DNA of 64,000 bases from Harriotta raleighana (taxonomy: Eukaryota). The DNA lies in the NCBI GenBank assembly GCA_050575255.1, contig JBNZDD010013718.1, forward strand, positions 6,874,579 through 6,938,578. Direction: 5' to 3'. A model generated the notes under the pieces. The model made no database searches and was not told the origin of the DNA. It saw only the letters and a list, made by a program, of their open reading frames with translations. Below are positions 1 to 64,000 of this stretch, piece by piece (the stretch's first letter is position 1; each line of letters starts with the position of its first letter). The position numbers and the translations under genes are program-made.

Positions 1-101
1 TGGCAGGCAGAAGGGAGAACTTTTAGAAAAACATGACTTTGCCTTGAAATTCATAGGTGGTGGCACTGGTTATATCTTTTTAGGTTTTTTTTGTTTTACA
101 G

Positions 102-272
102 GGCTTTCTTCTGGCTGGTGTCGTTGTTGATGTCATCCCTTGTGTGGTTCATTGCTGTTCAGATGAGTAACAAGAAAAATGCTTCCTTGCAGAAAGGGCT
201 TCTTATCTTTGGAGTCATTTTATCAGTACTTCTTCAAGAAGCCTTTCGATTTGCTTACTACAAGCTATTGAA
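102..272 (+). CDS. aph1b: Gamma-secretase subunit APH-1B, coding exon 2 (exon 1 lies upstream of the window)
   Basis: tttacag acceptor and AA/gtaaga donor, 171 nt. Encodes AFFWLVSLLMSSLVWF...QEAFRFAYYKLLK, typical APH-1 TM2-3. Confidence 0.96.
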
Positions 273-1981
273 GTAAGAAAATGTTAGCCCACATGTTTAT
301 TTTCAGCAGAGTATTTGTTTTGAGTTAACGATTAACAGATTTTCAGATTAGCAAAATCAAATGTTAGGTTCTTTTCCATTCTTTGTACATGTTTTGCATG
401 TTCTGAGGGTGGGGGGGGAGATTAATAGAATTCTTCAAGAGAAAATTGTGTTGTGTAATGGCATTGTATTAGAATCCTTTAGAAAACCATAACTGAGTTT
501 TGAGTTATGATTATTAACTCTGGACAATATGTTAAGCTTTCCTCTGTGCCCTCTATCCCTTCTTATGAAAGTGGCACTACATAGAATTATAAGCACAGAA
601 CATGGCCATTCAGCCTATCGTGTCTGTGCCAGCTCTTTGAAAACAGCTATCCAAATCATTCCCACACTCTCCCCAGGCCCTGTAAACTTGTCCTCCCAAA
701 ATAATTACCTAATTGGATAACAATCATTTGTTCTAATGCTGCTTACAAATCCCTTATGCTCTCACCCAAATAACCACGTTTATGTGTGAGCCTATCCTTG
801 CAATCATTGTTATTTTAATCCATCACAGACCAGCCCAATGCAACCCTCAACTGATAGCCACACATGCAGAATAGAGATCGAAAGAGGGAAATCCTGTTTA
901 TTTCCTCTTTCCCCTAACTTCTCTATTGCGGGGAAAACACTATCCCAACTGAGATCTAACTTTACACTTTCAGAGTCTTGGGACATCCTCCTCATGTGAA
1001 AGGCACCACAGAAGTGTAATTTTGTTGTTGTTGTTGTTGTGGTAATTACCTAATTGGAATCTAAAGCTAATTACTAGATGATATTTATGCTCTTTCATGT
1101 GGGAGAATTCCCTGTATTTTACTCATGTAAAAAACTCCCTCACAGTTCAATAACTGTGGTTACCAAAAGCCCCATCAGTACCTTGAGAAATTCCCAGTAT
1201 AATCTACCCAGTGTAGTGGATGCTGGAGTAGTACAGTTGATGCTGAAATGCCTCAGTGATCCCAGTCATTGCTCAGATCTCTTAAATGGTGGAAAATATA
1301 GAATCATTGATTGCTCCAGGGCTGTGCAATGTAAAAATCATGTTGGTGACAAATACAACACTCTGGGGTTCCTTTGGGGTGTGGGGATCAGTTTAACATT
1401 CAATAGTTGACAGGCTTTCATAAAATTATGACTGAAAACAAAGTGACCGATTTAATTGTAGGATTGTGATCTTTGTACAGAAACCCTGGAGTATGCTTTA
1501 AAGGGGCTTTTGTCCAAAGAGCTCTATTGTGGCCACTCACTTTAGCCAGTGGCAAGCCTGTCTCTGGATGCTGTTTACAATTGCATCTATGAAAAGCCAT
1601 GATCTCTTTCATATGCATGACAGGTTTTATTTTAAGAAGGAATCCAATTGCAGCAAAATAACTTTGCTTCTAAGACTGTTTACATTTTCAACTGATTTTT
1701 TCAAGTAGCACAACATATATTACATAAGTAGATTTATAAATAAAGTCGTAAATTGCTTGTTAAGCACGCTCTATATCATTCATTCAGAGCTTTTTATCAG
1801 TATAATCTATAAATCCCATATTAAAACTCTGTATATTTATATTTGGGAGGTTTTTTTGTCTGTATTATCATGTTTGTTATTTATGTCTATTATTTGAGAT
1901 CCAGGGGTATAATATTTGTAGATTTGCTATTATAATCGATGTCTTTTGTTAACTTGAATTTTCTGTGGCTGACACTTTCAG

Positions 1982-2055
1982 GAAGGCCAATGAAGGTTTA
2001 TTGGCAATAAGCCGAGAAGAGGTGGTGCCAATTTCCATCAGACAGCTAGCTTATG
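1982..2055 (+). CDS. aph1b: APH-1B coding exon 3
   Basis: tttcag acceptor, G/gtaagg donor, 74 nt. KANEGLLAISREEVVPISIRQLAY, in phase with exons 2 and 4. Confidence 0.95.
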
Positions 2056-2265
2056 GTAAGGTTGAAAAGTAGCCTACTTTTTAAAAGCTGTTTGGACCAA
2101 AGGGTTTCTATTTAAGTAGTGTTAATTTCTTGTGTATGGAATTTGCAAACAAAATGCACAGTCACTGCAATTTAGAGAGCACTCTGTACATTTGGAAACT
2201 TTGCATCATTCTAATTCTAAATTTATGCAATCTATATCCAAGCTTTAAACTTTGATATGCATGGA

Positions 2266-2660
2266 AACAACAATAGCAAAATTACGTTTATATAAGGCCT
2301 TTTACGTCGGGAAGATGTCCCTAGGCGCTGAACCGTCAGGGTTTGGGACCCAAGCATGGGGGAGTGGCAGGGTAGAGGGACTGGATAAGGGAGAGGTGGG
2401 AGGGCGGCAGAAAGCACAATCAAAAAGATGGATTTTGAGACCAGCCTTGAAAGAGGCTGGGGAGGAAGCAAGGCAAAGGGACTGTGGGATGGAGTTCCAC
2501 AGTGGAGCCAGGCGGGGTGGAGAGGTTAATGATAGGTCTGGTGCGGGAGAGAACACGAGCTGCAGATTTTTGGATGATCTGCTTGTGAAGGGAAGAGCTA
2601 GGATGGCCGACAAGGAGGGAGTTTCCGTAGTCAAGCCTTGATGTGACGAATGCATGGGTG
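2266..2660 (-). mobile_element. L2 LINE 3' fragment
   Basis: Minus-strand peptides FVTSRLDYGNSLL and LWNSIPQSL (L2 ORF2 C-terminus), with a (TTG)n-type tail. Confidence 0.85.
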
Positions 2661-3876
2661 GGGAAACATATGATTTGCATGTTATTTCACATTCATTGTT
2701 TTTGGTTTCGAAATACATAAATGCTAAAGTTTTGTTAATTGCTGTGCTGGTTTCTCAGCAGTATTTTATGATTTTCTTTATCACTCTATACTATCTTAAG
2801 TCATTATTATTATTATATGGATTCTCATGACAATTATGCCGCTGAAATATGGGCAACCTCTATCACTCAGGCAGTCTAATGTTCTGTTTGCCTCTACTAT
2901 CACTGTGTTTAAGTAATGATACAAATATCTTAGAGCACACAACCAACCAAAATAAAAAACGATTATCATAAAGGATTGCCGCACTGAAGGCCTTTGCTGT
3001 TGCAGATAGTTTAATGGGTGGTCATCATAGCAGACTTTTGAGTTCAATGTTCAGAGAAGTTTTTTCCAGAATCTTTGACCTCTTGAAAATTCAGTACAAT
3101 AGCTATTTGATGTGAGCTCACTATTACTATTATATCAAGCCACTTCCCTTTGTAATGTTAAAATGATTCCCATGTTAAAATGATTTATTTCACTCCTTCA
3201 GGTACCTGTGTATCACCCACTGTTCCCTGTTCTGGAGACAGGGAAGGGAAGGTAACATAGTCCAGAGCTTCAGCCAATATTGCTGTGTAACCAGCTTCTA
3301 GGAGATGTGCAAAGTAACTTTCTGTTTCCCTCCATGTAGGGGAAGTATTGTATCCATCCTCTGGTTGGAATTTCCCTCATTATGACACCTGGATTTTTTT
3401 AATCTTAATAAGTGAATGCAGAACTTAAACTGTTCTCGATATTTTTGGATTTGTAAATGAGCAAGAATCAAATATTTGCAGCTCAGGTATTTGATTGGAT
3501 TAATATATTCATTGCAGCCCTAAGACTGTCAACTTGTAATTCTTAGGACAATTATTATGGCAACTTGGGTGACTTAACTAAGTGGGGACCAGAAAACTAG
3601 CCAGAGGAATAAATTGCTGAGAAATATGGGTTTAGTTTCAAGATCTTTGTGTAAGCTGTGGCTTCAGCTGAAGAAGGCCTTTCAGTATTCATCTGAAGAA
3701 GGCACTTCAATATACATCAATGATCATTTACGCCCACCTAAAAAGTAATATAATACATCCTCTTTAGCCAGACACTTAAAAGAGCGCACAAGGAATGTGC
3801 CTCAGCAAATTATTAAGTGGCCTGTAATGTAATCGGATTGCACTGATTTTAATTGTGTGTCCGCTAATTTGTACAG

Positions 3877-3999
3877 TTTCAGGCTTGGGCTTTGGCATTA
3901 TGAGTGGAGCCTTCTCAGTAATAAACATCCTCGCTGACTCTCTGGGTCCAGGCATTGTTGGCATTCACGGAGAATCACCATATTACTTTCTTGTTTCAG
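3877..3999 (+). CDS. aph1b: APH-1B coding exon 4
   Basis: gtacag acceptor, G/gtacgt donor, 123 nt. VSGLGFGIMSGAFSVINILADSLGPGIVGIHGESPYYFLVS, with the TM4 GxxxGxxxG motif. Confidence 0.96.
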
Positions 4000-5250
4000 G
4001 TACGTGAACAGCTGCATTACGTTTAATAACTAAAACAGAGATAGTTACGTTTATGATGCAAACGAGTTCTTCTGTCACGGTCTGACCTGTGGTGAATATC
4101 AGACAAGTCAATCTACTCTGGTGTCATCACTTTCTGCCGCTTTGAGGACACTTGTCCAATATTTCTGGAGGATTGTTAGCTTGGCAGAGCACTGGGAAAA
4201 ATTCCCTTCTCTTTTCAAGTTATTCCAAATGATCTTTGACATCCACCTTAACAGGTCTTGGTGTAATGAGAATGCAACACTCCCCTCTTTATGGCTCTGT
4301 AGGACCAGCATGGACTGAAAGCTCAAGTTGTGATTGAGTGCTTGAACCTGGAATGTTTCAGTCCAGCGTCAAGGGACAAACTTCTGAGCCGAACTAACAC
4401 CAATTGTATGCTGTAATTTGTTAACATACATTGAGCTGCAGAGGGCAGTATAACACCTCAAATGCCTTTCAAATACAATTTGGGAGCAATTTAAATTAAT
4501 TCCTGTCAAACTCCAGATCCGCTTACATAAGGCAGATTTTCCCCAAAAAGAAGACATTACATTTCAGAAGGAATGTGCAGTGCAGAATGGAAAGAAACAG
4601 ACTCATTCTCCGGTTTCCTGTTTATATCTAGTGTTGGCTGCATTGTTGGGAGATTATGGTAACCACTTGGCCAATTTCCCCACAGGCATTGCCTTTATTT
4701 TTCTTAAACCTGCAAAAGAGACTACAGAAAACTCTGGAAAACTCCATCCCAAGTTCTCAGTCTAGATTCCACTGCTGCTGTGTTCTGTGTTCACACAGTT
4801 CTTCTCAGCTGAAGTGTGACTTTTCAAAAGAGCCGGGACAGGCATGATGGACCAAATAGCCTCCTTCTGTGTTGTAATATTCTATGTTTTTATCAATCAG
4901 TCTTGCCCTTCCACCAAACTGGTTTGTCTGAATTCAGAAATATGTAGCAATGGGAGGCTCCAATTAAACCCATCAATGCATGGTTATTTCCTCACTGGTT
5001 GGATACACAACCAGTATATTGTGGCTGTGAACATAGCCTGGAGCTTAGAGAGTATTATTTTTGTGAGGCCGAGAAAAGCAATCAACAGAACGAATATAAA
5101 CCATCTCCTGGAATGGTGAGTAATAGGGTGGTTACCTACATGGTTACCCAAATAGCAAACCAGAGATACCTGTGTTTCATTTGTTTGTTTCATTTTTAAA
5201 ATCCTAGACTCCTAATGAGAAAACAACAAAATGAATCATTTTTGTTCTAG

Positions 5251-5378
5251 CATTTATGACTCTGGCCATCATTCTGCTGCACATGTTCTGGGGAATAATT
5301 TTCTTTGACGCCTGTGAGAAGAAAAAATGGTGGGCAGTGGCAGCAGTTGTCGTGAGTCACCTGTTAGTGTCCAGCGTG
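5251..5378 (+). CDS. aph1b: APH-1B coding exon 5
   Basis: ttctag acceptor, GTG/gtaaga donor, 128 nt. AFMTLAIILLHMFWGIIFFDACEKKKWW...VSHLLVSSV, with both conserved intramembrane His residues. Confidence 0.96.
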
Positions 5379-6020
5379 GTAAGACGTACTCTAATTTTTG
5401 GGAATGTCAGCCTTCTGTTATATTACATTATATTTCAAATGCAAGATTATTTTATTTGTTTTGGGGTTCTTTTTGCTTTTCTCATATTCATCTATATTGT
5501 TGTTAAATGGTGGATCTGATGAACTGTCTTGTTAAATTAGAAGCACGATTGACTCAATGAGCTGTGTACCCATAGTACTTTAATCCATTATACAAGATTT
5601 CTAAAGTCACAATGGGAACATTTCATTATTCTTCCTTGTGTTTAATGCACACTGAGTAGAGTCCTGTATCTTAGTGGTTAGATTACCCACCTAGGAAGTG
5701 AGAGGGTGGATTGCTTCCTTTCTCCACTTGCCCCTGTTTACCTAGCAGTAAGTAGAAATCCAATATAATCTCTTCAACAAAAAATTGTTTTTGTCACGCA
5801 ATCCATAACTGTTTCTGGGACACTGCTGTGCGCAATCGGCTGCTACGTTTTGACCACAAAAATGTACAGTAAATCACTTTACTATGAAGCGCTTTGAGAC
5901 GTCTCGAATATGTGATCAGGCGCTATATCAAATGCAAGGATTATTATTACTGTTTCAGGATTGTGCAATGGTGCATTGATAAATATTATACATGTGTTTT
6001 TTCTTATCCTCTTCATACAG

Positions 6021-6188
6021 ACATTTGTGAATCCTCAGTATGAAGGAAGCCTTATACCGGCATACATTGTTTTGTTTGTCATGGGCACCTGGGCGTTTAT
6101 TACTGCTGGGGGCTCAGTTCGGAATCTCAAACTTTGTGTAACCTGCAGCGATAAAGACTTTCTTTTGGCGAACCACAGAACCAGATAA
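6021..6188 (+). CDS. aph1b: APH-1B last coding exon (stop TAA 6186-6188)
   Basis: catacag acceptor. TFVNPQYEGSLIPAY...GGSVRNLKLCVTCSDKDFLLANHRTR*, a C-terminus of the fish Aph1b type. Adjacency to ca12 supports the B paralogue. Confidence 0.94.
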   Translation, partial: TFVNPQYEGSLIPAYIVLFVMGTWAFITAGGSVRNLKLCVTCSDKDFLLANHRTR

Positions 6189-6319
6189 TGTTCGGAAACC
6201 AAAATTCTCTTTCAGCACTACTGTCATTGATGAAGGAGGCAGAATCTGGAATACTGTAGAGTCCAATACAATGTGTATTGAACTCCCCCCTCCCTCCCAT
6301 ATTACATATTGGTGTATTT

Positions 6320-6325
6320 AATAAA
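6320..6325 (+). promoter_or_regulatory. Candidate polyadenylation signal for aph1b
   Basis: First AATAAA about 130 nt after the stop codon. More distal sites are possible. Confidence 0.4.
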
Positions 6326-9300
6326 TTCTGTGATTTAAACTTAGCTCAGGGCACACTGTGTACATCCAGAATGACTCTTCTCTGTTTATAATTCTGTATG
6401 CCTATAGCTAGTGTAGCCAGAATATGAATGTCTTAACTGATTTGCTGGCCTGGTGGCTTTATGCTGGTGCTATTGATGTGGCGGCTGCTTTGTGTTGATG
6501 TTATATGAAGAAGATTCAAAACTGTAGAGATTCATGTCATCCAGATTACATTTGTTCAAATCTCTACGTTTCTGATAATGCAGGGTTAAAATTAACAGTT
6601 GTGAAGCTCCTTTTTCAGTGAATTAGTTTTCAAATGTTTTTCAGTCAAATGTATGACTTCACTGGAAGTTTAACTTATTTTAGAAAATACTGTATTTTTT
6701 TTGGACAGTTCTTTACAAATACTGTAACTTGGGAAGTGTTTTTATATATTATGTAGCTTTATCAGGATTGAAGACCAAACTATTTCTCAAAGCCAAAATT
6801 GCAGCCTTTGAATTTATATAAGTGGTTGATTTTGTACTGGAACAAATATGTACATTTTGCTCTGTTTGTAAAATCTAGGTTATTTAATTATTGTTATTAC
6901 TAAATATTTAATATGCTGATACATTTTTTTTTCTTTCAATCAATATATAGTATCTGGCTAATGTACTAATAATATGGATAGATAGTTACATGCTGAATAT
7001 ACCCCAGTGCCGTAACACGAAATAATTGATTTTTATTACATAGCTGTCTCAGGCTTTTAGCATTAAAGTGTTCAAATTCACTTTAATTCTCATTGAGCTT
7101 TCTGAAATGAAATGTACAAATATACAAAACTGAAAAAAACAATTACTGTACAATGTAGTTTACTGGTCTCATTTTCTAAATGCGAATGTTCTGTCATATT
7201 CTGCCAAGTGTCTGTGTTGAGGAAATCACTATGCTTAAGAATATCCAAACTGGACTGAGAATTCCAATTATTATATTACCCCAGCCACTACTGATTTGAA
7301 TGTGAATGGTAGACTTGAATTTTGCTGGCATGTTTGCACCTTTTATCAGTAACAGACAATTAACCTGCATTATATCTAGCACCCGGATGCATTAATTTGC
7401 ATTTTGCACATGAAATGCTGTAATCGAGTGCAATTTGTCTGTTTAGTTACAAGTCTCTAGAAATCTCTTTTATGTCAACCTCTAATCTAGCATTAGTTTG
7501 TAAACATATTGTTCTTACATTAGTGCATTAATAGACAAATATAGCACGACGGCCAATCCAATTGTAATAATTACCTTTTATTTCTTATGTTTGTAAGGCA
7601 ATTATTGCCAAGTCTAGTATGATGGAGTTTATCAGCTGCCCTCTGAAAATGAAATTGGAACATTTTGCGTTATCCAGCAGCTCTATTACATTCTTTGAGG
7701 ATTACAATGACTGACAGGAGTGAACCCATATTGACATAGATTTATTGTTTTTATTTTCCCTGATATTCTCATTGCTCCCTTTGTAACTTCTCAATGTTTT
7801 TCTGCTGCAAATAATAAGATAACTCAGCTGTTATTCCCGGAGTCATGTGTCTGATTTTATTTAAATGCTGACAACAGTTCTGTAAAATGTTCAAGTCTTT
7901 TAATACTGATTCTGGTCATGAATTGTGGAAATTTCTGCTACAGCATTTTCACTTCATTGCACAAATGTGTATGTAATCAAAATCTACCGAAAACAGAAAG
8001 GGTTTTGCTACTTGTTCATTATGTGGTTAGACCGTTTACAGTAAGAATGTAATTGTCTTCATCAAAAGAAGCTTATTGATTTAACAGTGCTGTGAGTTTA
8101 TTACACAGGGTGAGCAACTGAACATTTTAGAGATTCACTGTGATTCATAATTGCAGTTTAATGTTGTCATATGATGTTGTAGCTAGTCCAGTAAATCAAC
8201 CCAGCATTTCTTTGAGTTTGTATATGCTGGTACACAGAACTTTTGGTGGTTTTACTATTTTGCTGACAACTCTTGACAAAACCTGATTTTCAAACAATTT
8301 TTGCACTTAAAAGATTTTTCCAGTCAATCGAGTTCTCTGCATCTTTTCAAATATAACATGCTCCCTCTGCTCAGCGGAATCTGGTCTGTTCCATGCCCAT
8401 GACCTATTCCATGTTCCTACCATTCCCACCATCGGTCAGGTCTTTCTGCCCCCACCCTTTGGAACTCCATCTTACAGTCCCTTCGCTGGATCTCGCCCCT
8501 TCCCTTGCCTCCTACATGGCCCATTTCAAGAACTTCATCTTTGACCATGCCTTTGTTCACCCTCCTACTTCCACCACTCCTGATCCCAACCCCCAGCTTG
8601 GGTGCAAATCCAGAACTGTTCAGGGCCTTGGGACTTTAAAACAGATTTCTGAGAAGAGGACACTGAATTGAACTTAATACTGTATAATGTTTTTCTTTCT
8701 CTCCACTTCCAAACCTGCAACCTTGCTAAGCACTATTCGCAATTAAGAATTCTGAAATATATCTCGGTAACAGAACTAAAATAGTTATGGTAACACCTAG
8801 CAACAAACAGTGGTACAGATTTCAATTACTTCCAAAACTAAATTATATCTAATCTCACACTGAGAGGCATGTTGCTGCATATGCATCTTCAATGATTCAC
8901 TGCTCGGTAACTCAATTGTGTTTTTAATGTTATTTGCAATTCCAGTAAAAAAAGAACAAGACTAATAAGTGATGCACCTCAACAGAATTACTTTTGTAGA
9001 GAGCCTTTCACATCATGAGGACATTCCAAGGTGCTGAACAGTTGGGTCAAGACCCCAGCATGGGGGGTGAGGCAGGATTGGGGTGAGGGAGGGCAAAGAG
9101 GTAGCACTGCCGGCTGAAGGTACTGTGTTGAGTCTGATCTTGAAGGACCTCAACATTCTTGAAATGAATGGACCAAAATTGAACCTAGTACTGTACTCCA
9201 ATTGTAGTCTAAAACATTAGGAGATTTTATTATTTTAACAGACTCAATATCTGGACAGTAAAGTGTTTCTCTTAACTCATGAAAATGTGAAATTGGTTCT

Positions 9301-9419
9301 GAGCGTCCTGCTCCATGAACACACTGCTACACACTCAAAAGGTTTCACTGGCCCCTGCATTGGCTTCTCGATGGTCCCTGGCTAGCCTATCTCTTGTCAT
9401 TTAAGACACCTAATATTAT

Positions 9420-9705
9420 TGTGGAATGGTTAGAGCATGCGCCTCGCAAGCAAGAGACCTGGGTTTGATTCCTGACGGGGCAAAACCTTGGGCAAATTTC
9501 CTTACTTCACACGCCTAATAATAATCTCTCAAAAAAAACTAATAATTTACTCAATCCATGATTGTGGGACACTGCTGTGCGCAATTGACAGCTGTGTTTC
9601 GCCCACAAGCATACAATCAATTTACTTTACCGTATATTCTGTGAAGTTCTTTGAGATGTCTAAAAGATGTGAAAAGCGCTATATCAAATGCATGTTTTAT
9701 TATTA
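9420..9705 (+). mobile_element. tRNA-derived SINE (Deu-like core, L2-type tail)
   Basis: tRNA-like head (TGGTTAGAGC, GGTTTGATTCC), GGGACACTGCTGTGCGCAATTG core, AAAAGCGCTATATCAAATGCA plus (TTA)n tail. Confidence 0.85.
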
Positions 9706-12563
9706 TCTATGGGTACTATCCCTCATGCATTCACTGCAGCTTCTGTGTCTTTGGGTTCAGACAAGTGGGTTATAAAGACTAATGGCTGGCAAGTTTTAAG
9801 GTAACTAAAATGAACATTCAAAATAATTGCAGCGTGTATGTTAGTACCTGTGGTTTGCTGACTTTTTGTGTTCACCAGGTGTTAGTAAATGGGACTTCTT
9901 ATTTCGGTTTTGGCACATGGTATAATTATCCACCACTCAGTTGAACGTAGACAAGCTGCGGACAGAAACTCCTTGACAATCAAGACGGAATTTGATAGCT
10001 ATTCGGCAAAAAATAAGTTGATTAAAGGATATGAGAGAAAGATGGTGCATGACTTTCTTTCAGGCATGTGAACCACAGTGGTGTTTTGTCTTTATGGATA
10101 GTTTCCTGCTGTTAACTTGTATCCATTGGAAAGTCAACCAAAAAGATAGTCGCCTTTTTTTTCCAATAGATTGTTTAGAGAGGCTGGATCTGCCAAAGAT
10201 CAAAGGACTGAACCCAACTGCAGCTCAAAGATAAAAATACAGTACTACTTTCAGTTTTGATCTCAGTTCTTTCTTCAAATTGATTGCTACAAAATCCTGT
10301 CTTGATTCATCGGGATTGATTCAAACCACTTTTAAAGCAACTTATTCCTTCTATTTCTATGATTTCTCAAACATCGTAATCTCAATTCATCAAATGTAAG
10401 CTTTTTTCCCCTCGCAGTCTCTATGTTAATGTGCCGCTTACAAATTAGTTATTACAATGATTGATTGATTCATGAATTAATTAATTTACATATCATTAGA
10501 AATAGTTGAGAGCGTGTTTATGATCTGCATTGAAGGAATTCAGTGCCACATAGAGATATTAAAGAAGATATCTTATTTTAAAACTGTTTGGAGGCAGAAA
10601 CAACTGTTATTGTATTGGTCCATATAAATGTGTATTTGTGAGCTTGGAGTTCATTGAAAAATAATTTTAATGTGATTTGATATTTATTTAATCATAAATG
10701 ATGTAATCTAAAGCAATATTTTAGCAGATCATGCAAAAATCATTGAATATTTATTCTGGTTTGTATTAGAATACATTCTTGAAAACTGCAAGGTAACTGT
10801 TAGTATACTGTCAGTTAAAGGATTAAAATAAATGATAATAAATGAACCATGGTATTTGTATCTAGTCACACTTTGTTGAAGATGTTGATCTGAAACAGTT
10901 GGTATTTTGTTTCAGGATAATGATATCCAGGTGTAAATTTCCCTCAAAGTTCAACGTAAGGCAGGGATCCACATTAATCTGTATATTTTTTGTTCACAGA
11001 GCTGGAGGTTTTATTCATGCATTACAAGTGATATCCCAGTAAAATCTAAAGTATCAAAATGATGTGTTGGCTTTAGTCAATCAGCAGCTGGACCCCAGGA
11101 ATTTTGAAATGCTTTGAATAAATATTTTATGAATGAGAACTTGAGAGTGAATATAAATAAATCATGGTTAGCCATCTCCAACGATTCAAGGAATTAAACT
11201 GGCGTTTGAGTGGCTGTAAACATGAAGAGGTTAGACATTATGTGAATTAATCAAGTGAATGTAACTTGACAATTTCCTTAAAGTTTTATAAAATCTGAGG
11301 CAACAGGACAAAGAAGGGAAATTCAATTGAATGGCAAATGAAACCAACTCTACAAGTCTATGGCAAAAGTTGCTTGGAAAACGAGTGCAATACATTTATC
11401 CCCCTGTGTGACTGCATCGACAGCATGTTTCAAAGCAGAGTTGAGAATGAAGATTGTCAGAAGTGTGATAAATTCCTCTGAAGATTTTAAATAGAAGGCG
11501 AAAGGAGGTTCCATGTGATGTTTATAAGAACCACTCTATCCTAAAGTGTTCTGAGAAAAACACAGGTAAAACACATTTCTTAATTTGACTTTCTACTAGT
11601 TTTAAGAACTGCTTGTCTGAGCATATTGTACACCGAAAAAAATAAGTGTAAAGTTTCTTATTTTTTAGTGTTTTCAAAGAAAACTCAGGGGAAAAAAACT
11701 GTCAGCACAGCATTAGATACACTTATAAAACCTGGACGTACTACTCACAAAATTGGCAGTGACACAATGACTGAGGGGAAGGAAAAGTGAACTCTCAGGA
11801 ATTTTGGTTCTTTCCAACCTGCAGAAATAAGGTGGAGGGAGGCCATTATCATTATTTGATTCCATTCCCCATTTTAGCAAAGTGAGAAATAAAGGATGTT
11901 GCCAACTGTTTACCAACTATTGGCCATTGTGACTAAACTCTGATTTTACGATATTTGATGGGTACACTAATATTCTTTAAATCTTCTGAGAAAAATCTGT
12001 ATCATGAATAATAGCCAAATCAGTTGGAATGAGTCATCTGGATATAGGATCTTTTATATTTAACCAGAATAGTGAAACTGCTAATCAGAAAAGCACTAAA
12101 GCACATAATTAATAGTTGAACTGGGAGACTGGAATATGTGTATATTTTTTAATGGCCAAAATTTATGTTGTGAAATAATATTTTTTTAAATTTACAAATG
12201 CTGATGTAGATATTATCTCTGATTGACTTATTATTTGTTGTTGCCTACCTTTGTTTTGAAGTACTGTACTGGTATGAAGCTAGTTGAGTTTTACGAATGA
12301 CATTTGTTAAGTTTTCTGAAATGTTTTTGGAATTGTTAGTGTTCTTTACCAATAATGCACAAATTATTCATTGATTTGACATTTTCAGAGCATTGCAAGG
12401 GTTTGACGCAAGCCGTGCATAACTCAACCCTCTACCAATGAGAACAGGATCACCCTACACTATTATAATTGACATATTTAATTGGCATGTTAATCTTGCC
12501 TTTCTAGAGTGTAAAGTACATCTCTGAGGCAGCTGAAATAAGTGCTGTCAATACAGTAATGCA

Positions 12564-12868
12564 GTGGGAGTCCTGCAGCTCAGTGGTTAGAGCACTCAGC
12601 TTACAAGCAAGAAACCTGGGTTTGATTCCAGGCAGGACGAAACATTGAGCAAGTTTCTTTACTCCGTATGCCTAATAATCCCTCGAAAAAATATCATAAA
12701 TTGGTCAAATCAATCCACGACTGTTTGGTTGGGCACTGCTGTGCGCGATTGGCTGCCGCGTTCTCCCACAAATATACAGTGAAATCACTTTTCAGTATAT
12801 TCTGTGAAGCGTTTTAAGACATCTAGAAGACATGAAAAGTGCTATATCAAATGCAAAGATTATTATTA
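12564..12868 (+). mobile_element. tRNA-derived SINE, full length
   Basis: A box CAGCTCAGTGG, B box GGTTTGATTCC, shared core and tail. Confidence 0.9.
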
Positions 12869-13555
12869 ATCTGTTTACTTAAAGAGAGCTAGGAAAATGT
12901 CTATATGTCTGAACTATTTAATTTCCAGTTATTGTTAGTAGATGATCTCATTAGATGGAATGTTTAGTTCCCCATGAAGGACAATAACACAGGACTAGAT
13001 GTTGTTCAGAGTGATCATTCAAGCACTCTATTTTGTCAACCATTATTATTTAAAAGTTTGAGAACCACATATGGATTGATGAGATGAGACACAGCCATTA
13101 CATAACTCAAAAAGAAAATGAAGTGGCAAATATAAGACTCATTGTACCAGAAGATGAGTGAATATATGTTAGTATAAAGAGTACGGAGAGAGACAATGGC
13201 TTATGGGGAGGAAGTCTCCAGGGCAACCTTGATGAGCCAAATAGCCTGTTTGTAGTGTAATAATTAAATTTTATGTTTCAGAAGCTAGAAGCACTCTGTG
13301 CAGACTACTACGTGAACCAAAGCTTTCTTTGTTTCTGCTCCTGAAGGCAAAGCACACAATATTTGTCTTACAATATCCAAGAGTAAGAACTTTGTTAATG
13401 TTTCCTTAAAGCACCAAATGCAAGGATTATTAATATTATTCAAATTAATGGTCATCCAGCCAGGTAGGATGTTCTCAAAATCAGTGTGAGGTATCTTTTA
13501 AAATTAAGCCTTCATTTTCCATATACTGTAGTTCTGTTGGGTTAGAGTTAATTAA

Positions 13556-13865
13556 GGAGTCCTGTAGCTTTGATTAGAGCATGCCTTGTAAGTAGCTTGC
13601 CTTGTAAGCAAAAGACCTGGGTTCAATTCCTTGCAGGGTAAAACCTTGGGCAAGTTTCCTTACTTCACACGCCTGATAATAATCCCTCGAAAATAAACAA
13701 TAATAAATTGATCACTTCAATCCACGACTGCTGTACGCAATTAGCTGCCGTGTTTTGTCCACAAATGTACAGTCAATTCAGTTTACAGCATATTCTATGA
13801 AGCACTTTGGGATGTCTAGAAGACATGAAAAGTGCTCTATGAAATGCAAGATTATTATTATTATT
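13556..13865 (+). mobile_element. tRNA-derived SINE
   Basis: Same family. Short internal duplication (tgccttgtaag) in the head. Confidence 0.88.
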
Positions 13866-14362
13866 GATGGAGAATCCATTTGATCTATTTTATCACTTAT
13901 GCTGTGCGATGCTGCATTTGGTTTAGGCAATATCTGCTGAAAGCTTACCACACATGACTTTTCTCAGATAGAAGCAAAATAGTTCAATTACATTGTTAAA
14001 AAAAACTAGTTAATTACCAGTAATAACTTTGTTTTTTTGTTTCCTCTATTTACTATGAAATCAAATTAGCCACCCACTAATGTGGTTTCTGAAGCAAATT
14101 GTCTCTGCATCCTCTCTATATGATTCATTTCTAATGAAGTCATTGGGACAAACATTTGAAGAATAAATGTATGAAATATTTGGCGGAATCAAGTCACAAG
14201 ATCAGAAAATTGCTTTGGATGAAAAAAGCCATTTCGCTCATCTGATTTTACTCCCTCCAGAATATCCACTCTTTATCATCTTCCCATCACAGAATCAAGA
14301 TGCTATTTAAATAAGTCATGTCCTGGCCTAAACCACTATTTCTGACAATGTGTTGCAGTTGT

Positions 14363-14656
14363 TAATAATAATAATCCTTGCATTTGATATAGCGCTTTTC
14401 ACATCTTATCAACGTCCCAAAGCGCTTCACAGAATATACTGTAAAGTGAATTGACTGTATATTTGTGGGCGGAATGCGGCAGCCAATTGCGCACAGCAGT
14501 GTCCCACAAACAGTCATGGATTGAAATGATCAATTATTATTAGGCATGTGGAGTAAGGAAACTTGCCCAAGGTTTCGCCCTGATCTGCCTGGATTCGAAC
14601 ACAGGTCTCATGCTTGCAAGGCNAGTGCTCTAACCACTAAACCAGAGGAGCTCCAC
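14363..14656 (-). mobile_element. tRNA-derived SINE
   Basis: Reverse-complement copy close to the family consensus seen in this window. Confidence 0.9.
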
Positions 14657-15770
14657 ATTACCCTTTGAGTAAAGCAACATAACCTGGTTAGCTCTCCTGA
14701 TATTCCCCATTGCAATTCTTTTTTGTTCTACAATGTTGCTGCATCCCAAAGTATTGTTCCAGTTTTACTTTCTCAATCCCATTTAAAATTACATACACCT
14801 CTAATGAGATTCCCTGCTGCATTGTCTCTCAGACTGAGGAGCTCTAGTTTAATCATTGCTCATTCCTCTGATACTGGAGATTATCCGTATCGCTCTCCTC
14901 TGCCTTTATGTTGCAAATGTGCAAAACTGAATGAGTTTACTTTTATATTCTTTCTGATTCCAGCCTGATTCCACTGTGGGGTTATGTGAACACTGTAAAC
15001 TTGTTTCTTGTGAAAAATGGAAAAAAGGAAGGAATGCCCATCCCACCACTGTTCTGCTCTTGAACTTAATGGGAAACCAAGCACACAGCGTAGACTCACA
15101 ATAAAGAGGTGAACGATGAACTAATCCAGAGGATTGTTGGCCAGAAAATCACCTCTTTTTAAATAGTTTAACATTCACCTTAAGAGGCAGACAGGACCTC
15201 GGTTTAATACCTTATATAACCATTGGTTCATTCAGCAATACAGCATATTCTGCTAATCTAGGCAGAGAGTGCATTGCAATATCAGTCAAGGTTGAGCTGA
15301 AGTTCTGATGAGGGCACTTGGAAGTCATCATTTGACATAGAGCAAAATTGGACATACTGTAATTCACTTGTGGTAAATTAAACTTCTTTGACAAGAGAAT
15401 ATGTTGAAAGGAGTTCAATGTGAATGCACTTCTACTTCAGATAGTTGAAGCAGAAAGATTAGATCTATGCTTTGTCAAGTTATCTATGCATCTCTGCTGT
15501 GCCATTAATGAGAAGTTCTGTTTCTTCCAAAAACTCCAGGCTGAATAATGTTGACTCAGTCTACATCAATGTCAAAAAATCAAATTATATTAATGTTTGG
15601 GCTGTGTTGTTTATCACTGTGGAAAATCTTGCTACTGTTGTAGTTTTGTTGATAATGACAAACTTTTTGTTTTGCCAGAATGATAGGGGTAAGCCAGGTC
15701 ATAACAAAACAGCATGGCATGAATATAGAATTAATGAACAGATCTAATACATTAAAGTGACACACTGTTC

Positions 15771-15776
15771 TTTATT
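15771..15776 (-). promoter_or_regulatory. Candidate polyadenylation signal for ca12
   Basis: AATAAA on the minus strand about 1.05 kb past the stop codon. Confidence 0.45.
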
Positions 15777-16830
15777 AAACTGGTTTTAAAAGCACAGAAC
15801 AAAGACCATGTTTAAAAAGCACTGGCATTGACTTTTTTTTCCCAGGAATAAGACATTCAGGACCAGTGCCTTGAAAATTGCCTCATCTCCATATCTATCA
15901 GAAGCATCTTAAATCTATTCAGATTTCATCTAACTCGTACAAAAATACACTGCTTTTTTCTTCCTTGTTTTTAATAAATTACATTATTGCAGCCTTTTAA
16001 ATTGAATTTAGACACTGTACAGCATTATCCCAAAATAAATCCTAAGGCAGTTTTCACCTGACTGACAGACCAAGATCTTTAATTGCCCACTCACCAGACT
16101 TGACTGGAGAGAAAGACAATAGCAACTGGCTTGTGCTTAACGCTTGAAACACTTGTGCTCATATGTCAACAATGCCAGATGAGAAAAGACTGAGTTTCAC
16201 AAGGGGTTTAAAACTTATATTAAAAAAAAGGAGATTGTGGTAGACTTCACTGAAGTTAGTTAGCCAAAGCTTCAAATGAAGATTGAAAGGCTGAAACCCG
16301 CAAATTGGCCATCAGTCATAATTTGCATCCACTCAAACATTCTCTTGCCCTGACCCAAAGTCAGTGAAAATTGGTAAGTAGATGGGTGGTGGGGGAAGCA
16401 ATTGTAGTGGCCCCTTTGATCAGATAACATGTCCATTGAAATGTTAATCGAATGAACGAGTTTACAAAATAAAATTAGTTGGGACCAGGTGATACATTTA
16501 GTGAAAATGTTACTTTACAATTCAACATTCAAAGAACTCAATAAAGCAGTCAACCGTTAAAACAAAGTATGTAAAGTCACTAGATTTGGATCAAACACAA
16601 TTTACATTTCTATAACAAACATTCAGAATATTGTCCTTGCATGTACAAGTTAAACTTGGTCATTAAAACATTTGGATTTCCTTCAAAGACACAGAACATG
16701 CTTCAGGTTAATAGAAATAAGCTTTTAAACTTCTAAATATTGGCCCTATGCAACAATTGAAACTTTATACTACGTTAAAACAAAGACTGAATATTTTAAA
16801 TGTTTTTCCATGGATGTTTTTCATTCATCC

Positions 16831-16900
16831 TTATGAAAGATCATCTTTGTCTCCTGCAGGTTTGTAGATAACTCCTTGGTTTTCAGATGCCTTTTTCACT
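16831..16900 (-). CDS. ca12: CA XII last coding exon (cytoplasmic tail, stop TAA)
   Basis: tttgaag acceptor. VKKASENQGVIYKPAGDKDDLS*. GVIYKPA matches the CA12 tail. The ten exons total 1041 nt, giving 346 aa. Confidence 0.92.
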
Positions 16901-17542
16901 CTTCAAAAAAACAAAGGTAAGTTATATAGTACAGTATAGTATCAACTGCCAAACATGCTTTGCATAACGTATTCCCCCAATTTCTGACTGACCAGTGCCT
17001 TGGTCTTCCAATGTGAAGAGAGCGATACGAGTGGAATTTGTTGTTGTATAATAAACTGCCCATCTAATCCATCGGATGAAAAACTATCCTGCTAAAGCCA
17101 GATAGAGCACAAACTCATTTTTCTGATCTTCCTCAGCGGTTCCTTGGATAATCTTACCAATGTGGAGCTTTGAAATATTGTAATACTTAATTTACCTAAA
17201 ACTCACATCTTCGGACATGTTAACTGCTTTGGTCCACGCCAGGTTTCAGGTTTGAAAAATTGTCTGCAGAGTGTCCTACTGGCATTGACAGATGAGTGAC
17301 AAAGCACTTATGGCTCACACTCAAGAATTTGAGGAGCAGCCAATGGTGATCGGAACACTAGGTCGGGAAGTTTAAGTGCCTTAAAATGCATTTCAGTTAT
17401 ATAAATAGCATCATGCCCCGGCATTGTCTTCACAACTTACAGCCCTGAAGATATTCTTCACTCGTTAATTCAGTTGGGCTGTTTTATACAGCTCAGCTTG
17501 GTTTGTTTGAGATTCCCATTGCCAATTGAACTCGTATTGTTT

Positions 17543-17850
17543 AATAATAATAATCCTTGCATTTGATATTGCACTTTTCACATCTTCTAGACATCTCAAA
17601 GTGCTTCACAGAAGAGACTGTAAAGTGAATTGACTGTATATTTTGGGGAAAAACACGGCAGCCAATTGTGCACGGCAGTGTCCCACAAACAGTCGTGGAT
17701 TGAAATAGATTTTAAATATATTTTTTGGAGGCATTATTATTAGGCATGTGGAGTAAGGAAAATCGCCCAAGGTTTCGCCCTGACCTGCCTGGATTTGAAC
17801 ACAGGTCTCACACTTATATGGTGAGTGCTCCAACCACTGAGTTACAGGAT
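17543..17850 (-). mobile_element. tRNA-derived SINE in the last ca12 intron
   Basis: Same family, full length. Confidence 0.9.
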
Positions 17851-17995
17851 TACAACACTCAATTTAAAGTGTTCCTTCAAATTAGCAGCATTTCCTATTG
17901 GAATGCATTGGAAATGATGTTTGTCCTTCAGCAAATTTTAAACAAATATTTCCGACTAACATATTGAATGAAAAGCATCCAGATTTGAAACACAC

Positions 17996-18077
17996 CTTTT
18001 TCTCAGCAAGAAGCAACCCAATGCTAAAATAGCAAGGCTACCAAATACACAGACCAATATCACAGCCAGTACCACAC
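17996..18077 (-). CDS. ca12: CA XII transmembrane exon
   Basis: 82 nt, cacacag acceptor and AG/gtgtgt donor. GVVLAVILVCVFGSLAILALGCFLLRKR: hydrophobic helix plus basic stop-transfer residues. Confidence 0.9.
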
Positions 18078-18671
18078 CTGTGTGCAGAAAAATGGAATGT
18101 ATTAGCATCCGCAGCTTAATTGGAAACGATTCCTGAATGAAAAATCATGTATAAATAGCAATTGTGCGTTGGAAATACAATTGTTTTAATTCTCCCAAAT
18201 CCCCAAATAGTGTAATATCAGAAAAAAATTGGATGCAATTAAATTGTTTTTGCCCCTCCACCCCCCCTAAACCCGCCCACCCATCCATTGTTGCTTATTT
18301 CACCATTAATATTATACACCAATAAAATTATATTCTGCAGAGCGTTTAGGAGAATGTACTCAATGGAAATAAGGTGTGCAGTAATTGTACATTGTTACAC
18401 TTTGGCCACCCAGGGTCAACATAAAGCAAAGTCCAGTTTCATACCAGTACAGATTGGATGCAGAGATACTTCCACTCCACTGCCTGAAAACCTTCAGCCT
18501 CAGAACTTTAAAAGGTACCAGTACTAATGCTCCATTTCTCTTTCCCAGTCTTAGATTTTCAATTTAGGGCCAAATGAGGTGCCGCTTAACGGAATCACAT
18601 CCGATAAGAACTGGATTGTTGAATCATAAAAGCCTCATGAGACAGGTTTTTTTTAAAAAAATACTTACAAT

Positions 18672-18970
18672 ATAATAATCCTCAAATTTGATATAATAAT
18701 CCTCAAATTTGATATTGAGCTTTTCACATCTTCTAGACATCCCAAAACACTTCACAGTATATACAGTAGAGTGAAATGACCATTTGCGAGTGAAATGCGG
18801 CAGCCAATTGTACATAGCAGTGTCCCAGAAACAGCTGTGGATTGATTGACCAAATTCTTACTTTTAAAAAAAAGATTTCTTGAAGGATTATTATCAGATG
18901 TTTGGAGTAAGAAAACTTGACTGAGATTTTGTCCTGCCGGAAATCGAATCCAGCTTGCAATAACTGAACT
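18672..18970 (-). mobile_element. Degenerate SINE
   Basis: Core and tail recognisable. The tail segment tataataatcctcaaatttga is tandemly duplicated. Confidence 0.75.
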
Positions 18971-19402
18971 TGCTGGACACAGCACCTTATTAGGTCATCA
19001 AACATCTTAAAGTGCTTCACAGAACATACTGTAAAGTGTAATGACCACAATTTGTGGGCAAGATACCAATTAAGTGTTGATTTTGAGTCCATCACGCAAC
19101 TTAGGGTAGATTCCTGGCAGTGATGAAAGACTACCCACTGATAACATTTAAACTAAAAATAAATAACTTAAGTGTGAAATACTAAATTTATTCTGCGACG
19201 CATTAAAATACTTTCAAGTGCAGTTAATGGCTCTTATTGAACCTTTAGTCTAATCAGCACAGTTTAGGTTATAAAACATTAAATTTATAAATACTGAATA
19301 AAATTTGTTAATAGAATGTGTTGAACTTGCCAGATACGTGCTAAAAACAAACCAGTCCGTACAGAAACACAGGTTGTCGACCGTTGTGTGGTAGAAAACA
19401 AC

Positions 19403-19435
19403 CCTTTCCCAGCATGCATACAAGCAAAGCTAACA
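19403..19435 (-). CDS. ca12: Possible 33-nt cassette exon of CA XII (equivalent of alternatively spliced mammalian exon 9)
   Basis: tgtacag acceptor, 33 nt, phase 1-1, open frame (V)LALLVCMLGK(G). The donor AGG/gttgtt is weak and peptide similarity is low. Confidence 0.3.
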
Positions 19436-21653
19436 CTGTACAATGAAGCAATTATGATAATAAAGCCTGGCAGCATGCAAAATGGTGGCCTTTGTAGGTT
19501 AGATAAGTTAGTACAGCATTGGCAATGGCTGCTGCATCAAGTCATGGGAACTTCTGGGAAGCAAGAGAGTAAAAAAAACAGGCACATCAGGCAGGAAGGT
19601 GAGTAGTTCTATTACAAAATGAGGGAGATGGGCTGTCAATCCATGATCATGCAAATTAGAAGCCACACAAAAAGGAACATTACCTAGGGACAATTCCTGG
19701 GTAGAATCTAAAAGAAAAGAAAATGTTATTTGTCATGCTTCCAAGGCTGCAATTGCATTTTCATACCAATCAACAATTCCACTGCATCCATCACCTGCTT
19801 GCGAGGGGCTGAAAATCCAGTCATGATATGGAAAGCTAATTAGGCAATCACTGAAATCTTTGTCATAATGTTTTAAATTGGAAAGACTCTTTCAAATTCT
19901 CTCTTTCACTCCCCTCCCCACTGTCATAATAACTGCAATTATAATAATCTTGCATTTGATACAGTTCATTTCACGTCAGCAGGACATTTCAAAGCAGGTC
20001 ACAGAAATTATTCTAAAATGACTATTTTGCAGGGAATCGTGGTAGCTAATTAATGCACAGCAATTGCACCAGAAAAACTAATTTGAAGTGAATTACTTGG
20101 GGGATTGTTGCTGAAGACCAGGAGAAACAGATAGTGGCATAGAATCTTTAATGTCCACCTGAACGGGCAGAGAATACCGTAGTTTAATATTTCACTTCAA
20201 GAATAAAATTACATTAAAGGGCTTTAGTAAAGAAAAAAGTTCTTAAAAAAAAGTTATTTTTTCAGTTTGCCAAAAAAGTGCAGCTTGATTTGTGCATTGA
20301 GCATTAATCTCTGTACGAATCTCAAATTGCTGATTAGATCAATACATTTTTAATCAAAAAAGGTCATTGAAAAAAATGGGCCATCAAAGATACAAAAATG
20401 TATAAAAGAGCATTTTGCCCACAAAAGTCAATTAACTATATCAAATGCGATGATTATCATTATAATAAGGGAAAATTATTTAGTTCTAACAGTCTAATGA
20501 TGGGTAGACAAACTCCCCTGTAGCAATCACCAGTTTCCAAACTTGGGGAGGTGGGGGTGAGGGAAGGGGAAAAGATCGGGAAGATTAGTCAAGTCTGCAA
20601 ATCCCTCAAAATCCTATTCTTTTGTCTGATAGAAATTGGGTGGAGTATTTACTGATACCTGGGAGTTAGCCAATTGCATATTTCAACATCTCGGAAGATT
20701 AAACTTTAGAATTGAATAACCTCTTGGAGGTTAGTAAAAAAAAACTGGACAATTGCCTTTTGGTTTAGGGAAGGGAAAAATCCTGAAAAAAAAACCTTAG
20801 TATTCACTGGACACAATGGTCCAGATCTAGTTGAGATGATATCAGCATGTCACATTGTATAGTATATCTGGAAATTAGCAATAGCCCTTATTTTCCAGCA
20901 ACTGGAAAACAATATGCACACGTAATCCCATAAGGATTAGAATCATATGTTTTGTGTGATCACATTCACCTGCACAATTTGTCATACTTTCCAAGACTTC
21001 TTTGCACAAGATGCCACTTTGAAGTTAGTATTTGCTAACATAAATAACTATTAAGGGTCGTACCTTTCATGTACTAATCTATTAATATTTCTGCGGAAAG
21101 CAGGCTAAACATTTTTTTTCCTGAACTGATAAGATTCTTATATCACGGAAGTGAAATTCAGTTCTGTTGACTATTCTCATAACTTTGAATTGAAGTTTTG
21201 ATATCAACCTCTTTTCCGAATTCTTGAATGAAGTCAATGTCCTTTGGTGGGGGGAGTCCTAGAACTGCACACGATCTAAAAACTGCCTCACCTATTTTCT
21301 ATACAACATGAATCAACTTATTTTCAGTCTATGTTACACTGCTTCCCAACATACAATTAGTTTTGTTGTTGACACTGCCGCACAGACAAGAGACTTGGGA
21401 GAACAAACACCAGTCTCACGCAGATTCTATTCCTGTGTTGGACACACAAGTCACTAAAGCAGCTCAATGACAATTTTACAATGATACAGTGCCTTTCAAA
21501 TTAGAAAGTCTCAAAGCTTTCACAACAATAAAAATTGACAGGGAGGAATTGAGGAGGTATGGGGGCGGTGGAAAAGAAAGGTGACCAAAAGCATGCTTGT
21601 CAAGATAGGTCTTGAGTTCAGCAACACAGTGTAGGAGTTATGGCTTTGCTCAC

Positions 21654-21780
21654 CTTCATGGAATGAGACGAGGACCTCTCGTTTCCCTAGTTTCTGCACG
21701 TGACGAAAATTCTTCACCATTTCGGTTTTATTGGTTTCCTCCTTATTCGTGAAGAACAAATCGCTCTCTAACTCATCAAG
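21654..21780 (-). CDS. ca12: CA XII exon 8
   Basis: 127 nt, ttccag acceptor and gtgagc donor. LDELESDLFFTNKEETNKTEMVKNFRHVQKLGKREVLVSFHE, with the NFRxxQ motif. Confidence 0.94.
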
Positions 21781-22540
21781 CTGGAAATAAATCAGAATTA
21801 CTGTCACACTGGGCACTGCTCATAGGGTAGCATCTCAAGAATGCTTTAAAGTCTTCAACATTGTGCAACCCAACCTCAGTACACTTTGTGAGATGCTAAA
21901 ATTTGATGCACAAACATTTTGTGTGTTTCCTAACAGGAACCATTAAAAGTGCCCTTTTGAGACAAGAATTCCTACTATTCCAATTTAACAGGATCAAACA
22001 ACATGCCCATCAATGATAACACTAACAGTATCAGAAATAATCTAGGATACATTGTAAGAAAACATCAAAATCTTGGACTCAGTCAACTGGTCACTTGTAA
22101 TTGTCCACTCGAACTTTGTGATCAACAATCCCCAAGTCCTACTCACCAGCCAACTCCATCTGCTCATTCTCATCTGTTGCATGTTCTCTGCCTCACCAGT
22201 GGAAACAAGCTTTTAGGTACTTTCGCCCCACTCTCTGGAATTCTCTCGACAAATTCCTCTGCTTCACACCTTTCTTTTTGCATTCAAAATACTTCTAAAA
22301 ACCTCTCCCTGTGACTGTACCTTTGATCACCTCCCTACTAATCGTCCAATCTCCCACTAGGCTCTGAAACACTTTGAAGAAGTTTCCTGAGATGAAAAGC
22401 ATTATACAAGTCCAAACTGAAACTCAGGACACCATCTCCTTTATAACATCCAAAGAAAAATGTGTCTTTGTGTAAAGGTTGTTATTGTTGTGTACACACT
22501 GAGTAAGACTGCCAATTTAGTGTCATATTATGAGCAGTAT

Positions 22541-23173
22541 TATAATAATCCTTGCATTTAATATAGCACTTTTCATGTCTTCTAGATGTCTCAAAGCACT
22601 TCACAGAATATACTGTAAAGTGAATTGACTGTATATTTGTGGGCGAATGCAACAGTCAATTGTGCACAGCAGTGTCCCACAAACAGTCATGGATTGAAAT
22701 AACCAATTTTTATTGCGGTGTATTGTGTTTTTTTGGGGGCCAAATATTATTAGGCGTGTGTAGGGAAACTTGCCCAAGGATTCACCCTGATCTCCCTGGA
22801 TTTGAACACAGGTCTCATGCTTTTAATAATAATAATAATAATAATCCTTGCATTTGGTATAGCGCTTTTCACATCTTATCAACGTCCCAAAGCGCTTCAC
22901 AGAGTATACTGTAAAGTGAATTGACTGTATATTTTGTGGGCGGAACGCGGCAGCCAATTGCGCACAGCAGTGTCCCACAAACAGTCGTGGATTGAAATGA
23001 CCAATTTTTTTTATTTTTTATTATTGTGGTTTTGTTGGAGGGATTATTATTAGGCATGTGGAGTAAGGAAACTTGCCCAAGGTTTCGCCCTGATCTGCCT
23101 GGATTCGAACACATGTCTCATGCTTGTAAGGCTTGTAAGGCGAGTGCTCTAACCACTGAGCCACAGGAGCTCC
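22541..23173 (-). mobile_element. Two tandem or nested SINE copies
   Basis: Copy A 22541-22822, then copy B from the (AAT)n tail at about 22824. A single shared head ends at 23173. Confidence 0.9.
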
Positions 23174-23373
23174 AATAGAACCAAGTGGTAGCTAGGTTGA
23201 AATAGTTAAAACTGAATAGGCCACTTGCAAAAAAAAGTTTCATACCGTTATTTGAGGCTACATTCAAACTCAAGACTCAAGAGGCAAGACCGTGATAATA
23301 CATTGAGTAATTTAGCACACAAAGTGTTATAGTGACAGATTTCCAAGAATTATTCCAATTGCGCCACATCAAT

Positions 23374-23760
23374 TACAACAACACCAAAATTACATTTATA
23401 GAGCACCTTTCACGTCGGGAGGACATCCCAAGGCACTGAACAGTCAGGTCGGGACCCGAGCAAGGGAGAGGGGCAGGGTAAGGGGGAAGGGCGGGAGAGA
23501 GGAGGGGAGGGAGAGAGTTGGGAGGGCAGCAGAAAATGCAGTCGAAGAGGAGTCTTGAGACTGACCTTGAAGGAGGTGAGGGAGTGAGCAAGACAAAGGG
23601 ACTGTGGGATGGAGTTCCAGAGTGTGGGAGCAGAGAGGCTGAAAGCCCGTCCGCAAATGATAGGGCGGTTTAGGAGGGGGACATGGAGCAGGCTGGAGCT
23701 GCTGAACGGAGAGGGTGGAGAGGTTCATAGGGGAACAGCAGGTTGGAGAGGTGGGGGGCG
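23374..23760 (-). mobile_element. L2 LINE 3' fragment
   Basis: Same 3' UTR and tail as the copies at 2266 and 43548. Confidence 0.85.
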
Positions 23761-25171
23761 CGGGGGGAGAATATAAGTGTGATTTGGCGGAGGCCAGAGC
23801 AGTAGGTTTTGATGTGGTCCAGCCAGATGTGGACCATTAGACCAGATTTGAGCCAAGTGCATTACAGCAGGGAATTACACAAGGGAACATTCCGCTCAGG
23901 GCAGAGGAAATACATGTTCCTGTTTTCTACAAATATTCAGGTTATTTTGAGCTTTGTGTACTAAAGCTTTGATTAGGTACATAGCGTACAATGTAATTAA
24001 GTTGCTCCATTCATACTATCAAAGCCACAGTTTGTAGAATGTGTATCTAATAGGCAGATCAGATGTTCCAGAAATATGAGAATTAATTGGAATAGTCAAT
24101 ATTAATGATCACAACTGCCCCCACCCCCGAAAAAACTAGAAGCAAAATATCAATTCAGCATATCAAAGCAAATATCGATTCGCTGAGAAACCTATTGTTC
24201 TAATTGTGCGATACAATATCTGACAAGAGCAGGAATGCTTCTGATACAGCTTTAAAAAAATATGGAAAATCAGTTGGTGTGGAGGTCACAAAGCAGGAGC
24301 TAACTCGAAGACTGAGGCTGCCAATTCTGAAGACAAAAGAGAAACTTTAACCCAGAGGAACTAAACGGTCAATCACGGACACCAGTCCACAAACCTGATC
24401 TGTGCAGTTTGTAGTTAGCAGAAAGGCCTTTCAAAGTGTTCAAATCAAAAAGATTTTAAGTCCAATCATTATTTCATTTGTTTAAAACATATTTTAGTGT
24501 AATAGAGAAAAGATTTTCCTAGCAATTAATAAGTGGAAGTGTGTACACACACATTACTAGGTCCTCATAACAGGTATAGACAGAGACAAGGGCCTTTATG
24601 AGAAACAAAGGTAGCCTGGCCAACAATCCCCTAGATGAAATTGGTCATTCACTTCATAGCTGCTGTTGGGACTTTGCTGTGCACAAATTCACTGCTACAC
24701 TCACCTAGAACTACACAATCACTACACTCAAAGAGTAAAATCCTTTGAAGTACTCAGACGTTTTAATCATGTGAGAAGGTGCTATAATCAGATGCAAGGA
24801 TTATCATTATTAAAAACACTGAACAGGAACTGCAAGTCAGTTGGGAAACAAATACAGAAAAACCTTGGGAGTAACCTTGAAGTTAAAGGATTTATTATTC
24901 TATACATCTTTGTAATGTCAGTCATTCATGTGCCCTGGGATCTCAAAGTATCCAGATTCACCCCAAGGGATTATTGGTTAAACTAAACCCCAAGAAAGGA
25001 ATCTGGCCTGGCAAGCTATGCCAACCAACATATCACCCTACAATTCCCCTTATTTACATTAGTAACGTCTGACTGAAACAGCACTCTCATTCTGAAGAAA
25101 TGCAAGTATTTAGTGTTGGCTTCAGAAACAGTTCCAAACCACAATGAACGGCGGATCACTTTCTCACCTAC

Positions 25172-25329
25172 CTGTTCCTTAGAGATTTGGACAGGCTTCC
25201 TAAAAACCGTCCAGAGCACACTGGGATAACAAGGAGGAGTTGTGAGGGACCCATGATAGCGAAAGTACTGATCCAGTCGGTCAGGAAGAAGATCTTCAAT
25301 ATTGAAACCAGGTATCTGGACTGTTTGAT
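25172..25329 (-). CDS. ca12: CA XII exon 7
   Basis: 158 nt. [53 protein letters not shown], with the GSLTTPPC (Thr199) motif. Confidence 0.96.
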
Positions 25330-25875
25330 CTGTAGAAATGAAATGCTAATAGTAACAACTAGCTAAAGAAGCAGAGCAGAAGTAATGCCATTTAACACAT
25401 TTAAGTTTTTTTTAATTAAAAAAACTATTTGGTGTTGGCTTCAGAAACAGTTCCAAACCACAAAGAAGGACAGCCCAACAGATCACTTTCTCACCTTAGA
25501 GATTTGGACAGGCTCCAAATCAGGAAATACAGAGTTCACAGCTGTCTTTTTTTTTAAATAAAAAAAGATGGGTCAATGTCTAACTTTCTCCAGCCAACGC
25601 ATGTNAGCCATTCATCATATTTCATAGCACTATGAAATTTTTACGAGTAAAATCATAAACATTCGCCCCCCTTAGCAGCTCAAATGGTTGAGCATGTGAA
25701 ACAGGCTTGTGTTAGTTTCATACTCTATAAATTCCCAAGACAGAATATACGATTGTCTAATCAAGTAGAATCATTTTCAAACCAGGTTTTCAAAACAAGT
25801 CAGTCATTTGTTGTATCTTTTGCATCTGGTTCCAAGCACTAAGTTGTATTTGAATAAAGTTTATAGAATTCTCAC

Positions 25876-25939
25876 CTTTAAACGGGATATCTCTCAGATG
25901 ACCAATTATGTTGTCATAAGCAGGGTTGAATTTCCCAAC
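25876..25939 (-). CDS. ca12: CA XII exon 6
   Basis: 64 nt, ttgtag acceptor and gtgaga donor. VGKFNPAYDNIIGHLRDIPFK. Confidence 0.93.
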
Positions 25940-26052
25940 CTACAAAGACATTTTTTTTAAATGTTTGTTTTTGTGAGTTTGTTATTGTACATTTTTTCTT
26001 TGTTAAGGATGCAAAAAGATAACATGCCACATGATTGGATATGTTCAAATAC

Positions 26053-26148
26053 CTCAATAAGAATTCCCAGAACAGCCAGGCCATCAGTCTTATCCATTGC
26101 TTCAGAAACATTCTGGTACTTTTCAGAGTTGTAGTGAACGATATGCAG
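26053..26148 (-). CDS. ca12: CA XII exon 5
   Basis: 96 nt, tttag acceptor and gtattt donor. [32 protein letters not shown], with Zn ligand His119. Confidence 0.95.
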
Positions 26149-27388
26149 CTAAATGGGTTGAAGGAATGTACAGTAATTAGACCTTTGGGGGCGATTCTTT
26201 ATTCTTCAGTAACGCACACTGTTAGAAAAGTATAACAGTATGAGAATCTGAATGAATGGATTCAGTTTTCAGTGTAGAACTCACAACCAGACCACTATAT
26301 ATACTAAGTGTCTATGTGTGTTTGGATGTGGGGTGGGAGGTCCATGTGCATGTGCCCTGGGTTGGGAAGCTAGAGAGGGGATAACAGCACATGGAAGTAT
26401 TGACAACAAAATTAGATTTGTATAGCACCTTTCACATTGGGAAGACGGTCCCATGTTGCTGAACAAAGCATACAGTAAAATGGACAAAGAGATACAGAAT
26501 TCATGGCTATCTTTTCTTTCTGAGCTCTGCCACTGACAGAAAGCAAACAGCACAAAGAAATGGAGATGTAGGATAGATGGATGGTTGCCTACGTTTTTGT
26601 TTGGTACAGATCCAAGGGATCAGGGAGAAAATGGCTTTAAATGGACAATTATACCTTCAAATTTGATAAAAAGTCACAAATCCTGGGATAATTACCCAAC
26701 AGATTGTGGGATTACAAATACCTCTGGGGTTAACAACCCGTTAGAGTTACTAAACAAATGGAAATAATATACATTAACTGGTAGCATAGTTCTGTCCCAC
26801 TAAGTGCAGTTTTAACAATAGAGAGCTGAGGGCTAGAAATCTAGAACATTGCAATTATAATTTCCTGTGAGCTCCTTTAATGCCAGGTTCCAGCTTGTTT
26901 CACTTTGTTCCAATTGTAGCCGGAATTGGCAGCAGCTGGTGAATAATTGCCCATTGGATTGGACTACACTTCTAAATAAACTAAATTAGTTTCCTTTGAT
27001 GATGGTGTGTGAAGCTACCACTGATTCCTCTCCACTAGCCTGTGGGAAACAATTGCTTGCAAAAGTTTTCAAAACTTTCCTTGCTCAACTTTAGGGTGCA
27101 AGCTTTCGTCAGTCGCCTTGGATTTCTTGATCATAGGCAGAGACCAGGCATCTACTTTGGAGTCCAAAAGAAGGGACATGCATAGCAACGTCTTTCCGTT
27201 TATCTGGAAAGATCATGGAGACACATATATGCCCAAACCTTAAGCCAGGATTGGATATGATGCAGAGAAATCCAGAGAGGATGAGGAGGGACGGTGGGGG
27301 GTGGGCAATACCTTCTTGAAGCCTCAAAAAAGTAGTAACAAGGAAGTACGTACAAGAATACAGTGTCAGCCCAGGCAGGAAATCTCAC

Positions 27389-27531
27389 CTCTGACCCGTA
27401 ATGTTTCCCACTAATGGTGTGCTCAGATCCATTGGGCTCAGCCTTACTCCCCCAGTGCATATGTAGTTGCACTGCAGTGTAACGATCGGGCAAGCTTGTG
27501 ATGTACATGGTCGGGAGCAAGCTCATTTTTA
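27389..27531 (-). CDS. ca12: CA XII exon 4
   Basis: 143 nt. VKMSLLPTMYITSLPDRYTAVQLHMHWGSKAEPNGSEHTISGKHYGSE, with Zn ligands His94 and His96. Confidence 0.96.
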
Positions 27532-29106
27532 CTGGAACAAAACAGGAAACTATTGTTAAGCTTTGAAATTAGTTGAAAAAGATTTCTAAGACAGCGTTAT
27601 GTAAAAGTAGTGTAGGGAATCATTTAATAATTAACTTCAATCAAATGGGATTGGATGATGGCCACCATTGAAGAAAAACCTTCTTACAACTAAGAAATTG
27701 TTACTGCCTTCAGCCTCCCTTATGTTTACAAGAGCCTCTTGCCATGAACCATAGTGACTGAGTTGACAGGAACAAATGAATGGACATATGCATGCATTGG
27801 CAAGTCAGAGCAGCTGCATTTTGGAATCAGAGTGTTTACATGGAGAAAAGCAACCGATACAGATAATTACCGTTTCAGAGCTAAGGTGAGTTTGTGGAAT
27901 TAGTCACACCACTAACGGGAAGCACTGCATGTTGCAATCACTAGCAAAATCTCTTGTGGATAGGAAGCTCAGTTCTGCACCCATGATGAGTTAAAGGGAA
28001 ATTCCACAGCAATCCATTAATCACTATCTGTGGCAACTAGTCAAACTGAAATAACACCTCTGATCGAAACATTCGTTTTGCTTGACCCCACATGCTTTCT
28101 GGCATCTTTGCCTCAACTAAAACCACAATCTGAATTATTTAATTTGATAACCAGCCATTTGCCTGATCCTATCTGCAATTTTTTTGTTTATTTTAAAACC
28201 CCTGGTCACAAGTGCTGGAAATATTTTTTGGACTAGGTTTAATCAGAATTTAAGACAGACATGTAGAGCATTTGCACAATTTCAGATTCGAATAAACATT
28301 CAGAACATGAGCAAACACTCATTGTTCTCACTCTGTGATGTATTTTCAGCCCAAAAGGTTTAATATGGCTGAGAATTCATTGAGATCATTTAAAAGTTTT
28401 TTTTAAAAAAAGTTAATAAATTTGGAAGAATTATTTGACATTTGTCATTTACTAATTGAGATAATGATATCTTATCGCTGGTAGTAATTTTATGAATTTG
28501 ACTCCAGGCACAAGTACAGGTTTATGAGCCAACATGAAAAGCACATGCACCATAGTAAATAGAACATTGATTTGAGAACGATTTGATCATATTAATTCCA
28601 ATGCACAGCCACTTTGCAGAGTAGCTATCTAGCTGGACAATACACTAAGCTTGGAAAGTCTCGCTGGCAGAATTCACCCATAAGTAGAGAAGGAAGGTGA
28701 ATGGTTACCCATACTGATGTTGCAGCACACATTGAGGTTACCACTAAGGGCTGCGCTAAAAACATAAGTTTTGTTAGAAAAAGTTTGCTAGCTTTTGAAG
28801 GAAGGCTTGAGATGATGAAGTAATAGGGGAAACACACAGATCTCTTTCAGGCCTAGAATCCTGGTGGGAAAAAAATTTGGACTAGGTTTAATCAGAATTT
28901 AAGACATGTAAAACACTTGCAACATTTTAGATTAAAATTAAAATTCAGAAAATGAGCATTATAAAATGATAAAAGGTATTCAGTCAATTAAATTTATAGT
29001 ATATTTTGTGAAGGGCTTTAAGACGTCTGGAAGACTTGACAAACTGCTATATCAAATGCAAGGATTATTATTATCATCATCATCATCACTATCATGATGT
29101 TCTTAC

Positions 29107-29289
29107 CTGCATGCCCATTATTTATCAGTGACAAACTCTTAGTTTCTGATAAATTATATCCCATCAACTGGATAGGCTTCAGGTTGGAATCGTACACAAA
29201 GATGCCATTGTGAAAGTCTATGGGTGACTGTTGGTGCACACTTCCACAGTGTGGATAGCTCGATCCCCAATGATCTTCTCCATGAGACC
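29107..29289 (-). CDS. ca12: CA XII exon 3
   Basis: 183 nt, phase 1-1. GSHGEDHWGSSYPHCGSVHQQSPIDF...LINNGHA, with the QSPID motif and the His64 proton-shuttle position. Confidence 0.95.
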
Positions 29290-29811
29290 CTGTAATAGAT
29301 TGCATTTCATTAAACTTTTTTTTTTTTTAATTGCTTAATTCATATGATCAGTCCTACATCATTCTCACTCATCTACAAGAGAATGAAGATTTTAAAGCCG
29401 TTTCTCACTTTCTTTGGGAAATAAGTGATTCATTTTACATTCAATGATTCCAAAGATTTTCATTCCAAACTCTGACATCCAGTTCTGCGTTTCTTAATCC
29501 AAACCATACTTAACTTAGTGACACATCTCGTTTCACAATGAGTGGAAGATTTAAAAGCAGGACATGACATTTTGAGTGGAGGGATGGGAAAGTACAGAAA
29601 AGCAGCAGATTAACAATCCGAGGCAAATGAATATCCATTCTAAAATGCAGCGCCCGTCACCGAGTTTTCCCGAGGTAGCTATTCGGGTCCTTTCAGGAGC
29701 ATTGGGGCACATTATCCATCCTCCTGCTGTTATCAATCACTGGGTAAGGTATTGTTGGAGATTAGGTAGGCTCCACGGACAACCAATTGGAAACTGTGAG
29801 TTTGTGAAGCT

Positions 29812-31940
29812 CTTTCAGAGGCATTAACCTCAGAAACAACCTAGAGCAAGAGCCAGTACACATCACCCAGTCACTTTAGAAAAACTCAAAACAGCCAGAT
29901 AAGATGCAATATCAAATAGAACAGAAGGCACACAAGTAATGTACAATTAGATTGTTCTATTTCAAGGCAGCCACACAGAAATTGCAAAATGGATAGAAGA
30001 CTTTTAGGTTTTTGTTAAAAAAGTAACTACTGTACATTCACAGTTTACCATATTGGTGTATATTATTGCACATTCCTAAAAAATAGTTTGTTCACCCTGA
30101 ATTTATTTTTTCAACCACATTTGTTTGACCAATGCAAAAGTCACAAGGAGCTCTTTAGTTTACATTCCAGTCAACAGCAATGACAATATTTCTTTACCCA
30201 AGGCGAGAAATTCCTCAATGCATCCAATGCCAAGTTTAACTCCGGGACTCGGTGACATGAAGTGCCGGCCAGTGGGCACTTTGTGCTGATGTCAAGTTTA
30301 TTTTTGTATCTTAGATCTCTGTGTGCCCTTGCATGGGTCTTAACACACTATACAAGCAATGATTTAATCAAACAGGAGCAGTGTGCCAGTGCCTAGACCA
30401 CTACACTGCTCGAGAGGAGCCCAGGCAGCGATGCTGGTCACTCTGATATCAATCAATGATGTGGGCACCTACCCAGTGGATTGGGCTGCAACAGTAGTAA
30501 ATGGGTCAGTTGTTAAACTCTATACTAATCTGTGCAGTGACAAAGGAGTGGGGCTGCTATACGTTTTGGAGCTGCTGTCAGCTGCAATCAAGTGCAAACA
30601 ACAATACAATGAACAAGAGAGCATTCACTGAACTTCTCGTCCAGTCCCCCCTTCTCCTCCCGCATCACAAAAAAGTCTCACACATTAATCAATTCCAGGG
30701 CCCGACAGAAGAAAAGCTACTTGAAAGATTTCCTGTGACAAACACAGACAATTGCATTTTTTTAAAAAAAATCAAAGAAGCCCAAATCATAAACAGACGA
30801 AATTCCAAGAATACTTACTAAGCATTTTCAAGTGGCAAAGGCTCACTGTCTGAGCAGTGTTATACTTTCAGTTTTNCTTTCAGAGGCATTAACCTCAGAA
30901 ACAACCTAGAGCAAGAGCCAGTACACATCACCCAGTCACTTTAGAAAAACTCAAAACAGCCAGATAAGATGCAATATCAAATAGAACAGAAGGCACACAA
31001 GTAATGTACAATTAGATTGTTCTATTTCAAGGCAGCCACACAGAAATTGCAAAATGGATAGAAGACTTTTAGGTTTTTGTTAAAAAAGTAACTACTGTAC
31101 ATTCACAGTTTACCATATTGGTGTATATTATTGCACATTCCTAAAAAATAGTTTGTTCACCCTGAATTTATTTTTTCAACCACATTTGTTTGACCAATGC
31201 AAAAGTCACAAGGAGCTCTTTAGTTTACATTCCAGTCAACAGCAATGACAATATTTCTTTACCCAAGGCGAGAAATTCCTCAATGCATCCAATGCCAAGT
31301 TTAACTCCGGGACTCGGTGACATGAAGTGCCGGCCAGTGGGCACTTTGTGCTGATGTCAAGTTTATTTTTGTATCTTAGATCTCTGTGTGCCCTTGCATG
31401 GGTCTTAACACACTATACAAGCAATGATTTAATCAAACAGGAGCAGTGTGCCAGTGCCTAGACCACTACACTGCTCGAGAGGAGCCCAGGCAGCGATGCT
31501 GGTCACTCTGATATCAATCAATGATGTGGGCACCTACCCAGTGGATTGGGCTGCAACAGTAGTAAATGGGTCAGTTGTTAAACTCTATACTAATCTGTGC
31601 AGTGACAAAGGAGTGGGGCTGCTATACGTTTTGGAGCTGCTGTCAGCTGCAATCAAGTGCAAACAACAATACAATGAACAAGAGAGCATTCACTGAACTT
31701 CTCGTCCAGTCCCCCCTTCTCCTCCCGCATCACAAAAAAGTCTCACACATTAATCAATTCCAGGGCCCGACAGAAGAAAAGCTACTTGAAAGATTTCCTG
31801 TGACAAACACAGACAATTGCATTTTTTTAAAAAAAATCAAAGAAGCCCAAATCATAAACAGACGAAATTCCAAGAATACTTACTAAGCATTTTCAAGTGG
31901 CAAAGGCTCACTGTCTGAGCAGTGTTATACTTTCAGTTTT
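29812..31940. repeat. 1064-bp direct duplication separated by a single N (30876), probable assembly artefact
   Basis: 29812-30875 matches 30877-31940. The ORF track shows identical ORFs at an offset of 1065. Confidence 0.9.
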
Positions 31941-34294
31941 GGGAAAAAAAACACTAAACTAAATAAATATTTGTGCCAAAGGCAGTGAGATTGCACCAGA
32001 AGGTATGTGGGCTTCAAACTGAAGCCTTTAACATTGTTCAGGAGAAAGCACAGAAGGAATTTCAAGAGAACTGCACAGGCAAACTCTGAAGCATTAACTT
32101 GTATGCATTAAAATTAATAATGTTATATATTTTCACGTCATAGCCGAAGGTGCAAGAAAGCAATCAGTGAAATATTTAGCAAAACTGCACACAATCCTGT
32201 GCTTGTTGCTAAAATGAACCAACACATCAGTTGAGGCTTTCCCTGCTGAGGAGTTTCTCAGAGTCATCGGACGTCTTCCCAACATGAAAGCCACCCTAGA
32301 AATGAAATTCTGTTGTTGAGAAAGGCTCAAACGCTGAATCTTTGCCATTCTTCCTGACTAATTCACTAACAGTACATACACTTTAACTCCATTGGAGGCC
32401 TCAACATAAAGACACCGAAACAAAAGATTTGCACACTGAATGCTTAAAACTAATTAAATTCACATCAAGTATGAACCTTTTGCTTTTTAGCAAAAGGTTA
32501 ATATTTATGTTGCAATGAATGTGTCATAAATGTCAATTAGTAATCAGATGCAATTGCTGGCAGTCAGTTGAAGGAGTCATTGTGAAAGGCTATTGTTTGA
32601 GTTGACAGAAGGCTGAATAGAGTCACATGCCTAGGAATTAATTTTGATGCAACAGAATAATATATGGGCTTCTTCTCTCTGGCAGACACGCTGCTGCTTT
32701 AACTCACATGGGACAGGCTACACACCAGTATTGCTCACTGTAACCTTTGCAGTCTATTTATTACTCCCCATACCTTTTTCTAAACAAAACACACTTGCAA
32801 ACCAGAAGAAAAGGTTGATGCAACAAAATCCACAAGAATCCTCTCAAGAGGTTAAGAGAAAACCATTTGTAATTGGTTTGCAATGCAACACTCGCCATTT
32901 AAAATTTCCAGCAGGAAAGTAAACCTGATAATACCTGAGAGCATTGTTCTCTTCGCCTCCTCCACTCTTAACCTCCTCCCTCTCCTCCATGCTACATTGT
33001 TGGCGGCTCCAGTCTTTGAATCAGACTTTAGCCTCCGCCTCTTCTGCATCTTTGGATGTTAAAGACCACAAAGCACTATTCCAAGAAGGAGTCTCATCTC
33101 GTTCCGCATCCACACACAATATCCTGGCCAACAATCACAAACTAAAATTGGTCATTCAATTCATGCCCATTTGTCAGACAATGCTGTTGGCAATTTGGTT
33201 GCCTTGTTCACCTTCAGAACACATAAACCACAACAATGCACAGTAAAATCCTGATGACATTCTTGATGACACGATGGCATTATATCAAACCCAAAAATTA
33301 TTATGATACGTTGAAAAGGGTGGCAGAACATTTGGAATTTCTGTGGTGCTCAGGTCTGACACAGTGACTGTCCAGCGTCTTGGGACGTCCTCCTGATGTG
33401 AAAGGTGCAATACAAGTGTAATTTTGTAGTTATTGTTGACTTAATAGGTGGGTTTGGAATGTTTTTGCTGGGACTATTCTCTTAGATTCCAACAACTAGA
33501 ATCGAATGTTCTGCGATGTCTAACCACATACTGTACTATTATCATAATAATAACATATGAACACACTGCATGCCATCCCTTGGTAACCTAGTTTCTGAAT
33601 GATTTGGGTATACTGTTCACACAAAGTTGGCTATGATCAAGAAATCCAAGTCAGTCATGTGTGTTGAGCAGTGGAATGATAGTTTAAGCTGGTCCCAGTC
33701 ATGAAGGGTATTACTCTGCTTTAGCCCTCATCATGTTGTATTTTTTTAACTATTGCATGGTTTAATTATGGTCATAATTTTAGGTCTTTCCATTTAGCTA
33801 TCTTGTGGTACAACCTTAGAGCAGAACCTGTATCTTCCGCAATATTGAAACCTCCACTTAAGCAGAACTAGCCTTGTCAAGTGGCTGCCCGAGGGCTGAA
33901 CAACACTCACTGGATTTCATGCGATTGCAGACATGGTATTACAGTATAACATTCTCTTCAAATAACAGGATAGATATTTATACAGGTCAGATGGTAAAAG
34001 ATACTCAAACTTTTCAGAATATTAGAACATTTCTTTTTATAAGGTAAAGGTGGTCAGTAATTTTAGAGAGTGTAAGACTTTAGCTGACAAGCTCTCTAGA
34101 GCACACAGGCCTCAGTCCATTATCTCACTGCTTTTGGTTGGGTTACATTGCTGGATGGACTTGCTCTGGCATTAACTGGTGATTGCTGATCAAACTCTAA
34201 TGATTAGTGATTTATTTTGTCCTCATCAAGATTAGAAAGGTTCGAACATTCCTATCTTTGTTTTACAGCGCAGAAGTATTCAACATCGAGTATT

Positions 34295-34410
34295 AAGACA
34301 AAGGTCTGATGAAGGACCTTGGACCCAAAACATTGACTCATTTTCCTTTCTCCATAGATGCTGCCTGACCTGCTGAGTGTTCCCAGCAATGTCTGTTTTT
34401 GTTTCTGATG
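34295..34410 (+). repeat. Short interspersed repeat, probably a Penelope-like terminal remnant
   Basis: ctgatgaagg...cccaaaacattgac...atagatgctgcctgacctgctgag resembles an abundant cartilaginous-fish repeat (recalled from memory, not searched). Confidence 0.55.
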
Positions 34411-36134
34411 ATTAGATATTCCTCTTAAAATTACAGGCACAATTAGCCCAACATTTAAAGCACTTCCCAATATTAACATAGGACCATATTGTTGGAACCT
34501 CATTCTCTCCCCTTAACCATTCCACAATGGAATCTTTAAAGTACTTTCACCAACAATGTCACTCCTCTGCTCTCCTTCAAAACCCAAATGTTTTTTCTCC
34601 CCTTCTACAACACTGAAATTCCTTAGAACAATGTGAATCATCAGGACTGATGCCATTCACTGTGGTTTGGATTGAACCTGCACATTTTAAGAGAAGAATG
34701 TTTCTATAGCAGCAGGCTTGCTAGTTAACATTCTTAAAACAAGAATTCAGAGAAGCATGTTCTGAGAATTGAGCCACACTAATATTATGGAAATCCACTG
34801 TTATGCGAATAGAACTCTAGAAAGCCTGACACATCAGTACTTCAGTTCCTAGTCAGTGATGAATGTGCTGAGCCTACGTGAAGGGCTGTACTTAAATGGC
34901 TTAATTTCTGCAGACTGGGTGTCAGAAGAAGTAATTCAACTAAAGTTCACTTTCAGTGACCCCGATAGGAATGTACACATTTGACCTCATGCAAGGAAAG
35001 GACCAGGCTTGCAAGGCAAGAGAGTCAGACTTAATTGAGATGGTTGATTGTCGTGAATAGACCAATGCTCACTGTTCAGCATTTGGATAAGATGCCATTA
35101 CTAACTTAATACAATTAAGACCAGAAAGACACAGGGTTTCTCTTTACCGGGCATTGCTACGCCCCAACATCCTAATTTTTCACCATCCTAGAATATTGCT
35201 CCTGATGCCCATGTTGTAAACTATGAGTCTGGTTTTGAGGCTCATTCATACAATGCAGAGTAAGCAATCCAACATCCGATTGATTTGAGGAAACATTACT
35301 TTCTAGCATTCTTTTAGCAATAATCTGTGTTCCATGGGTATATGAATAATTTGTTTCAATGTACTTGTACATTAATTTCCACAAACTAAAATGTTCTCAT
35401 CCAAAGCTTTTGAATTAAGACCACATCTATGGCCTCTCAAAATTTGTTCTATCATATTAATAATCCTTGCACTTGATATAGCACTTTTCACACCTTGAAT
35501 TCTGCAATTCCTTGAAAGATTTTTTTGGGGTAATCTAGCAAAGCCTAACATGACTAAAAGTCTGAACACATCTGATCCACAATTAAAGGAAACTAATTGT
35601 ACCCTCTTAAATTAATACCTTTTTTCAGTACTGTACTCTGATAAAGTCTTATAGCCTCTCAGTTAGCCTTCCATAAGAGTCTCACCCAGATAGTAATAAT
35701 AATCCATGCATTTGCTACAGAGCCTCATCACATCTTGAAGACTTCTCCAAGCGCTTCACAGAATATACTATAAAGTGATTTCACTGTGTAACACTGCAAC
35801 CAACATCTCCTCAACTCAAACAAGAACAGGATATATCAATCAATCGATCAAAATTACATTTATATAGCGCCTTTCACATCGGGAGGACGTCCCTAGGCGC
35901 TGTACAGTCAAGTGAGAATCAGAGTGGGGGGGGTGGGGGAGAGTTTTGGGGAAGGAAAGTGGGAAAAATTGACTATATATTTGTGGACGAAACACATCAG
36001 CTAAATTGTGCACAGTAATGTCCCACAAACAGTCATGGAAGTGGAGTTAGGGGAGAAAGGGGGGAAAAAATGGCAAGGGGAAGGAGAACAGGAAAAAAGC
36101 GACTGTATTTATGGGAAAAATTATATAGGATATA

Positions 36135-36487
36135 CAGGTAAAACCTCATTCATCCGTGACCCGATCAACCGTGACCTGATTCAATTGCTCGACCCCCTCC
36201 CAGGGCAATTCCCCATTACAGAATCACGAGTTTGCTCACTTTGCGCATGCATGCAATGCATGAGCATGCACACTTAATAAACTTATGCACGGAGGGAGGG
36301 GTGGGGTTTAACCAATCGGTAAAAAATACTGTTTTACTATGTAGTCTATTATTAACATGGTATGTTTTAAAATAAATTACGTTTTTATGTTGGGTTTTCG
36401 GCGACTTGTCCCCCATTTATCTGGCAGAGTCAATTAGTCGACCCTCCCCCACCACTCCGAGCATGCCGGATAAACGGGGTTTTACTG
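36135..36487. mobile_element. Short MITE of the same Tigger/pogo-type family, opposite orientation
   Basis: Imperfect TIRs CAGGTAAAACCTCATTCATCCG and CGGATAAACGGGGTTTTACTG, TA flanks, subterminal similarity to 47926-48961. Confidence 0.8.
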
Positions 36488-37944
36488 TACTGTAAAGTAG
36501 ACTGACCATGTCTTTTCAAGACAATATTGAAAGCACAGTGTTAGAGGTTCGAACTGTTTGCTAAAAGATCTATTCATCTTGATGGAAGCTTTTACTATTT
36601 AGCTATTTGCAGGTATACAGTGCAACAAAGTTTGCCCGAGCACATAATTGAGATCCTTGATCGATTATAGAGAAGGATGGAATTTTAGTTAAGATTTTAG
36701 ACTTGCACTCATTTGAAATGTTTAGATGAAATATGTACTCTATATACTTCTGTAATTTTTAAAACTAACATGTAAACACAGTCTATCTGGTTTTCATTAC
36801 TAATGTTGGTTGTGAAGATGTAAAGGTTTAGATAGAAGATGTGAAAAGCGCTTTATCAAATGGAAAGGTTATCATTTATTTATTATTATTATGCAACAGG
36901 TACACACATACACACACACATATATGTAAATAACCAATGCAAATCTATTTTCCATTTACTCAGCTAAATTGTCTTAGCGAAGTAGGACATCCATCCTCCT
37001 GACGTGAAAGGCGCTCTATAAATGTAATTTTGTTTGCCTACACAGTTAGGCGGAACAATAAATTCACATCAAAATAGAACTTAAAACATTCCACCGTGAA
37101 AGACATTGCATTTGATTGTTATTGCGATTTATATTGTTTCAGAATGTGTTTGTACTTTTCTGTAGTAATAGTTTACATTTTGATTAACTTTATCCCCGAG
37201 TGGAAGAGCATTGTAATGAAGGTGTGTTTTGTGTTATCCTGTTTCAGGTGATAAACAAAATGATTGAGAGCAGGCCCCTAAAAAATATTATTTGAAGCAA
37301 CAATTCACTCCAGCTCTGTGTCAACTTAAACTGTTCACATGTTTGCTTAAAACATTTGCATGTTAAATTTGGGCTGCTTCTGGAAGTGGTCTCATGGCTC
37401 ACATTCATTCGAGTAAAACAAAGCACATTGTACGGGATTCCAACAAGCCAAATTAACAGGCCAAATAATCTGTTGATTTCCCCACAGTCTCAATAAACTT
37501 TCTTGCCACCCTCCAGTTGGTTCATGCGAATACCATAATGCGCATTCTTCAATGGAAATGCATTACTTGTGTTAAGGATCTTATTTGATGGGGACTGACT
37601 GTTGGTTCAGCTGCAATTTCCTGCTGTTCAGCTCCAGCTATGTATCCTCAACAGCAAGGCAGAACAAAGAAATTAAACTGGAAACAGTCTCGAGTCTATA
37701 CTCACAGCCACAAATAACCATTATCCTCACAAAGTCCCAATATTGACCATTTTATCAACTGTACTTGATACAAGTTTTATTATTGTTGTTATTATGTGGT
37801 TGTTTCCAAAACCAGCCATGAGCAACAAGAACCATTAGCTCCTAGATTCAAACATTTTTAAAATTTCAACCGATGTGTTATAGACTGAAGCTCAAGAGGC
37901 ATAGCAATGTGCAGTAGATAATTGGGGTGGGAAATTAGACTTAC

Positions 37945-37965
37945 CAGTATAACTCCACTCCGATT
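37945..37965 (-). CDS. ca12: CA XII 21-nt micro-exon 2
   Basis: Long pyrimidine tract ...ccccacacag / AATCGGAGTGGAGTTATACTG / gtaagt. Encodes (E)SEWSYT(G), the N-terminal W-x-Y motif of alpha-CAs. Confidence 0.9.
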
Positions 37966-39806
37966 CTGTGTGGGGGGGAAAAAAATAGGAAAAGCCATAT
38001 TAAAAGGACATTGTGAAAAATAGCCAACACATGATAGATAATCCAATTTGTGCTGAGAGATCTATAGCAACAACAGCTTTGATTTAAATAGCGCCCTCCA
38101 CGCCGGACGTCTCAGAGCGCTTCACAACAACGGATCCCGGGACCGAGCCAAGGGCAGGGGTAGAAAGGTGACCAAAGGCACGGTCAAAGAGAAAAGCCAC
38201 AGTACCATACTGCAGCTCGCACATGGAAGGCAAGAAGCAATGCACTAAGCTTGATCAGACTGCAGAGAGATTGAAATCACAGGAGAATCCCTGACTCGCA
38301 GATTGGCATTGTCCCAGCAAGAACCAGTCTCAAGCAATTCAAAGTACACTCAACTAATCTGGCCAACTAATTTGGTAAACAGGGTGGAATTTGAATACAA
38401 TAAGCAGCTCTTATTCTATTGGAATGCTTACTATCTTCCTTGTGATATCGGAAGACCATCAATCACTAAATAAATATCCATGTCTGATGATTTACTAAAG
38501 AATCCTTAAAGGTAGTGCGGTTGTGTGTGCATGTCGGAGCCTTTGCCTCCACCAAATAAATATCACACTGATTCATTAAGTTTTGAATCTCCCATGGATT
38601 GAGGCGTTAGGAAACCTCTGGTCTTGGGGAGACAGGAACCATTCTCTCTGTGTAATTACTAACTGTAATTCCAGCACCTCGGGTAATCCTCCTGACATGA
38701 AAGGCACCATACAAATGTAATTTTGTTGTTGTTGTATCTCTATGACTAGAATTCTCTTATTACAGCTGGAAACTCTGGGTGTGAAACTTGATTGAGGGGT
38801 TAGGATGGAGGAGAGCAGGTTTTTTTTAACTCTTTCTGTGAATCGACAGGAACGCCTTTGTCAGTCTGATCATTGTAAGAAATTCTGACACAATCTCCAA
38901 ATTCTCTGCAAGGCGATGGCAGGAAATTTTGCAGGCTTGGGCGGGGGCGGGGGGGTGGTCTTCTGTACTGACTGTTAATAGCCAACTCCGCAAAACAACA
39001 ACAAAATTACATTTGTAGAGCACCAATCCTTCCAACTCCGCAAAACACTCTCCCCATTGGAATAGGGATTAGACAACTTTGCCCAAACAACGCCCTCTCC
39101 CCCAAACACACACAATGCATTTCTTAAAAATCCAGGTCTCTCAATAGCACAGAGAAGAAGCAGTGTTATTGAGAGATAAGCATTTGAAACGAATATCCCA
39201 CAAAGACCGATTCCTAATGTGGTTTGAATTAAGTCTCTTAACAGGAACCAAGTAATACTACCCTGTGGAAACCCATTGTAGTTTTAAAGCAAAGCTTAAC
39301 GACCTTGGGAGGAAAAAGTCTGACTAAATGTGGCCATCCCCTAATGTAGTAGAAATTAGAGAATATTTTTTTTTGAAAAAAGAATAAAAGTTATTAAAAA
39401 AAACTTTTCCGCCCACAAATGATATTCCCCCCCCCCAGTTTCAGCTGAATAGAAACCCGAACGCTACCAAGTACTGTAGTCGCAAAGGGAAAGGAGAAAA
39501 GGGAGAGCGATAGGGAGATAAAGGAACTTTTGTTGGACTGGACAGTAGTTAGTTTAGTCGAGTGCCCACAATATTGAATGAGACGCCAGAACCTGATGGA
39601 GGAATGTTTAAGCACGTTTCGATTCACATTTAAAGAAAGAATCACTTATAGAATTGATAAAATGCCAGTTTTATCAATATTATATCAACAAGCCCCCCCC
39701 CCCCTTCCTCCTCCTCTCTCACTCTCTCTCTATATAAATACATACACACACACACAGAGGGAGAGGAGGGAGGGAGTGCAGATAGAACAATAAGCATCAG
39801 CCTTAC

Positions 39807-39903
39807 CGCTGGAATCTGCTAACGTCGGACTCTTCAACCCCAATACGTGAAGCATCAACAGAACCCAGCTCAGCTCAAGCCACTGGCGGGGAGTCCGGAA
39901 CAT
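39807..39903 (-). CDS. ca12: Carbonic anhydrase XII exon 1 (signal peptide)
   Basis: ATG at 39903, MFRTPRQWLELSWVLLMLHVLGLKSPTLADSS, G/gtaagg donor in phase 1. CpG-richer promoter-like region at about 39950-40250. Confidence 0.85.
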
Positions 39904-40384
39904 GATGGAGGGAGGGAGAGAGAGAGGGAGAGAGAGAGAGACAATAATAATAATAATAAATAGACCACACGCTTCAGCCTCGCCTCTTTGTCTGGGAAGA
40001 AAGTGAAGTCAGTGAGACGCTGTGGAGGTCGGGTGACTGAGCTCCTTATAAGCAGACGTGTGTGTGTGTGTCTGCTGGGGCAGGGACAGAAGGCGTTACT
40101 GGGGAACGTCACTTCGCAACAACCTTTCGCGGACACAAAGGTGTTCGAAATGCGCAAGTCGGCTGGGCTGGTTCTCCCAGTTTCCTTCCGCAGCGAAACC
40201 TCTGGGTTACTGTCTGGCCGGCGAGAGCCGCGTTTAAACGATGTGCTGTAGTGTAATGTGCAATGTGTGTGCTTGTATATAATTTGTGCTGTGTTGACTT
40301 TGCATGATAGGGGAAAGTCCAGCCTTGAGGAGGGGGGGGGGGGCTCTGCATCTATCTGTGTATTCTCGGCTTGTTACGAATATT

Positions 40385-40950
40385 AAGTTTCCAGCTGTTG
40401 TGCAAGGCAGTAATAAGTGAGGGCAGAAGTCTCACGTATCACACGTTCACCTTGGCTTTGGGTAACGTGGGATCATTTAGACCGCCCCTACCCACCCCAC
40501 CCACCCCCACTTATATCATGGAAGCAAATAGCCAAGCATCCCACTTCTCCCCCCCACCCCCCACCCCCCACTCACTACACACAGTTGTAGAGATTGTATT
40601 CTTTTCTCCTCCATCCACCCAATAACATTTCAGAACTTTTTTCAAACTTGCCCCCCAAACACACACANAAGTTTCCAGCTGTTGTGCAAGGCAGTAATAA
40701 GTGAGGGCAGAAGTCTCACGTATCACACGTTCACCTTGGCTTTGGGTAACGTGGGATCATTTAGACCGCCCCTACCCCCCCCCCCCACCCCCACTTATAT
40801 CATGGAAGCAAATAGCCAAGCATCCCACTTCTCCCCCCCACCCCCCACTCACTACACACAGTTGTAGAGATTGTATTCTTTTCTCCTCCATCCACCCAAT
40901 AACATTTCAGAACTTTTTTCAAACTTGCCCCCCAAACACACACACACACG
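40385..40950. repeat. About 283-bp duplication around N at 40668, probably two haplotypes
   Basis: The copies appear to differ only in the C-rich runs. Confidence 0.85.
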
Positions 40951-42920
40951 CACATACACACACATACAATGCGTTTATAATTTAGTTCAGATCCAAATCC
41001 TATTCAACCCTGATCTCTCAATAATACAGAGAGAGGGGGGTAGGGGGTGGGGGGAGCACTTATTATTGAGACATCCCAGGAACAACAACAACAACATTAC
41101 ATTACATTTATAGAGCGCCTTTCACATCGGGAGGACGTCCCAAGACGCTGGACAGTTAGATTGGGAAAGTATCTTTCAACTCAAATAATGAACTAGAAGA
41201 ACCAGAGCATATGGAATAATCTCAGATCATGTTCACATCATTTTTTCTCTCCCTCTCAAGGCAGGCAGGCGAATCTGAGTTTAAAGCAAGTGAAAGACAA
41301 GGAGGAACCCACCCTACATAACCAGAGACTTTGTCTTCTCTGCAATGTTAATTGTCCATCCTATCAATCACCCACTGGAATCATTTAAACTTGCCCAGAG
41401 TTTCTGAAGAGTCAGTGAACTGTGAGAGAAGGGAGCGCCCTTCATTTCGAGGTGAAAAGACTCTCGTTGGTGGCTGTCGCACAAAAAGACTAAAATGATA
41501 ATCCTCGCATTCGAGATAGCGCTTTTCACGTCTTTTGGATGTCTTAAATGAGCGACTGCCCGGGCTCTTATCTAATCCGGTTACAAATGTGTTTCGCCGA
41601 CCCCCTCCCTTGGGGTTAATTTTTACCAGCCTTGGATGTCATTGTTTCACCCACAAAAATGTACAGTCAATTTCCAAGAAGAGCTCTGGAGATGTCGCAA
41701 CCATTTGTGTTTATACACAGCACTGTTCATGTGGGGTAGCATCCTGGAGCACTTCAATGATATGATAAAACGTGATGTCAAATGCGAGGATTATTATTGT
41801 AAATTTATTATTGTAAATTTCCAAGGCTTTCGGTGATTTCAGATGCTTTGATTCAGTTTCATCTGAAAGTAGATTTACAAGGGCTGTAACCTGGAAATCA
41901 GCTTTAAAAGTGATTTGCATGCACGAAAGTGGCCTTTTGTTAAAAAAAAAGTTTTATCAAATGACATTTTGGAAACTTCTGTACAATATTAATTACTTTT
42001 GTAGCTTTAATTTGTAATGTGATATGTCACTGAATATAAAACCTCTTCCTTGACTGCGTATGCACCTTTCAGCAACGTATAACTTGATTCACCTCATGTA
42101 ACTTGAAAGCTCAAGAAAGCTTGTAATCTTGTATAATTTAGAAGAGCAATAAAATACCAGTGGTTTACATTTCAACTCTGAAAACAGTTTTTTAAAACTT
42201 GGTTATCGTTGGATATTAGAAAACACATCTATCAACAACAAATTACATTTGTATAGTGCCTTTCACGTTGGAAGGATGTCCCAAGGAGCTGTCATTGTCA
42301 ATGTATTTCATTAAAAATAAACATTACTGCACATTGTAATTCAAAAGTCTTTTTGAAGTTGGCGGAATTTCTTAGGTTTAAATAAATGTATGTTAATTTT
42401 GTTAAATTTTAAAATTTATTATTTGATCAGCAGAGTGTCCAGATACATGTGGAAACCCATTACTCATGTTTCATAAGAGTATAACAACAACATCAAATCA
42501 CATTTCTAGAGCACCTTTCACGTCCTTTACAGACCCAACGAAGATACAAAGAATGGTCCCAGGCTTATTGATGTTTTGTAACTCATTGCCACATGCTATG
42601 AAATGTAGAGTTTGGGGAGGAAAGGACATTCTATCACATGGTTGAGATTGAGATGCAGCAACTATGTACTTCCCAGGTTTCCATTAGGAGAGATTGCTCT
42701 CAGAATTAGCCAGGATCACAGTGAGAGTCATTGGTGGCGAAAGGTTCTTTACGATGGTTTGCGAAATCGTTGCCAAAGATGCCAAAGTGATCACAGGGTT
42801 CCTTTCAAGGTGAAATCGACCATCAGGGACTGCCACCAGTGAACTTAACCCAAATAAACAGCTGTTATAGGGAGACAGTCGGGGGAGGAGGGGATGTACA
42901 CTGGCTCTATGGTACTTTCA

Positions 42921-42950
42921 CTGAGTCAGACTGAGTCAGGCTGAGTCAGA
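42921..42950. promoter_or_regulatory. Three tandem AP-1 consensus sites (TGAGTCA), 10-bp period
   Basis: ctgagtcaga ctgagtcagg ctgagtcaga, about 3 kb upstream of the ca12 ATG. Confidence 0.45.
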
Positions 42951-43547
42951 AGGCGGACAGTCTTGATACTAAACCAAACTTGCCATTTGTCAGAAGTTTT
43001 TTACGTGGGTGTCGAAGATAAGGGTGGAGACATACTTCTGTTTCCCCCACCGCCAATGGTGAAGGCATTTACTTAGCCTTCAGCATTATTTTTGCTGTTA
43101 GAGTAGCCACATCTCCTGCATGTGGAAATCTCATCTTCTGCTTGGAGCAATCTATGGCTTTTCACTGCTCTACTTTGCTGTCTTGGAGGGGGAAGTGCCC
43201 CAGGGATTAAACTGTGTTTTTTATTGAGCAAAGTAGGTGAAGAGCCAAAGCACCGAGTGTTGCACATGGCTGAGCCTGTAAAATAGGAGGAAAAGAAACA
43301 TAATAAGTCGAGAAATGGTAAAATGATGTCAAGATTGTGAGCCAAAAAAGCTACCTTTGGTGCCCTCCTTTCAATTAAGTGAGTTTTTCAAACAAAAAAA
43401 ACTTCAATGACTTGTTTTCTATTTTATGTATTTAAATTTTGTCGGGGATGGGGGAATGGGGGTGGGGGCGCAGAGAGGGAGAGGTGTTCCAGAAAACTGC
43501 TGATGTTAGCAAAACTAGGCTAGCTCATCAGCAGGACTTGGGAAAAT

Positions 43548-43818
43548 TACAACAACAAACAACAAAATTACATTTATAGAGTGCCTTTCACATTGGGAGG
43601 ACGTCCCAAGGTGCTGAACAGTCAGGATGGGACCCGAGCAAGGGAGAGGGCCTGGGTAGGGGGGAGGATGGGAGAAAGTTAGGAGGGGAGGGTGAGAGTT
43701 GGGAGGGCAGCAGAAGGCACGGTCAAAGAGGAGGGTCTTGAGACCGGCCTTGAAGGAGGCGAGGGAGGGAGCGAGGCGAAGGAACTGTGGGATGGAGTTC
43801 CAGAGTGTAGGGACAGAG
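43548..43818 (-). mobile_element. L2 LINE 3' fragment
   Basis: Closely similar to the 23374 copy. Confidence 0.85.
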
Positions 43819-43923
43819 AAAAGGCCAACTAGTGACTAGTCATTGGGGACAGGGGCTTTTCCCACCCAGCTACTGCTAACCTAAGCAAGCCAAAGCCCTT
43901 ACTTATAGGATTTAAAATTAATT

Positions 43924-44232
43924 TAATCCTTGCATTTGATATAGCGCTTTTCACATCTTATCGACGTCCCAAAGCGCTTCAGAGAATATACTGTAAAGTG
44001 AATTGACTATATTTCTGGGCACAATGCGGCAGCCAATTGCGCACAGCAGTGTCCCACAAACAGTCATGGATTGAAATGACCAATTTTATTATTGTTGTAT
44101 TTTTGGAGGGATTATTATTAGGCATGTGGAGTAAGGAAACTTGGCCAAGGTTTCGCCCTGATCTGCCGGGATTCGAACACAGATCTCATGCTTATAAGAC
44201 AAGTGCTCTAACCACTAAGCCACAGGAGCTGC
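43924..44232 (-). mobile_element. tRNA-derived SINE, full length
   Basis: Near-consensus copy. Confidence 0.9.
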
Positions 44233-44738
44233 ACTAGGATAGTTCTAGTTGGATACACTTTCAAAGTGGGGAAAGCTTAACAAACAGTACTTACAGTAGT
44301 AAGGCAACTGGTATTAGCCTGTTAGACAAACTGGGCAACAGCAGATTTAGATATAAACAGGTTGGTTTCAAAACAAACTATTCTGTGTGTTTTTTTAAGT
44401 CAAATTATATGTTATAATTCGAAGCACAGTGTTTAGCAATGGAGAAGGATACGATTATATGTCATTCATAATACGTTGTCACTTTGAGCTCAAAGAAAAG
44501 ATATTAGAAATGTAGACTGCAAGTGTCTCTCTGGTGGAGGATACTTCAGTGATTTGAGACTAATCTGCCTTTTGGTATGCAGTGTTGAGAGGTGAAATTT
44601 CATTCTTTGTAGGTTGCTATATCATGTTGTGGTTGAACACATACTCTGTTCCTCTTTACCCTTGCACAATGCATAAAGATGCCACTTACAAAAATTAATT
44701 GTACACATATCCATAATATAATCGGAATACCAGTTATG

Positions 44739-44920
44739 TGGAGTCCTATAGCTCAGTGGTTAGAGCAAGTGAGAAACCTGGGTTCAATTCCAGGCTGGGC
44801 AAAACCTTGGGCAAATTTCCTTACTCCACACACTTGATAATAATCTCTTGGAAAATAATAATAAATTGGTCATTTCAATTCACGACTGTGTGGGATACTG
44901 CTGTGCACAATTGACTGCTG
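44739..44920 (+). mobile_element. SINE 5' half
   Basis: Head and partial core, no tail. Confidence 0.75.
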
Positions 44921-46271
44921 TGGGATTTCAGGTAAACTTCTTCAGGTCTTGCTCTCCCAATGATTCAAGCGGAAATGGCTTCATATCCCTATTTAATTAT
45001 TTATTTATTTATTTATATATTATATTTATATAATATATTTGAAAAGCTTAAAGTGACTGGTACAAATTGTTGGAGTTTGTTTCATAGAACAATCCCAAAA
45101 TATCATTAGTCTGATATCCCGCTCTGATAGAGTGGAGACATTTGTCGGGCAACAGTTCATTTTAATTATGTAAATATTGTACCACGGCATTTTAACAAAA
45201 TAATGTTAAGGAATAGGGACTGCAACTTTGCCAAACAACAATAATGTTTTCCGTGGCAACTACCTTGAAGCTCAGAGAATGTCCTCTACTAACTTTCATG
45301 AATGGAGCTTAAAAAGCCTTTCATTATTGATCGTCAACAGTCCACATAAGCTTGACCTGTCTTCAATCACATGACCATTCTTTGTCTTCTGGAGATCAAC
45401 AACAATCAATTGAAGAATTTTCCTCCCCAGAACCCAAAGACAAACTACTTTGTCGTTTGCATCTGCCGCCCACTGCATTCAGTTTGAGCTACTGCCTAGA
45501 CTTTACAGGTGGAAGGATACAGCATTTCAGCAAAATTTGATATTTAATTCTTTAAGATCATCTGAAAAATAATGTGAGGTCAATATTTTTTTTTCTAATA
45601 ATCCTTGCATTTGATATAGTGCTTCTAGATCTCAAAGGCTTCACAGAATATGCTGAGAATTCACTAAACCCTCACCAGCACCCCTAACAAACATTTTTTA
45701 TAATATAGCACTGATTGCAGTGTTCAATGGGCTGAGGAATCGTGTTGCATCCATGTTTTGTGTTATTTTTGCAGCTGTTACTCTCAGCACATCTGAGGTG
45801 TAGAATGATAGGATTGTGTGGCATTCTGGTTTGGGGATTGAGAGCAGTCTACTCAATACTTCTGGAGCTGGATAAAGCCCAGCTTCACAGTACTTAGCAG
45901 TAACAAAGCATTGCCATCAAACCTCAGTTACTAGCAGAGTTCTAATGACAAGAACATCCATTTCAGAAACACAAGAGTAGTGGTGTTTTGAGTGGCGTTA
46001 CATCACATCAAAACATTTCAAAGGAATCACAAGTAATTACACTGCAGTCACTATGTTTTGTAAGCTAATGAGACAGCTACTTGCACCAGCAAATTCCTAT
46101 CACTAGGTATGCTGATGGGATTTTGTGCCCTAGGATCTTCACCTGGACAGGATCTAATTTTTAAATCATTTCCAAACGATGCATTGCAGCGATCCCCGCA
46201 CCTGTGTTAGCCTAGACTGTGAGCTCAAATCCTGATGTGGTCCTTGAACCCACAATTAGGAGACAATCTTT

Positions 46272-46420
46272 TAAGAACATAAAACTAAAGAGCAGGAGTA
46301 GGCCATCCAGCCCCTCGAGGCTGCCCCGCCATTGAATAAGAACATGGCTGATTTTCTAATCTAACTCCACCTGCCCACCTTATTTCCATATCCCTTTATC
46401 CATAAGAAATCTATCAATTT
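46272..46420 (-). mobile_element. CR1-type 3' end
   Basis: taagaacata...ggagtaggccatccagcccctcgag is the reverse complement of a typical CR1 3' terminus. Confidence 0.7.
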
Positions 46421-47925
46421 TCTTCTTCTGTGAGAAAAATGATTAAACTTTTGCCTCAGCAAAATGCATCTAATTTTCATTGTGTTCCACAACTCCAATG
46501 CAAGAATTGTAGAATTTTGACCTACCTAGAAGGAATTTTGACCTTCTGTGCAAAAATATATATATATAAATAAAGCAATAACTACAAGTTAATACAGGAT
46601 TCTCCAAATATAATGTTAGATTCCTTTAAATACTTTACACTTCAAAAAGGAATTAGCATCATCAGCATTCTGTTGATTGATTTTTTTGGGATAAAATTTG
46701 AACCTTAAATGTACAATAATTGCTTGGCAGTACAGCACTGTACTTTAAATGAATAGCACTTTGTGGGAAGTTATTTCCTACTGAAGTATTTTATTTTCTA
46801 CTGGTTTGTGGTATTTCATAGACTTAGATGGTTAGAGATTTTCTCAGTGTGGAATAGAAGTGCAAGTGATTATATTAAATTGGTATCTATTGCTAGGTAC
46901 AAGTACTAGTTTCTTTAAAATTATTTTGCTTTCTAAATTGCAACATAGGCACTTATGCAACAAAATACCACAGTTTGTTCAACAGATGAGTAAAGACCCA
47001 ATGAAAATGAGTTACATTTCCTGAGCCATTTTTCTCACTAAAAAGAAATAGAGAAAATCATCTTGCGATTATGGTAACAAATGCTCGTCTATGGTTCCTT
47101 AGCTTTCTGGTGCCCCGCCTGAGTGATTCTTATTTATGTATGAGCCACAACCAGTGCGCTGGAAGAGTTTTAGACCTTAGAGGTATTATGGGCAAGTCTG
47201 ATCCCATCATTTCCATTAACCCCCAAATTCCATCCAGTCTTAACCTGTATTGGGTCATTATGTCTATAAACCTTTTAGGTGGTGTTACATTTTGGGAAAA
47301 TTCTTCAAGTTTTAAATATTTTAGTTAATTTTCTGAATCTTCCCATTCTCTCATATGGAATGTGGTTCCATTCTGTTGTAAGTTCTAGGAAAACAGAAGA
47401 GGGATACCAGCAAAGAATCTCTTCAGCCTTTATTTTTGAGACATCGCTGGTTTGGTTAGTATGTGAGGCTGGTTGTTGAACAAAATATGTAGGCTGCTTA
47501 TTTGAAGAAAAATCAGTGTTTTACCAGTACTCCTTTTCCCTTTCCTGGATGATACCTTCAAGTCGGTGTTTGTACTGTTACTATGACAGCTGCACAGCAG
47601 ACTAATGTCCACTAACAGTCAATGTTGTAAGTGACATCAATATGTATTACACAGCTATAAATATGAGCCCAGTCATAATCATTTTAATGAGGTTTAAGTA
47701 CATAATAGTTGATTCCCTAAACATAATTGCACAGATTTTCTCATAGGTGTGGGCTGAAACCACTCCCTATTTCAACACAAGGTCAGTGAGCCCTCCTCTG
47801 GATCTGATAAAGTAGTTCAACTTAATGGGCTCTCTTATCCGATGTAAATTTTCTTGATTGGGGGAGGGGGGGGAAACAATCATGCAGAACAACCCACGGC
47901 TGACAAATATCTTAAAATATTCCTA

Positions 47926-48961
47926 CAGTAAAACCTTGTTTATCCGGCACCCACGGGACCTGGCCAGTGGCGTTTTAACAGTTTTCCGGTTGAACAGATT
48001 TTTTTTTTAAATGTAATTTTAATTAAAAATTATTTTAATACATACCATATTAATAATAGACTAAATAATAACAGAATAACGGGGATTGGGTGGTGCCGTT
48101 CTTTCCAATTTTCTGTTATCTCAAGAGTGACTCTATACAAATTGGTCCTTTTTTTTAGAGAGTTAACAGCTTTTTTGTTTAAGCGGCAAAAGCTTTTTTC
48201 TAGCGTTTTAAAAGCCAGTTTCTTTTGCTGCGACCCAAATTAGCCTCCCACCACTAGAGAGTGTTATCACGATTGTCGCTCAGTTCAGCCAAAATGTTAC
48301 CTCTTTTGTGGCCGTCAGAAATTAAGTACAATTGCACAAAATCAAAAGGTGGAATAAGGTTTTTTAAAAAAAAGTAACTTATGTATAGCACAGTCTAGTG
48401 ATATGTATTTATATAATTTATACAAAGTNAAAAAAAGTAACTTACATGCTATGTACAGCATATATTATGTATAGCACAGTCTAGTGATATGTATTTATAT
48501 AATTTATACAAAGTAGTTCGAATGTGCAGTTCTTCCGAATGCAGTTCTTTCGAAAGTTTACTTTATTATTTATACTTAACTTTGGAATGCAGCCCTCAAC
48601 CCGACGGAGGTAAAAAAACGCAACTTTTAAAAGGAACAGGAGCGAGTTTAGACCTGACTAGTAGCCAGCCGCGAGTACCTGCACCAGTATTAGTACTTTA
48701 TTATTTATACTTAACTTCACAATGCAGTCCTCACCCGACGGAGGTAAAAAAAAACGCGACTTTTAAAAGGAGCAGGAGCAAGTTTAGACCCGACTGGCGG
48801 CCAGCCGCGAGTACTTCCACCAGTACTCGCTTGTGACAGTCATTAAACGCGTCATCAATATTTGCCACATAACTTCCGGTTCATCGAATCGGGACTTTTT
48901 TGAGATGGTGGTTGAACGGGTTTTCCGGTTCATCGAGTCACGGATAAACAAGGTTTTACTG
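47926..48961. mobile_element. Non-autonomous Tigger/pogo-type (Tc1/mariner superfamily) element
   Basis: Perfect 21-bp TIRs CAGTAAAACCTTGTTTATCCG (47926-47946 and 48941-48961), TA on both flanks, no transposase ORF. Confidence 0.9.
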
Positions 48962-49469
48962 TATTTGCCATTTCTTTTAAGAATGAACCAACCCTCAGTG
49001 TAAGCGAACATACAAATCTTCAAATAAAAATGAATATCTTAATGGGTTCTTCTTTCCCTCTCATTTAAAGAAGTGGTGGTTGATTCAGTACCATTTCCCC
49101 CCAAAGTTATATCATGTGCAAAGCAACACAATGGATTTGTACTCTTTAGTAGAAAAAAATGTATTAAATAACATAAATCTGCTATTATTGAACAGAAAGA
49201 ACAGATGGTGACACTGTGTATATTGTGTACTTTGAATTCAAGATAACAGTTTCATTATATGGCAAGAGTGTATTTCACCCCTTGGCTCCACAGTATGGCA
49301 CTGCAATATGNTGCACTGGCACTGCAATATGCTTGTACCTGTATATAAAAATGGAAATTTATAGGTGTGGTGGAATGAACATCGATGTCGTCAGCACCTG
49401 AAATCAACCAGTGCTGACTAGAGCCAAGCCAGAGAGGGTCTCGGTCTTGTTGACATCAAGCTGTCTAAA

Positions 49470-49785
49470 GTTCGAACTGATCCATAGTTTGAGCAAGAGC
49501 ACTCACCTTACAAGTGGGAGACCTGGGTTTAGTTCCCGGCAGGATGAAACCTTTGGCAAGTTTCCTTACTCCACACACCGAATAATAATCCCTCAAAAAA
49601 TGCACATTAATTAATTGGTCACTTCTATCCATGACTGTTTGTGGGACGCTGCTGTGCGCAATTGGCTGCCCCGGTTCGCTCACAAAATATCTCGTCAATT
49701 CACTTTACAGTATATTCTGTGAAGCACGTTGAGATGTCTAGAAGATGTGAATAGCGCTATATGAAATGAAAGGTTTATTATTAGT
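49470..49785 (+). mobile_element. tRNA-derived SINE
   Basis: Degenerate head, clear core and tail. Confidence 0.85.
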
Positions 49786-52091
49786 AGTAGTAGTTTTAAC
49801 TCATTCAACAATAGTTTTGGAGGCATGCCAGCTCAGATTTGGTAGGTACAAGCATTTCACAAACTCTGTGGTCATGGAAATTAGCAGATAGAAATCAATT
49901 GAATTATGATTGATGGTAGTTGCTATTAGTTACCCACCAATTATATAAATGCCACCATGTATTGTATGGTGGTGTATATGCTGAGGAGGTAATTGGGTGA
50001 GGAGCCTGAGACTTGCTTAGAAAATGGTGTCCACACCAGAGTTATTTCCTGGATGATAGTCTCGTTCCCTGAAGGTAAAGGCTGCACTAACAGTTGCAGT
50101 TCCACCCACTATTAACATTGATGTGCAGCACCAACAAAAGCAATCAACCTTGACGTACATATTGAGCTAACAGATGCATTGGTTGTTCTATTTTGCCTGT
50201 TTTCTATTGTTCTAGTCTTTGTTTTCCCATTGAGACTGGATGGGTTTTACCTTTTCAATGGTCATTCCATGACTGTTTTGTCAGGGACACCGCTGTGCAC
50301 AAACTGACTCTGCGTATCACCCCAAAATACACAGTCAATTCACTTTACGCTCTCGTCTATGAAGTGTTTGGAGATGTCTCAGACATGATCAGGCGCTATT
50401 TCAAAAGCAAGGATAATTATTATATTAAATGCAAGGATTATTATTTATTATTGTTATAATAAGATTCCTTTACATCTCTTACTCAGAACCTGATTTCAGT
50501 TTTACCAATTAAATAATCGAATTCACACAGATTTAATTCATATTTTTAAAACTAGTTTCGTACATATTGAAATCAGTACATTTTTGTCAATGGGATTATC
50601 ATACTATATTTCATCTTGACAACCAGTTACCTGTTTCTTTCTGGCTCTTTGGCTCCACACTGTGTTAAACATTATTACTGTAGTTACAGTTGTGAGTAAA
50701 AGGGATATAATTTCAGCATGAAACAGAATTATTCTCAGTTTGAATATATTGTACAATTACACTTTAAACTTAATTTTTCCTCAGGATTTTGTGCCTATCA
50801 AGGTGAGAGAGATGTCAGTACACAGTTTACATCACAATAGTTTCGAGCACGCCAAAGTTTCAAACTACCTGAGGTTTCATTAGATTCAAAGTTAAAAGGC
50901 AACAGTTCTAATATAATAGTGAACTACACAGTGAACTACAACTACACTGAATGTGTTTCCTTTGACATATCATTTAAACAAAGGGGCTTGCTTGCCTGTT
51001 GACCCTGTAGGCAAATACATTACCTGGTGTGACACAGAACCATTAACTATTAGACCAACATTCAATCCTTGCTTTGTTTTCTCATTGAATTTGGCAGAAG
51101 AGATGTTGCATTTGGTCTCAGTAACCTTCATACATGTCTGCAACCTTGCCAGCCAAAGAGAAGAAAACCAACCATTGCTCAAGCTTCTGCATTGTTGTTC
51201 AGCGATACTTGCTGAAAGGTATGTGTGTGGTCACTGGGTGAGGAAGGATTATACTCTACCCATGATTAAATAGGTTGGCAGCATTTATTATTGGGCCTTA
51301 AACAAGAGCGATTAGGCAATTAAGCCATGGTGGTTAACCAAGGTCTGTGGAACTAGATCACAGGGTTATTCCTCAATTCGCTCACTGCACAAGACCATTA
51401 AAGACCAGTTCACTGGAGCTATTCTTCTCTGTTGGATGGAAATTCTTCCGAACATGTTGACTTATTACATGCCCTACGTAGTGGCTTATTATTATGCCTG
51501 CTCCACAAAACTGACTGAGGTCATTTAACACAGCACCGATCAAAGATGGAACCTGAAATGAGAGATTGTGAATACAAAAACAAGGAAGTGATGTTGATAT
51601 TATGTACATAGGTTGCAGTGCACAGTCTGGGCAAGATATTATTACTACAGAGAGTTTAGGCTCAAATAAATGACACTGGCGTTGAAGTGTATTATAGTTA
51701 ACACAATAAATTTTTTAAAACTAGCAGTGGTGAATTTAGGGAGCTAAAAAGTCTTCTTTCACAAAGAGCTTTTTTTTTTTTAAAAAATAAATTTTTCCAC
51801 TACAGTATGTGCAAAGGAAGTGAAAACGTATCTTTTGAATAACCTACTACATGGGAAATTTCTGGTCAAATATTAAACGGTTCATTACTCATTTCTTTAT
51901 TTAGCAAATTAACTTCTCTCATCTTATCTGACAGGTGCAAAAGGTCACTGCTAACGTTTAAGCATTTGATGTCAGGGACTGGGAGAGATTGGTTTTACAC
52001 CACTCCCACCACTTTTTAACTTGTTCTTAAAAGGAAAGCAAAATTTAAAAAACTGACTAAGATCTGATCCAAAGGAGACGTTTACACCACA

Positions 52092-52176
52092 ATGAAGAAC
52101 TTTAACACCGTTGCTTTAGGCTTGGGGTTAATTACCATTTACATGGCTTCATTCACTTCAACAGAAGAGTTAGCAG
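52092..52176 (+). CDS. Membrane-anchored double-Kunitz protein, exon 1 (signal peptide)
   Basis: acaATG start, MKNFNTVALGLGLITIYMASFTSTEELA, consensus CAG/gtaagt donor. Phase 1 is compatible with the Kunitz exon at 58955. Confidence 0.75.
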
Positions 52177-52924
52177 GTAAGTTACACTTTCTGTAGCACA
52201 TAAAGGTCATTTACAATAATAATAATCCTTGCATTTGATGTATTGCTTTTCATGTTTCCTCATAGATATCTCAAAGCACTTAAAATTTGATGGCATTTTA
52301 AAAAAAAATCACCAATGTTAATTAAGGAAAAATAGATGAATAAAATATCCTCAGAATGTGTCTATTTTTAATCTGTTCTAATTGTTTAGAACAGATAGGA
52401 AGAGGGGAAAAAATACAAGATCTTTGCAGATGGATAGATTTTTAAACCAAATTAGCAATGAGAAAATTCGAACAATTTGAAAATAGGATTGGTTTCTGGT
52501 GTAACTATGGCACTGGTGTTACAGTCTGAGCGGGATTAATGATCCCGCCCAAACTACTTCTTTTTTCAGATTTCTAGCATCTGCTGTATTTTGCATTTTG
52601 TTTTGGGAATACTGCTGCTCACCTTAACTCTCTTGAATCTCCTGTCTTTCATCTCTTGTGACTATAAGATATTCTTTCTCAATAGCTCGGTATTTTTTCT
52701 GTTTTATTTCCTTATTTAAACAGTGCATTGTCTTGTCACAACGTGGTGTTCGCTTCACTATGGTAAAGATATTAATATCTCCATTGCTAGAAGATATTGC
52801 TGCTAGATTTCTCTGATCTAACAGTTCCCCATATAAAATCATAACCCCTTGTTATGACATACTCAGGTGTATCACAGCGAGAATAGAAACTATTTCAGAT
52901 CCGACAAATTTCTTCAAAGCCAAG

Positions 52925-53420
52925 TTGGTCATTTTAATCCATGGCTGGGACACTGATTTACACAATTGGCTAGCGTGTTTCGCCCACAAATATGCAGTCA
53001 ATTCACTTTACAGTATATTCTGTAAAGCGCTTTGAGACGTCAATAAGATGTGGAAAGCACTATATCAAATGCAAAGATTATTAAAGAATAATAATATTAT
53101 AATCTTTGCATTTGATATAGCCATATCAAGTCATCAAAATGTCTCAAATAATTAACTGTATTTTGTGGGAGAAACACAGCAGTCAATTGTGCACAGCAGT
53201 GTCCCACAAACAATTGTGAATTGAGAACATAATTTTTAAGGATTATTACCCTCCAGAAAAGCAATCTACCAATTGACTAACTACCGAGATCCTACTTGCT
53301 GCTAAGTAAACAGAGACGTTTGGAGTAAGAAAGCTTGCCTAACGTTTTGCCCTGCTGAGAATTGAACCAAGGTGCTCTTGCCTGCGAAATGAGTGCTTTA
53401 ACCACTAAACTACAGAACTT
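52925..53420. mobile_element. Tail-to-tail SINE pair (+ 52925-53082, - 53096-53420)
   Basis: 3' half on + immediately followed by a degenerate minus-strand copy. Confidence 0.8.
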
Positions 53421-55299
53421 CACAAGATGTTAGCAAGGCTGAGAGATTTTACTTAACCTGAAAGACTTGAATTTTTTCTCCATAAAACTGAGGAGGTTAA
53501 GAGGTGACATGATAGAGATCTTTAAGATTATGAAGGGTAAATGGGAATAAATAATTTTCATTGGTTGGTCTGATAGGGAATATGTTTAAAGAAATTTTAA
53601 AAAGAATTAAATAGGACTTTAGGGGGAAAAAAATCATTAACCAGGGTAGATTGTGGAATTCTCTGCAATAATGTCTTTATTATTTTAAAGGTGAATTAGA
53701 TGCTTGAGAAAACAGAGAAGTAGGATTAGATTAGATGGTTCACATAGAGAAAGTACCACAGCAGATTTAACAGCTTGTTTTTGTTCTGCTCTGAATGTTT
53801 TATGATTTGCAGCCTCCATAATTCCTCAGTCTGGATATTATTTTAGAACATTTCAATTTCCTGTCTGGCAAAATTGAATCTGCCACTCCAACTTCCCCTC
53901 CAACAAAATCATCACCTCCACTGTAACTTCAATGCTCTGCGATTTGAGGACAAGGATTGATGCAGTTAGTTTTTTAGATTGAACGTATCAGGACACATGT
54001 AAAGGAAACAAGTGAAAAGAGAACACCAACGCAATGTGAATGAGATTACCGATTGACATGGGTTGAGAAGTTGGCAATGATCAGTGAATCATCCCTCAGA
54101 ATTCATGTTTAGACATAGAGAAATTCACTTTAAAAAGGAATCAAAGTGGTGGAGACATTATTGCCTTCTGAATAGCAAAAGGGAGAACGCGGAGGAGAAA
54201 AACAGAGAAAAAACTTCAAGTCTATCCAAACAATGAATTAAATTTTTTAGAACCTCCCTCTATATCTCCTTGCATGAACTTTACTTTTGTTAGGAGTCTG
54301 ACACATACAGAAAATCTTTGCTTCTCTTTGTCAAATTCTGGAGCATGTAATCTGTCCCATGGGATTGGGGAAGCAGGGGAGGAGGAGAGGTAGTTGACAA
54401 AACGCCATGTGGTTGGAGGCAAGATTAGAGATCCGATACTATATACTTAGAGATTGCTGGAATTAAACCAACAATAACTTTGCTGTATGAGCACTGTGCT
54501 TAATGTCACCCCACCCCCCGTATCCACCCCACCACCTCAGAGTCAGGCCCTGCTACTGTTGAGAGCTCCCTCCTGTGTGGAGAGCTCCGTGTGAGATGTT
54601 GTTTAATTTAGAGCATTTTACATGTTTCTGTGGGTTTGTAATTTTCCATTGGTAGTGGAGAGGGGTGGGGGTGGACAGTCAATGTAGTTTCTTTCAGCTA
54701 ATACCACTCCATAAAATATTATGTTCATGGTGTCATGAAGGTGGAATGGATTCATTAGTTGAACAGCCCTACATGGGAGGGGTGCTACTTATCAAGTGTT
54801 GTTATCACTTTAACAGCAGGTGACTCAATAGTAACTGGATTGAGGAAAAGTTCATCAAGGCAGTTTATGTTGGAAATTGATTCAAAACGAAACAAATGAT
54901 TTTTATTACCTGTTTGCTTAAACTGTAGAGCAATAAAGTTAGTTGCAAAGAAAACCTTTGCTTCTCTTTGCCCATTCTAAAGTGAAAACTAAAGTGAGCT
55001 GGCAGAAAGATCATGTCATTCTTATTTAAACTTGTTTTTGGGTGTAGGCCTGTATTTATGACCATGAAACCAAGATTAGATTAAAAACTCAACCTTCAAA
55101 TGCACTCGTGAGCACGCAAATACAATAAGTATTACAGATGGATGTACCTTAGTTTAATGTATGCTGGATGTATACAGTAAGATAAAAATAATTTTATAGG
55201 TAAATATTTTAGTTATCATTCTTTATGAATAATATACCTATTTTTCAATATCAAATGCATGATTATTTTGTTTTAATGTCAGATTGTGCAGAATTGTGA

Positions 55300-57420
55300 C
55301 TTTTTAAAGATAAATTTCAGCTTCCATTTGGAAGGAAGGCGGAGTGGGTCATGGCTTGGATGTCGGGGAGGAAAGACCAAAACACCTAGGTTCCTGATTG
55401 GCTTGGTGAAGTCGAGTGTACAACCATGGAGATTGATCATGCCAGTGCCCTATATGTGAAGGCGCTGGCGTGGGCTAATCAGGAGGGCATCTATCTTGCT
55501 GACATTCAACAGTAGAAAGTTAGCTCTCATCCAGGACGATGTCTGACACGCAGTCTGTCCAGGACAGTGGTCCTGGAATCAAGGGTAGAGGCAGAAAGAT
55601 GGTTGGGTGTCATCTGTATAAATGTGGAAGTTGACCCCATGTCTGCGGATGATGTCACCAAGGGGGAGCATGTAGATGTTAAAAAGTAGAGGGCCAAGGA
55701 CAGAACCCTGCGGGATGCCACAGGTGGCAGTGCAGGGAGAAAAAGCCATTGGTGGCGACAAAGTGGAGAAGGTGAGAATGGTAAGAAGGCAGGTCCATGA
55801 AAGTTGAGCTGGGAGAAGAAGGATGAGGATGGAGTGGTCAACAGTGTCAAAGGCAACAGAGAGATCGAGGAGAACAAGGAGGCAGAGAAAGCCCTGATCA
55901 CAGATGTTTAAAATGTCATTAGAGACTTTGACCAGGGCTACCTCCTTCTTATTAATATATATTAATGATCTGGACTTGGGTGTAGGGAGCACAGTTTCCA
56001 AGTTTGCAGATGATACTAAGTTAGGAAGAATAGTAAATAGTGAGGAGGATAGTAACCATCTGCAAGAAGATATAGATAAAATGGTAAAGTGGGCAGACAC
56101 ATGGCAGATGAAGTTTAATGCAGGGAAGTGTGAGGTGATACATTTTGGGAGAAGAAATGAGGGGAGGCAATATAGACTAGATAGTACAATTTTAAGAGGA
56201 GTGAGGGAATAGAGAGCCCTGTGATAGTGACTCTTTGAAGGTGGCAGGACAGGTAGACAAAGCCGTTAAGAAGGCATATGGGATACTAGACTTTATTAAT
56301 AGGGGTATAGATTACAAAAGTCAGAATGTTCTGACTAATCTGTATGAAACTTTGGTTAGGCCTCATCTAGAGTACTGCATCCAATTCTGGTCACCACACT
56401 ATAGAAAGGATGTTAAGGCATTGGAAAGGGTGCAAAGAAGGTTTACTAGAATGGTACCAGGATGCAGAGACTTCAGTTATAGGGAAAGGCTAGATAGGCT
56501 AGGTTTATTCTCTTTGGAACAGAGAAGGTTGAGAGGAGACCTAATAGAGGTTTATAAAATCATTCGACAAGGGAATAAGGAAAAATTGTTTCCACTGGTG
56601 GGTGAATCTGTGGCTCATGGTTGAAAATAGTTTCAAAGCGAAGCAGAGGAGAGCTGAGGAGAAATGTTTTCACTCAGCGGCTTGTTCGAATCTGGAATGC
56701 ATTGCCTGAAAAGGCTGTGGAGGCCAATTCGATAACAGCTTTTAAAAGAGAATTAGATATTTATTTAGGGAGAACGGGTCTGTTAGGTTATGGGGAGAAA
56801 GCTGGACAGTGGGATTGAGTGGCTCTTTTCTAAGAGCCGGCACAGACTAGATGGGCCGAATGGCCTCCTTTTGTGCCGAAAACTTCTATGATTCTATGGG
56901 CAGCACGGAAACTGGATTGTAAGGGGTTTAAAGATGTAATGGTGAGAGAGAAAGGAATGAAGCTGGGCCTTAGAGAGGAATGGGAAGTTGGAGACGGGGC
57001 AGCAGCTGGAGAGTAGGGATGGATCCAGGGAAGGTTTTTTCAGGAATGGTGTGATGAAGCTGATTTTAGAGGGGTGGGAACAGTGCCGTTAGTAAGAAGA
57101 GGTTGATGATGTCAATTAGGAGGGGGGCTAGTAAATGGAGCTGGGAGATGAGGACAGAGGTGGGGATGGGGTCGAGGTAGCAGGTAGTGGGTTTCATTTT
57201 CCAGATGAGAGCAGAGAGGACGGAGGAAGAGATAGGGTCAAAGGTGTGTAGTGGGAGGGTGGGTGGTGGATGGATCCTGAGGGGGAGGTAGTTGGGGGTA
57301 ATGGTAGATGGGGTAGAGGTGGCTGAATGGATTCCCTCAATTTTTAGATGGAGAAGAGGAACCTGGGGTTATCCTTGGCCTCTAAGATTATCTTGGAATA
57401 CAAGGAGGACTTGCCGGAGA
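55300..57420 (-). mobile_element. Decayed L2 RT fragment (about 55300-55938 and 56899-57420) split by a CR1 insertion
   Basis: [10 protein letters not shown]...[19 protein letters not shown]...[21 protein letters not shown]...HIYTDDTQ are RT motifs of the L2 clade. Confidence 0.88.
55941..56898 (+). mobile_element. 5'-truncated CR1 LINE
   Basis: IYINDLD...[10 protein letters not shown]...WQMKFN...LVRPHLEYCIQFWSP...RRLRGDLIEVYK, ending in a ttctatgattctatg tail. Confidence 0.93.
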
Positions 57421-58954
57421 CAAGAGCGGAGAACATGTTAAGACATTGATTCATACCAAGGGCTGAATAATTCATACCTTCTCCAGATGGGCCCTATTTA
57501 AAGTTTGGTTAATAGCACAGAACTCTTAACACTTTACTCAACATCAGAAAGACGTGTCCAAAGATCTTAAGTGCTGAGGCAAGAATATGTTCAAATATCT
57601 ACTAATACACGCACATACATGAACTACAACATGAAATGCGGTAGAATTCTATCACATTCAGACAGTGATATTTTATATACATCAGTAAAACACAAGAGGA
57701 ACAAACTGAAACTTCACATGCATTACTCACAAGCAATATTACATCAGATACTGTTCTGGTTTTTCCCATTAACTTAATCATAATAAGTGACCAAAGCAAT
57801 ATCATTCATTAGATAAAGACAGAAAAATTGAGTTGTGATTGCTTGTAATTCCCGTATTTCTCGTGTGCAGTAATGAATCATTTGAAGTCTGAGGAAAGTG
57901 AATTTGAGGATAAATCATTCTAAACAGTGCATTTTATGGTGATGCTGTTCTTCAGTTGGTTGGTGGCGCATGAAAGCTCTCTTTGGGAGAAAAGCGATGT
58001 TCTTTCTTGAACTAAGAAACATAAATTCTCATTCATTCATTGATCCTGGAAAAGGTCAACACTGGTATAAAGTTTTTGAGGATGCTTTGTGCAGGATACC
58101 AGAGTAGAGCCTTATTAGCCTTTATGATCACACCCAACATCAGATGCAGCTCAGCCACAAATCTCCCTTGACTGCGTCCAGCAATGTGCTTAACCCTAAT
58201 CTCAAAGGAATATTTCCTACGGCACATACGCAGTTTCTTGCTCCCTCACCACATCAATCATCACGTGATCTTGATGAACGAAATGGCCAAAGTATTACCA
58301 ATTAGTGGAAAATAGTGAGCTTTCTCTTTAATAGATTGAGGATTACTCAATGAAACTATTTTCTATTGTAATGTTATTGCTATTCGTATTCCAACCCAGC
58401 AATTCCATGAGTATTTTCAGGAACTGTGATAAGAAATATTTTATTTGAGGAGGCATCAGGTTCAGATTGGATTTGGCAAAAATTCAAATTTCTGAAGCTG
58501 ATAAGGGGCCTGCACCTTTAAGTAAATCAATTTATCATCACGTCCAGCAGAAGGAAGTATTGAATCTTTCTCCAGCATTCATTGATGCAACATCTGTCCA
58601 TTCCTAATTCATCCTGTCTACTTAAACACTGGAGTTCTGGTACAGTGGACTAGCAGATGTGCATTTCATTCACCTCTATACTGTAGCCCAGTCCTTGAAG
58701 ATTTAAACAGCTATTTACGATACAGTAATTGGCTTACAATGCTTGTAGTTGGTATCTATGAAATTGAGGTGTTTTATTAAATCCATCTGTCTTTCTAGGT
58801 GTTAACATCTTGCTATTAATGGCAATTTAGGCTATCGATTCTCGTAACCTCATTTATATTAATTAAAAGTGAAACTTGCAAGATGTATACCTGTCTGGTC
58901 ATGATAAGCAATATACAGTACTGATTAACTCTTAATTTTCCATCTTTGTTGCAG

Positions 58955-59146
58955 TATGCAACCTGCCAATCGATGAAGGACAGACAGGGAATAATTCAGG
59001 AATCAGAATTTATTACGATAAAATTACTGATAGCTGCAAGACGTTTTCATACAAAGGAAAGGGAGGAAATGGAAACAACTTTTTTCTTGACAAACATTGC
59101 ATGAGGAATTGTTCGAAAAGAGCAGAGGAGCTCTATCCAACTGATG
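58955..59146 (+). CDS. Double-Kunitz protein exon 2: Kunitz domain 1 (4 Cys, lacks the C14-C38 pair)
   Basis: ttgcag acceptor, G/gtatgt donor, 192 nt, phase 1-1. VCNLPIDEGQTGNNSGIRIYYDKITDSCKTFSYKGKGGNGNNFFLDKHCMRNCSKRAEELYPTD. Confidence 0.92.
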
Positions 59147-59378
59147 GTATGTAGCACGTGGATTAATAATAATATAAGTAAAGTCTGGACCTGCACAGTG
59201 AAAATGAAGTGATGATATCATTTGCATTATCTCTTCAACCATTTGTATTTACACAGCACCCTTTATGCAGTGCTTGAGCGCCTTACAGAAAAAAACATGA
59301 TTTTACCCATGCTGTGGATTTCCTCAGCAGTCTGGACATTCACTGTATCAAAGCTACTTTTGTTTTTTCTTATTACAG

Positions 59379-59552
59379 ATCGGGCATGTATGCTGCCAAT
59401 GAGCATGGGTGACTGCAAAGGTCACATCTTAATGTATTATTTTGATAGCATAAAGAAGCAATGCGTGAGTTTCCTATATGGAGGATGTGGCGGAAATGGC
59501 AACAGGTTCTTCCTACGGCGAATGTGCAAAACCTTCTGCGCCAGTAAAATAG
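59379..59552 (+). CDS. Double-Kunitz protein exon 3: canonical Kunitz domain 2 (P1 Lys)
   Basis: ttacag acceptor, G/gtatga donor, 174 nt. DRACMLPMSMGDCKGHILMYYFDSIKKQCVSFLYGGCGGNGNRFFLRRMCKTFCASKI: 6 Cys in BPTI spacing with the FxYGGCxGNxNxF signature. Confidence 0.95.
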
Positions 59553-59729
59553 GTATGACTACTTTCCCAGGTATTTCAAGCTGCACTGTGTCACCATTGA
59601 ATGATCGGAATTCTTCAACTTACTTTGCATTCAACATGATAGTGGGCCTTTATCGGTCACTGTCGCCAAGGTCAGCCCATTGAAAACAAAGAAAGATTCG
59701 AGGGTCACAGAAACAAAATATCAGACCAA

Positions 59730-59956
59730 CCTCTGGAATTCCATCCCACTGTCCCTCCACCTCGCCCCCTCCCTTGCCTCCTTTAAGACCCGCCTCAAGT
59801 TGCTCCTCTTCGACGGTCCCATTGGTCTCTCCAAATACCCCCCTTTCCCTCCACCCTCCCTGTCCCTAGCTTGTGTCTGAAACAATGACTGTCCAGTGCC
59901 TTAGGACATCCTCTTGACGTGAAAGGCACTATACAAAAGTAATTTTGTTGTTGTTG
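59730..59956 (+). mobile_element. L2 LINE 3' fragment
   Basis: LWNSIPLSLHLAPSLASFKTRLK followed by a GTGAAAGGCACTATA...(TTG)n tail. Confidence 0.8.
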
Positions 59957-60522
59957 TATGTGAGACCCGCCATGGTTGTAGAGTTTTCTGAAAGAGGGTT
60001 TTCCCCTTGGTGTAACATAAGAAATACTGGATGAAAAAAAGACCAAGGTTTTTCTAGTTCCACCTTTCTGGTGGTTGCATGCATGCGTTCCAAATTACCT
60101 ACGTACTATATACCATAATGGTATTTCCTAAAAGATGACTCATAAGAGCATAAGAAAACACAGATTGTAGCCACAATTGTAGACTCATTCCCATCACCAT
60201 CCCCATTTCTCCCCAAAAGCTGCCCCTGCTGAGTTTAGTTACCTACACTGTTTTGATTTCTGTCCTGTATATTGTTGCACCAGTGTTGTCTTTACACACT
60301 TTGAGAGTGTGTAAATTAATTGGGGGAGCTACAAGATGTATTGGAACAAACAGTAGGTAATTCTGAAATATTTAAGAAATATGTCAATATTTGAAATACC
60401 CTGAAAACCTGGATTTCAAAATTATATTGTTTTTTTTATGATCAATAAGGCTCTTTATTTTACCTTTTGAGTTTTCTTCCTGGAACATATGGTATCACCT
60501 CAATCATCAATCATAAAAGATA

Positions 60523-60656
60523 ATTTGTTTAGGGAGAACGGGTCTGTTAGGTTATGGGGAGAAAGCTGGGCAGTGGGATTGAGTTGCTCTTTTCAAAGAG
60601 TCGGCACAGACTAGATGGGCCGAATGGCCTCCTTTTATGCCCTAAAATTCTATGAT
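60523..60656 (+). mobile_element. CR1 3' end, same subfamily as 55941-56898
   Basis: Near-identical to about 56758-56892. Confidence 0.85.
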
Positions 60657-60808
60657 AGGGGTTAGGTTTCTCTTGAAAGTAAATGATTAGAACTGTTATT
60701 GAAATGTTGATTGATTCAGTTTGATTTAATGAGGTAACCTTCCATGACAGGGGAGATAGGTACTGTAACATGCCTTGAATTTCTTAACTCTCATGTCTTT
60801 GTTGAAAG

Positions 60809-60856
60809 GATCAGATCAGCCTGGCGCTGAAGACGATGAACCTGTTGCAAATGAGG
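60809..60856 (+). CDS. Double-Kunitz protein exon 4: acidic stalk
   Basis: gaaag acceptor, G/gtaagt donor, 48 nt, phase 1-1. GSDQPGAEDDEPVANE. Confidence 0.8.
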
Positions 60857-61830
60857 GTAAGTGGGAAGTTATATTTCCCGTCTTTTTGCCTGGACAAAAT
60901 CTGAATTTTCTGATGATTATGTTTATACAATACCAGATTTAACAGAGGTGAAGATTTTGTTCATACCCACTAAAATCCTCGTCCTCACTTTTGAATCTTT
61001 CCAGAATTGTGCTCCTCACTACGAATGGGTAGTTAACAAGATAACTATTAACAAGATACCAACCTGTCTGGTACTGGTCTGCTCTGTGTCCTCTGCCCCA
61101 TGTCTCCAGCCCTGCCCACCCCACCAATGGCCTTGAGCTTTTCTGCCCCCACTCCCTGGACTGCATTCCACCCACAAAAAATATACACAGTCAATTCACT
61201 TTACAGCATATTCTGTGAAGCGCTTTGGGACGTTGATAAGATGTGAAAAGCAAGGATTATTATTATTATTATTAACTAAATGCCAGAATCCGTTTGCCTC
61301 GCCCTCTCTCACCACCTTCAAGGCCTCTCTCAAGACCTTCCTCTGTGATCTATTAATCGAAAACTCCAAACAACAATTGCAAAGACCACATACCAGATCT
61401 TTTTATTTACATGGTTATGTGGCTATTTACATATCTCAGGATTAAATCATCATTAAATACATCTAGGTAGAGTGCACAACATTGAAGCTTTCTGTAGGAA
61501 CAGGCTCAATGGGTTCAATACATCTTTCTTGTGTTTCTTATTTTCTTGTTATATTAAATGAAGTCCAAAATTGTGGATAAACCCATAGGTAGTGCATGGC
61601 CCTCCCTAGGCCAATTATTAATGGTTGATGGACATGGATGAATATTTGATTGAAGCTGTTTTACTGGAAAGAGTTCTGGGAGGCAATTTAAGAACTCTGA
61701 TTAAAAAGGACTTGTAACACTATTAGACTGTCAGTAAGCAATAATCTGATTCATGTTTTTCATTTCTGGATTATACATATTTGATGCTTTTCACAATGTG
61801 TGAGCAAATTTTCTGGTGCTATTTTTGCAG

Positions 61831-61918
61831 CCCTGTTAATTGGACTGGGAATGGGATTCGCCTTGGTAGCCGTCGTGGCTGTGGCAGGTGTCATTTTGTT
61901 TCTGCAAAGAAAGAAATT
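61831..61918 (+). CDS. Double-Kunitz protein exon 5: transmembrane helix
   Basis: tttgcag acceptor, gtaaga donor, 88 nt. ALLIGLGMGFALVAVVAVAGVILFLQRKK. Confidence 0.88.
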
Positions 61919-62251
61919 GTAAGAATTAATTTTTTTCTTCAAATTTGTCAACAATTAAGTGTATTTTAACGATTGAATATATTTTATATTTGAAGCACAA
62001 TGAAAAGAGCCATTTTCCTTCAATATAAATTGTAAAGCCTAACTATATAATATATTTTGATCAAATTATCAATTTTTAAAACAACATTGGGGTTTAACCA
62101 GCTTTGGTGGAACCATTTTATTCGCCTTACTTGTTCTAGACAATCTTTCTAAAAAAAAATTAGGGCTGGCAAATAGTCAACGATTAATAGTTAACAAGCT
62201 GCTAATGACTGGAATGTGTGCTAATGACCTTTTTTTAAAAAAAACTTTTAG

Positions 62252-62315
62252 ACGTGAGAAGGCATCAAAAAATAGTCAAGGGGAATCTCTGACTGATGGG
62301 ATACAAATGAAGTGA
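62252..62315 (+). CDS. Double-Kunitz protein exon 6: cytoplasmic tail and stop TGA
   Basis: ttttag acceptor, phase 2 matches exon 5. (L)REKASKNSQGESLTDGIQMK*. AATAAA at 62349 and further copies downstream. Confidence 0.75.
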
Positions 62316-62348
62316 ACTGGAGTTGGAAAGCTCTTCTCTGCCCTGACT

Positions 62349-62354
62349 AATAAA
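62349..62354 (+). promoter_or_regulatory. Candidate polyadenylation signal for the Kunitz gene
   Basis: AATAAA 34 nt after the stop. More copies near 62423 and 62471. Confidence 0.5.
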
Positions 62355-64000
62355 GATTCAGCATGTTTGTAATCTGTGCGTATTCATGAACAAAATATTA
62401 TTTTTTAAAAACAATTTTAAAAAATAAACTTTTACTGGTTGCTTTTATATTTGTTTTACTTTGAATGTTAAATAAAAGTACCAAAATATTTTCTCTCACT
62501 CTAAAAGTGTTTCTTTATCTTAGTAATTATTTTGATTTATCTGTAGGCCTGATGAGCCACTTATTCGAGGAATTTTATTTGATCTGTTTTGCTGCGGGCT
62601 GTCTCTGTGCATTTCCTAACCTTCTGCCATAAGATATGGATGTAAAAAGTTAATATTTTTCCCCTAATGGACCAGACAGTTTCCAGGACTCATCTCGCTA
62701 TTATATTCTTGTTTCCATAACTTGACAGATGTTATAGCATTGTAAACTGCAGCTTTGCTACTGATTATTCACAATGAGAGTTTTGGGATTTTGTTTTTTC
62801 TTTCCCGTTGACAGTATTGTGGGATGCATGGATCTGTGTAGCAGAAATTCACTGACCAAGTGATAATATAGAAATATTGCTCTTCTGTACTGGTTACATA
62901 GAATGTGGGATTTATTTATACTATGACCTGAACAGGATCTCTTGCTTTAAAACACATACAGCACTGTGATTCAGCTGAATCCAGGTGAATGAGAAGAAAT
63001 GTTCAACACTATCAAACCAAGAAAATATCTGTATCAATACATTGGTGTTCTTATAACACCAGTCAATGTTGCTGTAACTATTAAGTGCATAGCAGGTGGT
63101 TTTCCGTTAAGTTTCCTCTGACTTTCCATCCTCTGGTAAGGAGCTGCTGACCCATAGAAGTGCAGCTGAGATCAGGAACTCAGTCAGTGAGGAAGCAATG
63201 CTGCATCTTGTCAGTCCTTTACTCTGGATGTTATGTTTGACTGGCTGTGGGTCCCACCATTTATTGACATTGCCTATTAGTGGACAAAGAAATAAAGCGC
63301 CATATTGTCTCTTTACCCCTTAGGTAATTTTGCAAAAATGCCAGTATATCAATAGAAAATTACAACATATGCTACTCATTCCAGACCAGATGCCTTCCAC
63401 AGATGGAATTCCCATGGAACCAATAAAGAAATTATGCTATATAATATACAATAACATTCTTATAACCTTCAATCTAGCCTTTCATTAGCATCTTTTAAAT
63501 AATATATATTATATTTTTAACAAAATAATAGTGTTAATTGATTTTGGTGTACATCCTCAAACATCACATGGATATTTATTCTGTGAAACACTTTGAGATG
63601 TCTCGAAGACATGATAAGGCGCAATGTCAAATGCAAGGATTATTATTATTCAGCATCTTTAAGATTTAGTTAATGTTCTGCTTCATTCCATTCTGGTATT
63701 TGCTTCAGGTTATGATATGGGGCAATAGAAAAGTGTAGAAATGTTTGCCAATAAAGGCAGGGAAATTTGCGAGTTTTGGGGAAAATTGCGGAAAGTGTAC
63801 CTTTGTTTTCATAATACACATTGGCAAAAGTAGAGGTATCAACATTTTCTATAGTTATACTGGAATCTCTTGTGCTCCACGTGTAAACAGCAGTATTTTA
63901 AAAACTTGTGCAGAGAGGATTACAGATGTTATTGCTTGTTTAATGAGTAATCAATGAATGGTGTGTTTGTTAACTACAAACTAATACATTACTGTATTTT

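Follow-up and report, generated by a model that had tools for sequence, protein, structure and literature searches.

A two-Kunitz membrane protein gene adjoining ca12 in Harriotta raleighana, a candidate third HAI-like inhibitor of the gut surface

A 2026 review covers HAI-1 (SPINT1) and HAI-2 (SPINT2) as membrane-anchored Kunitz inhibitors and describes intestinal disease as a result of HAI-2 loss (PMC12940448). By the same account, HAI-2 is a protein of 252 amino acids expressed in epithelia, in which a signal peptide is followed by two Kunitz domains, a transmembrane (TM) helix, and a short tail, with no MANEC or LDLRA domain; inhibition rests mainly with its first Kunitz domain (KD1), which has three disulfides (PMC12940448). 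HAI-1 is a further membrane-anchored inhibitor with two Kunitz domains, one of which does most of the inhibiting (PMC12940448), and has an Arg/Lys-Gly loop at P1-P1'. In BPTI, the trypsin-binding residue is a P1 lysine, according to a second review (PMC3721222).

Here we describe a Kunitz gene of Harriotta raleighana, located in a window of 64,000 nt (the whole stretch of DNA that was analysed). We propose, with a probability of roughly 0.5, that its product joins HAI-1 and HAI-2 as a third inhibitor of this kind on the cell surface, with the second Kunitz domain (KD2) keeping trypsin-type proteases in check along the gut lining.

Gene structure, neighbourhood, and protein parts

The first-pass annotation had drawn a six-exon Kunitz gene at this locus, and the model is borne out by GT-AG splice sites, an open frame, Kunitz domain scores, and end-to-end alignments to shark and Callorhinchus proteins. 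AG acceptors and GT donors are present at all exons, with intron phases of 1, 1, 1, 1, and 2 and intron lengths of 6778, 232, 1256, 974, and 333 nt, and the joined coding parts (85+192+174+48+88+64 = 651 nt) read as one open frame of 216 amino acids followed by TGA. The joined product aligns with the full-length Callorhinchus protein at 72.4% identity over 214 positions, and full-length with four shark proteins at 49-54% identity, the frame being unbroken throughout. With a relaxed Kunitz signature, the 64-kb window gives two matches, at the KD1 and KD2 exons, vs none in 100 mononucleotide shuffles. The features of the window are as follows:

37..6185, + strand: Aph-1 family exons (Pfam matches)
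21523..29326, - strand: CA12-like carbonic anhydrase (CA) exons, head-to-head with the Kunitz gene (Pfam matches; human CA12 comparison)
52092..52176, + strand: exon 1, start codon and signal peptide (aa 1-28), phase-1 donor (tblastn vs the N-terminus of the C. milii protein, E 4e-6)
58955..59146, + strand: exon 2, KD1 with four Cys and most of the linker (Pfam PF00014, 53.1 bits; family Cys pattern)
59379..59552, + strand: exon 3, KD2 with six Cys (Pfam PF00014, 66.6 bits; alignments to bikunin and SmCI)
60809..60856, + strand: exon 4, acidic stalk, 16 codons (gene model, C. milii alignment, charge)
61831..61918, + strand: exon 5, TM helix, G171-xxx-G175, and basic stop-transfer residues (hydropathy; orthologue model; family alignment)
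62252..62315, + strand: exon 6 coding part, cytoplasmic tail and stop codon (gene model; family alignment)
62349..62476, + strand: three AATAAA, candidate polyadenylation signals (starts 62349, 62423, 62471), in an A+T-rich 3' flank (motif scan)

Two of the carbonic anhydrase exons were compared further, and human CA12 was the best match for both, in agreement with the earlier placement of the Kunitz gene next to ca12. The stretch from the last CA exon found to the Kunitz gene contains four single-N scaffold gaps (30876, 40668, 48429, and 49311), and no USP3 exon was found in the window, which stops 1.7 kb past the Kunitz-gene stop codon. GATA and CDX motifs were considered as evidence of gut regulation and set aside, their rate in the 400 bp upstream being that of the window background.

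The encoded protein begins with a signal peptide (predicted from hydropathy and from a helix at residues 5-23 of the structure model), followed by a four-Cys KD1, a linker, and a six-Cys KD2; an acidic stalk then leads to the TM helix, after which only a short tail remains. The Pfam PF00014 threshold is 21 bits, and both domains exceed it. The cysteines of KD1 are C30, C56, C77, and C81; the BPTI 14-38 pair is absent, P1 is not basic, and an N-C-S sequon occurs at 80-82. The linker has 14 residues with a conserved Tyr-Pro (vs ~44 residues in HAI-2). The KD2 binding loop is Cys105-Lys106-Gly107 (P1 Lys codon, 59417-59419), and its P1' Gly is the same as in HAI-1 KD1 and TFPI KD2. KD2 thus carries the canonical BPTI-type features (a full set of six Cys with the 14-38 bridge, plus Lys or Arg at P1) which KD1 lacks, and a role for KD2 as a serine-protease regulator is plausible from its P1 Lys. 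Further along the protein, the stalk (aa 147-166) has a net charge of -5 vs a family mean of -7.8, the TM helix has a hydropathy peak of 2.48, and the tail terminates in a conserved (P/S)L...I(E/Q)M motif. The GxxxG reported earlier in the TM helix is present as G171-xxx-G175, the pattern G-xxx-[GAS] being shared by 109 of the 113 family rows.

The structural evidence comes from the model that AlphaFold gives for the C. milii orthologue, not for the Harriotta protein; there, pLDDT is 94-97 over residues 31-150, linker included, and a TM helix spans residues 164-196. Single domains of this model match Kunitz structures with Z of 10.7-11.8 and rmsd of 0.9-2.0 Å.

Because the 14-38 bridge and a basic P1 are absent, KD1 is read here as non-inhibitory. 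It is rather improbable that the whole protein is a non-inhibitory surface module (a co-receptor, an adhesion or trafficking partner, or a channel or transporter modulator), with a functional KD1 face, linker, and TM motif and a drifting KD2 loop. Such a module would fit the family-specific invariants outside the binding loops (D54, S82, Y89-P90, K120, and G171), and the two disulfides of KD1 form the same frame as in the conkunitzins, which block K+ channels (frame as given in PMC3721222) and rank with the best PDB sequence matches of this domain. However, the four-Cys frame does not set function: one unrelated multi-Kunitz protein has it too, as does anntoxin, a trypsin inhibitor nonetheless (PMC3721222). 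The mean net charge of KD1 is -1.4, unlike that of basic channel blockers. Likewise, while P1 is unconserved in teleosts, Lys or Arg is retained there in chondrichthyans and marsupials.

Family distribution, names, and descent

The gene belongs to a family with the database label Si:dkeyp-73b11.8, members of which occur in sharks, rays, bichir, gar, teleosts, and five marsupials; the link from family to zebrafish symbol is made through the UniProt names of medaka, gar, turbot, and mormyrid members. The likeness to unnamed teleost BPTI/Kunitz-TM proteins that was suggested at first pass is therefore a family relationship. Architecture is constant in the 113 alignment rows (a linker of 14 or 15 residues throughout, acidic stalk, TM), none of which has Cys at the 14 or 38 positions of KD1, and the Harriotta gene has the defining set of a four-Cys KD1, a Tyr-Pro linker of 14-15 aa, a six-Cys KD2, an acidic stalk, and a TM helix. 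Identity to the Harriotta protein is 72% for C. milii, 37-39% for marsupials, and 31-43% for teleosts, and the teleost orthologues differ in carrying an additional, second sequon in KD2. The marsupial members (Antechinus, Sarcophilus, Sminthopsis, Trichosurus, and Macrotis) are intact, with 212-214 aa and the same four-Cys KD1. The first-pass inference, retention in cartilaginous fish with loss in mammals, is wrong because these five marsupials carry intact members, and the family is also widespread in ray-finned fish; at most, the gene may have been lost in placentals.

The protein has no proper name, as first stated, but RefSeq and UniProt records do exist under automatic names, including C. 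milii NP_001279129.1 / K4GI31 ("papilin-like"), zebrafish NP_001373612.1, and the marsupial XP_051836857.1 ("inter-alpha-trypsin inhibitor-like"). Names such as "papilin-like" and "inter-alpha-trypsin inhibitor" would suit a piece of papilin, AMBP, or TFPI, which have, respectively, additional TSP1/Ig, lipocalin, and third Kunitz domains, and no TM. By Pfam, however, only two Kunitz domains are found, without papilin or lipocalin parts, and a TM is present, as read in three family proteins, that of C. milii included. This reading, together with that of a diverged SPINT2 orthologue, is largely refuted and very improbable. The order of parts is the same as in HAI-2 (PMC12940448), and SPINT2-named clusters come third in an Atlas feature search (0.92), but the cluster nearest to the family in that search is a separate one (0.97). 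Moreover, KD1 matches human HAI-2 KD1 (4u32) with 23.7 bits, near the bottom of 61 matches, and 4u32 is missing from the best 60 KD2 matches. Zebrafish has both spint2 and si:dkeyp-73b11.8, listed separately and with differing marker patterns in one zebrafish data set, and KD1 is without the third disulfide; the first-pass view that this is not a plain SPINT2 orthologue accordingly stands.

In a domain tree (56 columns and few outgroups, without SPINT1/2, AMBP, or APP, and with neither group starred), each Harriotta domain groups with the family's own KD1 (13 rows, support 93/91) or KD2 (15 rows, support 91/88). An exhaustive search with KD1 returned mostly many-Kunitz proteins, plus the bichir, tilapia, and sardine members, and, among longer proteins, a word-indexed KD1 search gave no match. 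The favoured reading is a gene lineage separate from HAI-1 and HAI-2 and at least as old as jawed vertebrates.

P1 variation, gut expression, and proposed role

A six-Cys KD2 with P1 Lys/Arg occurs in 10/10 chondrichthyan rows, Harriotta included, and in 5/5 marsupial rows. P1 is Lys or Arg in 5 of the 96 teleost-group rows, the others having Ser (27), Asn (18), Tyr (11), Phe (11), etc., and it is Gln in gar and in bichir. It is Phe in the zebrafish protein, from which the expression data come, and one trypsin-type target therefore cannot hold family-wide.

Evidence for gut expression is that of a single gene, zebrafish si:dkeyp-73b11.8. It belongs to 385 intestine-specific genes, in situ signal being present in each of the three gut regions (PMC9600436), and it marks enterocytes (94.9% of cells vs 24.2% elsewhere) as well as foregut epithelium (97.6%), best4 cells (90.6%), mucus cells (86.5%), and LREs (78.4%) (PMC11591593).

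A mucosal defence protein, with a KD2 loop tuned to parasite, microbe, or food proteases and varying by lineage, is a further and unlikely reading. Among 51 KD2 columns of the teleost group, P1 is the third and P2' the fifth most variable, yet eight KD1 columns are similarly variable (2.99 bits or more), and variability by itself is thus no sign of positive selection. Bichir and cichlids carry repeats of the entire KD1-KD2 unit, as does one sardine model. Against this reading, P1 is fixed as Lys in all ten chondrichthyan rows. The zebrafish gene shows a fold change of 1.67 after yeast exposure (PMC7256946), whereas in a data set from norovirus-exposed intestine it is unchanged (adjusted p = 1).

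In the reading as a third HAI-like inhibitor, epithelial cells of the gut would carry the protein as a type I membrane protein that acts like HAI-1 and HAI-2. By its sequence anatomy, the signal peptide and TM helix place both Kunitz domains outside the cell on the acidic stalk. By the mechanism of BPTI, a trypsin-type serine protease may then take the Cys-Lys-Gly loop of KD2 into its S1 pocket as a mimic of substrate that is cleaved slowly. At the epithelial surface, this could damp pancreatic trypsin or membrane proteases, for example matriptase, prostasin, or TMPRSS. KD1 itself would not inhibit but would have a structural role, tied to KD2 through the ordered Tyr-Pro linker. A more encompassing account, which we offer tentatively, is of an undescribed third membrane-anchored Kunitz lineage of the gut, extending from sharks to marsupials in the ca12 interval, with a non-inhibitory KD1 and an inhibitory KD2, a P1 re-tuned in teleosts, and a loss on the placental stem.

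In the literature searched, which covered few subscription papers, no functional study of the family was found, whether an inhibition assay, a localisation, or a mutant, in keeping with the first-pass description as uncharacterised. Some of the papers returned concerned HAI-2 or Anisakis and one jellyfish venom, two others mention the zebrafish gene once each, and the main text of PMC13661267 does not mention it. The gene already has automatic annotation. If true, a separate gut-epithelial inhibitor from cartilaginous fish to marsupials would be a missing player in gut surface proteolysis, obscured by a dozen misleading automatic names, and the gene is a candidate placental-specific loss. A third lineage would also offer a natural test of how the gut surface resists its own digestive proteases, and of placental replacement. 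The surprise is moderate, since the parts and the likely chemistry are familiar.

Comparison with known Kunitz proteins

From HAI-2, which it resembles in its parts, the Harriotta protein differs in having two disulfides in KD1 and a P1 there that is not basic. It shares with HAI-1 the basic-Gly pair at P1-P1', but is without MANEC, PKD, and LDLRA domains (Pfam).

Bikunin (AMBP) has a comparable, closely spaced tandem Kunitz pair, and among the 50 structure matches listed it is the sole one aligning over both domains (110 residues, rmsd 5.3 Å, Z 11.0), a tandem geometry which fits the model only loosely. Both of its domains are six-Cys, and it is secreted and fused to lipocalin, with no TM.

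Conkunitzin-S1 and anntoxin have the four-Cys frame seen in KD1, and conkunitzin-S1 (1y62) matches the C. milii orthologue model with an rmsd of 1.1 Å over 56 residues (Z 11.3). This likeness is at the fold level only, because six-Cys domains match the model equally (Z 11.8), and these two proteins differ as single secreted venom or skin peptides; no sign of a toxin nature of the Harriotta gene appeared in the comparison with them. A special link between KD1 and anntoxin was rejected, as the family profile matches anntoxin best via KD2 positions.

The fullest likeness is to the zebrafish si:dkeyp-73b11.8, C. milii, and marsupial orthologues, which share the whole architecture, including the four-Cys KD1, linker, stalk, TM, and tail motif; the zebrafish protein differs in its P1, which is Phe vs Lys in Harriotta.

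Gene model and neighborhood

The six-exon model of the first-pass annotation is borne out by the sequence check: the exons have AG/GT ends and matching phases (1,1,1,1,2), and together they encode 216 aa plus a stop.

Coding exons of the Kunitz gene, which encodes a two-domain type I membrane protein, and of its upstream neighbors
37-6185, + strand: Aph-1 exons
21523-29326, - strand: carbonic anhydrase exons
52092-52176, + strand: Kunitz gene, exon 1
58955-59146, + strand: Kunitz gene, exon 2
59379-59552, + strand: Kunitz gene, exon 3
60809-60856, + strand: Kunitz gene, exon 4
61831-61918, + strand: Kunitz gene, exon 5
62252-62315, + strand: Kunitz gene, exon 6 (coding part)

The first and second Kunitz domains (KD1 and KD2) occupy one exon apiece and both score above the Pfam cut-off; a relaxed Kunitz signature matched these two exons alone, and nothing in 100 window shuffles. 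KD1 has four Cys, lacking the pair equivalent to BPTI 14-38, and KD2 has six, with Lys106 at the key binding-loop position (P1). The product aligns in unbroken frame with a full-length ortholog, the "papilin-like" Callorhinchus milii K4GI31 (72.4% identity, 214 positions), and with the proteins of four sharks (49-54%), which supports the splicing independently. The C. milii cluster comprises six records, several with AFM/AFK accessions and one from RefSeq (NP_), and we infer that these derive from the full-length cDNA project of PMC3466250. In NP_001279129.1 (the 206-aa RefSeq form) the frame is lost at the end of the transmembrane (TM) segment and the tail is unlike that of the 214-aa forms, which may reflect a cDNA indel.

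Upstream of the gene there are 427 stop-free frames of at least 45 aa, and the neighboring exons were located by scanning the 140 longer ones. Two carbonic anhydrase exons match human CA12 best (79.4 bits against 72.3 for CA14, and 59.6 against 48.1), and the proposed placement beside ca12 holds, in the order Aph-1, CA12, Kunitz gene, although this order spans four single-N scaffold gaps. The human order is presumably APH1B-CA12-USP3; no USP3 exon was found within the window.

Several repeats were also observed. Copies of a 1064-bp block (29812-30875 and 30877-31940), 100% identical, flank a single N and most likely reflect overlap in the assembly, not true duplication; the N at 40668 is likewise flanked by a 283-bp repeat (96.8%). 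Intron 1 holds two adjacent remnants of LINE-type reverse transcriptase, one on each strand (55579-56818; Pfam RVT_1, E 1.6e-12 and 1.4e-4), and intron 3 a 139-bp copy (60518-60656) of the end of the + strand remnant. An Rfam tRNA match (44163-44225, - strand, 41.4 bits), within a ∼300-bp repeat recurring several times in the window, is probably a tRNA-derived SINE.

The family from cartilaginous fishes to marsupials

A profile built from four chondrichthyan and three ray-finned sequences retrieved 458 proteins at E <= 1e-20, and composition was read from the best 120. Apart from roughly seven unrelated proteins with many Kunitz domains, this set comprises sharks, rays, bichir, gar, teleosts, three unnamed teleost-pattern records, and two marsupial clusters. 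In UniProt several members are named Si:dkeyp-73b11.8, after the zebrafish gene, which gives a family to the suspected likeness to unnamed teleost Kunitz-TM proteins; other automatic labels include papilin-like, boophilin, bitisilin-3, U19-barytoxin, and inter-alpha-trypsin inhibitor. For many species RefSeq and UniProt already list the gene with automatically assigned names, and its parts are of familiar kinds. The description "uncharacterized" stands in that no functional study of the family, nor its recognition as one family extending to marsupials, was found in the open-access literature.

The suggestion of loss in mammals proved false: the marsupial clusters comprise full-length proteins of 212-214 aa from five genera, with the four-Cys KD1, linker, stalk, and TM segment of the Kunitz gene. 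Amphibian, reptile, bird, monotreme, and placental members were absent among the best 120 of the 458 matches; because marsupials lie at the bottom of these 120, the 338 ranked below could include those groups. We know of no human Kunitz gene with this architecture, and from this and the best 120 matches a putative loss in placentals is likely. A tilapia-like record bearing a ferret label (CAI5664141.1) is taken as mislabeled.

Some predicted proteins depart from the single-unit layout. The KD1-KD2 unit is repeated within one predicted protein in bichir and reedfish (twice before the TM segment in bichir). The tilapia protein has three units and no TM segment; the sardine model has two units and two TM segments, and may merge two tandem genes. 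Dasyurid marsupials have predicted 176-aa isoforms that begin within KD1, without a signal peptide. A Latimeria model labeled LRP11 has four near-identical Kunitz repeats ahead of a TM segment; to our knowledge, mammalian LRP11 has no Kunitz domains.

Conservation was assessed over 113 sequences (the Kunitz gene, 102 listed matches, and 10 added relatives). This set omits many-Kunitz proteins, those with repeated units, and some partial sequences, and it includes a few species twice. None of the 113 has Cys at the KD1 14 or 38 position, and all have an inter-domain linker of 14 or 15 residues. Tyr89-Pro90, Ser82, Asp54, Lys120, and Gly171 are conserved across all four groups; position 120 in the Kunitz gene itself is Gln. 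An N-x-S sequon at the KD1 end occurs in 108 rows, missing from the five marsupials, and a TM G-xxx-[GAS] motif in 109. The end of the cytoplasmic tail (62252-62315) is also conserved (Pro 94, Leu 98, Glu 102, and Met 81 of 113 rows), more loosely in marsupials, and is possibly a sorting or export signal. In a tree of 72 domains (56 columns, unstarred support, two KD1s missed by the search pattern), family KD1s group together (93/91), as do KD2s (91/88), and both groups are separate from the other 44 domains, which exclude SPINT1/2, AMBP, and APP and in which "inv" is our label for unnamed outgroups.

Structure, expression, and putative function

In an AlphaFold2 model of the C. milii ortholog (109-row alignment, pTM 0.63), pLDDT is 94-97 over the linker and both Kunitz domains and 59-65 in the loose stalk, and residues 164-196 form a TM helix; the ordered linker suggests a compact KD1-KD2 tandem. 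Among 50 structural matches listed, bikunin alone spans both domains (Z 11.0, rmsd 5.3 A).

Family expression data come from zebrafish alone. There, si:dkeyp-73b11.8 shows intestine-specific expression and gives in situ signal throughout the length of the gut (PMC9600436), is detected in 94.9% of enterocytes against 24.2% of other cells (PMC11591593) and in ∼66-74% of cells in the LRE and ileocyte comparisons examined (PMC11906160), and has a fold change of 1.67 following yeast exposure (PMC7256946).

Taken with this cited gut expression, the anatomy, loop residues, and conservation established here are consistent, at roughly even odds (about 0.5), with a reading in which KD2 would inhibit trypsin-type proteases by the standard mechanism at the surface of the gut epithelium, and KD1 would serve as its structural partner. 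P1 of KD2 is Lys in all 10 chondrichthyans and Lys/Arg in all five marsupials, Gln in gar, and Lys/Arg in just five of 96 teleost-group rows. This drift in teleosts is the main difficulty for the trypsin-type reading, and means that either the targets were re-tuned or the function does not depend on P1. A non-inhibitory surface partner is an unlikely alternative, and defense against foreign proteases is about as unlikely.

Comparison with SPINT2/HAI-2

The product shares its order of parts with HAI-2, the SPINT2 product, as described in section 3.1 of PMC12940448, which could suggest a diverged SPINT2. However, that source gives HAI-2 KD1 three disulfides, whereas KD1 here has four Cys without the 14-38 pair, and the two KD1s align at only 23.7 bits. 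The marsupial protein scores 49.6 against HAI-2 KD1, below its scores against APP or collagen VI, and Atlas searches with shark and marsupial queries place a separate cluster nearest (0.97), ahead of SPINT2 clusters (0.92). Zebrafish, moreover, carries both genes: in the single-cell table of PMC11591593, spint2 is a marker of epidermal cells, ionocytes, and pancreas, among other clusters, and si:dkeyp-73b11.8 of enterocyte, foregut, best4, mucus, LRE, and endocrine ones; both genes mark best4, mucus, and some unnamed clusters. On these comparisons the gene is not read as SPINT2, and a diverged SPINT2 is a very improbable alternative.
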